NCBI GenBank assembly: GCA_903813345.2
Contig: CAIIXF020000001.1
Coordinates: 1,612,001 to 1,676,000 of the forward strand
Length of the DNA stretch: 64,000 bases
Direction: 5' to 3'
From: Owenia fusiformis
Lineage: Eukaryota
In this document: positions 1 through 64,000 of the stretch, one piece after another
Layout of the letters: each line of letters starts with the position of its first letter
Numbering within the stretch: position 1 is the first letter of the stretch
Notes under the pieces: model-generated
Databases searched by the model: none
Told to the model about the DNA's origin: nothing
Seen by the model: the letters and a program-made list of their open reading frames with translations, nothing else
Position numbers and translations under genes: made by a program

Positions 1-270
1 AGTGCAGTTACTACATATTTCATTAAGGAAATGTTCTGAACCTTTTGTTCGCATTTTGTGAATTTTCCATATTATCAAAGGCAATTGGAATATAAAGTGC
101 AGAATGGTGGGCAGATTTAAAATATGAAAATTGAATGATTCAAATATCCGGGTGAAAGTTTTATAACAAGAAACCTTCCAGGTAGTTTCAACCATATGTA
201 TCACTAAGTATATAGATTGTTCAGCATTGATTTCTATATACTATAGTGTTAATATGACTCTATGTTTCAG

Positions 271-3200
271 CTATGCCTTGACTGTCTCTGGAAGACACTT
301 GGCTGAGAAATGTTCAGACTTTGCCCAAGCTTATTACAACTTCAGTTCTGTAAGAGGAATACCTAAAATACCAGAAGCATCAAGGTAAGTACATACATGT
401 ATTTTATATTCTTGTATTCTAGTCATGATTACTGTGTGTATTATAGTTACCAACTAACACTACCTGCAGTAGGAAGTTAAGAATAGTATCCTATCCTATC
501 TTAGGAAATAAATCATACAAATGTAGGGCTACACCATGCCCAATAACAGAAAATAGGCAATTGGCTGTACAATGCATGAAAGAATTGTTATATATGCAGG
601 TTTACATTCCCTCATACTAGGGCTCATAGGGAGATGTTGTTTGAATCTCATAATGATAGCTATCCATTGTGTCGCATGTAGGCATTAATTCAAGTGCATT
701 ATACTATAGTATATATGTAAATGAAAATAACATAACAACTTGTATGCCTTAAGATCTGTGTTGTATGTGTCTTGCTTTAATGCACCTACCTATGTTTATG
801 GTTGGCTATATTTTAGTACTCAGATAGGTGCAGAAAGGCTGTGTTTGGTGATAGATTCACAAGAGAAAGAGAGGGAGAGGCTGATAGGGTTTGCTAGACA
901 GAGGGGAATTGTCACAAAAGTGCGAGAGCTACCTGCTGGCGACTATGTGTGGCTTCTGCTGCCCCCTGGTGCTGATGGGAGCCAGGATATACCTAGTAAT
1001 AGAGAAATGGTAGGCACCTACTTGTATCACCCTTGGTATACGCAGCTAACGAAAATTGACCGGTACGGGTCAAAAGCTGGACCGGTACGGGTTAACGGTT
1101 TTATTTGAATTTAAAATAGCCATAACTTGCTCAATATTGACTTCCTTGTGTCTAATTTGAAATATATGATGCCTCCCGATGCTTTTAAGTACCCCAATTT
1201 TTACAGATTTGTAAACGGACCAAAACTCTCTAAATGCGCATTTTTGCTCTTTTCTCTCGAGAACGACTGTCTCATTTTCACGATAACTTTTATTTAGTAC
1301 TTCTAACATATAAGATCTATTTTTCCCCATCAAGGTATGATGTAAATGACATGCTATTTACATCTTGTGAGTTTCAATGACGCGCGTTTGATTTTATAAA
1401 AAATGCCAAACTTTGTGACAAAGAATTTCATCCTGCTTGCAGCGAGAAGACGGACCGGTTCGGGGCAATCTGCTTGCAGCGAGAAGACGGACCGGTTCGG
1501 GGCAATAGCTGATGAAATTCTTTGTCACAAAGTTTGGCATTTTTTATAAAATTAAACGCGCATCATTGAAACTCACAAGATGTAAATAGCATGTCATTTA
1601 CATCATACCTTGATGGGGAAAAATAGATCTTAGAAGTACTAAATAAAAGTTATCGTGAAAATGAGACAGTCGTTCTCAAGAGAAAAGAGTATAAATGCGC
1701 ATTTAGAGAGTTTTGGTCCGTTTAAAAATCTGTAAAAAATTGGGGTACTTAAAAGCATCGGGAGGCATCATATATTTCAAATTAGACACGAGGAAGTCAA
1801 TATTGAGCAAGTTATGGCTGTTTTAAATTCAAATAAAACCGTTAACCCGTACCGGTCAATTTTCGTTAGCTGCGTATACCAAGGGTGTGTATGGAAGACA
1901 TTGTTGAGCTTATCTGTCTGGTTCCATAAATCCACCATCCCTTTATTTACAATGTCAGTTCATTGAAATATTGATCCCTAGGATAAACATTGAAGTCGTG
2001 TGTTTCATTTCCAAAAAAATTAAGATACTTTTACATTACTAATTTACTGCATTATACAGTACATGTATCTAAAAACGAATGTGCACTTAATTGAAAAAAA
2101 TATTCATTGAAAATTGAAGTTGCCAAAAATCTAAATTCTTACAAATTGCAAGGTCACTTAAAATTAACTTTATGGAAATTGTGAAATGTTTCACCCTGAA
2201 CACTTTATGTCTGATACATCCCTTTGGAGGGATCTGTGTTCGTTCCATTCAATTTGTATCCATTCAGTTTGTTGAATTATTAGATGCTGCCTTACATTGT
2301 GGAGAGGAAGTCCTGGGATGACCTCTTTGACAGTATGAGAACATCACGCTTTGACAAGCAGATTGTCAAAATGCAGGTAAGCATAGCAAGATCCCAAAAT
2401 GCAACCTTTAATTTTGGAAATAAAATTCAACCGCAGTAAAACCTTTAATTTTCCTGTATAGAAACATTAGTAGTGTACCATGGAGCAAACAATTGTATAT
2501 TTACTTATCTTTGTATTTGTGCAATAAAAAGAACACTGAAACTCAATTTCAAATTATTTAGATGCTTTCCTCAAGGCTCCTGAAACATTACATACCTGTA
2601 TATAACTTAAAAGGTTAAAATGAGTTCATTGAGAATTTGTTTCAGTTTGACAAGAGAGATTACTCACATGCTAATTAATTTACAAACATATTTTTCAGAG
2701 GTGTGGCCTGAAGAACATATTCTACCTTCTAGAGGGATCCATCAATGATACAAAAAGTAAACTGACTGATGAAAAGAAAACACAAATAAAGGTTTGCTGC
2801 TACTAACAATCTTAAAGGAATATTCCTTGGCAGACCCTTTCTCTCTTGATATGGTAGCTATAATCATATATATAGTTTCCATATTTAGGAAAACATGGGA
2901 AAATGTTTTAATATGGTCAATATTGATCATTTAAAAATCTAGTGCTTATTTCCAGTGAGCTGCCATCTTTTAAGATTTCTTGCAGGAAGTGATGTCATCA
3001 ACTCTCAACTTCTATAACCTTGCCCATAACAGTATAGGAAAGTAGCACAAAATCACTTCTAGGCAAGTGATCATTACTTTCTGTGCAAAAATATTTTCAG
3101 GGCTTGTCAACTTAGAATAAAAGAAGATATTTTCAGAATGATTAAATAAGATACAAAGTTGAAAAAGAATATTTGGCTGGTTTTGTAATTCTTAATAGCT

Positions 3201-6200
3201 CCTCACCTAATGCTATATGCAAAGTTGAGAGTCGATGACATCACTTCCTGTGTGAAATTTTAAAAGATGGCAGCTTACTGGAATTGAGCATCACATTTCT
3301 AAGTGATCAAATTTGACCATATCAAAACATTTTTGCGTGTTTTGCTAAACATGGCAAGCATATATATGGTTATAGCTACCATATGAGGAGAGAGATGGTT
3401 TGGCAAGGAATATTCCTTTAAGTATGAACCAATTAAAAACACTGAACTTTCAAACTAATAAAAATCTTAAGAATAAACAAATTAAGAAATATTGAACTTT
3501 ACAATCTTTAGCATTGGTGAGTGCTAATACATGTACAGTAGTTAAATACAGAAAAATATGATGTGCAACCATAGTGCACAAGTACATATTCACTTTAATA
3601 CAAAATAACAAATCAAAACAAAGCATTTATAGCTAAATTATGAGAAATCAAAGAGAAATCAAAGAAAGTCTAGATTTAAATATTTAATTATACCACCGAA
3701 TGAGGTGAGAGGGGGATATAATGAAGCCGTCCATCTGTCCATTTGTCTGTCCATTCGTGTGTCCTTGCGATGGCTCAAATACCAGTTGACGGATTTTATT
3801 CAAATTTTATAAGCTTAGGCCTTATGGGTGTAAAACCTCTGCTCGAGATGGAATTTTCAATATGGCTGCTCAATTCAAAATGGCCATCATTTTCATGAGA
3901 AATTTAAGCTTTGATAATTCATATACTATATTCAAATTTGAAGAATTTTGATCAAACTTTATTTGCTGATTCCTAGGGACATTAAGGAGCTTTGCTTAAG
4001 AATAAATTTTCAAGATGGCCGCAGAACTTCAAAATGGCCACCCTTTTTTGTAAGAAAAATGTAATCTTTGAAACCCAAATACCAGTGGATGGATTTGGTT
4101 CAATTTTCATATGCTGATGCCTAGGTACACAAGAGCTCTGCTCATGAAGACATTTTCAAGATGGCCACTGCATTTGAAAATGGCAGCTATTTTTCATAAA
4201 ATGTAATCTTTGATTACATTGGATCAGAAAATTCAAAATGGCTGCCTAGAGTTGAAATTCTCTATTACTCAGATATCTCTTCATACAAGGCATTAACATG
4301 ACAAAATGTCACCACTTCGTTCCTCAAATCTGAAATCTAAAGTCAGATTTGAAATTCTGAGAACTTGTAGATGGTTTTTAAAAAAAATTGGTCAATATCC
4401 CAGATGAGAGTGGAAATAATCTTGATTTACGTCATTAAAAATTCCGTCAAACTGATGTCATATTTGGAATCTACATGTAAAATTACATTTAGAAATGTGG
4501 TTTTGAAAAGAGTTGATCAACTTTGAATATTTAATTTTCTTTGAAAATGTTACTTCTAGGTCGGGGAGATTCCCCATAGACCCCATTTTGTTGTAAAACC
4601 ACAAAAAGTGAAAAAAAAATTTTCTTGTGTTGGGCAGATAATATTTTCTTTTACTGGACATATTTTAATTTGTATAACTATCAGATACATAAGGGTAATA
4701 TGAAAAGTGAACCACTAAAACTGATCCATATTCAAGTTTAAGGGAATTTTGTAATACCCTGCCATGTTAATTCCCCCGAATCAGCCACCTGGTGACGAAA
4801 CTGGTAACTACCTTCTCGCATCTGAGTAATTAGAAGCAAGTTAAAAAAAGACCTTTTTGACCTTGAGAAGGTCAAATCTAAAGTAAGATTTTAACTTCTG
4901 AAAATTTGTAGATCATTTAGGAAGACATTGTTGGATTATTCCATTGGAGAACTGTTATGGATTATTGAAATGCTTCTTGATCTGTAACCTTGTCAAGGAT
5001 CATCAAGGATATTTATCAACATTGAGAGATCATTGATTGGACATAAGTATGACAACATATTTTATATATCTCATTTAGTTTTTTCAAAATATAGGTACAT
5101 TGTTATATTTTAATTGCTGTTTTTACTTTCCTTTTTCCATTATTATTGAAGGTAACAGAATCTATTGCAATTCTAAACTGAATAATATGTGTATTGTATG
5201 ACCCAGTAGTAACATCTGCATGCAAGCTTTCTTAATTTATGTTTAAATGTCACATTTAACATTTTTCTCCTCTAGTGGATTTCATGATGCATGTCTTTTG
5301 TGAAAATGTTTTAGAACAAACATCACATTTGAAGTTCTTTCCTCAAGTATGAATTCTATAATGTGTGTTAAAGGAAGATTTATGCATAAATGTTTTAGAA
5401 CAAACATCACATTTGAAGTTCTTTTCTCCAGTATGAATTCTATAATGTGAGCTAAGATATGACTTTCTTGAAAATGTTTTAGAACAAACATCACATTTGA
5501 AGTTCTTTTCTCCAGTATGAATTCTATAGTGTAAGTTAAGAGTATCCTTTCGTCTAAATGTTTTAGAACAAACAGCGCATTTGAAGTCCTTTTCTCCGGT
5601 ATGAATTTTATAATGTAAGTTAAGAGATGACTTTTCTGTAAATGTTTTGGAACAATCATCACATTTGAATTTCTTTTCTCCAGTATGAATTCTATAATGT
5701 ATGACGAGAGAAGATTTATGCCTAAAGGTTTTAGAACAAACACCACATTTGAAGTTCTTTTCTCCAGTGTGAATTCTATAATGTCTGCTAAGATGTGACT
5801 TTCTCAAAAATGTTTTAGAACATACATCACATTTAAAGTTCTTTTCTGCAGTATGAATTCTATAATGTTGGTTAAGAATTGGCTTTCTTGAAAATGTTTT
5901 AGAACAAACATCACATTTGAAGTTCCTTTCTCCAGTATGAATTACATAATGAGCGTTAAGAGATGACTTTCTTGAAAATGTTTTAGAACAAACATCACAT
6001 TTGAAGTTCTTTTCTCAAGTATGAATTCTATAATGTTTGTTGAGAGAAGATTTATGCATAAATGTTTTAGAACAAACATCACATTTGAAGTTCTTTTCTC
6101 CAGTATGAATTCTATAATGTGAGCTAAGATTTGACTTCCTTGAAAATGTTTTAGAGCAAACATCACAATTAAAGTTCTTTTCTCCAGTATGAATTCTATA

Positions 6201-9200
6201 ATGTTCGTTAAGCTGTGACTTTCTTGAAAATGTTTTAGAACAAATATCACATTTGAAGTTCTTTTCTCCAGAATGAATTCTATAGTATAAGTTAAGAGAA
6301 GCTTTTTGTGTAAATGTTTTAGAACAAATCTTGCATTTGAAGTTTTTTTCTCCAGTATGGATTCTATAATGTTCCACTAGTACACACTTCCATTTACACA
6401 CTCTATGGCATATATCACAAATATGTGTTCCTTTGTGGCCATTTCCTCGTGCCTTAAGACCAGTAGTAATGATTTTACCACTAGAAGTATCAGCATTCAT
6501 CAAAGAAGTAGAACTATTTGTCATACTTTTGGCAGTATTTATCCCATCAACATTGATTATCACGCCATCAGCATAATTTATTACACTTTTGGGATGATGT
6601 ATCATTACACTAGCATTATTTTTCATAAAACCAGCATCATTTATCACACCATCAGTGTTAGTGACCTTGCTACCATAGTCCATGATGTTTTCCATAGTAA
6701 TGTTGAATTTGCATTAATTAATTCCCTGGTCTTGTGTATGCCTCAGTTCCTGAATAAAGTACATGTATATGCATTTATTCAATGATGGTGAACCTTCTAG
6801 CAATCTCAGATAGTCCCTGATATAAATCCTTTAGTGTTATGCTGTATGGTGTGGATTTCATGTTTCACATTCATGTCACTCTATTATTGGGTTTCTTGTC
6901 CAAAGAGTCATTTTCTGTTCGATTCAAAATAGCATTTTCCGGTCTAATAGAGTCAAATAAACATTGTAGACCTTTCTGTCATGTGTCATACTTTTTTCAG
7001 AATATTTTAGAACAGCATCATTGAATAGTAAATAGCAGTCTTTTCTTGGTCTTATTTGAAACACTTGTTTGGGTCGTATTGTACCACTGTATTATTCTCA
7101 TACACATAATCAATTGTAAGTTTATCTGCTTACAGATTGTCACTGTTACTCTACTTACTATATTTACTCTAGTAGGCTCATGATAAGCTTAGATATAGAT
7201 TGGATAAGTCCAATTTGTTTGGCTGTAATGAAGATTGTACAGCACCATCCAAGTACAACACATTATGTGATTTGATAGGTTATCATGTATATAAACATGG
7301 CTAATGAGGGTCTTTCTAATTCTTTATTATCCCATTGAACAAAGTTGGGTGCTATAGAGAACGGCTCCATATGTATGTCTGTACATCTGTACGTCCTTAC
7401 ATCCATCTGTTTGGGCAATAACTCAACTACCATTGACTCCATATTGTTTATAATTTATATGTCCCATGTGAGTTCAAGCTCTACTCGAAAGCCAATTTTC
7501 AAAACGGCTGCCAGTTGGCCAACATTTCAGTGTCAAGTTTACAGTTTTTAGTGCAACAAATAAAACTGTAATATAGATATATTTTGAGTGAAAAAAATAT
7601 ATAGGATTTTGAACATTTTTATGTGTGCTATTTTAGGTTGTTGCTACAACTGGAAAAGTTTGGACCGATTTTGTTGGAATTTATATGTGAATACTAAGAA
7701 GCATATTAGACTTTCTAATTTCACTTTGGCTGGAAAGCAGCCATTTTGAAAAAAAGATGCCATTTTTATGTTTGTTATTTTACATTTTTTGCTATAACTG
7801 AAAAACAGTGGAGGAAATTTGTTGGAATTTTATATGTGCATATTGCACTGCTGTCTAATGACAATTAGGCTAATTGGCAGCCATTTCCACAAATGGCAGT
7901 CATGGCTGTTTGATAGGATTCACTACGCCTTGGTGTTGCTGTTATCTAGTTAATTTTTTTTTATTTGCAAACCTGGAAAAATTTGGATGTGCCATTTCAT
8001 TTAATAAAATACAATATATTATTAACATAAAGTCTCATGCTGTTTTATTTAAGACCAGGATCCAAAAGCTGCAATTTGAGGAAGACATATTTGTGAATTA
8101 CACAGCATCTTGGCTGAAAACGGTCCAGTGGCTTGTCCAGATCACTTCCCTTATAGCAGATGCATACAGATCAGGTGTGTATTCAGGAAATTAATTCCAA
8201 AATTAAAGATATAATATATTTTCTTGATAAGGATTACCATTTATAATGAATAATTCATAACCTTTGGAAAATTCTACCTCCTCTTAAGGAACTTAAGGAA
8301 TCTTGAAATTAGTCTGGGATTTTTTAAAAGAATTTCTTATTTTTTAGTATAAGACCATCTCTCTTTGAATGAATTTTCAAAGCGTCTACAGTACATGTAT
8401 GTTCAAATAAGTATTAATATTCAAGTGATATATTTCACATGGACATTTAGTTGTTTCAAGACCCTGGACCCCCCCCCCTCTTTCCTCTTTTATCATGTAA
8501 TGTGTTAAAGTAGATAAGAGGGGTCCACAGCCTTGAATCAAGACTAATGAACATTGTATTCAGTAAATCTAGGCTATATCTTCCTCCTTTCAAAGGACAA
8601 GTCTCAGTTCGGAGAACAGTCTCCTGGGCAAAAAATTATTTTTATGAAAATATAGAAATATCACCAAAATTAAATTATGAATATTCAAAAGAGAACATTT
8701 AAATCGATAAGATGTATAAATATCACAATTGCCCTCGGCAGGGATAACTGTGCAATAGACCGATTCAATAGAATACAAGTCTTGATTTGATGAAAAAAGT
8801 TCATCAGTGTACTGCGCTAATAATTTTTTTATGAAAAATCTAGAAATATCACCCAAAGTAAATTATAACTCTATTCAAAAGAAGACATTCAAATCTATAT
8901 TATGTAAAAAAATCAAATTTGTCTGAAGCAGGGATAATGCTCAATGAGACCAATGAACTTCGTTCTCCAAACCGAGAATAGTCCTTTAATGTAACAATGA
9001 CTATCATGATTCCAAAATATTTCCCTTTTAGGCATGGACACCCATGATAGGTTGATGAGCTATGCAGAGTTCTGTGAGAGAGTACAACATGGGGATAAAA
9101 GACACAGGGACAGGAGACCAAGGGAATATCATACTTGGCCAGCTGGTTTCTTTGTAGACTTGTTGTTCAGGTGAGGATCAAAAGTGTTATTTAATCTTAC

Positions 9201-12200
9201 AATTTACACACAGGGTGAAAACATTAAAGGTGCAACAATTAGTGCAGGAGGGCCATTCAACAATCATCGACTAGTGTCAAAATGTATTTAAGTTTGGATA
9301 TTTCATCAAGTCTAACATATATTTTTATTATCTACAAAGAAACCCTCTGGATGAACATTATTTCAGCTGATATTCCTCTTGAAACGTAGTAGATCTGAAA
9401 AATCTATAAGTGGAACACCCTTTATAGAAGCTTTGAACTGAATTCACACTTCTTAATGATAGTTTATACATACATTTCGAGAAAATAGGTATGTCAAAGA
9501 ACACTGGCATGTAGCGGCCCTGATATCGATAAATTCTACACGCAATATAACCCGATTCTAGATGCTTGGTTAAAACTTTACACGAAAAAGCCTCGATATC
9601 CGGGCATTTACTCTTACACTGAACTGAAAATAGCATCATCTAAACGTATATGTGTTGGCTTCCGGGTAAGTTTATCAACATTTATACTCAATTGAAAGAG
9701 CAGTCGTGCTTATATCGTGTACCAGTTTGATTATTTTATATGTGTGTGTATTTATAATATGATAGCCTAGTAATACCGTGTCGTTAGAACAACTGCTAGA
9801 TATCGAACTGATGACCTGAAATTACATTATTGGACTGATCGCGCATCTGATATTAAATGATTAATTTGCATTGAATCTGATATTAACTTGCAACCCAATA
9901 CCATGCCTTTACATTTGAATGATAACACGGCCTAATATTCTAATTCATTATACGTCCATTGCAGGCCAAAAATGTTTCAATGTGGATATTGTAATGCACA
10001 CGAGAATACATTCGATTTGTATATTGATCATACATCAATTGAACATGGAGATTTTCCTGTACACTTTTCCCAAACCTGTGGAATAGACTAGATGCAAGTA
10101 GAAATTATCTTGATTTACGTCATCAAATATTCAAAATTCAGTCAAAGTGATGTCATATTTGAAATCTACATGTATAGATACATCTAAAAATATGGTTTCG
10201 AAAATTGTTTATCAACTTTGAAATCTTTTTTTAGATATTTTTGAAAATAATTAAAAAATGTAAAAAGAAATTTTTTGAAAAAATTCGAAACCATCGAATA
10301 TCACTTTTTATTCCATAGTTAGCATGATATCCATAGGATAACATGTCAAAATAAAAACGGTATTTTTGAAATCAGTGGTAAAATATGATATTTTTGACAA
10401 ATTTTCACTTAAAGTGTGCACCAAAGTTTAATACTGCGCAGGCGCAGCGTTCTCGCTATATAAAGAGATCACCAGGTACACGATTCAGAGGTAAGCAAGG
10501 AAGGCGAACAATCTCCGTCTCGTGATGATTTCCCGTATAATCGTAACCAGGGAAGTTTCACCATTGAAATTGAAAATTACTATTAGATATACTTTGTAGA
10601 TGTTATTTATGAAGCTATTTAGTGTATGTATCAATCAAATGGCTCATTTTGGACATATAAAAAGTATTTGTCTTTTGTTTCCCCGGGAATCGTATTCCCA
10701 TGTAGTACACACATAAATAGTGTACATTATGTAGTACATATTGAATAGCCTGGTATAGTAACACCGTGTTTTTATAATATTGAAGGGCATGCTGATTGTA
10801 CACACGAGTACAAGCATGCTAGAAGGCCTAATTTTATATAGCTTGCATACCTAAATAAAAAATAAACCCTTCTAATCCCCTTATGTAAATACGGCGGTAT
10901 ACGTAGCCAGATTTATCGGAATCTTTAACCATAGCATACGGTGTTTTAGCCATGACATACGGCGCCGTATGCCATGGTTTATGGATTTTTGCTACTTCAG
11001 ACTCAAAACGAGGCTAAGTGACAATATCGCCGTATCGTTTGGAAAATTTGTTTTAAATCACTTAATTCACGATGATTCTGATGATGACTTTAACTATGGA
11101 ATAAAAAGAACATCCTATGATTTACTCGTGATATGATTTTAATCCACTCATGGATGTTGATATCTGCACTCTCTCGCTACGCTCATGCGTGCAGATATCA
11201 TATCCATTTGTGGATAAAAATCATATCACTCATAAATCATAGGATATCCTCTATATATATATTTATCGTCTATTATCCTATGACAAGTAGAGTAGAGAAA
11301 AAATAAAAAAAATTGAAAAATTCAAAAAAGGAAATAAGATTAATTTTTTAGAAAACTACTTGGTATATGATAAAGCAGATATGTGCGGTCAGTTTGGATA
11401 CGGGGTTTATCCCTCGTGAGATATGCACGTCTACGTTCGGTCCCTATGGTCCATCAGGCAGATGGAGATTATCCTATATTCCATACCTGATGAGGTTTCA
11501 GAGACATATCAACCGGGAATATATTCCATATCCGGCAAATATTTTTCGTATGTCCCGCTCCAACGGAGCTCCGGGACATATAAATCGTATGTCCTGCTCA
11601 AAAATAAATTTAAAAATAAATTCGGGAAAAAAATGTGAAAATAAAAATTTGAAAAAAAAATTGTGGAAAAAATTATGTAAAAAAAATTGGGGAAAAAAAA
11701 TTTGAATTCCCAAATTTTTTTTTCATTTTTGAAAAAAAATTGAAAATAAAAAAATTAAAAAAAAATTGTGGAAGAAAATTATGTTAAAAAAATATTGAAA
11801 AAAATTGAAACAAATTTCTTGAAAATATTCTGAAAAAAAATTATGCAAAAAAATGTGAAAAAAAAATTGGAAAAAATGTGAAAAATTTGGGAAAAAATTT
11901 AATTTTTGAAAAAAATTGAAAACAAATTTGGAAAAAATTGAATTTTTTTGAAAATGATAACATATTTTGCAAGTAAACACACCAGATCATATGGGATACA
12001 TGCTTATTATTTCAAACCTCATCAGGTATGGAATACAACAGTTATGCACGGTCGATTTGGATACAGGAAATATACTTGGGATATACAATACATCTTCCCT
12101 TGGTCCCTTCGGTCCCTCGGGAAGATATATTGTATATCCCTCGGGATATTCCCTGTATCCAAAACCTCCCAGTGCATAACCCCTATATATAGTTTAGCAT

Positions 12201-15200
12201 GATATGTACTTCTTTCTGTAACTGGAATACGATTCTAATATACAAGTAACACATACGTATTCCCGGGGAACCATAAATATTTTGTGTAGGGTGTGGACAT
12301 TTTTCTTTTCGTTTCTCTAAAATCAGATTATTCTCATAAAATTCATACAAAGTTGGGCCTAAGCCTCTATTTTCGTATTCTGCATGTTAAGATATTTATA
12401 ATGTAAAACCTAAGAGATAAATTCAATGTCTTCAGTTGAGAATAAGTATAAGGTAAATGTGTGAATTCTGCTTGTTGTTGCACTATTTTTATAATAAACA
12501 AGGTTCGATACGCAACACTGAATAGACTGCAGTCATAGCTTAGTTGTAAAGAAAACAAAAGAAGTTGGGACGTGGTCATGCTTGAATACGATTTTAGATA
12601 TATCGCCGTTTACACTTGTTGAAATCGGCCTGTATTAATTTCAACAGGTGATCGGTGTACAAGGGCATATATTTGAGTTATTGGTTTAATGATAAGTATG
12701 ACCTATGAGTGGGTAATGTTTTACAAATGCATGAAACAAATACTCCAATGGCCTAATCTCAATTTTCCTGCATAAACTATTACATTGAAATGATGGTCAT
12801 TTGCTCTCTAACTTCCGCACTGCATACGTAACTTCGTAACAATTCAATAAGCCAAGACAGGACCGCTATAATCGCTACATGCCAGTGAAAGAAGATGTTA
12901 AGCCAAATTGACCTGATAGCTCAGAAAAAATAAAAATTTTCGACTTTTCTTTCTACAGTCCTTGTTGCCCCTTTAAGGCTGAAACATTAAGGCTGAGAAC
13001 ATTATTGCCACAATTCAGTATATTTGCATTCAGTCAATTTGTCAAACATTATTGCCACAATTTAGTATATTAGCATTCAGTCACTTGTCAAACATTATTG
13101 CCACAATTCAGTATATTGGCATTCAGTCAATTGCCCAATAGGCAACCAGTTTTTCCAAGTTCATTGGTAAGAGTGTAAAGTGATTACCATTGGCAGCCAG
13201 GTTGCCGTGAGTTTTTAACCTTGTTTATATATAAAATAACTACAAACCAGGGGTATAGACAGGAACTAAAATTAGAGGAGGTTAAATTAATTAGTGAGGC
13301 TTAGTGCTAAATGAAGATTATCACTACCTTTGAATTGTTAACACAATTTAAGTTGGAATTCCTGTTAAATTTCTTTAAGATTTTGAGTTAGGTTTCTCAT
13401 CTACATGTACATGTACGACGTAGCTCATGCCTTGCTAGTGGCTACACCCATGTACACTTATCATAGTCCTTTTATGAATGTAGTTTACAGGATAAAATAT
13501 ATTAAGTCATACATTTACTTCATACATTTCTTTTAGAGATAACCATGGTGGTGGTGCTATGATGCAGACTGTGAAGACTGAGCTGGGAATACAAGGGAAA
13601 TATGGCCCTAGAAAGCACCTGCTTGTTATACAGGGACTAGAGGATTACAATAAGGTATATATAGAGTACATATTAATGAATACTAAATAGTTTGTAATTG
13701 ATATAAATCAGTGGTTATGAAATAACTCTAAAAAACTGAATTCACTAGGGCAGAGCATTTGTACTGAAAGGAGCGTTTTCAGTACAAATATGTACTGAAA
13801 AATGTACTAGTTTTGTTTCAGTACAAATTTAAGTATATTTTTGTACTGAAAAATGCACTGAATTTTTTTCAGTATATTTTTCAGTACAAATTCATGTACT
13901 GAAAAATATACTGAATTTTAAGTACAAATTGTATATTTTTCAGTACAAATTGAAGTATAAATATGTACTGAAAAATGTACTGAATTTTAAGGACAAATTT
14001 AAGTGCAAAAATATACTGAAAAATGCACTGAAAATTTAAGGATAAATTTAAGTACAAATATATACTGAAAAATGTACTGAAATTTAAGTGCAAAAGTCAG
14101 TATAAAAATGTACTGAAAAATATACTGAAATTTAAGGATAATTTTAAGTATAAATATATGCAATGAGAAATATTTGTGCCCAATAATGGAAATAAGAGAA
14201 AACGTAAATGTAAGGCATACTTTATAAACTCTAAATCACTCAAAAAGTTCTTCGAATGGTGAAAAAGTGCATGATTTTAAAAGAATTTTTGGCGGGGGGG
14301 GGTTCGCTTGGACCCCTGAAACCCCCCCCCCCCCCCAACAGGAATGCTATTACATTATGAAATTATTTTGGATGCTTCCTTTACAGCATCCTTTATTGTT
14401 GTATTGTATTTTGTTTACCACCAATGAAGGTGAGCAATACCTCTTGGCTATGCCCCGTATATATACGATCGTAATTTACGTAATTAACATGGAAGATAGA
14501 CCCAGAAACCCCTCCTTGAAGGAGCCCTGTGTTCTTTTATGTGCACTTATACATAGACATACAAGTACACACCACAGCCTTTTGTACGAGTTGCGGACCA
14601 CTCAGTCAAACACCCTGAAGTACTTCACGCAAACAAGCAAATTTAGTCTTGCCTGAACCGGGGATCGAATCCGGGACCTATTGCGTAAGAGGTACCTGCG
14701 CTACCGCTGAGCTACACGGGTGGACTTAAAAGAGTCTCTCTGTAATCAGGTTTGTTTTGCCTTGTCAAAATATTTTGTTTTGTTGGTGGATTAATAAAGT
14801 TTCTTTAGACACATCCTTTATAAAAGCAGACTCTAATCAAACTGGAGAGGCTAGGTTTACTGTAATCAAGTGATTTCCTTTTTAGAAGTTATGTTGATGG
14901 ATTTATTAAAAACGGCCTAAATCACTCAAAAAGTTCTTAGAATGGTGAAAAAGTGCATGATTTTAAAATAATTTTTGACCGGGGGGGGGGGGGTTCGCTT
15001 GGACCCCTGAACCCCCCCCCCCCCCCCCCCCCCCCAGGAATGCTATTACATTATGAAATTATTTTGGATGCTTCCTTTACAGCAGCCTTTAACCAAACTT
15101 AAAAGAGTCTCTCTGTTATCAGGTTTGTTCTGCCTTGTCAAAATATTTTGTTTTGTTAATGGATGAATAAAGTTTCTTTAGACACATCCTTTAAAGCAGA

Positions 15201-18200
15201 CTCTAATCAAACTGGAGAGGCTAGGTTTACTGTAATCAAGTGTTTTCCTTTTAATAAGTTATGTTTTTGGATTTAATTATTTAAGACGCATCCTGTATAA
15301 ATTTCTTTTTAGCCCGATCAAACCTATCAAATATAATGCACATATAAGGGTTATGTACTGGGAGGTTTTGGATACCCATATTTCCTGAGGGATAAACCTT
15401 TTATTTAAAACTGATCGTACATAACATGTGTATTCCATACCTTTTGAGGTTTCTAGATACATTCTACCTTATTAAGTTCTAAAATTCAAAAACATTAAAG
15501 GTACATATTTTCTCAGTCTTAAAAATAAGATTTTCATGAGATTTTCACTCATATTGCTTGAGCAAATTAATTAATTGATATCAAAATTAAAATATATAAC
15601 ATGAACATAGAACCTCATTTGTTCGAGTAAAGCAAAATCCATGGTATAGATGTCAAAGTCAGGAAGATGTCGTAATTCAAAATCTAAGTATATTTTTCAG
15701 TATAAATTTACACTTAAATATGCCCTTAAATTTCAGTATATTTTTCAGTACATATTTGCACTTAAAATCACACTTAAATTTCAGTATATTTTTAAGTACA
15801 TATTTGCACTTAAAATCACACTTAAAATTCAGTATATTTATCAGTATAGATACGAGGGGTGATCCAAAAGTCTTGGACGCCCCACTCTAACTTTGCTATT
15901 TTCTAATATAATTACATGAAACTTTCAGATAATAAAGATCAACATCTAAACAACTTTGTGTATAAGTTTCAACAGAAACTAATATATTTTAGCTACTTTT
16001 CTAAATATTTTTTTTTTGATACCGGGTCCCTGCCACCCGGAACGGTATTTAAATATTGCAAATCACGTCACAACTGTTATAATGTGGCAAATACTTTAGG
16101 TGCAGGTGCACAACCTAACACCAGTCATGATATGGGAGAATTTCCAATTTTCAGTCTGAGTGTCATCTGCCATGATCATCTTCACATATTAAGACCTACT
16201 TTTCAACATATTTTCCACGAATTTGAACACATTTTTCATACCGCTTTACCAATGAATGAAAGACATTTATGAAACGGCCATTGCCTTTGTGATACAAATG
16301 CTGCTGGAGTGCCACTCTAAACCTCATCCAATGAGTAAAAAACATTTTCTTTCAACCCTCCTTTCAACTTGGAGAAAAGGAAGAAAATCACACAAAGCCA
16401 TATCTAGACTGTATCGTGCATATAGTAGTTGCTCAATGTCAAATATAGTGAAAATATATTGTAGTATTCTTTGTTCCACTTTGATTTCTTTCATGTTCTG
16501 CATTTCAGCAGCCATCTTGGAGCAAAAATGACACCAGAATGAGGGTTGATTGTCTGATGTCATTTTCTTAGAACTTGACATATACGGCCATTGCCATATG
16601 TGACATTATTATTAAAAAACAATTAATTGGTTGCCTAGTAACAAAGGAAGTAAACTAACATGGTTTAACATTCAAAATTTAAGGAAAGAAAGTGGTCAAG
16701 ACTTGCAAAACAAGTCAAATAGCGGCAACGTTTAAGGCTGAAAGTTGCCATGTGCGAATACCAGTGATCTCCCCAGGATTTTTTCTCAGGTGGGTGCAAA
16801 ATTCTTATTTTTACGATTCAAACCAAAATTGGTCAAAATATGCCAATTTTTCATGATTTTTCTCATTATCAAGTGGGTGCAAATGGATTTTCAGGTGGGT
16901 GCAAGCCTATTTTCAAAATCTCAGGTGGGTGCTGCACCCACTTGCTATAATGCTGGGGAGATCACTGAATACCGTTCCGGTTGGCAGGGTCACTATATAA
17001 ATAACTATCTAGAAAACTACATAAAATATATCAGTTCACCATGAAATTAATACACAATGTAGTTAGGTTGTTGGTCTTTATTATTGGAAACTTTAAAGTG
17101 ATTTTAGCAAAAATCAACAAAATTAGAGCAGGGCGTCCAAGACTTTTGGATCACCCCTCGTATATACTGAAAAATGTACTTTAAATTTCAGTACATTTTT
17201 CAGTACATATTTATACTGAAATTTGCACTGAAATTTTAAGTATATTTTTCAGTACATATTTATACTGAAAAATATACTTAAAAATTCAGTACATTTTTCA
17301 GTACATATTTGTACTGAAAACGCTCCTTTCAGTACAAATGCTCTGCCCTAGTGATTGTACCACACAAAGATTGCTTCTCAGACCCCACATTTTACAATTA
17401 CAATTAACAATTACAATTACAATTTACAATTACAATTACAATTTTTTACAATTCCAAATTTTGTCTGCATCCATCCAAACTTTTCTAAGACTTAATTGTG
17501 ATGGCACTAAGAAGCAAAAGATTTCTAAAATCAACATGTTGGACAAACTAATTAATACACTAGTACTGTAAACATTTAATCAATAGAGAATCTATTCAAG
17601 AATAACAATATTACACATTTTGTAGTTTAACAGTTATGACATATTGCATTTGTAATCATAGCAGATCACTGTACTTGTTGGAATCTGATATAACAACAGA
17701 GGATAAAAGCTTATTGACATGATATACTGTTCAGTATAAATGGTAAAATACAATCTGTGTGCAGCATAACAATCACATTAAAACAGTAACTTAATGCAAA
17801 TGTTGTCCTATAATATAATAAATTATACAAGGAATATTATTTAGGTTAATTTCGATTGCAGTGTCGACAGCGTTACATTGACAAGGCTCTGAGTGATTTC
17901 AGCAACAATAAAGGTGGCAGTGTGGTTGACATCGTGAACGACCAGCTAGGCCCTCTGGTGGCAGATTTGGTGCACTATGATGTGACATCATTTTGGCAGT
18001 TACACATCCAGGTATAGTGAGGAATTTGGGTGATTTACATGTACATAATACATATTTATATTAGATTGTAGTTATGTGTCACCATCATATTGTCATAGCC
18101 ATTGATCTTTTTGGCTACCACTGATGTCCAGCTTTGACATCTGTAACACTTGTTACACATTTGTAATTGTAACCAGGTGGTTTTCTTATTGTCATGTTAG

Positions 18201-21200
18201 TTTTGCCATCCCCAAGAATTGATGACATATTGTTATGACAACTGTGCTCACCTTAACACATGTATCCAAGTGTCGCCATAAATAGGTAGTGACATATTGA
18301 TACAGCCACCATTTTTCATGACTGGCAGTTGGTATCCGTAACAAATTGTTACATCTATGCAACTATTTGTAGTAACTTACTAGATGGTGGTATTGGGTCA
18401 TGTTAATGCCTTGTCACTTATAATGATATTGTTCCCGTTTACTATATGTTAATCCCATGTTATGTCAGCTGCATTATCTCAAATATGTCCATATTACATG
18501 TATCATGTGTTATCATGTATTTCTAGGTTTGTGTTGGTGTTGTTATACAGAGAACTGAGAAACCCCAGGAGGCAACAGACATTCAGGAACAGTTTATGCA
18601 GGGCCCAGGTACAAAACCACCATATCCAAATACCCTTCAATATATATCAAGTGAACCGTAATGTACATTTAGTCAACTTATCTACTTAAGGCTTTCGTGA
18701 TTATTGAATTGAAGACATACAATCAGAGTGATTGGCTGTTATTTTCCTATCCAGTATACAATGTATGTACATCCTATACAATTTAATCTTATGAATTTCC
18801 AGGTGATCATCCTGATGACCATATGCCAAGACAGCAAAACCTTAACAATTATGTAAGACCTCCTCCCACACCCCAGTCCGCTGCCAATAGTACACAGCCT
18901 GTCAAACCTGCCTCAAGGCACAAGTCTCCAACTCTCCCAACCCAAGCCCCACAAGTGCACACTCTACCCTCCACATCTAATGCCACCATTACAACTGCTG
19001 ATATAGGACAAATACAAGGTGTCCAAGAATCCCTTAACAATACAGTTGAAATACAGGGTGGTCAAGAATCTCAAGATGATGATCTTAGAAAAGCTATAGA
19101 ATTAAGCTTAAGACAAAGCCAAAATAGTTGTAATGTTAGAGCAGATGGACTAGGTCCAGTATCTTCCAATAGTGCCAATAAGTATAGTGCAAATGCATCA
19201 GAAGCAAAAGGTGCAACAGATGAAGGTCAACTCTCTGAAGAGGAACAGTTAAAAAGGGTTTTAGAATTAAGTAGGATTGAAACCGCAATGAACAGTGATC
19301 TAGTCAATGACTCTGATTATGCCTCTAAACTTGACAGAGGTCATGTAACCAATGCAAAAGCTATATATAAAGATGAGGCAAGACCAACACCATGCAAAAC
19401 ATTAGACAGAAATGAAAACCATGTGCCATATAGAGGAACAACATATTACACTGATGAAGTCCTTATTAGTAAAGCACCAGGTGCAAGAACTACAACTAAA
19501 CCAACAGCCGTTGATGAAGAGGAGGAGGAGATATTCAGAAGAGCTTTAGAATCTCTTGATAAACCAAAGATCAAGGAAGAACCAGTTGAGACCACCACTA
19601 CTGCAGAACCAATAGGAGCCAATAATGATGTTGAGTTTAAGAAGGCTCTTGAAGTAAGTCTTTTGGAAAGTCAAATTAAAAATGAGCCAATAGATTCAAG
19701 TGAGCAGTCTTGTCATCCTGTCAGACCACAGCAAAGACTTTCAAACATTGTTCATAACAGAATGGACATTACAAGCGATCATTTGAAAAGTAATCCTTCT
19801 GCAAGCAATGTCCATGTTATTAAAGAAGAAAAGATGGATAATGCCCACCCTGAGGATGATGATCTGAAAAAGGCTTTACAATTGAGTCTTATTGAAAGCC
19901 AGTTTGAGAAAGATCCAATTATAGCTCAACAATATTCGCCAGTTTGTTCCTCAATAGACACTAGGTCAGGTGACAGCTATGAGCCAATACTGAACAAGGA
20001 ATTATTCTCAATATCTGATGATCCAAATGTACAACATGACTTAGAGAAAAGTTTTCATGAAGATGAAAACAAAGTTGCCAAAAAAGGAGGAAACTCTAAG
20101 AAAAGACCTAGTCCAGATAGTGAACCACATGCCCCAACTAAAATCCAGAAACTGTATGATACACCAATTCAGAATCTAAGTGAAGAGGAACAGTTCAGAC
20201 TTGCCATGGAGGAAAGTATGAAAGAACCAGTGCCAAAAACTCAACTATATAAATCTGATATCCATGCTCCACCAAATGCCCCGAAATCAAGAGCTCAAGG
20301 TGTTCTGTCAGATGAGGAATATGCGAGAAAGCTGCAAGAAGAGCTTAACCAAACATCACCAAACAATAATGCTGATAAAGATGCAATCCTAGCTAGAAGA
20401 CTAAGTCTCAGCCAAGACCCAGTACAATATAAGCAATACATAGAAGATGCTAAGCTTGCTGTGAAACTAGAGGCAGGTGATATAGATATAATAGATGTAC
20501 CTGTTGATACCTTTGGGCCCCCAGGGGCTAGGGCTTTCAGTACACCATCTAAAGCCACATCTAGAAGGAAGGCAACAGTCATGAAACAGCCATCCAGAAC
20601 TGCATTAGGGAGCCCTATTGTGCATGTACCAGATACAGACAGCCAGGTAAGTATTCCATTGTACTCATGTTAGCATCAAGTCAAGTGTGTACTCGTCAGG
20701 TGTACCTGTATTTATTCTGCTTCATTCAAATATTACTATTTTTGGCGAAAGGAGTCTGCAAAGGTGCCCCAAAAGCAGTGAATGAAGAAATATAATCGGA
20801 TTAGCTAATTAAGCAAATCCACCTAATTAAGCTAATTAGGCAACTTTAATTAGCCTATAATAGCTTATTCCTTAAAGTAAGTCATATAAATGGTAAATTC
20901 TTAACATACTTACATAAATTGCTGATCAGTTGTTATTTCATACTAAACCTAATGAGGTGATAGGGGCTGGGTAGGTGGGTTTTTGCAATGCAGCTGACTG
21001 TTTGCTGGCTCTAGCTAGTCTAACTGAAGTTCTAACATAATTCAGTGCCTCTGTTCTGATGCCTTCATCACAAATTACCTATAAATCTACATTTTGGCTT
21101 CTAATTGGTATACTGCAAGAACATTCAAGCATGTATAAACTCTGCATATTGTAAGCTTAATTAACTAAAGGTCAGCATGGGGAAATAAAACTTAAAGGAC

Positions 21201-24200
21201 CTGTCCAACCTTATATGCCACCCTAAGCAAAACAAGCTTAAGCTTTACGGCACCAATTTCAAACACCTTTTCAATGCTTCCTTTTCAATTATTTCATAAT
21301 TTTCATGTGCAGATGCTAATAGAATAATTTGCTGTGAAGCATGATGTACTGAAAGCGTAAACCTTAATATTGATTTACAGTCAGGTTATAACAAGATAAA
21401 GTCTAATATTTTCAGTTAGCAGAATACAGACGCTTGCAGCAGATGAAACACAGTGGGAAGACTGCCAACATTTCTGGCCATCCCAGTCCTCGTAGTCCAC
21501 ATGTAAATGGGCCACATACACCTAAGGGGGCAAAATCTGTACCGACTGCTACATATACTCCTATGTCTAAGCAGGTTAGCTCCTCGTCTACCTCGACATA
21601 CATCCCTACGGCTGATAGGTCCATAAAACAACATGGCCGTATTCAACCTGGAACCCCTAACTTAGCCAAGCAATTGACAGGTTTGTGAATTGTTTGGAAA
21701 TATCTATGAGTTTTGAGGTAGAAGAGGGAACTCCCTCACCAAAACTTTACATATTTTGACTTGTCTCAACTATTATGTCACCACTATTATGTCACCACTA
21801 TGAAATGATGACATATTGTCATACCATACTTTTTTATCAAATCGTTACACTTTTGTAAACATTTACAGCTGAAGACATCATGTCATGTGTACTCATAGTG
21901 TCAATTTGCCTCACCTATTTTGGGATTCTGGCAATGCCCCTTGTGTCTTGATAAAGTAAAACAACAGAAATGAAAAATTGATTTATTAAATGTACATTGA
22001 AGTACTTGATGATGAAAAGGCCTTACAATTGCAACTTACAAATACATGTACCTTACAAATGCAACTATTCGTGCAGAAATTGTCTGGGATGATTTCTTTT
22101 CTTACAAAACTCAATATTACAATCAGTTTATTTATGACTGATGTTTACTTTTGTAGCAAAGGTACTCTATTGTCTGGTTAATTAAATTTTAATCTACATG
22201 GTATTTAAAAGAAACAATTTAATTTAAGATTCATGACTTATTTTATGAGCAGCATTACAGGAAATTGATATTGCATTTTTATGTTTAGAAAAGGAAATAA
22301 TCAATTAGAAAGTTGTTACTGTACAAATTGTTCAATTTAGTTGAACATGATATTTATACACTGATTAATTGCATACAAAGTGCAGAACTTTTATTATTCA
22401 ATTTATTTTTTATAAATCAATTTTTCAAGTTTGACCCACTTGTGTTTATAAAGTGTGTCTCAAATAAACTTTATGATTCAATCCCAGTGATTCAATTAGA
22501 TATCTCAAGATATATCCCCCTCCCCCTTCTCACCTTAATGAGCTATACTTCAGTTTTCATGTAATTTATAGGTGTGGTCCCACAAGCTGTAGTCAGTCCA
22601 AGAGTGCACTCCAACCCTGCTGTAACCCACAGGCCAGCCAGCCATACTCAACATGTAGCAGACCAACATATTGTGCACCCATTTAATAACACTCCCATCA
22701 TACCAAACCCTGACCTAACCCTGACCAATAATCCACTATCAAGCAAACATGATACAATTACGAAGGAGTTTCCTAATCCAAAATTAGCTTCTGGGGTCAA
22801 TCAAGGAACAGTGGCTCAGGTTCATGGAGAGAACACAGACCAAGGTTTTGCATCATCTCCATGCAAATATCAAGCAGAGGTTAAAGGTCATCAGGGGGTC
22901 AAGGTCAAAGATGAAGTTGTCATTATAGATAGTGATAGTGATGATGACCTACCACCAAGTGGAGTTGTGAAGCCAGGCAGCTTCAATCCTAAAGTGGGTA
23001 CAAAACAAGGTACGCTTTAAACGATTTATTTTCTCATAAGCTTCTAATGTATATTCATGTTATTTCTCATTGAATCATTTAATTTTCAATTAAAATTATT
23101 TCTTTTTGTTATTTAATTAATTGATTTGACTTTCATTTTTCATATTGCTTGCACCTTTGCATTTTGAATGTTGAGAAATCCAAAATATGTAAATGAAATG
23201 TCAGTTTTTTGTGATAATTTGTTTTGAGCTTGGAAGATGTTTTTTCTCCTAACCATTGATGTATCTCAGGTGGCACATTCACACATGGAGCAGAGCCACA
23301 CCAGTCCAACATCAAGTGTGGCAACTGTGGCAGACTGGGACACACAAGGACATCCAGTAGATGTCCTCATTACTACTCACAAGAAGAACATGATCGCAGA
23401 GAGGTGAGATATCCATAATTGCATAAAGGGCCACTGTAAAACCCATGTAACTGAAATGCCCTTGGTTCCACTAAAATGTGATCTACTTACGAGGGTAGAA
23501 TGACATTAAGTCAACTTTGGAGTGGTTCACTTATATTATACTGTAAGTTATAGAGGTTTGATTAACAACAGAAAATATGTTCACATGGTAACAAATCAGT
23601 TGATGAAGCATGCATTGGAACAATGTATAATAATATATTACAGTGTGGACACTATCAAACAGTATTGTCTAATCACAAGCAATGATACCTGGATAAAATC
23701 CTCACGCGGTCCTAACTTCGACCGTTAATTTGAATTTTTGACCTACCAGATGCTCGAAAATCAGGGATTGCGAGTTTCATACTGCACCGTTTTTCTTCAA
23801 ACTTATACCATTAAAAGCAAAACAAAATTGCCTTTCTGTCGGTGCATTACTTTATTGTAAAGAGTCCCTCGTTCTAGCAGCGTTTTGGTCCCCGGCTGTT
23901 AGAAGGCCTTCTTACACCTGGGGACCAAAATGCCGATGGAAGGGACTCTGTTTAGGAGAATAATGTACCAACAGAAATGGATTTTTGTTATGCTTTGAAT
24001 GGAACAAGTTTGAAGAAAAACGGTGCAGTATGAGACTCATAATCCTTGATTTTCAAACATCCGGTAGGCCAAAATTTCAAATTAACAGTCGAAGTTAACA
24101 CCGCGTGATCCTGCACATTCTATTTCCTATGCAATTTTGCTAAATAATTGATTCTTATTGTGTTTTCAATAGGCCAAGAAAGCTAAAGCAAGAGAGAAGA

Positions 24201-24895
24201 GAGAAGCTGCAGAGAGGGAAGATCAGCGCCTCCTTGATAATCTTGTAAGCAACACATATGACACATATGAAATATATTCACAAGTCTCTGGTTTTCTGTT
24301 AGATTGAAATTAGTAGAGGATGTGAATCTGTAAGGGGGAGACACCGAGGAGTATTTCAAAACAAGAAACGATTAGTCATAAAAAAGCGAACCTCTATTAT
24401 CCAAACTATGATCTTATGTAAAAAGAAACAATGTTAACCACAAAACCACCCCCCCCCCCGCCCCTTTCCACCATACATCATTCATAAATTAATTTCATAA
24501 TGAAGGTGGTACTCCTATATATCAATAATAACAATGCAGAAGCTTTTCTCGTCAGACCAAATACACAGCAACATGAGTTTGCTTGAATAAATTATTGACA
24601 ATGATACATCATCCATATACCAAACTTACCCTACTCCTACAGAACTACTGTAGTGTTTTCAAAATTACTCTGAACTTTTATTTTCTGTTTCCAGCAACGT
24701 AAGCATGATCGAACGCAGGAGTTGATTGAACAGCAGGAGAGAGAGAAACGCCTTAAACAACAACAAGCGCTGAATGCTGTGAATGCAGTCTTTGAAACTC
24801 AGATTGAGCCAGTCGTCGCTCAGAATCAGGAATACGAGGCAATGATCGCAGCCTTGGAGAACAAGCAGAGAAAGAATGCCCGAAAGAAAAAATAA
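271..24895 (+). CDS. XPF/MUS81-family structure-specific endonuclease-like protein (winged-helix end, active ERCC4, EME1-like inactive ERCC4, UIM/MIU/SIM tail, CCHC knuckle, coiled coil); 5' end lies outside the window
   Basis: Exons with AG/GT ends and consistent phases: 271-384, 817-1009, 2284-2376, 2699-2791, 8054-8174, 9032-9170, 13537-13654, 17862-18011, 18527-18608, 18803-20646, 21416-21680, 22572-23009, 23270-23403, 24173-24244, 24695-24895 (TAA). The spliced translation contains YALTVSGRHLAEK (MUS81 winged-helix-like), LVIDSQE...LPAGDYVW...IVERKSWDDL...RFDKQIVKMQRCGLKNIFYLLEG (ERCC4 GD/ERKxxxD signature) and CGNCGRLGHTRTSSRCPHY. Confidence 0.85.
1028..1887. mobile_element. Foldback MITE, CAC termini with 5-bp TSD (Transib-like signature)
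   Basis: Runs CACCCTTGGTATACG...CGTATACCAAGGGTG, with near-perfect arms 1028-1432 and 1511-1887. TGTAT flanks both sides. A central 37-bp unit is duplicated (1433-1469, 1470-1506). Confidence 0.85.
2816..3417. mobile_element. Kolobok-like palindromic MITE (TTAA TSD)
   Basis: TTAA|AGGAATATTCCTTG ... CAAGGAATATTCCT|TTAA with long diverged inverted arms. Confidence 0.8.
3688..4920. mobile_element. Fragments of Helentron-associated (HINE/DINE-like) repeats
   Basis: TTATACC start, (gtcc)-type microsatellite at about 3728-3755 and repeated CAAAATGGC units. From about 4286, acaaggcattaacatg..atgtcaccac and satellite units shared with the element at 54580-56197. Confidence 0.55.
5255..6695 (-). pseudogene. 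Tandem C2H2 zinc-finger array (13 fingers plus a degenerate one), nested antisense in an intron; interrupted by two in-frame TGA
   Basis: One frame from 6695 gives repeated FKCDVCSKTFxxKSxLxxHYRIHTGEKN units (84-bp period). The linker GGA is TGA at 6015-6017 and 5343-5345. There is an in-frame stop 7 codons upstream of the ATG and a frameshifted final finger. Confidence 0.8.
7323..7950 (+). mobile_element. HINE/Helitron-like non-autonomous repeat
   Basis: Starts TTTATTATCCCAT and ends TTATCTAGT. Alignable by eye to 47657-48480. Confidence 0.55.
8594..8985. mobile_element. Degenerate Kolobok-like MITE with internal ~185-bp duplication
   Basis: AGGACAAGTCTCAGTTCGGAGAAC is inverted to GTTCTCCAAACCGAGAATAGTCCT|TTAA; the left flank is TCAA. 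Confidence 0.55.
11104..11252. mobile_element. Short palindromic MITE (possibly Crypton-type)
   Basis: ATCCTATGATTTA..GTGATATGATTTT..ATCCAC arms are inverted around a central CTCGCTACGCTC. Confidence 0.55.
11362..12188. mobile_element. Non-autonomous element with internal inverted repeats and A-rich core
   Basis: ATTCCATACCTGATGAGGTTT (about 11478) is inverted at about 12014. Terminal hairpin at about 12058-12152 and poly-A-rich 11600-11950. Its right end recurs inverted at about 15343. Confidence 0.5.
12998..13133. repeat. 47-bp tandem repeat, ~3 copies
   Basis: AACATTATTGCCACAATTCAGTATATT(T/A/G)GCATTCAGTCA... starting at 12998, 13045 and 13092. Confidence 0.85.
14396..14725 (-). mobile_element. 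tRNA-derived SINE
   Basis: Minus-strand head with A box TAGCTCAGCGG and B box GATTCGATCCC. The body GGCTGTGGTGTGTAC..TAAGTGCACATAAAAGAAC resembles conserved SINE central domains. (ACAAT)n-like tail. Confidence 0.8.
15853..17160. mobile_element. Tc1/mariner non-autonomous element nested in the CACTA element
   Basis: TA|CGAGGGGTGATCCAAAAGTCTTGGACGCCC...GGGCGTCCAAGACTTTTGGATCACCCCTCG|TA, a 30-bp perfect TIR. Confidence 0.9.
16762..16967. mobile_element. hAT-like MITE nested in the mariner element
   Basis: CAGTGATCTCCCCAG...CTGGGGAGATCACTG with flanking direct repeat AATAC. Confidence 0.8.
17391..17453. repeat. (TACAAT)n microsatellite
   Basis: tttacaattacaattaacaattacaattac... Confidence 0.85.
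23703..24107. mobile_element. Palindromic MITE, CAC termini with 5-bp TSD (Transib-like signature)
   Basis: ATCCT|CACGCGGT...ACCGCGTG|ATCCT with long diverged inverted arms. Confidence 0.8.
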
Positions 24896-26253
24896 ATAGT
24901 ACTTACTTGTGTTACTTTTAGGGTCCCTGTATATCATGCATTACCATGGTCAAGATGAATGTCAGTATTCAGTAGTCATATTGTTGTTGTGTATTAGTTA
25001 GTTTATAGAAATGTGTTTCTATAGTGACAGTACAGTATACACAGTACACAGAGTACGGGACTATTTAGAAGGCAATATTAGCAATATACGGACTGGTGCT
25101 ATTACATATATTTACAAATATGTATTACTCTAAGACTTTACTGTTGAGAGACAAGAATCTAATCAAAAGTTTGTGCAACTTTTTTAAGTCATTGTTCAAA
25201 GAGTATTAGGGGAACGTTTATGATAGTTGATCTGATCTTTAATCATTTTCTGTTATTATTCATTGAATAATTGAATTTAAAATTAAAACTTATTTTAGAA
25301 GAATGAAACTGTCTAATGGCCATGTCCCTGTGCATTTCTGGATGCTTCATAAAGTAGAACAACTACCAAGAATAAAGAAGAGTGCAACTAATACTACTAC
25401 CAGGGACTTGGACTTAGCAGTACTGCATGTTTTGATTAACCCATCGGCGTAGCCAGGCATGACGCAGGGGAGGAAACTGCCTCATCAAAAGTATATTAAA
25501 AACATTTTTGAAGATCATATCGAACATGTGGTTACGTTTTGCCTCGTCTATTTTTGGATCTTGCCTACACTCATGCTAATCAATTCATGTTGTTTCTGTA
25601 TATCTAAGACTTAAGAGTTAGTTTGGTTTGTAAAATTGTTCTTAAAATACAAGAGATATGAAACAAATCATTTTGTTTTCTCAGTTTTATTTTACGTTTA
25701 TTTTGTCTTGAAATCTTAATGACAAGAATGTACATTGTCGTTTAGACAGTTTTGCAAATGCATTCAGGAATATTTCATTATGAGACCACACAAGCAGATA
25801 TTTTACAGCCGTAAACACTGTAAAGTCCTGATTCAAAAACTCCTTGGCAAGGCCCATAAAATCAGATTAAAAGCCTAGATCTTTACAGACTCATGCTGCT
25901 GGACAACTCCAGTCTATAACCCATGATTTATAAGGTGATCTTGATCTGTTGATACCTGTATGTTGTCGATTGGAGGGGAATGTTTGAACACGAAATACTG
26001 ATAAGTCGGGAATAAGGCATCGAGTAAGACGACGTCCTTAAATTATTTTTATCGTCCATGTAAAACTGCAGCACAAACATGATTAATACACAATGTATGG
26101 ACGTAAGTATTCAATGCATTGGAATGGTAAGGTTATATCACAAACTTGTAGACTCATCCAGCATATTGCTCCATAATATTGCTTTGATGCTCCTACAACA
26201 GTAGCTACTTTCCATGAGGTCAACACTTTGTCATTTATTAATATATGTACACC

Positions 26254-29200
26254 TTACAATGCTGTAAAATTGAAAGCTTTGTTCACGTGGCCATTTTCAT
26301 TTGTACCATTTTGTTTTAGAGAATCTTCAATCGAAAATAACCCATTGTCTTTAGTTTTCTTCAACTCATTTGCTTCATCAATGTTTGCATAGTTGTTATT
26401 GTCATTTTCTGCCTCTTTGATCTCTTTAACCTCGGCGAGGTCCTTGACATCATCTGGAGGTTTATAAAATCTCCAAGCGAGGAATGTAAAGAAAGATGAC
26501 CCAAATTTAAAGCAGACACCAATGACAGACATGTAAACCGCCATGTTGAAATTGTCATATGTACTGCACGAACCACGCCCCGAGCACGTAGTTGACCAAA
26601 GAACACAGGCGCGATCCAGAGCAGCTCCAAATAAGATATTCCCGGGTACCGTTCCTGGAAAATAAATTGCTTATTACAACGGAGAGTAAATGAGAGAATA
26701 TTTCTTGGTGTCCATGGAACAACTCGATCCAGTTAGAGATTAAAACCACAATGTTCTTATCTGGTCCCATTTTCCCGGGCCCATTTTATTATGTCATCAT
26801 CAGAAATGTTGGGCGTTTTGTGTCTTTAACAAATGGCAGGTTGTGACATTTTGGCATGTTAATGCTATAATGCCTTGTTTTTAAATGAAACCTATCGTTA
26901 CAGAGGTATTTAAGGGACTAAAACAATTGTATTTGAATCTAATAAAGGCACTATCAGGGTGACTATGATGATACTATCAAGTACGTACCTAACAAACGCA
27001 ACACTGTTGATTGTATCCCCACTGCCGTAGTTCGCTCGTCAGATGGCACCACCCTACAACATTCAACAACTGCGTTAAGACATGTATACAAAAGTTCAAT
27101 CCAATTATTTCTTCACGAAGTCGTTTTTTTCAAGTCAAAATATGCCAGTTTCATTGTTACAGATTCTGGAGGAACTGGTTTTGCATAAAATCTTGAGAAC
27201 CTTATTTAATCATACACATAGGAGGTCCGTCTGACACAACAGCATGGTAAAACGTATTTACAAGACTTAGTATGCGGTTCCTATTCTTAATAGTATTATA
27301 ATGAAGACCAAGGCACTGATTGAGATGTAAGACCTAACATACCTGAGGATGAAGTTGACGTTAAGCACATTGCCGGTAAACGTAAAGAACATGACGATGA
27401 ACCAAAGGATAATGAACAGAGGGAGAAGAGTGCAGTTGGAAGCGCAGACACTTTGCTCAGCGCCATGTGTAGTAAAATCTGGACTAGGGATACAGCTGCA
27501 GTTGAAGAATCGCTGGAAAGGATCGTGGAAACGTTTCATATAAGAAGAAATAAACGTGCCAAGAAACAATTTCAATAAAACAAGCATGCTGCACATGTTA
27601 AATTATTCCTCTCCGGTGCATTATTTGAACATTGGGGTAATACATTGTATCGCAACATATCGCTGGGATTTGTTACAGGAGGTTGGTCTACTATGCTGCT
27701 CTTTGTGCTTTTCTGTTCGCCATGTAAATACTAGACCTGACTGGGCCAAATGGTTCCTTTACCTTGGGGTTACTATTGTCCATATCTAAGCAACCAGCAT
27801 AGCAAGGAGAAAAGTACATGTTGCCATCTCGACCACAGATCGGCTCCTGGCGCATGTTGGAACACTCGCAGCCAGTATTGCAAACTTCGGTGAAGTTTTC
27901 CTTACGTAGAACGCTGTATGTAGGAAAGCAGATAATAACTTTGTTATCAGGTTATTAATTTGAAATCATAACTTACCCTTGGGATCTACCTTGCGTCTTG
28001 GAACTATCAAGTTATAGATACGGTTTATATTGGTCTTTGTCTAAAGTATTAGACCGGAAGTATTAGATCTACAGTACATACCTGTTATTGTATGGCCTGT
28101 TGACTCCAACAAATGGCAATTCGTCACACTTCGCAAAGAACAAAGGTGCCATACACATTGATAACACGGCCAAGAGGAATTGCAGTTTAACCATTTGTGT
28201 ACATGTCATGTTGAACCTCTTAATGATGTAGCCTCCAAATATTGTCCCCCCTGCTCCACCAGGTACGGCAATTATTCCTGTCAGAATACGGTTTCGATTA
28301 TTTGAAACACCTGTTTCATTTGTGGGAATAAACCATCAAAAAAATATAGCAGAATGATAAAACAATGGGTATTTTGAAGAGGAATTACCAACGATTTCGT
28401 TGTACAACATGTTTCTGTCAGAACCACTGCACAATATGCGACCCCTCTACCTTTTAGCATATTCCCGGCCCACTTACCAAACAGCATTCCTGCAAATCCT
28501 CCATTTAGATGAAACTGATTTTCTAGATACTTTGGACCAAATGCACTAAATCCACTAATGAGCACAGCTTCTGTGAGAGAGTACCCAGTTGAAAAGAGGT
28601 ATGCAGGATTCTTGATGAGCATCCAGACACTTCGTGGTAAGTCTCGGATATGTCTTGAAGTCTCCAACAAAGGTGCGTCTGTATTGTCTGCCTTATGGGT
28701 CTCAGACTTCTTGTTTTCTCGTATTTCTTTTGCACCTATAACGTATCAACATTCAAACATCGTGTTTTGTGATTGTCAACGCATTGATTTCATAAGAAAA
28801 ACCACGCCGCTATGGTCATTTTAACAATTGCTTTGTTTATGTGACGAAATATAGATTGGATTTTTACCTGGTATGTCTCTCGCAAATCCCGCAAAAGGGA
28901 TCACAAGACAAAGTGTGATAGATCCAAATATAGCAAAGCCCAGCCACCATGCGCCGATCCATCGTGGATCACTTGATGTTATCCCGACCCTGTGTATAAA
29001 AGTAATAATATAACGTTTTAGAGTATGTCTTACTAAAGTATGGATTCGTTCCAACAGGGACATGGAATTTTGCTATCTATTCTTTTTCTGCTCTTCTAAG
29101 TTTAAATAAGTAGCCTGTGTTAAATAATTTGATGAACTTCAGTACTCACTTGCTCATATCGACTTTTCCCGTGTCTACGAAGATCTGCAACAGCGCACCT

Positions 29201-32200
29201 CCCAAAGCGTATCCCACCGCAGGGCCAATCACTCCCATGCCATAGAATATTCCTGTTTGTATACAAATTGTACAATCGTTGATGACCAAAATGACATAGT
29301 GGGGGGGGTGTATAGAGATATTGTATATCGTATAAGAGGCTGAAAATTTATTGTATATTGTATAAGAGGGGGCAAAATTTATCGTATATGGTATAAGAGG
29401 TGTAAAAAATATGGTATATGGTATAATAGAAAATATATGGTATATGGCATCTAGAATTAAAGAAGGCTAATTATGAAGAAATTGTACCCTAAAGTTCCCC
29501 ATTGTGCCAACTCTCTTACTGTAACCGTGTTGGAAAAACATGGAAAAGTAGTCTCTCTAATTGGTTCCACCAGGTCAATCAATACTGTAAGTTTAGAGAA
29601 AATCCCTCTCAAACTAAGAGTTTTGTGCCCTTTTCATTCAAATTTTCACAGGAGGTGTTAAATATAGTCTCAAATAAGAATCACGGCCGGTGATCAGAAG
29701 AAATGAATGGAGGGGGAGTAGATCTAGCTGATTTTCGGTAGAAAATTCAACAAATCTTGAAGATTTATTTTTTCAAGAGAAAGTTTACAATTGAATGGCT
29801 AAATGAATAGACGCAGTGTACGGGGGAATATGTTAGGTCTTCTTGGATTTTCTTTGAACTGTGGAGTTCTAAAATAAAAGATCTATTAAAAAAGTGCAGC
29901 ATCGCCAACGTGCAAATGCCAATGTTTTTGCTATAAATCAACCAACAGGGGTCTACACGACCTGTAATAAATACTTGTAAGTGAAGTAATTATCACAAAA
30001 CTATTGTCATCATTGGTTTTGTAAAACACGTTACCATACGTGTTATGTAAAAAGTGAGTAATGTGTCTATAAGACATATGAAAACTTCCAATAACTCCAT
30101 ATGTCCCCATTTTTCACTTTTCAGAGTTGTAACATCAAGTTACTGAGTAAGTGAGGTCATTTTTCAAGTACACGAATTTGTCGGTGGAAATTTCTTCCAC
30201 CTTAAAGACATATTACTCCCCCCCCCCTCCGTTTTTTAGCCATTCAATTGTTAACTTTTTCTTGAAAAAATAAATCTTCAACATTTGTTGAATTTACCGA
30301 AAATCAGCTACTCCCCCTCCGTTCATTTCATCAGATCACCAGGCGTGAGACTGCCAAATGTCATTGACTCATCTTAACTTTGATGAAAAATATGGTCACT
30401 ATGGCTACTCGTGTTACGGGGTATGTGGGATAAATCATTAAAATATTTGAGTGTTCAAAAAGTTGTAAAGTGTTCATACAGCGCATGTTTTAATGCAAGC
30501 ATCACAATGCTAATATAGCATAATATAGCAAAAGGTGTTTATTTGGTCTTCAAACTGTCATATGTTGGATTTCGGCTATTTATTGGGGATTTGAACAGGT
30601 GCATATGTTAGGCCAATGCATTAACTCCAGCACTCATAGAGGTAATAAAATAATTTGGACTTTGGAAGGTTTTTCTGAAATGATGTCCTGATTTCCAGCC
30701 CTTTCCACATATGTTTTTTCAATGTTTAATGCACCAACATGTTGCACTTTGAGACACAGTTAACCTCTAAAATATGATTTATTTGGGATAAAGTGGCAAA
30801 CAGTACATGTATTTCCCATGTTATTTTCCCATAGGGAAAACTCATGTGATCCATTGTTTTCAGCTTAATTTTGGTCATCCAAAATTGATATCTTTAACCC
30901 CTGCATGAATCATATTTTCATTTAAAGATGTTAACCATGTCTCAAAACGCAACAGAGTGATCACTGCAACAAACAATGAAAGACAGGTGTGGAAAGGGCT
31001 GGAAATCAGGACAGCATTACAGAAAAAACATGTTGATGGGGTGTTTGCACCTTCCCTGTCTTAAAGTCCAAATTATTTTATAATCTCTATGACTGCTTGT
31101 CCTGGAGTTAATGCATCGGCCTAACATATGCACCTGTTCAAATCCTCAGAAAATAGCCAAAATCCAATATATGACTGAAATCTGTTGCGATAACGTCCGT
31201 GGTCTTTTAAAAGAAAGTCATTTCTAATTACATAGAGTAGTTTTCATTCTCATCAATACATCTTTGCCTTGAAATCATTCGTGAAACATGGGGTTTGACC
31301 TTTATGGAAATTTGCTTAATTTTGACACACCTTTGTTTAACTTATACTGTCTTTGAGGCTGCCTTATCTGAAACCCCGAAGTGTCTCTTGTTTCAAATGT
31401 TTAAACAATCAAGTCTCATCTTGCCTTTATTTCAAACTCTAGTTTCCAGACTCGAGTCCAATCAAAAAAAAATTATCTACATGGAAGTTTGTGAAGTCCT
31501 TTATTTCTGAAACTGTTTCAATACTTAATATTTTCCAGGTAACTGCTTTACAAAATTATTGTGCATTGTGAATCTTCATTATCTATCTGATACATATTTT
31601 CCTCAGCAAACTTTATTTTCATAGAACACATGATGAATCTTTTATTCCACATTCTCAATTTTGCATCAATTATGTTTCAAGGATTTTTTTCCCTGGCTCA
31701 CTTTGAAGGATTCCATTGACATTAAAATAAGTCATGGGAAAGTACGTAGGTCATAACAAAGAGGAATACTGAGTTCCACCCATTCCAATGATGCAGGTTT
31801 TGTGCTAATTTTGAATATCTTTATGGTACTTTTACAGGTAATGGGCTAGTGGCTGTAGCAAATTGCAGAAATGTTAAAGTTAGTTTTTTTGTCAAAGTAG
31901 GTTGTGAAATCACTAAAGAGAAGTCATGAATCTTACATCATAGATGTGTTTTAAATCAACTTGTTTACCTGAAAATAAAATGTGGTCACAGCTTTTCTGA
32001 ACATGCGGATTTACCCGAATGGTGTCTTATTCATAATGTAATAAATGAAATCATTGTGGTATGTATGTGGAGTCTATTTGCCTTATAATATTACATTTAC
32101 TTTAGTACATGGATTCTCTCCTAATATAATATTATTTCCTTATATATATCCAAACTTAAATCAAAAGCAGTTTCAAAAAAATTATTGTATATTGTATTTC

Positions 32201-33121
32201 ACCTAAAATATTGTATATGGTATAAGAGCTGTGAAAAATATTGTATATGGTATAAAAATATTGTATATGGTATAAGAGAGCTAAAAAATATTGTATATGC
32301 ATTTCCAAGACCCTCTATACACCCCCCCCCCCCCATAGTGAAGATCAAAACGAAAACACAAATCATTGAAAACAAATACTGCACACAAACTGAGCTTCTC
32401 ACTTTTTGAGAACATGATAATTTGACATAAAAAAGTTATTACTCGATGTGATAGTGGAGCAAAATATACTGTATGACACCTTACCTATAAATAATGCTGC
32501 CATGTCCCTTGTGGTGGTTTCGTCGAGGAAAGCAACCCCAACAGTGTACATGAAGATCGATCCTGTGCCATGGAGGAAATTTCCAATGAAAAAAACATAT
32601 CCCCAGTTAGAGAGAGAACCCTGACTCTCGTCCCCACACATATCATAACTGTCGTTTCGTCCGGGGATACAGAGATTCTCTGACTGACCACTAGCCGCAT
32701 ACTGGTATGGTCCTGTTGCTATATGTGGGAGGATAAATACGAGAGATCCTAGCCCTGTTCCAAATACGCCAACTGCGCACCATTTTGGCTTGTGGGCAGT
32801 TGCCCCGAAGTATCCCACGAAAAGGACAAGCACGGCGCAGCAAATGTCATAAGCACTGACGATAAGTCCAGAGACTGTGCTATTCAGGTCATATCTCCTC
32901 TCTATTGAGGACAGATTTGTCCCAATCAGTCCATTTACACTGCCGGACATACAAAAGTTCATGAGACATAAACATATAAGAAAACACCAAGATTTGTTGA
33001 TCTTCTGCAGCCATTTCGGTGTGAATCCTCCCCATCCATACAGCAAAGGCTGCACCTCATCCGGCTCTATAGTCTTTACAGTTGGCATGTGGCCATTCTG
33101 GGGTTTTTCAGTTTCATCCAT
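26254..33121 (-). CDS. SLCO4-like: Organic anion transporting polypeptide (SLCO/OATP, SLCO4-like), copy A, ~700 aa
   Basis: Exons 33121-32485, 29252-29150, 28989-28868, 28735-28478, 28277-28082, (optional 28003-27977), 27913-27763, 27512-27343, 27053-26989, 26654-26254. Contains the OATP signature DPRWIGAWWLGF, the Kazal-like loop PICGRDGNMYFSPCYAGC and the C-terminal FGAALDRACVLW..C..RGSC..YD. Confidence 0.92.
29682..30347. mobile_element. Nested MITE with CAC termini, probable 5-bp TSD
   Basis: CACGGCCGGTGATC...GATCACCAGGCGTG with inverted arms of about 120 bp. Flanks AGAAT/AGACT. Confidence 0.65.
30555..31177. mobile_element. Nested palindromic MITE
   Basis: GTCATAT..TTGAACAGGTGCATATGTTAGGCC..ATGCATTAACTCCAG is inverted at about 31102-31177. 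Confidence 0.7.
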
Positions 33122-35169
33122 AACGGTTAATAGTTAATGTGAATCAAAATTTAAATTCTATACTTAATCTAAATGTCCAGCTAGTTAGTCCATTATCACA
33201 GTACAGTGAATCATGCAATCTGAAACAGTGATAACAATTTGCATTATCATATACGTTTGTAAATTATTGATGGTTTAAATTGTAGCTTTGCAGATCCATG
33301 GGTCTACTGGGCAAGGGGTTCAAGCCAGTATTTCTATTCATGCTCCCATAAAGTCTACGGGTATTTCCACTTCTGTACACAGCAACAAAATCTGATAGAT
33401 GCTCAGTAAAAAACCAAAATATATCACCGAAATGATTTTCGGTTGTTTTAAATGTATTGTCATGGGTTTTCAATTTGGAATTATCAGATGTATTTTGGTT
33501 TTGAAATGTTTGAATGTTGCTAATGCCGTCTGCTTATGTCGTCTGCTAATGTCGTCTCAAAGGTTTAATTTGCGTATTAAAGCAATATGGGGAATCAGTT
33601 ATATCGGGTCATGTTGTATACTTTGCTGTTTAGTCTAACATGTTCTTCGTCTTTCTATATTACATTAGGGCAGCCTTAAGTACGGAGGTGAGACTTTAAT
33701 CGTAATAGACATTCAATAATTACAAATTCCAAACTAGGCACAAAATAAATTACTATACGTCGAACTCTGATCTCAAACATGTCAAGTGATTTCATTATGT
33801 GACATTTATCTTAGAGTAGCTTATGATTTATTATTATGAAGTATCTTTAAATCATTGTTCATCCTTCCTATAGAGCAAATAAAATGTATTTCGAATCGCA
33901 TTTAAACGCCCATCCATTCATATTACGAGAAACATTGATATAAAGAAATCAAAAAGTCATGTTGACTTTGAATAAAAGAATTTGATCGCAAGAAACTCAC
34001 CTTTAATTGAATAGATCCAACCTTAATCTAAAAATTTATTGTTTCAGATGCATCGAGCACTTGCTCATCTACAGTTTGTGTTTTGTCTTTTTTAATGTTG
34101 TCACTTGTTATTTCTTATTAATTAGGCATCGATCAGTTTACTCTCCAGTGCATTCCAAATTAATCTTCGTATAAACAAAAGTACGTTCGCTCTCCTTCAA
34201 ATATGCTCTCATCGTATGTTCCTAAAACTTTAAACTTTGAAGATAGAACTAAAGTTCAAAGGGTCATTAATAAGTTTATATTCAACTGTATGAAAACATA
34301 CCGAATTTGAGTTGAACAATGGTGACATCTTTATCAGTGAACTCCAAATATCACTCGTATCACTGTTTTACAGTCTGGTATTCATTCCTTTCTTCATTCT
34401 TCTTCATTCTCCTTTCTTAATATGGACAAAATCTGAATGACTGAAATTGCAGTGGTATGCCATGTTGTCTAAAATTGGTAAATCATAAATCAAATGTCAT
34501 ATTTATTTCATCTCTTTGCCACCACAAAGTTAGTGTTCAGACATGGACACGGAACTGATTTGGAGAAACACACACAAATTCACTTCCCTTTCTCTCGAAT
34601 TTTCTTTGTCTAATAATAGATGTCACTCCATGTCTATCCTTGTCAGACTCGTAATTGTGATACGATATATAATTTACAGAATAATACAATAAAGTTGAAA
34701 ATTGTATGCTGGATGTACGTTTGGACCTAAATGACATCAGTACAAATAAAATCCTAAATTATATATTAACCGTCATCGTGGTAAGCCACGCCCTCTCCAT
34801 CTCTATCCTTCTGCAATGCAACAGGGAGAGATGTTATTAGTATCAGAATGATTAACCGTCCAGACTCCATTCTAGTCAACATGGCATTATATGTACCCAG
34901 TACCATTAAGAATGGCTTGTTGTGACATTATCTAAGTTAGTGTTTTAAATGAATATGATATCTCACCTAGATGAGTATGAAAAATAAATTAAGCATTTAA
35001 TTTTTAAAAAAATTATTGATTTTCCTAATATATGTAATATTAAAAATAAATAAAACATTTTGACTAAAATATTGTTTAGCTTGTGGTATTTTTTATTGTA
35101 TATTGTGATATTTCTGGATGATATGGAAGATAACAATTGCCACTTTAACAAAATACAATGGTATGTGTA

Positions 35170-38100
35170 TCATTTGATAACATCACTCTCCCCAAACCTT
35201 CCATTTAGTTTGGCTTGTAAAAGTGGCGAAAGTCGTTCACCATTCTCTTCTATAAATCTCTCTTTTGTATACTCTCTGCTCCTGGAACGTCTTAACGAAT
35301 ACTGAGATAGTATGGTTGGTTGCGGAGGACGATAACTCCTCCAAGCCACTAAACTAGATAATGTGCTTAGTATCTTTAACGTGAGTGCTAAGAGCATCAC
35401 ATTTAGTCCCATTTGAGCATTGTCATATACTAAACACGAAGTATCTGAGCCGCACTGAGATTGCCAAAGAGTACAAGTGTGATCGAGAACGGCACCAAAG
35501 AGAACCGTACCTGGTATTGTTCCAAGGACACGGATGAGTGTGGCACGTATCCCCATAGAGAACAATCTATGGGTCTCTTTAACATACCTGGAAAACAGGA
35601 AAAACTATACATGTACAATTGCATTAAAATATAGTTCCATAGAAATCACATCAAGTGGAATAAGAAATTTGGAAATCTAGTATCAAGTCTCTAAACTCCA
35701 ACTTACTCCCCCACATTGTGGAAGGCGAGTTTCTGGAGTGCGCAATTTGAAATGAAATTGGTATCCTCGAAAATATTTGATTTAGCCAGATCATTTTAAA
35801 ACCAATATGAACTCAAAAGGTTCACCTCATGTTGGCTTGGGTTCCGGCAACGTGAGTGGCAAACAGGAAGAACATATTGAAGAATAGAAATATGATAAAG
35901 GCGAACATCGCGGGACACCATGTCACACAAGCCTCCTCAACACTTGCTCGTTGGCTCATAGAATCCACACATGAACAATTCGAATAATTCTAAAAACAAA
36001 ACCTAAAAGCATTAAAGTACTTGAAGTTATTCAGCAGAAACCCCCACATTTTTAGTGACTTCATATTAACGGAGGTCGAGTTGAAATAATCATGGCTGCC
36101 AATCCTCCAAAATGTCGAATAATTTTATGAATCCCACATCAAGTTGTGCAGTAGAATATATTCAAAATGAGTCTATATTTATATTGTGGAAGAATACAGT
36201 ACATACCAATGATTCGACATCAGAACTTTTGCAGCCAGCATGGCAGGGAGAAAAATAAACATTTCCATCGTCCCCACATATTGGATTATATGTTGAATGA
36301 CACGAACACGCATCATTGCACGTATTCTTCATAGAAACAAGCGTACTAAATCAAAATGAAACAAACTTTTAATGAGTTACCGCTCCAGCAAAGCTAGTTC
36401 TACGAGCAAATATCTGATATCAGACATTCAAATGATCATTCGAACATCCCCAAATGCATTTACATATATGTACTCGTATTAGTCTTAAATCATTTTAATT
36501 GAATTACAAAACATTATCTCACTATGTAAAATCCCATGATTAATACAGTATCATAAACCCATTAAACATACATATCAGTTGTTTTAATTCGTTTTAACCT
36601 GTTATCATAGGTTTATGTATAAGACGTAATTATAACAATAAATGATACGGACTTTTTTGGAGTTTCTCCTCTGATACTTGTATAATTTGTTTTAATTTGT
36701 TATCAGCTGTTATCAGCTGTTATATTCCATCTGGTTCAACTGGGAAAAACATATTATACTGGATGATACATTTCTCTGCTCTTGCGTATAATTTGTTTAC
36801 ATTAGGTTACATGTTGTTGACACAACGTGTTGACACTATCTTGTTGACATAGACATATTGAGTGTTTTAATAAAAGCGGGTATTGATAAATTAGGTTTTG
36901 ACATTTGAAAGTTGTAATGAATTAATATAAATGATTTTTCAAAATAAGTCACCAGAAGTGATTAGTGCAGCAGTTGAAATATATATTTTAGTTTTAGCAT
37001 TTATAACGTGCTTGCAAAAACACGGGCGCCCATTTAGATTATTAGCGGTTTTATTATAATATTGGATTGCTTCAATGCGCTCCATTCAAGCACTAAATAT
37101 CAAAAGAAAGATTTCAGTACCCCTTAACTTCGCTCCCGGACTTCACTATTCACCACCTCCCCTCCCCCTTCCCCAATTATCTTTTATGACCCCAGATTGT
37201 TCGTTTCTGTGCCCCCCCCGTCCATGGCAAGTAAGTAATCTATGTGTATATCGGCTCCCTCCCAATGGTGGGCAAAACCAGATGCAGGCATAGACATTGA
37301 CAAGATGAGGGGATTAAAAATAAAAATAGTTTTGTTTTAGGATCTGACTGAAATATTTTGGCACTGTTCAACGAAGCGGTTTAAGGAATTAGAGGCAGAA
37401 ATAATTCCTAGATGACCTGTCTTTACTGTAATCAAGATGCTACCTAACCGCAGTTTTAAAAGTTATTTATCTTTTGTGATAATCTAATACTACTTATAGA
37501 TTGGTTTTCCAAATGTAAGACCCCGTATAAGACCCTTGTCTCTGATTGTGAAACATGTGTATGCATCAAATCCGAGGAATATTACATTATGTGAAACAAT
37601 TCCAAAATGTTTTGTCTTGAACTCAATCAAATAGCAATATATTTCAACATGTGGAAATTGTTTATTAACGTAATGTCGGGCACTATAGGTGAACGGGTTT
37701 TCAGTTTTGCTCTTTTTTGTCACACTTAAATTGTGTGCTTTATTTATTTGGAATTTGAATTTGAATCCAATAAAGCTTATAGTATCATTTATTAACAGAT
37801 GCATCGAGGTAGAGCCACCGTTCAAAAGACATAAACATAACTCTGTCGAGTGCAATAAATCCATGCATATCCATTTGTAGCAATCATACGGCCAGACCAG
37901 GGGAACACAGGGGAACACAGTTACCCTTCGCATCCTTACATTGTCCGCATGTCAACCATACGGCGACCGCACGGTCAGCCTGCCTTTCGCACCTCTCATA
38001 CACGTGTACAAATTCTAAGATCATATTAATTACCATTGATTCCTAGTTTTCAATCCCTGGTTTTCAAAGCCCGTTAGATGTTAATGAATGGAGATTTTAT

Positions 38101-41100
38101 TTTAAATGTGCTTTCATTAAACAGCCAGGAAAAATAAACTATTTTTCATTTCCCAGGAATCACATAATCCGTCAAAATTCATTTAATTTAAAATGTATCT
38201 AATATTATCATGTATACAATCAGACAGACTGGCTATTCTAATCTGTTATGAAAAGCCATTTGTTTTTTCCTCTACAGGATGTTTCTGCGGAAGTTAATTT
38301 GTTTATCTTAGTGTTTAGAGGCAATGTCCTTTGACGCTTTCGTGAAATAAATGATGGATTACAATTGTATATTTTCTACAGGAACAGCTACCCGAAGTAG
38401 ACACTGTTACATTATTTTCATTTTAGGTCTCTCTAATTAGTTGCATTGCAGAAGTCTAATATTATTCTCTCCTGTGCCGAGGGTACTTATACCCGTAGCC
38501 AAGGGGGGGGGGTTCAAGGAGTCCAACTCAACAGAATTCGAATTGAATACAAAATAAATTCATAACATATAAATATATAAATACATAATGTCTATCCAAG
38601 TCTTCTTGCAATTTCTGAACTTCAAATGCGCCTTTTGATGTGTGATAACAAAATACAAAATAAATACTTAATGTTACTCCAGCTTGTTTTTATAGTAATT
38701 TGGCAATTAAACATGCATATAAAGAGATAGCAATGTGTGTACTGTGTACAACCCGAATCCTCTCCCGATCAGGTCACGTTTTATATGTCTCTGATGTAAT
38801 AACTGCCCTGTCAACCCTCACGCATTAGGCATGATTGTTACGCATTTGTTGGAAAAATAGAAATCACGCATCAATTTAGCGTGTATGATCAAATATCACG
38901 CAAATCACGGATTTTGTTAAAATTTTTAAAAATCTTTTTTTGTGAAAAGCCGACACGGTAAAATACCGAACGGCGAAAAAAAGCGAACGCATTCCGTTCG
39001 GTCTTTGCACGCGATTGCCGTTTATGTCACACATTTGGTACAAAATATGTGTATATATCACGCATTTGTTTCGAAAATATTCACACCTACCTATTTGATT
39101 GAAATCATTCAAATCAAAGTTGGCATTCGAGAACAAAAATGTGTCCAGTCAAAAATAGATTTCTAATGTTTGATTTGAGTAGTTGTATTTATTGATCCTT
39201 GTTTTTCAATCTACAGATGGTTCACTGAATTCCGAAGTAAACAGAAAATAATATATATTTCCTTGGTTCCCATGATACTGCCTATAACCCAGGCCCGTAG
39301 CCAGGATTTGCCAAGGGGGGGGGCAGTTTTCAAAAATGTCTAGGGGGTTCACATTTGACAATTTTGGTCCAAATATGGCTAAAATCACACGAGAAATGCT
39401 CAAAATGGTGAAAAACTGCATGATTTTGAAAGAATCTTTGGCCAGGGGGGTTCGCCCGAACCCTGCGAACCGCTCCCCTGGCTACGGGCCTGCCTATAAC
39501 CTATAATACTCATTTATTAAAACAAATATTAATTTATCCGTCTGTATAAAGCCTTTTGTTATAAAAACCCATAAATCCTCACCATATAAATATAGTTTTA
39601 TTGATGACCAAAAACAGATATCAGGGGCGTAGCCAGCTTTCAGTCAGGGGGGAGGGGGTGCGATCGCCAAAAAGTTTTCGGTTTTCAGTCAGGTAGGGTA
39701 CGATTGTGGCCTGAGCAGCATTTTAAAGCTCCTTTCTTCTTCTTTCTCAGGGTTTTATTTTTATTGTTAAGGGGGGGGGGTGAGATCGCACCCATCACAA
39801 CCCCCCCCCCCTGGATACGCCCACGGATATTTTGGCAACTTCAACGTTTACCCCCCCCCCCCCCCCCTAATCATTTTTGCGCCCCCTCTAAATATCAGAC
39901 CAATCAGGCGATGAGACATGGATCAGGATACCCTGACTCCCAAGCTGTGCGACTTCTGGCAACCGCTACACCTATATTCCCGGGGGAAATGCTTTTTCCT
40001 TTGAAAAATTATCAAATATGGTCATGTGTGGGCAAACACGGAGGAGGAGGAGAGGGGTGCGTGCATTGCGTGCGATCCTTTATCAGTTGTGTACCTTATT
40101 TTTGTATGAATTTCTCCCGAGCAGTTATGCTAGAGGGGTTATAATATTCATTTCTGTTTTCAAATAAAATAATTTCACCCTTGCCCGATTGGCTTGTAGA
40201 TAATGCACGAATCAAAAAGCATGGAGATCAGATAATTAGATTGATTCGTTTTTTCGCAATCAGATGAATTAACTTATTGTTTTCTCTGATTAAAAGGCGG
40301 TTTGAAGCTACTTTTATAGGATTTGTAAATTCGCAATCAGACTGGCTTATTTTAATATTTAATCAGTGCAAGAGGAGGGGACTATAATGTAGAAAATCGT
40401 TTTGATTTCGACACTAACTGAAATAATTTATCACAATAAATTGTTAAATACGGAAACAGAGACCGGTTTAAAAACGAAAAGAGAGGCAAAAAACTCTATT
40501 CATACAATGTAATTAAAACCCGGGAATTAAAAGCAATTTTAGACTGTTAGATCTTCTGTAATCAAGGTGATGTTGGTACACTTCCACCGTTAGAAAAACA
40601 AAGACTAAGACAAAGACTATATAGCAATTAATCCTTTTGTAATCATTAAATGTTAAATGTAGATTCTTATTATTTCGTTGGACAATGTTAAGACTTCTGA
40701 CCAAGATTTATTCATTTATGTTTGTATTTAAAAAATAGTATTTCAATCAGACAGACGTTCTAATGAGTTAGAAAAATACATTTGTCCATCACCTCTCAAG
40801 AAGTTTTCAAAAGTAATCAAGTCGATTTGTTTATTTTAGTGTTTAGCATTGTTTTTCATAACTTGACGCTTCCATGAACAGAATGACTTTGAAATGAGTA
40901 TTTATAATTTTAGCTTTTATACGACATGCTTATTGTATATTTCTATATGAACGTTGTAGTGATGTGATGTAACATCGCCCCCCCCCCCAAATACAGGTAT
41001 ACAACTTTTGGTCGGAATACTTTAACTTGCGATTAAAAGCAATTTTAGACTGTTAGATGATCTCTTATGTAATCTAGGTGATGTTGGTAGACTTCCGCAG

Positions 41101-44100
41101 TTAAGAAAACAATTTACTAAGACAAAGAGAACTATGTAGCAATTAATCCTTTTGTTATCACTAAATGTTAGATTCTTTATTGGACAATATTTTGACTTCT
41201 GTCTCCGATTGTTATGCAGATATGTGTATATAATCATGTGAACAACATATTACGTGGAAATTTTCCATATTCATTCTCATAATGTCTTACAGGTATTTCG
41301 CAAATGACATGCATGTAAGCCTAAATAACATGTGGACGTAATATTGCAGAACTGAGCGAAAAGAAAGGTTGAACAAATCAGATTAAGATATTTTATTTTC
41401 TAAATGCACAAAGGGCAACAGTTGAAGAGCAAAAATTAAAGGCTTTTGTATGATCCCCTTCTATAGTGCCCTACCCTTTGCATTCGTTCGACTTCACTTC
41501 TTAAAAGAGAGTTTCGTCTTCTCGTAGTATATAACTAGACTCTGCACGTAGCGTAATAGTGCCCCTATTAGCCATGTACAGGGGCGTAGCCAACTTTCAG
41601 TCGGGGGGCGGGGGGGGGGTGCGATTGCCAAAAAACATTATCGGATTTCAGTCTGAGACAAATGGTCAAACATGAGTTTCAAAAAACTTCTAGAATTACC
41701 TTATGTAAATATTTACGTTAGCTTGTTTAATTAAGGTCTCACGTTATGAAAACAAAGTGCCATTAATTTCTGAACCGTATAATACAGTATCATCTGTTTG
41801 GTCTCTGTATATTCCAGTTTAATTTGTATTATACAAAAATGATATGTATAATTTGTATTATACCACTTTGAAACCTGTTATAATAGAAAATGATATGCGT
41901 ATAATACTGTTTAATCTGATCCTGACTTAAATTATATCAGGTTAAACTGGAATATATTTTGGTTTAATCGGGTATCATTCTCTAATGATATTTGAGTCCG
42001 GATCAGATGTTATAATATTGAATGATACTTTCTGTGATATTGGATTAAACAACAAATTAAACATCAATATAAGATGTTATCACAAGTATTAATCATAGGA
42101 TTTTACATAGTGTCTGATCTATCATACACGTTTTCTAAAATTGCACGTTCACGTATTGTACCTTCCATTGTAGCCAGTGTTTACCCCTACTAAGGGGATT
42201 GTGTCACAGTAAATGATGCAAGGGAGAGTGCAGAATACTGTGATGAAATTCAATATGAACACCAACTTGAGTAAACCCCTGCACGACAACTTCAGCTTCT
42301 TTATAAGAATTCCTCCAAATATGTCTCCACCTGCTGCACCCGGCACAGCGATTAAACCTGAAATTAAACTTCCATAAGTTTAGCAACTTGAGGTTTTCAT
42401 TGAAAATCCAATCAAAGCCTGTCAAAGTTGGAATCTTTTTTTCCTAAATTACCCTCATGTCTTTGATAAACTTTATCAATTTTATTGCCAAACATAAACA
42501 TGCCTTGGTAAGTGATCCAAGAGGGGAATTCTATAGTTGACAAATTATACTTTTGGAGGGGAGTGTATATTAAGACTTCATGGAGGGGAGTGTATATTAC
42601 GACTTTATGGAGGGGAGTGTATATTAAGACTTTATGGAGGGGAGTGTATATTAAGACTTTATGGAGGGGAGTGTATATTAAGACTTATGCAGGGGAGTGT
42701 ATATTAAGACTATTTGACTTGTATTTGAACCTTGTGCCTACCAAATGCTAAAAGTTCATTAATAGACTTTTAGGTCAATGGAGGAAGCGAAGAATGGCTT
42801 GTATCAATCTCAACAAGAACACTAAAATACAAATCTTAATTGGCAATTTCCTATATATTTAAAATATATTATCGATTCATCTATTCTGAATTTAATATGT
42901 TTATGGCCGTTTTGTATTAATATTAGTAAAAGGATGTTTAAAGGTCGCATACATGTCAATTTTATAAGTATCTAAACCAACATTCAGTGAATACTCACCG
43001 AATACCATACCAGCCATGCTGCTACTGAGATGGAATTGATTCTTCATTAATTTTGGTCCGAACGCCGAGAACCCAGCCACAAGAACAGAATTGAAAACAT
43101 CCACAAAGATACTGCTTACATAAGGGGGATTCCTCATCAGCTCGATGAACGTCTTTGGAACTTGTTTCAGAGGAACTCCAAAGCCAACATCACTCTTTGT
43201 GTGTGATGAGGCTCCATGGCTCTCTGACTGCCGTGATGCTCGTATTGCTGCAGCTCCTTATAATAAAATACGAATAGCCTTATGATAAGTTGATTCTTGT
43301 TTTTCACGCAGTACTCATCCAAACACATATGAAGTGATCCGTTGTCGTGTGTGATTTTAGAACACGTTTCTCAGTCGGAAATTGTCAGAGAACAGAATTC
43401 GGATTATTTCATATGGATCGAAATGGGGACTGCGTTTTATATATTTTTTACATAAATGAATTAACACATCCAACGTGTTATAGGAGTAATTATACCTGGT
43501 AAATCCCTAGGGAATGCCGAAAGCGGCAAGGCCACGAGAAGAGAAAGGAAAGCCGTCAGCAGAAATCCCAACCACCATGCACCAACCCAGCGACTGTCGG
43601 ACTGATTTATTGTAACACTTGAAAGAACCAAACAACACATATACAAAAATCTAAATTGAAAGATTGCCGCAACGTTGAGATTTCTGGATTTGTGTTCTTC
43701 ATCAAATATCAAGTCGCCCGTCGTATATGGCCATTATAGGCATGTACATGGGCATACGATCACTTATCTTATTCGAACTGTATTTTCCTTTTCAAGACAA
43801 TATTTTGATTTTAACGGCCTTGAAGTAAAGTTTTATCAAATAACCATTCCTATAGTCCATGTGCCTCTGAGTAGAAAGCTAGCTAAGCCATTTCAACATT
43901 CCATGGTAATCTCTTCATTTGAAATCACCGTTGGAGAGACGCAGTGAATATCGAAATGAATTCCTCATAGCAAATAACGCACCTGTCGGTTTGCACTCTG
44001 TCAAAATCTGTATATATTCCTAGAAGCATACCGCCACCAATGAAACCTAAACAAGGCCCTATCACTCCCAGACATGCATATATTGCTGAAAGAAGAAAGG

Positions 44101-45206
44101 TTGACATTTCTATATTTTAGATTGTGATCTAAAACCTTCGGGAAGATTAAAATCAGGGTGGCCAAAAACGAAAATTTCTTTATTTGACGATTATTTTTTT
44201 CAACTATGCATATGTTTCTACAGGAGATGTATGAATCTTGAACAATGTTTCTGAATAAGAAGGGTTGGTCGACATTTTCCTCGGGTCTAATTGAAAACAA
44301 ACAGTTGTCAGTGTGGGTTAATATTCAAAACAACAGTTTCACACATACATGTATATCGGTCATATTTCAAATAAAAGTACTAGGTTGACATCGTATACAG
44401 TCAGTCAAAGGGAATGAAATTTTTGATTAAAATTAACGTTTTTTGGCCCACCCTGTAGATTCCGGTTTGATACCAACAACAATGCTACATAATCCGCTGC
44501 AAACCCAGAAGTATTACTAACAGAAATATAACGAAAATGATGAGGTAGGGGTTGTGTCATCCAGGAACGTTACTCCCAGTGCGTGAATGCAGGTTGATCC
44601 TAGACCATGTAAGACATTCCCGAGAACGAACAACCAGAAATATATTGACAGTCCATTGCCTCTGGAGGAACTCTGACCATAGTCACACATATTAGTTGTA
44701 TTGCTGTGGTTGGTAGTTGTACCACTACACAGTAATGTGTTATCGACTGATTCACCATCACTATAGTCATACAGCGGTGACAGAAAGTGGGGTAACGTGA
44801 ATATAAACGATCCCAAAGCTGTTATAAGCGCTGCCAACGCTAACCATCTTGGTCGGTGGGCTTTCGAAAGAAATATTGTAACAAGTAAAGAGACTGGGGC
44901 ATTTGCCATATCATATGCGCTGTAAATCACACCACTGAGAGTACTGCTTAGTTGGAATTTCATCTCAATACTAGGCAGGCTCACACCTAATTGTCCATTT
45001 ACTGCCATTGATAATGCTAAGTTTCCCACACCCAGACACGCAAGGAAGTATGGCGTTTTGTTGAATCGCTGTAGACATAATGGAGTTAGATGTCCCCATC
45101 CAAACTTGAAGTCGGTTTCAGGGTTTAAATCTTCGTTTCTTTCTATAGCAATGAAGGGCAATGCCAATGGTTTACTGCCGTAATCTTCATTGTTTTGGTC
45201 CTTCAT
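35170..45206 (-). CDS. SLCO4-like: Organic anion transporting polypeptide (SLCO/OATP, SLCO4-like), copy B, ~694 aa
   Basis: Exons 45206-44522, 44085-43983, 43617-43496, 43256-42999, 42357-42162, 36345-36207, 35989-35826, 35587-35170. Contains DSRWVGAWWLGF and PICGDDGNVYFSPCHAGC. Internal exon sizes 103/122/258/196 are identical to copy A. Confidence 0.92.
39290..39492. mobile_element. hAT-like MITE with 9-bp TSD
   Basis: CCTATAACC|CAGGCCCGTAGCCAGG...CCTGGCTACGGGCCTG|CCTATAACC. Confidence 0.8.
39622..39825. mobile_element. hAT-like MITE (CAGGGGCGTAGCCAG family)
   Basis: CAGGGGCGTAGCCAG...CTGGATACGCCCACG. Partial relatives at about 41579 and inverted at about 49356-49417. Confidence 0.6.
42549..42711. 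repeat. 27-bp minisatellite, ~6 copies
   Basis: (TTTATGGAGGGGAGTGTATATTAAGAC)n. Confidence 0.9.
44154..44455. mobile_element. Tc1/pogo-like MITE
   Basis: CAGGGTGGCCAAAAACG...CGTTTTTTGGCCCACCCTG|TA. Confidence 0.6.
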
Positions 45207-45454
45207 TTTTCTGGCACGACGCAGGTACCTACGTCCAGTTTTAGTACATAAACTATTAGCCTACACTGTCAAGAGTCCACATTTATGTTCCTTATCACAG
45301 TAGTGAACTCAAGAGGTCGACCTAACATCTATAGTAGTAAAGACATTGTTATTGACTTTGTCATTTACAGGTTTTAGGTGAGAAAATTGCATATTTTCAG
45401 TCATGATAAAATTACAGTAAAACCTGTTTTAGTTAACACCTCGCTCGTCTCTCT

Positions 45455-45706
45455 CCGTGGCGGATCCAGGAACCAACAGGGGGGGCCAAATTTGAGATCA
45501 GAGAAAAAATGTTGGGCCCCTAAAACCGAAAAGTCAAAATTTGGCCTAAAATTAAAAAATAAGGCCTTAGAAGGCCCAATAATGACCAAAAGGCCCACTT
45601 TTTGAGGCCTTTTTTGGCCTAAAATTTTTTGGGCCCAACTTTTTTTTCTGGGCCAACCTTAGGGGGGGGCGGACCCCATGCCCCCCCCCCCCCGGATCCG
45701 CCATAG
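45455..45706. mobile_element. hAT-like MITE (GGCGGATCC TIR family)
   Basis: GTGGCGGATCCAGG...CCGGATCCGCCATAG. Same family as 59376-59699, in opposite orientation. Confidence 0.75.
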
Positions 45707-46612
45707 CTCCGTGCCACTCCCTCTCGATTTGATTTCAGAACCGTATCAGCTGTTACATATGGGTTAGCTGTAAAATATAATACCACACATAACCAGTTTT
45801 AATCTTTATGTAATTTTCAGATTAAACTTTGCTACACACTTTAACTTTTGAACTGACAAGTTGCACTCCAAATACGGGTTTAATGCACGTACCCACATCT
45901 ACTCAGCTATGCTAATTCTAGATCATTGGTACAACAGACTTAAATTCAAAATATATCTTTAGTAGCCTAGGGCTTCAAAGATAAGGGCAAGTAAAAACCA
46001 ATTAATGCCCAATGTTTCGATACATCGTTGGCGTCCCCTATGTCCCCTATCAAATCACACATTATCAAAATTCAGAGGTTTAAGGTCTTAATGTTGAATA
46101 ATGTGACATTTTCTCAATCTTTTCTGCTTTTTTCCTCGTTGAACTACATGTCGAAGATTGCTTTTGCTGACTTTATATCAAAATAAATCAATGGGTCCTA
46201 AAGGTCCTCAAATTCAAATTTATTTTTAAAAAACCCTTTAATTGGAATGACATGGGATTGATACTCTATCACTTTCATTCATCGAAGCAATCTAAAATCT
46301 CAGTGTACAAAACCTGTAACACGCGTATACAAAAATTTTTATTCCCTACATGAAAATAAGTTTTGCTAAATGATTTGATAAATAGATGGCATGTGATCTT
46401 ATTTGTGGCAAACCCACCGTTTCGTAAATGGAATAACATATAGATGTGCGATTTTCAAAAGTAATCAAATAGCCTATATCATCAGAGTAAGACATTTTGC
46501 TAGGGAAACTTTCGGAAAAATTCCCAGGAACTGGATAAGAGACCAATTCATAGAATCATTAATAAATTAAACCAAATGTTTTTGTGATTTTTTAAGACAA
46601 AGACGGATGTTA

Positions 46613-46840
46613 CGCGGTATATGGCATACATTCATGGTTGCGCGGTATTTGTGATACGGGTGAATATGCCATACTCACATTCGGTATATGGCATATTCCG
46701 CAGGTGAGTATGTGATATTCCGCAGTGAATATGCGATACATTGATTTCAGTGAATATCCGATACTCACCTGTGGAATATTTATATCATACTCACTTGCGG
46801 AATATGCCATATAGCGCAGGTAAATATGACATATACCGCA
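46613..46840. repeat. Small foldback of short ATATGGCATA/TCAC.TGCGG motifs
   Basis: GCGGTATATGGCATA...TATGACATATACCGC ends with several internal inverted copies. Confidence 0.5.
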
Positions 46841-47656
46841 GACTCAACGTGAACGCCAAATATTTATTCGGATTGCTCTAGATGCTAAAATAGATTTTTT
46901 GTACCATTCCACATCAAATAAAGAAATAATCAAGCTATGGTCATTTTACAGTGAAATGACTGTCATCGAATATTTGGGGGATTTGGGGCAAAAACGAGAA
47001 TCGATTGACTTCCTTTGAAAAACGATTAAGGAGTTAACGAGTTCTCTTACTGGAATTCGATACTTGCCCCTCTTTGTCGTTGTTGCTCGTTTTTTATTTA
47101 CAGATACATTCATGATCTATATGTTTACATTTCCTGTAGCCTATCCTTTGTTCTTTAAGATTGACTATGAGAACAACCTAGAACAATTATGCCCTGTGAA
47201 GTGTGATTAAATGCAATTGCAAGTTCATTGAACCCTGACATCCTTGAGGATGGCAAGCTGTGGGTTTTTTCTAAACGATATTATTCAGTGGAGCCAAGAA
47301 AGTGCCGCTTAAGTTTTCAACATGTATTACCCTGATCTTGAGTTTTCTTACTAAATCATTATGTCTTATGTATGGACACATTCATGATGTATGGTTGAAT
47401 CTGAATCAATTCTTTTATAATCTATACTATTGATATTTTTCATGTATGTTTCACATGTTATTTGTTCAGAATGTAATTTTCAACATATGTAATTTAATTG
47501 CAATTTGGTGGAATAAATTACAAATTGTATAACTCTTGTTTGTGTTTAAAACTGAAAAAAATCGAAAATGTGGGATGTTGACATTTTTAATCAGTGTATC
47601 ACGTCAAAATTGCTTCACTTATTCTTCTTTCCAAAGTACAATGCTCGTCACTGGGC

Positions 47657-48480
47657 TTTATTATCCCATCGAAAAGAGTTCGGGGGATATTTAAAACGGC
47701 CTGTCCGGACAAGGACAAGTTCTGCTCGAAGGCCGATTTTCAAAATGGCAGCCAGTTTCAAAATGGCCGCCATTTTAGTATCAGTTTTGCAGTATTTTAG
47801 ATACAACTTATAAAACTGTAATATTAATATCTTTTAATGCAAAAAGTGTATTGCTTAAGTTGAAAATTTAAATATTTAAAAACATGGTGGCCATGACATC
47901 CTTGGCAGCCGTGACATGATATTTTACGATTTTTGGTGTTACTGGAAAAGTAGTGTCCGATTTTGATATGTGAATACTCATGAGCAGACACACTGTCTTA
48001 TGACACTTTGGATAGTAGGCGGCCATTTTGAAAAAATGACCACTATTTCTACGTGTTTTACATTTTTACTTTAATAAGTAGTTAAGTGATTTTGTTGAAA
48101 TTGTATATATAATAATAAAAAACACTGTCAAAATTTAGAAAACATGAATAACGTGGAACATAAATTAATGTTTCTATTTAATTCAGAGGGAATAATATTA
48201 AATATACTAGCAAAATATATATCTAATATTTTTATCGAGAGAGAAAAAAACACGAAATGCATCCAATAAAATCTTGCAATGATCAAGCACCCTTTGATTA
48301 GTTAATATACTATATAGATAATTAGTTAAGCTTTTTCATTTTTTCTGTTTAAGCTGTACACTTTGCCCAAATGTGGGATAAAAGTATAATAAAGCTCATA
48401 ATAATAATATGTGCATATTTAATAAAAGCACATTGCACATTGTTATGACAATTGGCGCTGGCGTTGCTATTATCTAGTTT
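47657..48480 (+). mobile_element. HINE/Helitron-like non-autonomous repeat
   Basis: TTTATTATCCCAT start, CAAAATGGC(A/C)GCC units, TTATCTAGT end. Related to 7323-7950. Confidence 0.5.
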
Positions 48481-51400
48481 TTTCCTTTGCTTCCTCTCCA
48501 GTCTAAACTTGAAGTTACATATTTCTGAACTAATTGTAATTAAGGACCAGAATTAAGATTGAAACATCGACAGGCATTGACAGGATTTGCGATGAAAACT
48601 TGCGGTTCCCAAACTTATGGAGGGAAGTGTATGTACATTGCATCAAAGACTATGATATTTAACCTTATTGATATTCAGCGAGATCAGGACAATATTGTTA
48701 GGAATACCACATAGTGTACTGGAATGAACATCGATATTGTTATAACAGAAGCTATATATTAGTACCAAATGGTACTAATGGCTATACCATGGCATTCTGA
48801 TACTCATAGCATCTTTCTGTTTCACCTGAAACATGCTCTGATATTATGAGGAATATTCTGCGATCTGAGCACATCAGATGGGAAGTGTTATAACTGTCAA
48901 TAAGTATGATAGTTATCATGTAATTATTTACCTTAATGCCAATACATTACATAATAGGCATTGTTTATTGCAGATATTGGAACAGGCACACATACAGACT
49001 TTAGATGAATATGAGCTGGGATGAAAGATCTCAAAAATCCTCATTTTTGGGCTCTCCTGGATCGCCAAATCAAGCTCATTATATCATGGCATCTCAGGGC
49101 TGAGAAGAAATGATATGTCATGGTTTATCATGATGATACCATGGTACAACACATAATAATAATAAGCCGACTCATTTGATGATGTAATATAAAAAGATAA
49201 TTTATTTGTTATTGTAATATATTATCTTGACAATATAAGTGATAAATGTTTGTCTTGTACCCTGCGACTTACATATATCCTCGTAATTATATACAAATCA
49301 TCTAATTTACTACCGTATGTAATCACATATCATATACGAAACTAAATGCACGACGTGATCGCACCCCCCCCCCGATCGCACCCCCCCCCCCCCCCCTGAA
49401 AGCTGGCTATGCCCCCGTACGCTATTGCATCCAACACTGTTAGGTTAAGTTAAGTTCAGCTCGGTTGTACACATAAGTAATGTGCACTAAGGAAATTGAT
49501 CGTATTTTAGCAACTTGTACTTGCCACATGTTGTTCAATTAAAATCTTTTATAATATGCTAAAAAGTGTGCTTCTGACATGTTCATGTTCATATCTGGTC
49601 ATATTCTCTAGCTATAGCTATAAGATATAGCTATATGCTCTAGCTATATGTGCAATCATGCAGCTGCAAATAACACCCACGCAATAACACTATGTGTTAT
49701 ACTATTAGACCAGAAATTATGTCATACTATATAGCAACTTTGAATCTAAATGAAACAATGGTATAAATCTCAATACAAAGAAAGAACCTACACTCCCCTC
49801 CATACGTCTGGCAACCAATAGCCTTCGTTTGATAGCTAAGGTAAAGCATCAACGTTTGAATGATTTTATCATTCCTTTATTATATTAGGCCAAATTTTGA
49901 CAAATGTCGGGATTCTTTTTAAATCGCCGAATATAAACAGACTTTATCAAAAGTTCCAGGGGGGCTTCTAGTTACTAGATTTATGGAGGGGGCGTCCATG
50001 TAAACTTTATACGATAGAATTTTGTACCAAGTGCGTGTCACAAGTGTCACAATTTAACCTTTTTCTAAGTTGTTTTGTATTATTTCGGCAAATATATATC
50101 AATATTCGATCAAAATGGCCTGGAAAGAATTACGCCATTTGCCGCAGAGTTTAAAATGCAGGGCAACGTTTCTGTGGTATGAATCTGACAACAATAGGCT
50201 TAGTCAAGATTTAGTATGACGCAGTCGCAGATTTTTCCCTGACTATTCAATAATGTATTGCAGCCGTGGGGGAAATTGTGCTATTCGTTTCATATTTACA
50301 CACCATTTTTGCAGTTCTACCTTGCTCATGTAACATATAAGAAACTGCGAGCGGTCAGAACTACGATCGAGCTCGTCAATAACAAACAATATCACGGAAT
50401 TGGAACATATCGGATATCACAAAGTCGTAGCAAAATACTACTAATGTTAATTTGAGTCTACAAACATGCATTCCACTCGTATATGATATTACATACCGTA
50501 TATGACTTTGATAATCTTTTTAACCCGAGCTGATATCGATTGCAACGGGATGTAAAATCTTCTGATATTTATACTGACGAAGCATATTATGATACCGGGT
50601 TTAACCCACACTTAGCCTGTTTCCAAAATGTATTTTTCCAAATTATCACGCATATGGATGCGACATCGACTCGTTTCTGATATCACGCATGCGTGGAATA
50701 ACCAATCAAGAAATATTTAACCGCTTGATACCAATCAATGTTGTTAATCTTGTGGTACTACTCTTATGATATAATCTTGTGATAGATTATGATAATCGAT
50801 AAATTATGATAATCTTGGCCATTGCATGCAATTTAATACTGGAAAGAAGACATATGCGCAGAATTTGAATTATATAAATTTACAAAATGGAATAATTTAA
50901 GCATACTTCCCTATTTCTAAATTAAAAATATCAATGAAAACTATACCCCACATGTCCTTGTATCAAATTTTGGAAATCTAATTTGGATGTAAAACAAATG
51001 CTTTCGCCACAAATTGAATTCTTAAAAACTTTTTTGTTTAATTCAAATTAGATTTCTGTATTCACTTTTCGCTTGAATATTTGTCCTTTTCAAAGGTTCG
51101 CCAAAGGATAAACAACATCATATAATTGGAATGTAGATATAGCCGGATATAGACTACTAGTTATCCAATTCTCGTTTACGTAATTTGTAAGTCACGATTA
51201 TCGAACGCTCATATTTTTTTATTTTGATGATATTTTTACTGGCGTAGGCCTCGAGACTTCTCATTGAAACTATCGATATGCACCGAATGCCCCCGATGTA
51301 CACCAGTATTCAGAATGCGCCCGAAGAATTCAAATTGCTCGTAATAAAGGAATTTTTGAACATTGATCGAATATTGATGAAGCTATTGTTATTAGATTAG

Positions 51401-52460
51401 ATCTAGTTGACATAGTTTCAAATATTGGGTCATTTCATTGTCCTTTTTAACAGCCCATATAACAGGGTGGGCCGAAATCGTCCGTTCGTTTCATTTCTCT
51501 GAGAGACAGTATAGTAAGCTTATACATACAGTTTGGTTCACGTATTAACAGTTCCACTAGTTATCAAGTGTTTCAATCAATATTATCATGTTTTTGGAAA
51601 TAGTAATTAGCTCTTCCACCCCAGTGCCTCCCCCGCCCAGTCTATAAACCTTTCTCAATCACCCAAAAATCGTATATGGGTAACACTTGTGTAATACACT
51701 CGTTCTACAAAAGAAATATTTTCGAAATCCATAGCTTATTCCTCAAAATGTTTTGGGATGCTCTTAATGAATAGAAACCAGATGGATCTGTGTGAAATAT
51801 TCAATGAAAACAAAAAGGTTCCTTACTTAGACGGGAATCTCGGGTTCAATAAATCGTGACACTAGATGCTCAATAACGTGTAATGTTTACTTAATTTGTG
51901 AAGTTACACGATAATCGAATGCTCGTATTTGTCCATTCCGTGGTTCGTGTGAGATGTCTCATTTCTCTTGCTCTAATAGTATAATATGAGTACGGTATAT
52001 GTGTGTTTGTGATAATTTCAAATGATTCTCTGCATTCCAAGATATGCAAAAGATGCAATATAAACAACTGTAAACAACCACAACTGACTGTTCCATCAAT
52101 TAACGTTATCTCATTCGTGTACTTCTAACATTCACAAAAACTTTTCGACGATGCTCTCTTATCAATCATTGATAAGGAAGAATATTGCTAATAGAATAAA
52201 TGCAACTATTCTCGCTCTTCCTCCACTTGTATTTAGGCAGGCAAGTTGAAGGCCATTATAGTTATCGAATTCGAACAGCTTCAGTTGTATTGGCCTAATG
52301 CTGGGGGTAGAACATATATAGCCCTCTTAAAGGAGCTTTGGACCCGTGCCACTTAAACCATCTTTCATCCACATGTTGATGGTGAAGAAATATACGCATT
52401 CACTGGGTGACAATTATGATCATGTTTACCCGGTAAACATACGGGTATTTTCTGCAATGG

Positions 52461-55400
52461 TCATCTTTCGTCCCAACCCTTTTTTCGCCTAATTTTTCTT
52501 TTTCTTCGACATTCACAGCACACAGTTACATCGTGTCGAGATATCTTCCACGACTCTTCGTATGTAGTCGATGAGTTCAGATTCGGCAATGGATTACAAG
52601 AGTTTGGGTCTCTTTTTAATATTTTAATCACATATTTTTTAGGCACACACTCATACATTACTCCACCCATACACTCTGTCGAGAGACATCTTCCTGTTTG
52701 AATATATGGAGGAAATACTCCTTTTTTCATTTTAACCCATTCAGTTTTCATTTTACACTGCCAAGGTTCTAAGGCTGATATAGAACGTTTCTCAATTCTC
52801 TTGTCTTCACGATGTGTTCTGTTGTTATGATACATCGTGGCTTCAGTGCCTTTAAAGCTGCGTTTGTATTCTACTGGAGTATAGTAAGGCTCCGTTTCAA
52901 CAGAGTCTGTAAACAAAGACGTGTCATCCACATCCACTGACGTAGCGTCTGTAAATGCTGCCTCCTCATACCCGATAAGCTGAGCTGCAGTCCTATCAAT
53001 TTCATCACTACTATCCAGCACATCTTCCTTTCTATTGTGTTTTTTACCCTTACGTGATTGCTTATTTTTTCTTTGTTTTTTTCTTTTCCGATTTTTTCTG
53101 CCTTTTCGCAGTTTCATTCTAGAATCATCAAAAGCTGTTCCAAGACGTCGCTTTAACTCGCCTTCTGAGAGACTTTCACATGCAGCGATCTCTAGTAAAC
53201 TAGATGCACGTTTCCTGATGTGTTTGTTCATAGTTTTTTGTGGATACGAAGACGTGGCTACAGACATAAGTACTATCATCAACAGCACAGCTAGCACTGT
53301 TCCATACAAGCATCTCGATTCCTGGAAAAATATATGGATCATTTTATTGGTGATCTACTGGTAGTAGTGAATATGAGGCATCCGTCATTTTATTCTTATG
53401 CATTGTATTTTACGAAAATTACAAATAATTGTAATTGTTCTGTTTAGTCACAATATTGCCTTCCTGTGTGGAATCTGATGTGACAGGGATCTCATTCAAT
53501 ATGTAAACATAAGTGCAAGGGCAAGAACATTAAAGAGAATTAAAGGCAGAATCAGATCTGTAGGGGGTGACAAAATTACAAGCAACTTGTATAATTGGCC
53601 TACCAATCTATTCCTTACAATATCAAATACAATACCTCCCAAAAAGATTCACAATATGTTATAATTGTTGAAGTTATTAATGATTCAAAGTGCAAAATTT
53701 GGTGAAAAATGTAAAATTCTCCCAAATAATAAGAATGGTAACTATTCTTATACAAAAATAATACATTATTGTAAAAATCTTTGGTTTTCCTTGAATAAGG
53801 TATGCACTTTGACAAGGAATGACATGAGCCTAAAATATTCTAAAATTCTAAAATTGTTTAGTCCGTTCGCTATATCCGATTCTCTCTTTAAAGCACAGTT
53901 GAAAAGTAACATTTAAAAAAGTGTACCATGAAAACAGACCCCAACATCCCAAACAATGATATAACATGCAAAAATGTCTAAATCTAATTTTAAACTTATA
54001 GATACGTCGACAATTTGTCAATTAAACCAGTTATTTAACTCCCATGTCGTTTCTTTTTATTTTGAATCCATCCATCAATGATATCAAGTATCAAAAGAAA
54101 TCGATTTGAGGAACTAGTCTGCCCGATGTAAATGATTTAAAGAGCGCCAAATGATTTTGATTGACTGGACGTTTCATAGCATCGATCAGTTAGTGAATGA
54201 AGCCTCAAAAGTATACAAAAGCACATGGCGGTTTCATTCTTCGCGACCAGTCCCGAACATCACTCTCTGGAATGTTGATTAGCATGTGACATAGTGGTGT
54301 CATGTCCTACTCATAAATGACCTTATTGCAATGTGGGAGAGATGTATACCATACAGGTGCACTCCTCACCATAAGCTTGGCAACTAAAAGTTTTCATTTG
54401 ATAGAATAACAAAGCCTGTCAGTGTGTTAATCTTAATTGTGTTCCTAAATTATAAAAATTCGGGAATTCATGACAAGCTTGATGATTTTTTCAAATTGAC
54501 AAACGTAAACAGGTTTTGGAAAGTGATCCAAAATAGGACTTCCGATTAACAGACTTATTGAGGGGAGTGTATATTACAAACAAGGCATTAACATGCCAAA
54601 ATGTCACCACCTAAAACAATTTGGTCAATTTAAAGCAAGTTGAAAAAATACCTCTTTGACTTTTTTTGACATTGAGAAGGTCATTGAAGGTCAAATGTCA
54701 AATGTAAAGTCAGATTTGAACTTCTGAGAACATGTAGATGATTTTGAAAAAAAAATTAAGTAAATTTGAAGCAAGTTGAAAAAAGACCTTTTTGACCTTG
54801 AAAAGGTCATTGAGGGTCAAATGGCAAACCTAAAGTCAGATTTGAACTTCTGAGAACATGTAGATGATTTTGAAAAAAAAATTAAGTAAATCTGAAGCAA
54901 GTTGAAAAAAGACCTTTTTGACCTTGAAGGTCAAAGGTCAAATCTAAAGTCAGATTTGAACTTCTGAGAACTTGTAAAGTCAAATTTGAACTTCTGAAAA
55001 GATGTAGATGATTTTGAAAAAAAAATTTGGTCAATTTGAAGCAAGTTGAAAACAGACCTTTTTGACCTTTTTTGACCTTGAGAAGGTCATTAAAGGTGTA
55101 ATGTCAAATCTAAAGACAGATTTGAATTTCTGAGAACATGTAGATGATTTTGAAAAAAAAATTAGTCAATTTGAAGCAAGTTGAAAAAAGACCTTTTTGA
55201 CCTTTTTTGACCTTGAGAAGGTCATTGAAGGTCAAATGTCAAATCTAAAGTCAAATCTTAAGTCATATTTGAATTTCTGAGAACATGTAGATGGTTTTGA
55301 AAAAAAAATTTAGTCAATTTGAAGCAAGATGAAAAAATACCTTTTTGACCTTTTTTGACATTGAGAAGGTCATTGAAGGTCAAATGTCAAATCTAAAGTC

Positions 55401-56249
55401 AGATTTGAAATTCTGATAACATGTAGATGATTTTGAAAAAAAAATTTAGTCAATTTGAAGCAAGTTGAAAAAAGACCTTTTTGACCTTTTTTGACTTTGA
55501 GAAGGTCATTGAAGGTCAAATGTCAAATCTTAAGTCAAATCTAAAGTCAGATTTGAATTTCTGAGAACACGTAGATGATTTTGAAAAAAATTTTTAGTCA
55601 ATTTGAAGCAAGTTGAAAACAGACCTTTTTGACCTTTTTTGACCTTGAGAAGGTCATTGAAGGTCAAATGTCAAATCTTAAGTCAAATCTTAAGTCAGAT
55701 TTGAATTTCTGAGAACACGTAGATGATTTTGAAAAAAAATTTTAGTCAATTTGAAGCAAGTTGAAAACAGACCTTTTTGACCTTGAAGGTCATTGAAGGT
55801 CAAATGTCAAATCTAAAGTCAGATTTGAAGGTCAAATGTCAAATCTAAAGTCAGATTTGAATTTCTGAGAACATGTAGATGATTTTGAAAAAAAATTTAG
55901 TCAATGTGAAGCAAGTTGAAAAAAGACCTTTTTGACCTTGAGAAGGTCATTGAAGGTCAAATGTCAAATCTAAAGTCAGATTTGAACTTCTGAGAACATG
56001 TAGATGATTTAGAAAAAAATTGAAGTCAATCTAAACAGTATTTGTTATGTTATAGGAAGTTGTAAGAAATTGTTACAGACGCCGGACGCCAACCGCCGGA
56101 CGCCAACCGCCGGACGCCAACCACCAACCGCCGGACGCCGTCGCAAAAAAACGGAGACCATAACAATATGTCACCACTTTTGGTGGTGACATAAAAATGG
56201 GTGTCGGATATAGAACGGGACATTTATACTTTACCAGAGAAAGTAACAT
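52461..56249 (-). CDS. trunk-like: Trunk/PTTH-like secreted cystine-knot growth factor precursor (noggin-related superfamily), ~291 aa
   Basis: Exon 1 56249-56235 (ATG TTA CTT TCT CTG|gtaaag) is spliced in phase 0 to exon 2 53321-52461. The protein has a hydrophobic signal, ACESLSEGELKRRLGTAFDDSRM, an RIEKR cleavage site, then PWQC..W..M..GVFPPYI..GRC....C......C.P...LKR....C..W...VTVCCEC (8 Cys, CCxC end). Confidence 0.8.
54580..56197 (-). mobile_element. Helentron-associated element (HINE) carrying a ~125-150-bp satellite array (~10 units)
   Basis: On the minus strand: 5' hairpin ATGTCACCAC-caaaa-GTGGTGACAT, a (GGCGTCCGGCGGTT)n microsatellite at 56078-56140, tandem array 54622-56030, 3' subTIR GTGGTGACAT and terminal hairpin GGCATgttaATGCC. 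Flanks are T-rich. Confidence 0.85.
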
Positions 56250-59200
56250 TTTAAATGTGTGGTGTTCGGATTTTTCTGATTATAAAACGAACGAGTGCGA
56301 TCCTTGTAAATATGCAATTTAACACGTTAACCGTTGCATGTATTACTCATCGTAGATCAATGTCACTGGTGACAAAGACCTGAATAGGCTGTGGATCGGA
56401 TACCACAATTTCATCTGCATATGTCAGGTTGTCAATTGTACCTCAAAATGAAAGTTAAATGATTTGACACAGACAAAATCCAGGTATGTTAGATTAGGTT
56501 GTGACTCGTCAATGTCTTAATAAAAGTACACGTGTAATATCCTGTCGACATTTATTTCGGGGGGTCACAAGCACGACCCAAACAACGAAAGTAAAATGTG
56601 AATATATGTATAGTTTTTTAAACTCACATCACAGCAGGCAGAATACGTGCGATAAAAAATGGAAGATGCCTTTGACCAGTCAGATCAAGGGAAAGATCAA
56701 TACCCGGTGATTTCAGCGGGAAGTGGCGTTTCGTTCATTGGATGAGCTGCGCGCGCACGCATAAATGTGATTATCCAATATAATTAGGGGAGGGCTATTT
56801 GAAGTAGTTTTTGGTCTCAGGCGCGACCCAGGGCTGTTGTCTTAAGGACATTTTGTTGAAAATGAGCCATTCGGCTGATAATTGGTAAGAGTTTGCGATC
56901 TTATAATGTATAACTGTTACTCAGACACATATTTTGACACGATTCTGTTGGAAATAAGCTTTGAACCGAGAGATATTCACGATTGATATGCACATTTTTG
57001 ATTGTGCCATTGCTTTTCTATTGCACAATCCATGTATTGATAGAAGAAACATTAATAATGCAGATTGGTTTACCTTCAATACATGGCAGACACTACATAT
57101 CGGTCTATTAATACCAGTTTGTGCCTTAAATAGTTTTATATTTCCATCCACGGCCTGGAGCCTGGGTGTGTTTGTCTCTTATGTGTATGCTTGTGCATGG
57201 ACTTCTAATCACTAGCAGAATTTAACATGATGCAAACTCGACATTATAACTCATGCTGTAACATTTTGACTTCGCTGGAAAACAATAGGAATTATTTTTC
57301 TTGCCAATCAATCATGAATCACAATCAAAATTTCAGAATGATCAATCAGGCAATGGTCCAAATCAAGTTATAACATTATATGATATTCAGCAAGAAGTCC
57401 GGTAGAAATACAGAATATTTAAACATCAAAGCTGAAAGTTAAAAGCTAATCTGTCAATTTTCTGTCTGCAAAAGAGCGTCCCAATTCTCGAAATCGTTGT
57501 TCCCTCTTCAAAAGAGAAGACGCGAAAATCTTTCCTTATAAGGGCAAAATATTTCCCATGATGCAGTTCGCGGAGGAACAAATTTCTACTTCCTTATTTT
57601 CCCTCATAGGTTTAACATGGGGATTTTCACACCTATTTTTCAAACGATATATTCGTTCATATTCCCGTACGAGAGTACAGAAAAAATTATAAGAAACGAT
57701 TGATCTCTCATTAATCTTAATATAACAGCTATTTTTTCATTGTATTAATTCATAGCGTGGTGAAAACGATGATTGAAAAGTGAGAAAATATTCCGGAATA
57801 AAAGGTCACGTGATCAGTAGACTAGTCGCCATATTGGAAAAAACAATTCCATTCGACTTTCAATACTTTCATGCCAATCTTACCGCACTACAAACTGCGA
57901 CATCGATGCAACAACTGAATAAAAGTATTCATCTTCAAATTACATTATAGAGTTACGTTGAAAACCCACAAACAACTGAGCAGTAGACCAAAGAAGACAC
58001 GTCGCTATTATCTAGGTCAATCTGTTCAGTGGTCCGAAAGCAAATCTATAGTATTCGTTTCCAAATTTTGTTGTTCATTGTACAATCTTTTATTGATTAA
58101 ACTCGGTATACTGACTATTAAAGCAATGACAAAGAAGAATACTTACGATGGTGTCATTGTTTTATTTAGCGTGCGGGTGTAAAAACAAAATTGAGTAATT
58201 AGTTTGATTGAGAACTTTCGTGTCATGCAAATAGCTACGCGAAATGCATAGTGGGAAAATATTGACCAATCAAATTTTGTCCTTTTTGAGTGATTTTTCA
58301 GTACATATTTGCGAACGTTCTGATTCAAAGAGCGAACCGCGAAAGGGAGAATAGCGTTTACATTTGACACAATAACAGACTGAGGCTTTGAAATCTAGGA
58401 TTCCCCAGGAAAATATGACGTCATACTAATTAGCATAAGGATTTCCCTATTGGTGTGGGTCGAGCCTTGTTCGAAAACACAATCCATAAATACATGCTAA
58501 TTTCTAAGGAGATAGGAAGTGTATAACGTGTTTATCGATTTTGTTTAAAGATTTAATCAATTATCAAATTGTTTAAGTGGATAAAGTGGTCACACTTGCT
58601 TCAATTCATAGCGAAATCGACGGATAGAAACTGACCGAAATCCCGATATCCTACCCCGTATTACTGTAGGCTATAAGCACAGTGACCTACAGAGGGCGCT
58701 ATCACAAACAAGTACTGGACGAACCGATAAATTCCCGGGTATTGTAACGCCCTTGGTCAGATAAGGCATTAATCCAATCAATTTGTATCATATTGACCAA
58801 TCAAATTTAGTCCTTTTTGAGTACATATTTGTTCCATATTTGCGAACGTTCCGATTAAAAGTGCGAACCGCGAAATGGAAAATTCTAACACAAAACACGA
58901 GTTTCTGCAAACATTCCTGCCAGGCAGTTCACAATCATCCTGATAGTCATTCCATATTTCTCATGATGGTTTACAATTAAGATTAACGTAGTTCCGTATG
59001 TCCAGAAATTGCGATGTCCTTCTAGTTGGAGTCTCATGGAATTTTTAGATACACAATATTTATTCCATTGGTACACATCTTTCATATCATCCACCGATCA
59101 CAGGGCTTCAAAATCCAGAATATATTCTTTTTTTTATAATATTTTTTATTTCAAAGAATAAGCATGTTAAAGCAATTGCAAAAAACAATTACAGTACAGT

Positions 59201-59375
59201 TACATGGTAAACCTACATTTGACAATTTTTTATTCTTTTTTTTACCGAAGAAGGAGGTACGAATTCTGGATACCTGCTTAGGAGGATGCTTTCATATTTG
59301 CACAAAGAGTGCATGATACCTAATTATTAGTTGAGCATTGATAAAGATGTGGAAATCTAAAAAATAGGTACTGAT

Positions 59376-59699
59376 CTATGGCGGATCCGGGGGGGGGGGC
59401 ATGGGCCCCCCCCCCCTAAGGTTGGCCCAGAAAAAAAAAGTTGGGCCCAAAAAAAATTTAGGCCAAAAAAGGCTTAAGGCCCCAAAAAGTGGGCCTTTTG
59501 GTCATTATTGTGCCTTCTAAGGCCTTATTTTTTAAATTTTAGGCCAAATTTTGAAGAAAATGGGCCTCAAATTTTCAAAATTTGGGCCCACTTTTCGGTT
59601 TTAGGGGCCCAAAAAAATTTTCCGCGCACGCGCAAAGGTTTTTTCTCTGACCTCAAATTTGGGCCCCCCCCCACCTGTTGGTTCCTGGATCCGCCACTG
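59376..59699. mobile_element. hAT-like MITE with 5-bp TSD
   Basis: CTGAT|CTATGGCGGATCC...GGATCCGCCACTG|CTGAT. Confidence 0.8.
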
Positions 59700-59837
59700 C
59701 TGATAGTAACTGATTTTTCTGAATTTCCAAAAATGATTTACCCTCAACTTATATTAGAACGTGTGGAACGTGTGGAAGAAAGATTATGTACACTATTTAA
59801 GGATAACTCAGTTGAAACAGAAATACATTTTCTGTAT

Positions 59838-60718
59838 AATTTTTTATTTACTTAAGTATTAGGAATAACGGATAGACATGTCGATGACCACAGTGTTAAG
59901 TCTTCATGGATAGGCTAAACATCTTAAATATTTCTTATATATCTTATATCTTATATATATCTTGTCTTATCAGAAATCTAATATGTAACAATAAACCAAT
60001 TATAGCATCTTCTATATATCGTTTAACTTACCGTACATCATAAGGATTCCATTCTGATACTCATTACATCTTTCTGCCTTCAACTAGAAATCTTCTAGAG
60101 AGAAGCTAAAGGAAAACTATGATTTCTCATGATGAAGGATTCCACATATCACGGGACTTCATCCTAGATTTCTTTTTAGAATCATTTGAATAAAATCCTG
60201 CCCCGAGAGATAAATATATTGTATACCTTATTTTTTAAAACTAATTCCAGCTTGGAACAAAAGCAAATGGCAGGTGACCTTTCGGAATAATTAAACCCAA
60301 TGGAACCAGTTTAATACACCAACGTCAAATATCCAAAGGTCGGTCCACTTGTCTTACCTTAAGGTAGTTCTGCATGTGCACAAAGTTTTAAGGCTTCTTA
60401 ATTATCATGTTATTTTCAGTTGCATATTACTCATTCCATACATTTTCAGTTTTGAACAAAGATTACATAAATGTACATAGAATATTTAGTTTAGTTTATA
60501 TATTTATCTCTAGTGGTCAGTCTTACAATTCAATATAAAAAATATTAATAACAATATTACTCAGCCCATCTTGGGCTTATTAACCACGGTTAACATTTAT
60601 AAGATATAAGATATGTATATAAGAAATAAATAGATGTTTTAGCCTATCCATGAAGAGTTAACACTGTCGTCATCGACATGTCTATCCGTTATTCCTAACA
60701 CTTAGTAAATAAAAAATT
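59838..60718. mobile_element. MITE with ~120-bp inverted ends
   Basis: TAGGAATAACGGATAGACATGTCGATGAC..CAGTGTTAA..TCTTCATGGATAGGCTAAA is inverted at about 60638-60697. No clear TSD. Confidence 0.7.
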
Positions 60719-60999
60719 GTCACTAGTGAGTTCTGCTTCCTTGGACCTGATGCTATTTCACGAGTACATAGGCGGGTCAACCTCCGACTGTCTTCTGACA
60801 ATTAATCATTGTTACAAGCAGTTTTTATTAACTACATATGTTTTGAATAAAATGCTTGACTCGCATTGAATGCTCAGTTCATATTTTATGCAGATGAGAT
60901 TGTTCACCTGTTAAGTGGTCTATATGGGGTGTATCCGACACTTCACGTGCGAGAGTGAGCATTCAAAACTGACTTTCTAATATATTCTAGCAGGCCACT

Positions 61000-63774
61000 T
61001 TTACTGGCATCACTGAAGCGGTGAACAGTAATAATTGAGAAGCATAGACCCATCACTTTAAAGTCAAAAGGGGACAACGTCATCATATTTTCTATGTGAT
61101 CAGACCAACTCGTATTCTATCTGATAAATATGTTTGTACCTGTATTGAATTTGCCGAAGATGCCGCATATTGGCCTGGTCAATCAGGGTTACTCGGCAAA
61201 TGTTTTTTCGTGGCTATTGAGATGTCAACCAAATATCGACCTCTGGATTATAACCTGTGTTTCCACTTATAAGATCCAATAATTTAACAGTCATAATTGT
61301 AATCTCGTTTCTTGTAGTTTGTCTGGAGGGTATATTCACCTATATGTATTTGTTTTCATTCAAAAGAGCAAAGAATATTGATGGCAAATCGCTATTACAG
61401 TTTGCACGGCGATCAATTCAACGTGCCTGATAACTAAGGTATGCGTTTTGCTGAAACAATGCCGGCATTGAGAAAGCTAATGACTTAAGATACCAACCTA
61501 TTTCTTTCAAAACAACTTTAAATTATTATGACATTTTTAATGGATTTCCAAGAATTAGAATGGAGATATTTTCGTTTCATTTTTATGTAAGTTTCTGATA
61601 ACTAATCGGAGGAAAGAAGGTTTTGATTTTCATGACCAAGAGCAACATTCGAGAATGTTTTGCAAGAACCTCGAAACTTTCCTTGTTTTAACTGCCAGTC
61701 TTATCTCCCGATACTTCAACTGCAGTTCATTTTGCTTGTATACCCACTGGTAAATCAAGATGTTTAGCCTACTTCTCTCTCAAGAATGGTTGAATTACAC
61801 TATTTATGCTGTAACCTCTGTGTATTATCATCGGATTCAGATAATTAGCCACAGCTTCTTTCATTCACGTTTTTGTGTCTTATGATATCTTTTATTCACA
61901 ATTCTCAAAATAATATACTTTCCATCAAAAGTAGAATTCAATCAATAGTTCAATGGGTCTAGTCATTGTCAACGCTGGCTATCACCGACTCCGTGCCCAA
62001 ATCAATTATTCTTGCACTCGCATATTATATCTTTGACATTTGTTGTTTTGAGTGATTTTCTGCAAGTGGAGAATCAATATCTACGATTGATCAAACGTTG
62101 CTTTCTGTCTAGCCTTACAATCAAATATAAAATTGGAATCTATAAAATATGGAATCAGTTACTAAAATGAATTTGTTAATGGGTCATTTTCTCAAAATAT
62201 CACAACAAGATTCTTTCCCGTCATTGGTATTATCGCAACAACTGACCTGACTATAGATGATACTGATTTACAGATGTTTAAACCCGTTGTATAGGAATAG
62301 AAGACTAGTCTTCAAAAAATCCCTCCTGTCATCCCTTTACCGTAGGGAATCATAGGGAGGTTAATCCCAAGGACCTTCTGCCAGCGTCTATTGACTTAAC
62401 AGACAGCCCAGGATATCCAGGGATTTGTCCCGAAATTTTACAAACGCGGGTACCTTTCACTTGAAATCCTACAATTTATTTAAACAAACAAAAAGGTATC
62501 TGACGTTTTTTTAAACTAAAGATTGATATAACACTACTTTTAAATAAAGCAAAATGGATTTTCGGACTTACATCATATCTCCTCATTATTCACATGCTTG
62601 AGTATAAATCCACTTCTGGAGTGGTCTGTGGTTCCCTTGTCTTGTCAGCTTTCTGTCCATCCTCCTTTATACCTTACAAGTTCACTCCTGTGAGAGTCAT
62701 TGAGCACAATTTGCCTCAAACAACTTGGAACGAGATCGATTGAGAAACACTACCCCAGTATTCTTTTAATGCAAACAATAAAATGGTATTTATATCCCTG
62801 GTTCATAAATCCATTCGTGACATAACATAATCTTTCTAGAAAACGCCTTCTTTGTTAATCCAAGTGACATTTGTCTCTTCCGCGTCACATGAAACATTAT
62901 TAATATCCCATGGTTTGGCTGGAATTGCTTCAATATTCGTGTTGTAATCCATGGCTTATTACATGACGTAGAATTGAAGCTTAACGTTGTAGGCGGCTCT
63001 CTCACAAAACTCCTTCACTTCATAGATATAACAACGATCAAATTATGGCAAGATTAACTGTAAAAGTCAAAAATATAATATGTTTTATACTGTCAGTGGT
63101 TTGAATAGCGAACTATATTGGACGCGTGCCTTCTATAGTCTCTGGCTAAACGCTTGACGGGAACATGTGAAAACATATTGTACTTCTATACGAACATGAT
63201 TGTAAGATGGATTGACATTAGCAACCGCCGAATGCACACAAAACACTAAAATAGATAGATGAATTAAAACGGTACCTTAGACATTTCCGTGGAGCGAGTG
63301 ACCGTGAAATGTTGAAGCTTGGCCAATGCGGAAGTGTTCTACGTGTAGGTGCGTTCATTGTTTCTCAACTGCATTAAGTAGTCATCTCCGGAGCATCTCT
63401 CGTTGCCTTTCTAAATCCACGTACGACAGACAACCTAGTCTTCAATATATGAATGTAAGCAGTAGTATTTGTTGAGAATAAGCTCTCTTTTATCCTAGGT
63501 AAACAAAGTAAATTTAGATAGACCTAGTAACTTTATTAAAGCAAATGCGCTGGTGATAGCCAAGACTCGATCCTTTTATTCTTATTCGATCTTCTTCACT
63601 AAATATTTTCCAATTATCTATGTTGACTCTAGGTGCACTTTGAAGGCAGATTCTTTCATGTTTTGTTGGCAGCCCAAACTTAAATTCTAACAAAATGACT
63701 AAAGTTGCGACCATCAATGTAAACATGACACCGAACAGCCCAGTCACTATCTTATTGGAATTTTTTATTAGCAT
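61000..63774 (-). pseudogene. Possible decayed type II membrane protein gene (glycosyltransferase-like)
   Basis: ORF 63774-63514 starts with a short basic N-tail plus a single TM (IVTGLFGVMFTLMVATLVILL). Downstream protein-like stretches are broken by stops and frameshifts. The lower boundary is approximate. Confidence 0.3.
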
Positions 63775-64000
63775 GTAAAAATGTAAAAATCACACGCTTG
63801 TATTCAATGCTTTAATAATTGTGTATATTATCTGGCGTCAAATACGAAGTAGCATATTTACCAAGGTCTCCAGCTTCAAAGGATTGCATATTCGCCGCTT
63901 CCGCAGTATCTATCCCATGTTTTGTTGATTTACTTGTATATATTGGTCCCAGTTACTTCTTATCTCGTCCTATCTTATATTAGAGTGCAGAATATTGACA

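Follow-up and report, generated by a model that had tools for sequence, protein, structure and literature searches.

An uncharacterised MUS81 paralogue of Owenia fusiformis with a predicted, degenerate ERCC4-like domain beside its nuclease domain

Results

P0001, a 1747-aa protein of the annelid Owenia fusiformis, is on sequence grounds a member of a conserved and as yet uncharacterised family of MUS81 paralogues; a literature search found no paper describing this family. The protein joins a MUS81-type nuclease domain to a ubiquitin-interacting motif (UIM) array, and between the two lies a region for which structure prediction gives moderate support to a dead, ERCC4-like domain in cis with the nuclease.

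The gene begins upstream of the window – the stretch of 64,000 nucleotides analysed here – and ends at 24895, its last 15 exons occupying about 271-24895 of the plus strand; it is thus much larger than an earlier note on this DNA described. Chaining these exons by coordinate with a script reproduces residues 396-1747 of P0001 exactly, all 14 introns are of the GT...AG type with pyrimidine-rich acceptors, and exon 817-1009 taken singly matches P0001 with 100% identity. This agreement of exons, borders and peptides is far above chance. The eight exons that the earlier note had placed in 817-18608 are therefore real, being exactly eight of the 15; the borders it quoted (817, 8174, 9032 and 18608) are true exon ends in the chain matching P0001, and every peptide it cited occurs both in the list of open reading frames and in P0001.

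The first exon in the window (271..384, AG acceptor at 269-270, first codon split with an exon upstream) encodes the last, C-terminal part of a MUS81-type winged helix, approximately residues 396-433. Pfam PF21136, the MUS81 winged helix, finds no match in P0001 at E<=1, but a profile of the family's upstream region aligns with the winged-helix region of canonical MUS81 at an hhalign probability of 97.7% (E 1.4e-12). The proposal of a complete MUS81-type ERCC4 nuclease domain in exons 817-8174 is borne out, with every catalytic residue in place. Exon 817..1009 (residues 434-498) opens the domain and carries IDSQE (D447, E450) and GDYVW (G475-D476); exon 2284..2376 (499-529) supplies the catalytic strand VERKSWDD (E505, R506, K507, D511) and RFDKQ; exon 2699..2791 (530-560) contributes the strand FYLLEGS; and exon 8054..8174 (561-600) encodes the closing helix-strand-helix (IFVNYTASWLKTVQWL). 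The signature GDXnERKX3D and the acids upstream of it are thereby all accounted for, and every one of the 8-9 family sequences compared retains the acidic residues and ERK. In the spliced protein Pfam ERCC4 covers residues 446-589 with an E value of 4.8e-24; of the single exons two match on their own (E 0.0023 and 7.6e-6). The best PDB matches to P0001 are MUS81.

Where MUS81 has its (HhH)2, the protein continues with a conserved domain of some 135 residues and alpha/beta type. Exon 9032..9170 (residues 601-647) encodes the linker helix LMSYAEF, common to MUS81, and then the first strand (REYHTW) and a helix of the second domain; exon 13537..13654 (647-686) encodes the strand KHLLVIQ and the invariant YNK (N685, K686); exon 17862..18011 (687-736) encodes helices, with H724, D726 and Q736 invariant; and exon 18527..18608 (737-764) encodes the last strand and helix, including VVIQRTE with invariant R745 and E747. 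In structure models built on 11-12 sequences the predicted fold is that of an ERCC4 domain which lacks its first third and keeps the C-terminal two-thirds. Three strands are left in these models, and the predicted order runs from the equivalent of the ERK strand through two helices, a strand and further helices to a closing helix-strand-helix. The predicted two-domain model, comprising nuclease and second domain, has a pTM of 0.86. The earlier note had read this region as a dead, EME1-like ERCC4 domain. Its catalytic loss stands: there is no GD or ERK, and the strand alignment sets REYHTW (family consensus HVW) where ERK would be. The predicted ERCC4-like fold has moderate support; the domain is truncated and not specifically EME1-like.

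Sequence comparison reveals little of this likeness. Aligned by hhalign with the nuclease domain of its own family, the second region shows no resemblance (probability 0.12%); it matches no Pfam family at E<=10, and among PDB sequences it retrieves at E<=10 only an unrelated connexin. Compared with 79 canonical MUS81 C-termini it gives a probability of 2.8%, with the linker helix alone aligned, while a profile search with the domain recovered P0001's family alone (7 of 5590 candidates), with no EME1 or Mms4 among them. There is a weak profile signal against canonical MUS81 nuclease domains (probability 6.8%), in which LLVIQGLE is paired with YLVE, and LQV..GVyVvRTE..edT with TQV.dGF.VK.T...ET. 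A Foldseek search with the second domain alone, the check suggested for an ERCC4 or EME1 fold, returned nothing at E<=0.001 (best E 0.1). EME1-MUS81_C/HhH clusters proposed for the domain from the ESM Atlas scored 0.76-0.82, below the level of trust, and were set aside.

A large exon (18803..20646, residues 764-1378) encodes a tail of low complexity with six clear UIMs, which a pattern scan places at residues 855, 909, 1001, 1039, 1114 and 1224; the count is a lower bound, so that P0001 has at least six. Pfam UIM (PF02809) matches this exon at E 3.8e-10 and the whole protein at 6.2e-8, scoring 32.4 bits, where the cut-off is 21, over 4 stretches. Two exons (21416-21680 and 22572-23009, residues 1378-1613) are rich in S, P and T and have no domain match, exon 23270..23403 (1613-1657) carries a CCHC zinc knuckle at 1627-1649 (Pfam zf-CCHC_6, E 1e-7), and the last two (24173-24244 and 24695-24895) encode a charged C-terminus, by eye probably a coiled coil, and the stop codon.

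Members of the family occur in an annelid, a brachiopod, bivalves, gastropods, a hemichordate and amphioxus. Seven orthologues (P0002-P0007 and P0011) align without a break over both regions at 33-41% identity, and UIM and CCHC motifs recur downstream in orthologues. A Potamopyrgus entry named 'MUS81', whose alignment in PMC11110935 measures 3.3-3.5 kb, might be a further member.

Discussion

A key issue is how a MUS81-type nuclease might work in such company. To our knowledge all characterised eukaryotic XPF-family nucleases are two-subunit enzymes that pair twice, nuclease with nuclease-like domain and (HhH)2 with (HhH)2; the helix-strand-helix is the pairing element of the subunits. Our judgement leans, by a little, towards P0001 as a MUS81 paralogue that cuts branched DNA and combines a degenerate pseudo-partner domain in cis with a UIM array through which ubiquitin would guide it. 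The second domain would be a degenerate nuclease-like domain that has retained the pairing helix-strand-helix and, packing through this element against the nuclease domain, acts as a pseudo-partner built into the chain; we infer this packing from one value, the pTM of the two-domain model. Through the UIM array the enzyme would be recruited to sites of damaged or stalled DNA that carry ubiquitylated proteins, and there it could cut branched structures, holding the DNA with the winged helix in place of (HhH)2. A bolder version, which we regard as doubtful, is that of a single-chain XPF-family endonuclease in which the truncated pseudo-nuclease fills the partner surface, so that neither EME1 nor (HhH)2 would be needed, and in which a multivalent UIM array steers it to its substrates by reading ubiquitin chains; the enzyme would then be a repair or defence nuclease of ancient bilaterian, possibly older, origin that has since disappeared from vertebrates and ecdysozoans.

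Two alternatives bear on the second domain, and each strikes us as unlikely without being far-fetched. The region could be a lineage-specific alpha/beta domain with no ERCC4 ancestry that has taken the place of (HhH)2 to bind DNA or protein and is no pseudo-partner, its likeness to ERCC4 being convergent or that of a generic Rossmann-like three-layer arrangement. The Z values from structure comparison, all below 8, do lie in a range where likeness can reflect a common arrangement alone; yet the best 11 of 48,161 chains all belong to one small superfamily, that of the neighbouring nuclease domain, and lead the best unrelated chain by some 3 Z units. Moreover the weak profile alignment to MUS81 nuclease domains follows the order of the structural match (LLVIQGLE/YLVE, then the RTE block). 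The other possibility is that the nuclease pairs in trans through its usual surface – with EME1, with EME2 or as a homodimer – and that the second domain is an accessory. The characterised eukaryotic XPF-family nucleases are all obligate dimers (PMC3834828, PMC7048804), and EME1 is listed for gastropod genomes in Table 1 of PMC11110935, so that a partner is present in at least one phylum having P0001's family. Against pairing in trans, P0001 lacks (HhH)2, which is the second of the obligate pairing surfaces, and the pTM points, for the predicted model, to a fixed contact between second domain and nuclease domain.

That P0001 is no more than the MUS81 orthologue of Owenia, with HhH exons unseen or a poor gene model, is suggested by its automatic UniRef name (MUS81) and by the PDB matches, but we consider it most improbable. 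Hidden (HhH)2 exons would have made the gene an ordinary MUS81; neither HHH_8 nor EME1-MUS81_C matches the full 1747-aa model at E<=1, and the C-terminal (HhH)2 (PF21292) is not found after the nuclease domain at E<=1 in the whole protein or E<=10 in the region. The N-terminal HhH (PF14716), sought in a part of P0001 that lies outside the window, likewise gives no match at E<=1. By comparison, the 120 of 342 matches to a hagfish MUS81 query that were listed with a species name are all vertebrate, each carries PF14716, PF21136, PF02732 and PF21292, and they measure 550-807 aa. The unusual architecture recurs in more than ten species, in gene models that are independent of one another and that RefSeq names 'uncharacterized'. 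In an ERCC4 phylogeny computed with FastTree from 127 nuclease domains, the members of the family group as one clade of 17 tips with an SH-like support of 87. Nor is there much to be said for a chimera of two or more adjoining genes contributing nuclease, second region and UIM tail. The Ptychodera orthologue is indeed divided into two adjacent models; the seven orthologues nevertheless span both regions in one alignment, the downstream motifs recur, exon phases are compatible and all introns are GT-AG, and we give a chimera hardly any credence.

Comparison with known systems places P0001 close to canonical MUS81 in its winged helix, its ERCC4 domain with GDXnERKX3D (for which MUS81 is the best match in sequence and structure) and the linker helix that follows. 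It departs from MUS81 in being about three times longer, in lacking both the N-terminal HhH and the C-terminal (HhH)2, in a weak ubiquitin-like and B-box N-terminus, and in the addition of the predicted second ERCC4-like domain, the UIMs and the CCHC knuckle; P0001 is, as the earlier note proposed, distinct from canonical MUS81. Unlike the nuclease-like domains of EME1, EME2, ERCC1 and FAAP24, to which its sequence similarity is undetectable, the second domain shares a chain with the nuclease and is missing the initial third of the fold, and no (HhH)2 comes after it. It differs too from the nuclease domains of archaeal Hef/XPF, which are active, full-length and homodimeric in trans.

FAN1 and SLX4 carry UBZ domains and RAP80 carries UIMs, these being ubiquitin-guided repair nucleases or scaffolds. 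P0001 likewise unites a structure-specific nuclease with ubiquitin-binding motifs, although its fold is ERCC4 and its reader is a UIM array. By analogy, the likeness suggests that P0001 may be brought to lesions by ubiquitylation, and the array would tie ubiquitin signalling directly to a nuclease of MUS81 type. Should the proposed reading be correct, a conserved animal paralogue without (HhH)2 and with a nuclease-like remnant in cis would represent a different build of XPF-family enzyme and offer a minimal single-chain model for studying what a dead partner domain contributes. On a practical level, automatic 'MUS81' names given to this family can mislead inventories of meiosis and repair genes in invertebrates.

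Gene structure and nuclease domain

The gene encoding P0001, an Owenia fusiformis protein of 1747 aa to which UniRef automatically gives the name MUS81 (database title 'unnamed protein product [Owenia fusiformis]'), is a real gene and a member of a conserved family of MUS81 paralogues. The product of exon 817-1009 is 100% identical to P0001, whose residues 396-1747 were rebuilt exactly from 15 exons, chained by coordinate, that run from ~271 to 24895; all 14 introns (14/14) are of the GT...AG type, and residues 1-395 are encoded upstream of the window. The window sequence, with a GC content of 34-37%, is eukaryotic. The eight exons that the earlier note had drawn within 817-18608 are exactly the eight exons of P0001 there: the four borders it quoted are true exon ends, and its peptides are all present both in window ORFs and in P0001.

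The same note read exons 817-8174 as a complete catalytic ERCC4 domain, a reading that stands: residues 446-589 match Pfam ERCC4 (E 4.8e-24), and the catalytic residues are invariant in the family – D447 and E450 in 8/8 sequences, D476, E505, R506, K507 and D511 in 9/9. The only significant PDB sequence matches are MUS81 nuclease domains (residues 442-595, E 1.3e-10 to 8.8e-10), the sole further row being MCM8 (E 0.36). The ~105 residues upstream of the ERCC4 domain, whose last exon lies at 271-384, match the winged helix of canonical MUS81 (97.7% probability in hhalign, E 1.4e-12). Judged from these sequence features, P0001 is descended from MUS81, and is probably a DNA-cutting enzyme.

The second domain

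The region that follows (residues 601-764, exons 9032-18608) is conserved at the level of sequence. Scanning 1.84 billion representatives with HMMER yielded 13 further proteins at E<=1e-30; the second region is matched in 12 of the 13, and seven carry both regions in one stretch at 33-41% identity. Its alignment holds N685, K686, H724, D726, Q736, R745 and E747 invariant, and contains no GD or ERK motif. Compared by hhalign, the region gave probabilities of 0.12% with the nuclease domain of its own family, 6.8% with the nuclease domains of 102 canonical sequences and 2.8% with the C-termini of 79 canonical MUS81 sequences.

Modelled alone from 12 sequences (pLDDT 82.6, pTM 0.74), the region is predicted to be alpha/beta: a strand (631-637), two helices, a strand (673-679), three helices, a strand (742-746) and a helix. 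Foldseek found no match to this model (best E 0.1). In a structure comparison with 48,161 known chains the highest scores went to Hef (Z 7.9; rmsd 2.5 over 90 residues, chain 44..134), EME1 (Z 7.5; 102 residues, 17% identity), MUS81 (6.8), Aeropyrum XPF (6.7), ERCC1 (two rows, 6.4 and 5.4), EME2 (5.8), FANCM (5.8), FAAP24 (two rows, 5.4 and 5.0) and a chain of the Zip2:Spo16 complex (4.9). Each Z taken singly falls in a range graded 'possibly a common arrangement'; it is the exclusive occupation of the top of the list by one family that argues for likeness to ERCC4. The match always starts at the equivalent of the ERK strand and ends where the known domains end, from which we infer, with moderate support, that the region is an ERCC4 fold of which the C-terminal two-thirds is present, the first strands being absent and two helices inserted.

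The proposal of a dead, EME1-like second ERCC4 domain thus survives in part. An ERCC4-like domain devoid of GD and ERK is moderately supported, but the fold is partial; and the likeness to EME1 in particular was not borne out in sequence, there being no Pfam family at E<=10 and no PDB chain by sequence except a chance connexin match. What has moderate support is a cis-linked, dead, shortened ERCC4-like domain in place of (HhH)2.

A possible partner in cis

According to PMC7048804, the nuclease and nuclease-like domains of XPF-ERCC1 pair via a closing helix-strand-helix, and MUS81-EME1 and FANCM-FAAP24 use the same elements. The helix-strand-helix is kept in the second domain, where it is the best-conserved part, and the closing element of the family's nuclease domain has invariant residues of its own (W580, K582, W586, L587, T591). 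A model of both domains together reached pTM 0.86, which implies a fixed predicted arrangement. These three observations suggest that the second domain and the nuclease domain would form a pseudo-dimer in cis; that the enzyme works as a single-chain 'MUS81+EME1' is a plausible hypothesis. Junction binding by the canonical subunits also needs their (HhH)2 domains (PMC3834828).

Distribution and ancestry

Members of the family occur in Lingula, Pecten, Mizuhopecten, Saccostrea, Pinctada, Mytilus, Mya, three Haliotis species, Batillaria, Littorina, Ptychodera and Branchiostoma. Among five scanned orthologues ERCC4 was matched in 5/5, UIM in 4/5, CCHC in 2/5 and HhH in 0/5; vertebrate MUS81 has the canonical four Pfam domains in 120/120 among the matches listed. 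The Ptychodera flava orthologue is represented by two adjacent models, P0016 and P0014 (consecutive RefSeq accessions), broken inside the nuclease domain, a split that is probably an annotation artefact.

A FastTree phylogeny of 127 nuclease domains places the 17 family tips in one clade (SH-like support 87), nested in a broader clade of 23 tips (support 95). The outsiders there are a nematode MUS81, the SAP-Macro protein described below, two proteins from dictyostelids and two from metagenomes or read assemblies. The second-domain profile weakly matches two of these outsiders (~20 bits). In the MUS81-like proteins P0143 and P0149 (Synstelium polycarpum) and P0018 (a read assembly), non-animal or unplaced, the post-nuclease region scores weakly against that profile (20, 8.9 and 20 bits) and HhH matches are absent. 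Given the outsiders' matches, the two-domain module may be older than Metazoa.

Our literature search found no description of this family. A gastropod inventory lists EME1 together with a 'MUS81' of 3.3-3.5 kb aligned length (PMC11110935); these entries show EME1 in a phylum that has the family, and hint that the paralogue may be taken for MUS81 in inventories.

The P0001 tail carries six clear UIMs and one CCHC knuckle, its N-terminus weak B-box matches, and the Lingula N-terminus a weak ubiquitin-family match; recruitment of P0001 might be guided by ubiquitin. P0067 (a metagenome record of 2150 aa), the nearest outgroup in the nuclease-domain tree, is a distant relative in which SAP, ERCC4, Macro and OB domains are combined; here too, a MUS81-like core is joined to a module that reads a damage-linked modification. 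Together these domains suggest that MUS81-like nuclease cores become attached to readers of damage-induced modifications.

Other features of the window

Intron 1 contains a near-perfect foldback element of ~860 bp (1028-1887), with nested inverted arms of 46-127 nt that are 93-98% complementary; its structure resembles that of a MITE or a foldback transposon. On the minus strand of intron 3 (5343-6713) lie ~13 C2H2 zinc fingers in a single frame, but an in-frame stop (6014/6015) breaks the array at a position that should hold the glycine codon of a linker. The array represents a zinc-finger pseudogene or, alternatively, a pair of ORFs within the intron. AT-rich, minisatellite-like intron repeats at 13770-14230, 15650-15890 and 17120-17350, which on either strand and in more than one frame read as peptides of the FQYIFQYKF type, are probably one dispersed family. 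Two tandem organic-anion-transporter (OATP/SLCO) genes occupy the minus strand at 26254-33133 and 35170-45260 (Pfam OATP in the first large exons, E 8e-43 and 7e-40). Also on the minus strand, an ORF of 297 aa (52461-53354) whose C-terminus is rich in cysteine matches interleukin-17 weakly, below the Pfam cut-off (E 6e-4), and may encode an IL-17-like cystine-knot ligand.

Follow-up and report, generated by a model that had tools for sequence, protein, structure and literature searches.

In the reading that we favor with moderate confidence, the exon at positions 18803..20646 of the window (the 64-kb stretch of Owenia fusiformis DNA analyzed here) encodes the reader tail of an ancient MUS81 paralogue, which is likely self-targeting and probably a single-chain structure-specific DNA nuclease. 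Judged by its sequence, the Owenia protein (1747 aa, of which the window codes for residues 397-1747) is a separate, ancient paralogue and not canonical MUS81. From its N-terminus, the chain consists of a ubiquitin-like domain, a helical domain, a B-box, a MUS81-type winged helix, and an ERCC4 nuclease, followed by a second compact domain, an 860-aa tail with UIM, MIU, and SIM-like motifs, a TAF1-type zinc knuckle, and a charged helix. We infer ubiquitin binding by the tail and nuclease activity of the core. As the usual DNA-gripping tail is missing, a dead nuclease copy is predicted, and the ubiquitin motifs are conserved in the animal relatives, the protein is likely to locate damaged DNA that carries ubiquitin marks and to cut it unaided.

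In the papers cited here, eukaryotic ERCC4 nucleases are described as heterodimers that hold on to DNA through (HhH)2 domains; in humans, it is SLX4 that directs them to damage. The Owenia-type family appears to depart from all three rules, and its active site is still kept from annelids to glaucophytes. If our reading is true, it represents a one-chain structure-specific nuclease with ubiquitin targeting built in, a way for an ERCC4 enzyme to work without (HhH)2, and an additional way of repair for numerous marine invertebrates and protists. Several family members are labelled plain "MUS81" in databases, which can mislead inventories of meiosis and repair genes. The 764-aa core is predicted to be compact and should be expressible and assayable.

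Gene structure and predicted core domains

The gene (271..24895, plus strand) has 15 coding exons within the window, namely 271-384, 817-1009, 2284-2376, 2699-2791, 8054-8174, 9032-9170, 13537-13654, 17862-18011, 18527-18608, 18803-20646, 21416-21680, 22572-23009, 23270-23403, 24173-24244, and 24695-24895, and at least nine further exons upstream of the window that reach 44 kb away (tblastn). AG/GT is found at every site of the 15 exons, which form a single 1351-aa open frame identical in sequence to the public gene model P0001. RNA reads show a spliced plus-strand transcript that includes the exon 10/11 junction. Over the exon with the UIM/MIU array, which is 1844 bases long and sets the motifs in a linker of low conservation, two runs give a sense-strand RNA depth of 0.6-6.4. 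Contig runs X1 and X2 extend over introns, too, and were regarded as DNA-like; among the indexed runs that contain this stretch, none is registered as RNA. The junctions 18011/18527 and 18608/18803 were not seen in RNA, whose depth is low (at exon 9, 3 in each run). The missing 18608/18803 junction would fit a gene-model artefact, in which the tail is part of a neighboring gene wrongly joined to the core, and the relatives are mostly gene models, too. We nevertheless regard such an artefact as extremely improbable: the AG/GT sites are clean and in phase, no other start or stop lies between core and tail, exons 8-11 are covered by RNA of the same strand, and the order core-tail-knuckle recurs in 14 of the 16 proteins inspected, which represent several phyla and include a transcriptome-derived one.

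A structural model of the core (764 aa) predicts a compact fold (pLDDT 86, pTM 0.81). Its N-terminus consists of a ubiquitin fold (Z about 11 upon structure comparison of the model), which is kept across the family, and a helical domain (residues 79-204), where the Pfam scan gave no HhH match; in canonical MUS81, SLX4 is bound through an N-terminal HhH. The ESM Atlas gave no usable match for residues 79-204 or 1-764. The winged helix (residues 315-417, with its C-terminal end at 272..334, plus strand) matches that of MUS81 (2mc3) with Z 10.8 and rmsd 3.1 over 95 aligned residues (VIA-align) and, as in canonical MUS81, precedes the nuclease. The ERCC4 nuclease domain (824..9096, plus strand; residues 437-622, exons 2-6) is recognized by Pfam with an E-value of 4.8e-24, and its model aligns with human MUS81 at Z 20 (rmsd 2.1-2.6, 164-177 aligned, 26-28% identity).

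The catalytic motif of XPF/MUS81 nucleases reads GD-x(n)-ERK-x3-D. On the plus strand of the Owenia gene, the motif corresponds to G475-D476 (about 938-943), E505-R-K507 (about 2302-2310), and D511 (D510/D511 at about 2317-2322), preceded by D447/E450 (about 854-865). The motif, which in human MUS81 includes D339 (PMC3834828), is intact in Owenia, and among aligned family members ERK is kept in 13/13 and GD in 12/13. A profile of the (HhH)2 domain built from 40 non-family C-termini found 76 of 83 held-out non-family proteins but, at E<1, not one of the 29 family members, and HhH is also absent from the Pfam scan of the Owenia protein. Both (HhH)2 domains of MUS81-EME1 are essential to bind junctions (PMC3834828), and a family protein without them may thus not cut the same substrates. 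Their absence would also suit a protein that reads ubiquitin as a scaffold, or senses DNA structure, and hardly cuts or does not cut at all, comparable to FANCM-FAAP24, an ERCC4 pair without activity (PMC3834828). The preservation of GD, ERK, and the following Asp from annelid to glaucophyte argues against such a scaffold, which we consider very unlikely.

Behind the nuclease, modeling predicts another domain of the ERCC4 fold (9121..18607, plus strand; residues about 631-760, exons 6-9), which is EME1-like in being truncated and catalytically dead. It is folded in the Owenia core model (pLDDT >80) and does not contain the catalytic motif. When the model of its Lingula counterpart was compared with 48,161 chains, all top 10 were ERCC4-family members (Z 8.6-5.6); these Z values are middling, as the best unrelated row scored 5.4. 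Among nuclease partners, the scores were 7.9 for EME1, 6.5 for ERCC1, 6.2 for EME2, and 6.1 for FAAP24. The matches span only the C-terminal two thirds of the fold (MUS81 327-421, EME1 308-445, Hef 42-134). Foldseek returned no match at E<=0.001, with Exo1/FEN1 as top rows, and ranked Hef and EME2 highest in probability (0.93-0.95) and TM (0.51). Sequence-profile likeness to MUS81-type ERCC4 is undetectable, with hhalign against MUS81-type or family ERCC4 domains giving 2.4% versus 1.5% for the reversed control and hence no signal. The predicted domain resembles EME1/EME2, ERCC1, and FAAP24 in that its model aligns to their nuclease-like domains and the catalytic motif is absent, but it differs from them in sharing a chain with the active domain and in lacking the N-terminal third of the fold as well as (HhH)2.

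Predicted ubiquitin and SUMO motifs in the tail

All motifs listed in the initial annotation, which had described the tail as a dense ubiquitin- and SUMO-reading platform, were recovered at most one base off, either in one open frame of 18803-20646 or in 22572-23009. The Pfam scan it had proposed bears out the UIMs, since PF02809 passes its curated cut-off (E 3.3e-10, 39.5 bits versus a cut-off of 21, four stretches); UIM_2 matches three stretches. All on the plus strand, UIM 1 (19075..19119, residue 855) is found by both Pfam and pattern, and UIM 2 (19237..19281, residue 909) has Val at the usual Ala position. A weak UIM at residue 1004 with a psiKxE site behind it at 19570 (19522..19557) and UIM 3 at residue 1039, directly followed by the psiKxE site IKNE at 19675 (19627..19686), were recognized by sequence and lie outside the patterns used. 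The psiKxE site IKEE (19819) precedes UIM 4, which starts at 19855 (residue 1115; 19819..19899 in total) and is the best Pfam stretch, and UIM 5 lies at 20182..20226 (residue 1224).

MIUs are helices of the consensus D-x-x-hydrophobic-A-x-x-L. Three MIU-like helices (20308..20472, plus strand) start at 20308, 20380, and 20446 (residues 1266, 1290, and 1312), with centers 23 and 22 residues apart, and no Pfam model matched them in Owenia. The third helix includes a further psiKxE site (VKLE, 20461) that was absent from the original list. Two residues past this helix follows the first SIM-like motif (20479..20499, plus strand), which is statistically weak, and the psiKxE site VKDE (22904) overlaps the second (22913), which has an acidic tail (22904..22948, plus strand). 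A similarly placed psiKxE-SIM-acidic stretch in Lingula lends some help to this second motif.

Chance occurrence was assessed with 5000 shuffles of the 856-aa Owenia tail. The UIM pattern was observed four times (0.004 expected), the MIU pattern four times (0.06 expected), the psiKxE pattern five times (0.71 expected, P 0.0004), and the SIM pattern three times (0.98 expected, P 0.08), one of the three falling within a UIM. These P values are optimistic because the patterns were composed once the motifs were known. The SIM claim is the weakest versus chance among the motif classes. Of the SUMO reading put forward initially, the psiKxE sites stand above the shuffles, the SIMs less clearly so, and taken together the case for SUMO is less strong and more scattered than that for ubiquitin.

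The comparison drawn with RAP80 does not hold for the spacing. The key alanines of the RAP80 UIMs are 25 residues apart and serve as a K63 ruler (PMC12118340), whereas the Owenia UIM centers are 55, 95, 34, 76, and 110 residues apart, which makes flexible avid binding more likely than linkage reading. What is shared with RAP80 and USP25, neither of which is a nuclease, is the occurrence of UIMs and SIM-like motifs within one region. In USP25, SUMO acceptor sites adjoin the UIMs (PMC3646854), as do the psiKxE motifs in Owenia. In tandem SIM-UBD receptors of hybrid chains, the SIM adjoins a ubiquitin-binding motif (PMC3646854); unlike in RAP80 and USP25, the Owenia SIM-like motifs adjoin MIU-like helices or the knuckle instead of a UIM pair.

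Relatives of the Owenia protein

The core is common to relatives in a brachiopod, molluscs, amphioxus, hemichordates, a malawimonad, a glaucophyte, and a dictyostelid. In a midpoint-rooted tree without outgroup, all 17 sampled family ERCC4 domains form one clade (SH-like 0.977), separate from 59 other matches. The Owenia genome holds a canonical MUS81 locus on another contig (C8), the CCD of SLX4 on contig C2, and genes for EME1 and XPF at other loci as well. A core fused to damage-mark targeting had been proposed, and the ERCC4 core and the ubiquitin-motif array indeed share a chain as a trait of the family, but the protein is not MUS81 plus an added tail. It is like MUS81 in the winged helix followed by an ERCC4 nuclease with the GD...ERK...D motif and unlike it in its own clade, the lack of a C-terminal (HhH)2, the extra ubiquitin-like, helical, and B-box domains, the predicted in-chain second ERCC4 fold, the reader tail, the zinc knuckle, and the likely coiled coil. 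Judged by titles and abstract openings, none of the open-access papers listed describes the family.

Owenia and Lingula share 40% identity in the core (849 columns), and their tail matches are weak and centered on the motifs. With the 614-aa exon as query among longer proteins, only its own protein was recovered. Checking motif conservation against the linkers, as had been proposed, showed that the linkers diverge, that all 13 named animal tails have at least three MIU-like helices (3-8 copies of the pattern at P<=0.001; 14/18 tails overall, with some matches overlapping UIM-like helices), and that the array begins with a UIM and finishes with an MIU in all 10 animal tails that have both classes. 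Of 21 family proteins submitted to the Pfam scan, 8 have UIM above cut-off, and at least two UIMs occur in 11/18 tails; UIM patterns are missing in 5/18 (both Haliotis, Batillaria, Cyanophora, and one more). Enrichment at an uncorrected P<0.05 was observed for SIMs in 7/18 tails, with some matches inside UIMs, and for psiKxE in 5/18. Weak matches to CCDC50_N (Pfam) occur in two relatives. Non-animal tails carry other readers, such as PBZ in Gefionella (E 2.8e-4, just below cut-off) and RanBP/NZF fingers plus RING in two further records. The Synstelium member (888 aa) stops shortly past the second ERCC4-fold domain, its gene model having neither reader tail nor knuckle, and a search starting from it recovered only its neighbor.

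The tail could also be mainly a switch, where the UIMs drive coupled mono-ubiquitination or fold back onto the protein's own ubiquitin-like domain or SUMO sites to turn the nuclease off, with a partner, for example EME1 or SLX4, targeting DNA; the genome has genes for both. UIM/MIU proteins commonly undergo coupled mono-ubiquitination (PMC7226360), and SUMOylation between the UIMs inhibits USP25 (PMC3646854), which gives weight to the psiKxE sites next to the Owenia UIMs. We hold this to be unlikely, as avid recruitment accounts better for up to 8-9 candidate binding helices and for the PBZ/NZF modules of particular lineages, and as (HhH)2 for pairing with EME1 is absent.

Downstream of the array, a short helix, Q-L-x-x-[YIV]-R-x-x-Q (20644..21442, plus strand), bridges the exon 10/11 junction and is found in 10 named animal proteins (16 proteins examined). 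It may loosely resemble p97-binding motifs, a likeness that counts towards a Rad23/Ddi1-type shuttle. In such a shuttle, the ubiquitin-like domain and the UIM/MIU array would bind K48-type chains attached to stalled machines or to DNA-protein crosslinks, and pass these on to p97/proteasome, with the nuclease trimming the leftover DNA. The family-wide N-terminal ubiquitin fold and the MIU-like helices, which are the best-kept reader, are in line with it, the MIU of MINDY-1 being K48-selective (PMC12118340). However, the ubiquitin-like domain is continuous with the helical domain in a core of pTM 0.81 and may therefore be structural. The shuttle is a possibility of rather low probability and narrows rather than opposes the self-targeting nuclease.

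The knuckle, a TAF1-type CCHC (23317..23364, plus strand; C1629-C1644), is matched by Pfam zf-CCHC_6 (E 1e-9), and its C, C, G, H, and C are invariant in 18/18 alignment rows. It shares this match and the spacing Cx2Cx4Hx6C with TAF1, whose knuckle binds DNA (PMC5854669); unlike in TAF1, the Owenia knuckle sits in a nuclease, and DNA binding is putative. A charged helix, by sequence a likely coiled coil, extends to the stop codon (23365..24895, plus strand); 14 of the 16 proteins inspected have such a helix behind the knuckle.

Proposed mode of action

As a self-targeting nuclease, the protein would capture polyubiquitin by avidity, through numerous helices that each bind ubiquitin weakly and are strung along flexible linkers. 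The polyubiquitin would mark chromatin or DNA blocked by protein, and SUMO would be a secondary cue, although UIMs have proteasomal and trafficking roles, too (PMC7226360). The dead second domain may pack against the active ERCC4 domain and replace EME1, the winged helix and the knuckle may hold DNA in place of two (HhH)2 domains, and the ERCC4 site would then nick branched DNA close to the marked protein. The tail would do in cis what SLX4 does for targeting. That human MUS81 is targeted via the UBZ and SIMs of SLX4, as previously stated, agrees with PMC7610648, and by the same paper SLX4 resembles the Owenia protein in its ubiquitin/SUMO-binding motifs (here predicted), its long flexible chain, and an ERCC4 nuclease as target. 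SLX4's own features are UBZ fingers, action in trans, and BTB, SAP, and CCD domains; UBZ, BTB, SAP, and CCD gave no match in the Pfam scan of Owenia P0001.

This binding might be tuned by SUMOylation, at psiKxE sites next to UIMs, and by phosphorylation, at acidic SQ sites. Plain SQ/TQ enrichment is weak (P<=0.05 for SQ in 5/16 and for TQ in 1/16), and the acidic [DE]SQ form, which was chosen after looking, is enriched at P<0.05 in 9/16.

Core architecture and separateness from MUS81

In the AlphaFold2 model of residues 1–764 of P0001, a public 1747-aa Owenia fusiformis protein (pLDDT 86, pTM 0.81), a predicted ubiquitin fold at residues 1–78 (Z about 11, rmsd 1.6–1.8) is followed by matches to the MUS81 winged helix at residues 315–417 (Z 10.8) and to the MUS81 nuclease at residues 437–622 (Z 20, rmsd 2.1–2.6). 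Pfam additionally places a sub-threshold B-box at residues 259–303 and a TAF1-type zinc knuckle at residues 1627–1649. Residues 79–204, which are encoded by exons upstream of the window, form a well-predicted helical domain that is conserved across the family and matches nothing in Pfam or the Atlas. The catalytic motif is intact, with ERK in all 13 aligned family members and GD in 12 of the 13, and an inactive scaffold appears very unlikely.

PMC3834828 describes the winged helix of MUS81 and reports its (HhH)2 to be essential. The (HhH)2 profile matches none of the 29 family proteins versus 76 of 83 held-out non-family hits. The same genome encodes XPF (contig C1), EME1 (C9), SLX4 (C2), and also a canonical MUS81 at a separate locus (C8); reading the protein as MUS81 plus a tail is not supported. 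From sequence and modeling, our verdict is that the protein would act in the manner of a MUS81-type nuclease, yet it does not pass the tests of canonical MUS81 membership. A third MUS81-like gene (C5:14250192–14253320), in which the end of a winged helix precedes the start of an ERCC4 domain with GD and ERK, differs from both the canonical MUS81 and the gene under study.

The core has relatives in Lingula, many molluscs, Branchiostoma, Ptychodera, Saccoglossus, Gefionella (malawimonad), Cyanophora (glaucophyte), and Synstelium (dictyostelid). The 30 proteins looked up, from the best 150 of 1190 hits, included no named members from vertebrates, arthropods, nematodes, fungi, or land plants. In a FastTree phylogeny with midpoint root and without outgroup (161 columns), the 17 family ERCC4 domains form one clade (SH-like 0.977) next to 59 others, for which every second one of the remaining hits was sampled (135 usable hits in all); protein P0008 dropped out. 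No published description of the family was found among the open-access papers listed, and the accessible portions of PMC5201022 and PMC3424549 give no account of it.

ERCC4 nucleases are described as heterodimers in PMC3057012. In P0001, a compact domain 2 (about residues 631–760) lies after the ERCC4 nuclease. When the model of its Lingula counterpart (pLDDT 92) was compared with 48,161 chains, the ten best matches were all ERCC4-family domains (Hef with Z 8.6, EME1 7.9, MUS81 7.2, and the tenth 5.6, the first unrelated chain following at 5.4), and the alignment covers the C-terminal two thirds of the ERCC4 fold only. Foldseek returned no match for domain 2 at E<=0.001, and hhalign gave 2.4% versus 1.5% in a reversed control. 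On the basis of the model comparison, we read domain 2 as a putative truncated, dead, EME1-like domain.

Ubiquitin and SUMO motifs of the tail

All motifs listed in the initial annotation were found, in frame and at most one base from the positions given there, and the Pfam scan it proposed returned a UIM match in the 614-codon exon (18803–20646) with four stretches (E 3.3e-10, 39.5 bits versus a cut-off of 21). In 5000 shuffles of the tail, the UIM pattern (4 observed vs 0.004 expected) and the MIU pattern (4 vs 0.06) were strongly enriched, followed by psiKxE (5 vs 0.71) and the SIM pattern (3 vs 0.98, P 0.08). Because these patterns were devised after the motifs had been seen, the ubiquitin side of the proposed ubiquitin/SUMO platform can be called solid and psiKxE fair, while the SIMs are statistically weak. 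UIM roles are covered in PMC7226360, and the psiKxE sites beside UIMs in the Owenia tail resemble the arrangement in USP25 (PMC3646854). That the tail is regulatory is rather unlikely in our view, and a proteolysis-coupled shuttle is a somewhat better, still doubtful, alternative.

In RAP80, alanines 25 residues apart act as a ruler (PMC12118340), whereas the Owenia UIMs are 34–110 residues apart, and the strict form of the RAP80 comparison was therefore dropped. Three MIU-like helices spaced by 22–23 residues and directly followed by a SIM-like motif are, by sequence, a more promising candidate for a unit with selectivity for linkage or hybrid chains.

The cores of Owenia and Lingula are 40% identical, and their tails match weakly, around the motifs. 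At least one UIM- or MIU-pattern hit occurs in 18/18 tails, and 14 of these, including all 13 named animal tails, have three to eight MIU-like helices. At least two UIM-pattern hits were found in 11/18 tails, and of 21 proteins scanned with Pfam, 8 scored above the UIM cut-off. UIM patterns are missing from 5/18 tails. In 10/10 animal tails having both classes, a UIM comes first in the array and a MIU last, and a knuckle plus charged helix closes 14 of 16 proteins. Uncorrected enrichment (P<0.05) was seen for SIMs in 7/18 tails and for psiKxE in 5/18. Lineage-specific internal duplications cover the ubiquitin-like and helical domains in the Batillaria protein P0159 and the MIU-knuckle region in the Ostrea protein P0006.

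The tail of Gefionella has a PBZ finger just under the cut-off (E 2.8e-4), and two further members carry RING and RanBP/NZF fingers; PBZ is a reader of poly(ADP-ribose) and NZF of ubiquitin. The Synstelium protein model has no such reader tail. The tail is a family trait as judged from these sequences, and the strongest indirect argument that it may read damage marks is that reader types are swapped while the nuclease core stays fixed. The 2150-aa P0068 has a core of family type and, after it, domains resembling OB folds and a macro domain, possibly a combination of DNA and ADP-ribose readers.

SLX4 provides targeting through UBZ/SIM (PMC7610648), and the TAF1 knuckle binds DNA (PMC5854669). 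The reading we favor, with moderate confidence, is that avid ubiquitin binding by the tail would recruit the nuclease in cis, domain 2 would take the place of EME1, the winged helix and knuckle would hold DNA, and branched DNA would be nicked close to marked proteins. The earlier interpretation thereby finds partial support and is extended: the core and ubiquitin-motif tail in one chain are kept, and the identity with MUS81 and the strict RAP80 analogy are discarded.

Gene model, transcription, and neighboring features

The 15 exons from 271 to 24895 have AG/GT at all sites and form a single 1351-aa frame that is identical to residues 397–1747 of P0001; an artefact of the gene model is extremely improbable. 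As at least nine more exons lie upstream, the gene spans ~69 kb. Two raw RNA-seq runs from a single study (6% and 12% of reads, mapped to 17800–21750 only) gave 67 and 66 reads, with a sense-strand depth of 0.6–6.4 on the large exon versus 0–0.16 in the intron at 18064–18459. Four and one reads support junction 20646/21416, and there are loose read ends that match exon 7 at its end (4 and 5 reads) and exon 12 at its start (4 reads). Junctions 18011/18527 and 18608/18803 are not among the RNA junctions listed, and one read extends into the intron at exon 9; since the depth of exon 9 (3 per run) equals the listing threshold, the RNA neither supports nor refutes 18608/18803, the junction that the initial annotation had named as its test. 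A repeat at 20704–21360, in the intron that follows the large exon, shows high contig depth and RNA reads from both strands.

Further introns hold MITE-like elements with long inverted arms at 1028–1887 and 23702–24108 (arms 83–98% for the two) and at 15847–17166 (78–81%), and in the intron after exon 7 about 300 bases are locally duplicated, with poly-G/poly-C tracts (14228–14930 and 14930–15260). Antisense within the intron that separates exons 4 and 5, a long C2H2 zinc-finger array of HTGEKNFKCDVC repeats (5282–6713, minus strand) is divided into frames at about 6014 and is apparently broken close to its end. The ORF sequences at 26254–29466 and beyond, on the minus strand, are exons of a convergent neighboring gene, presumably an SLCO/OATP organic anion transporter.
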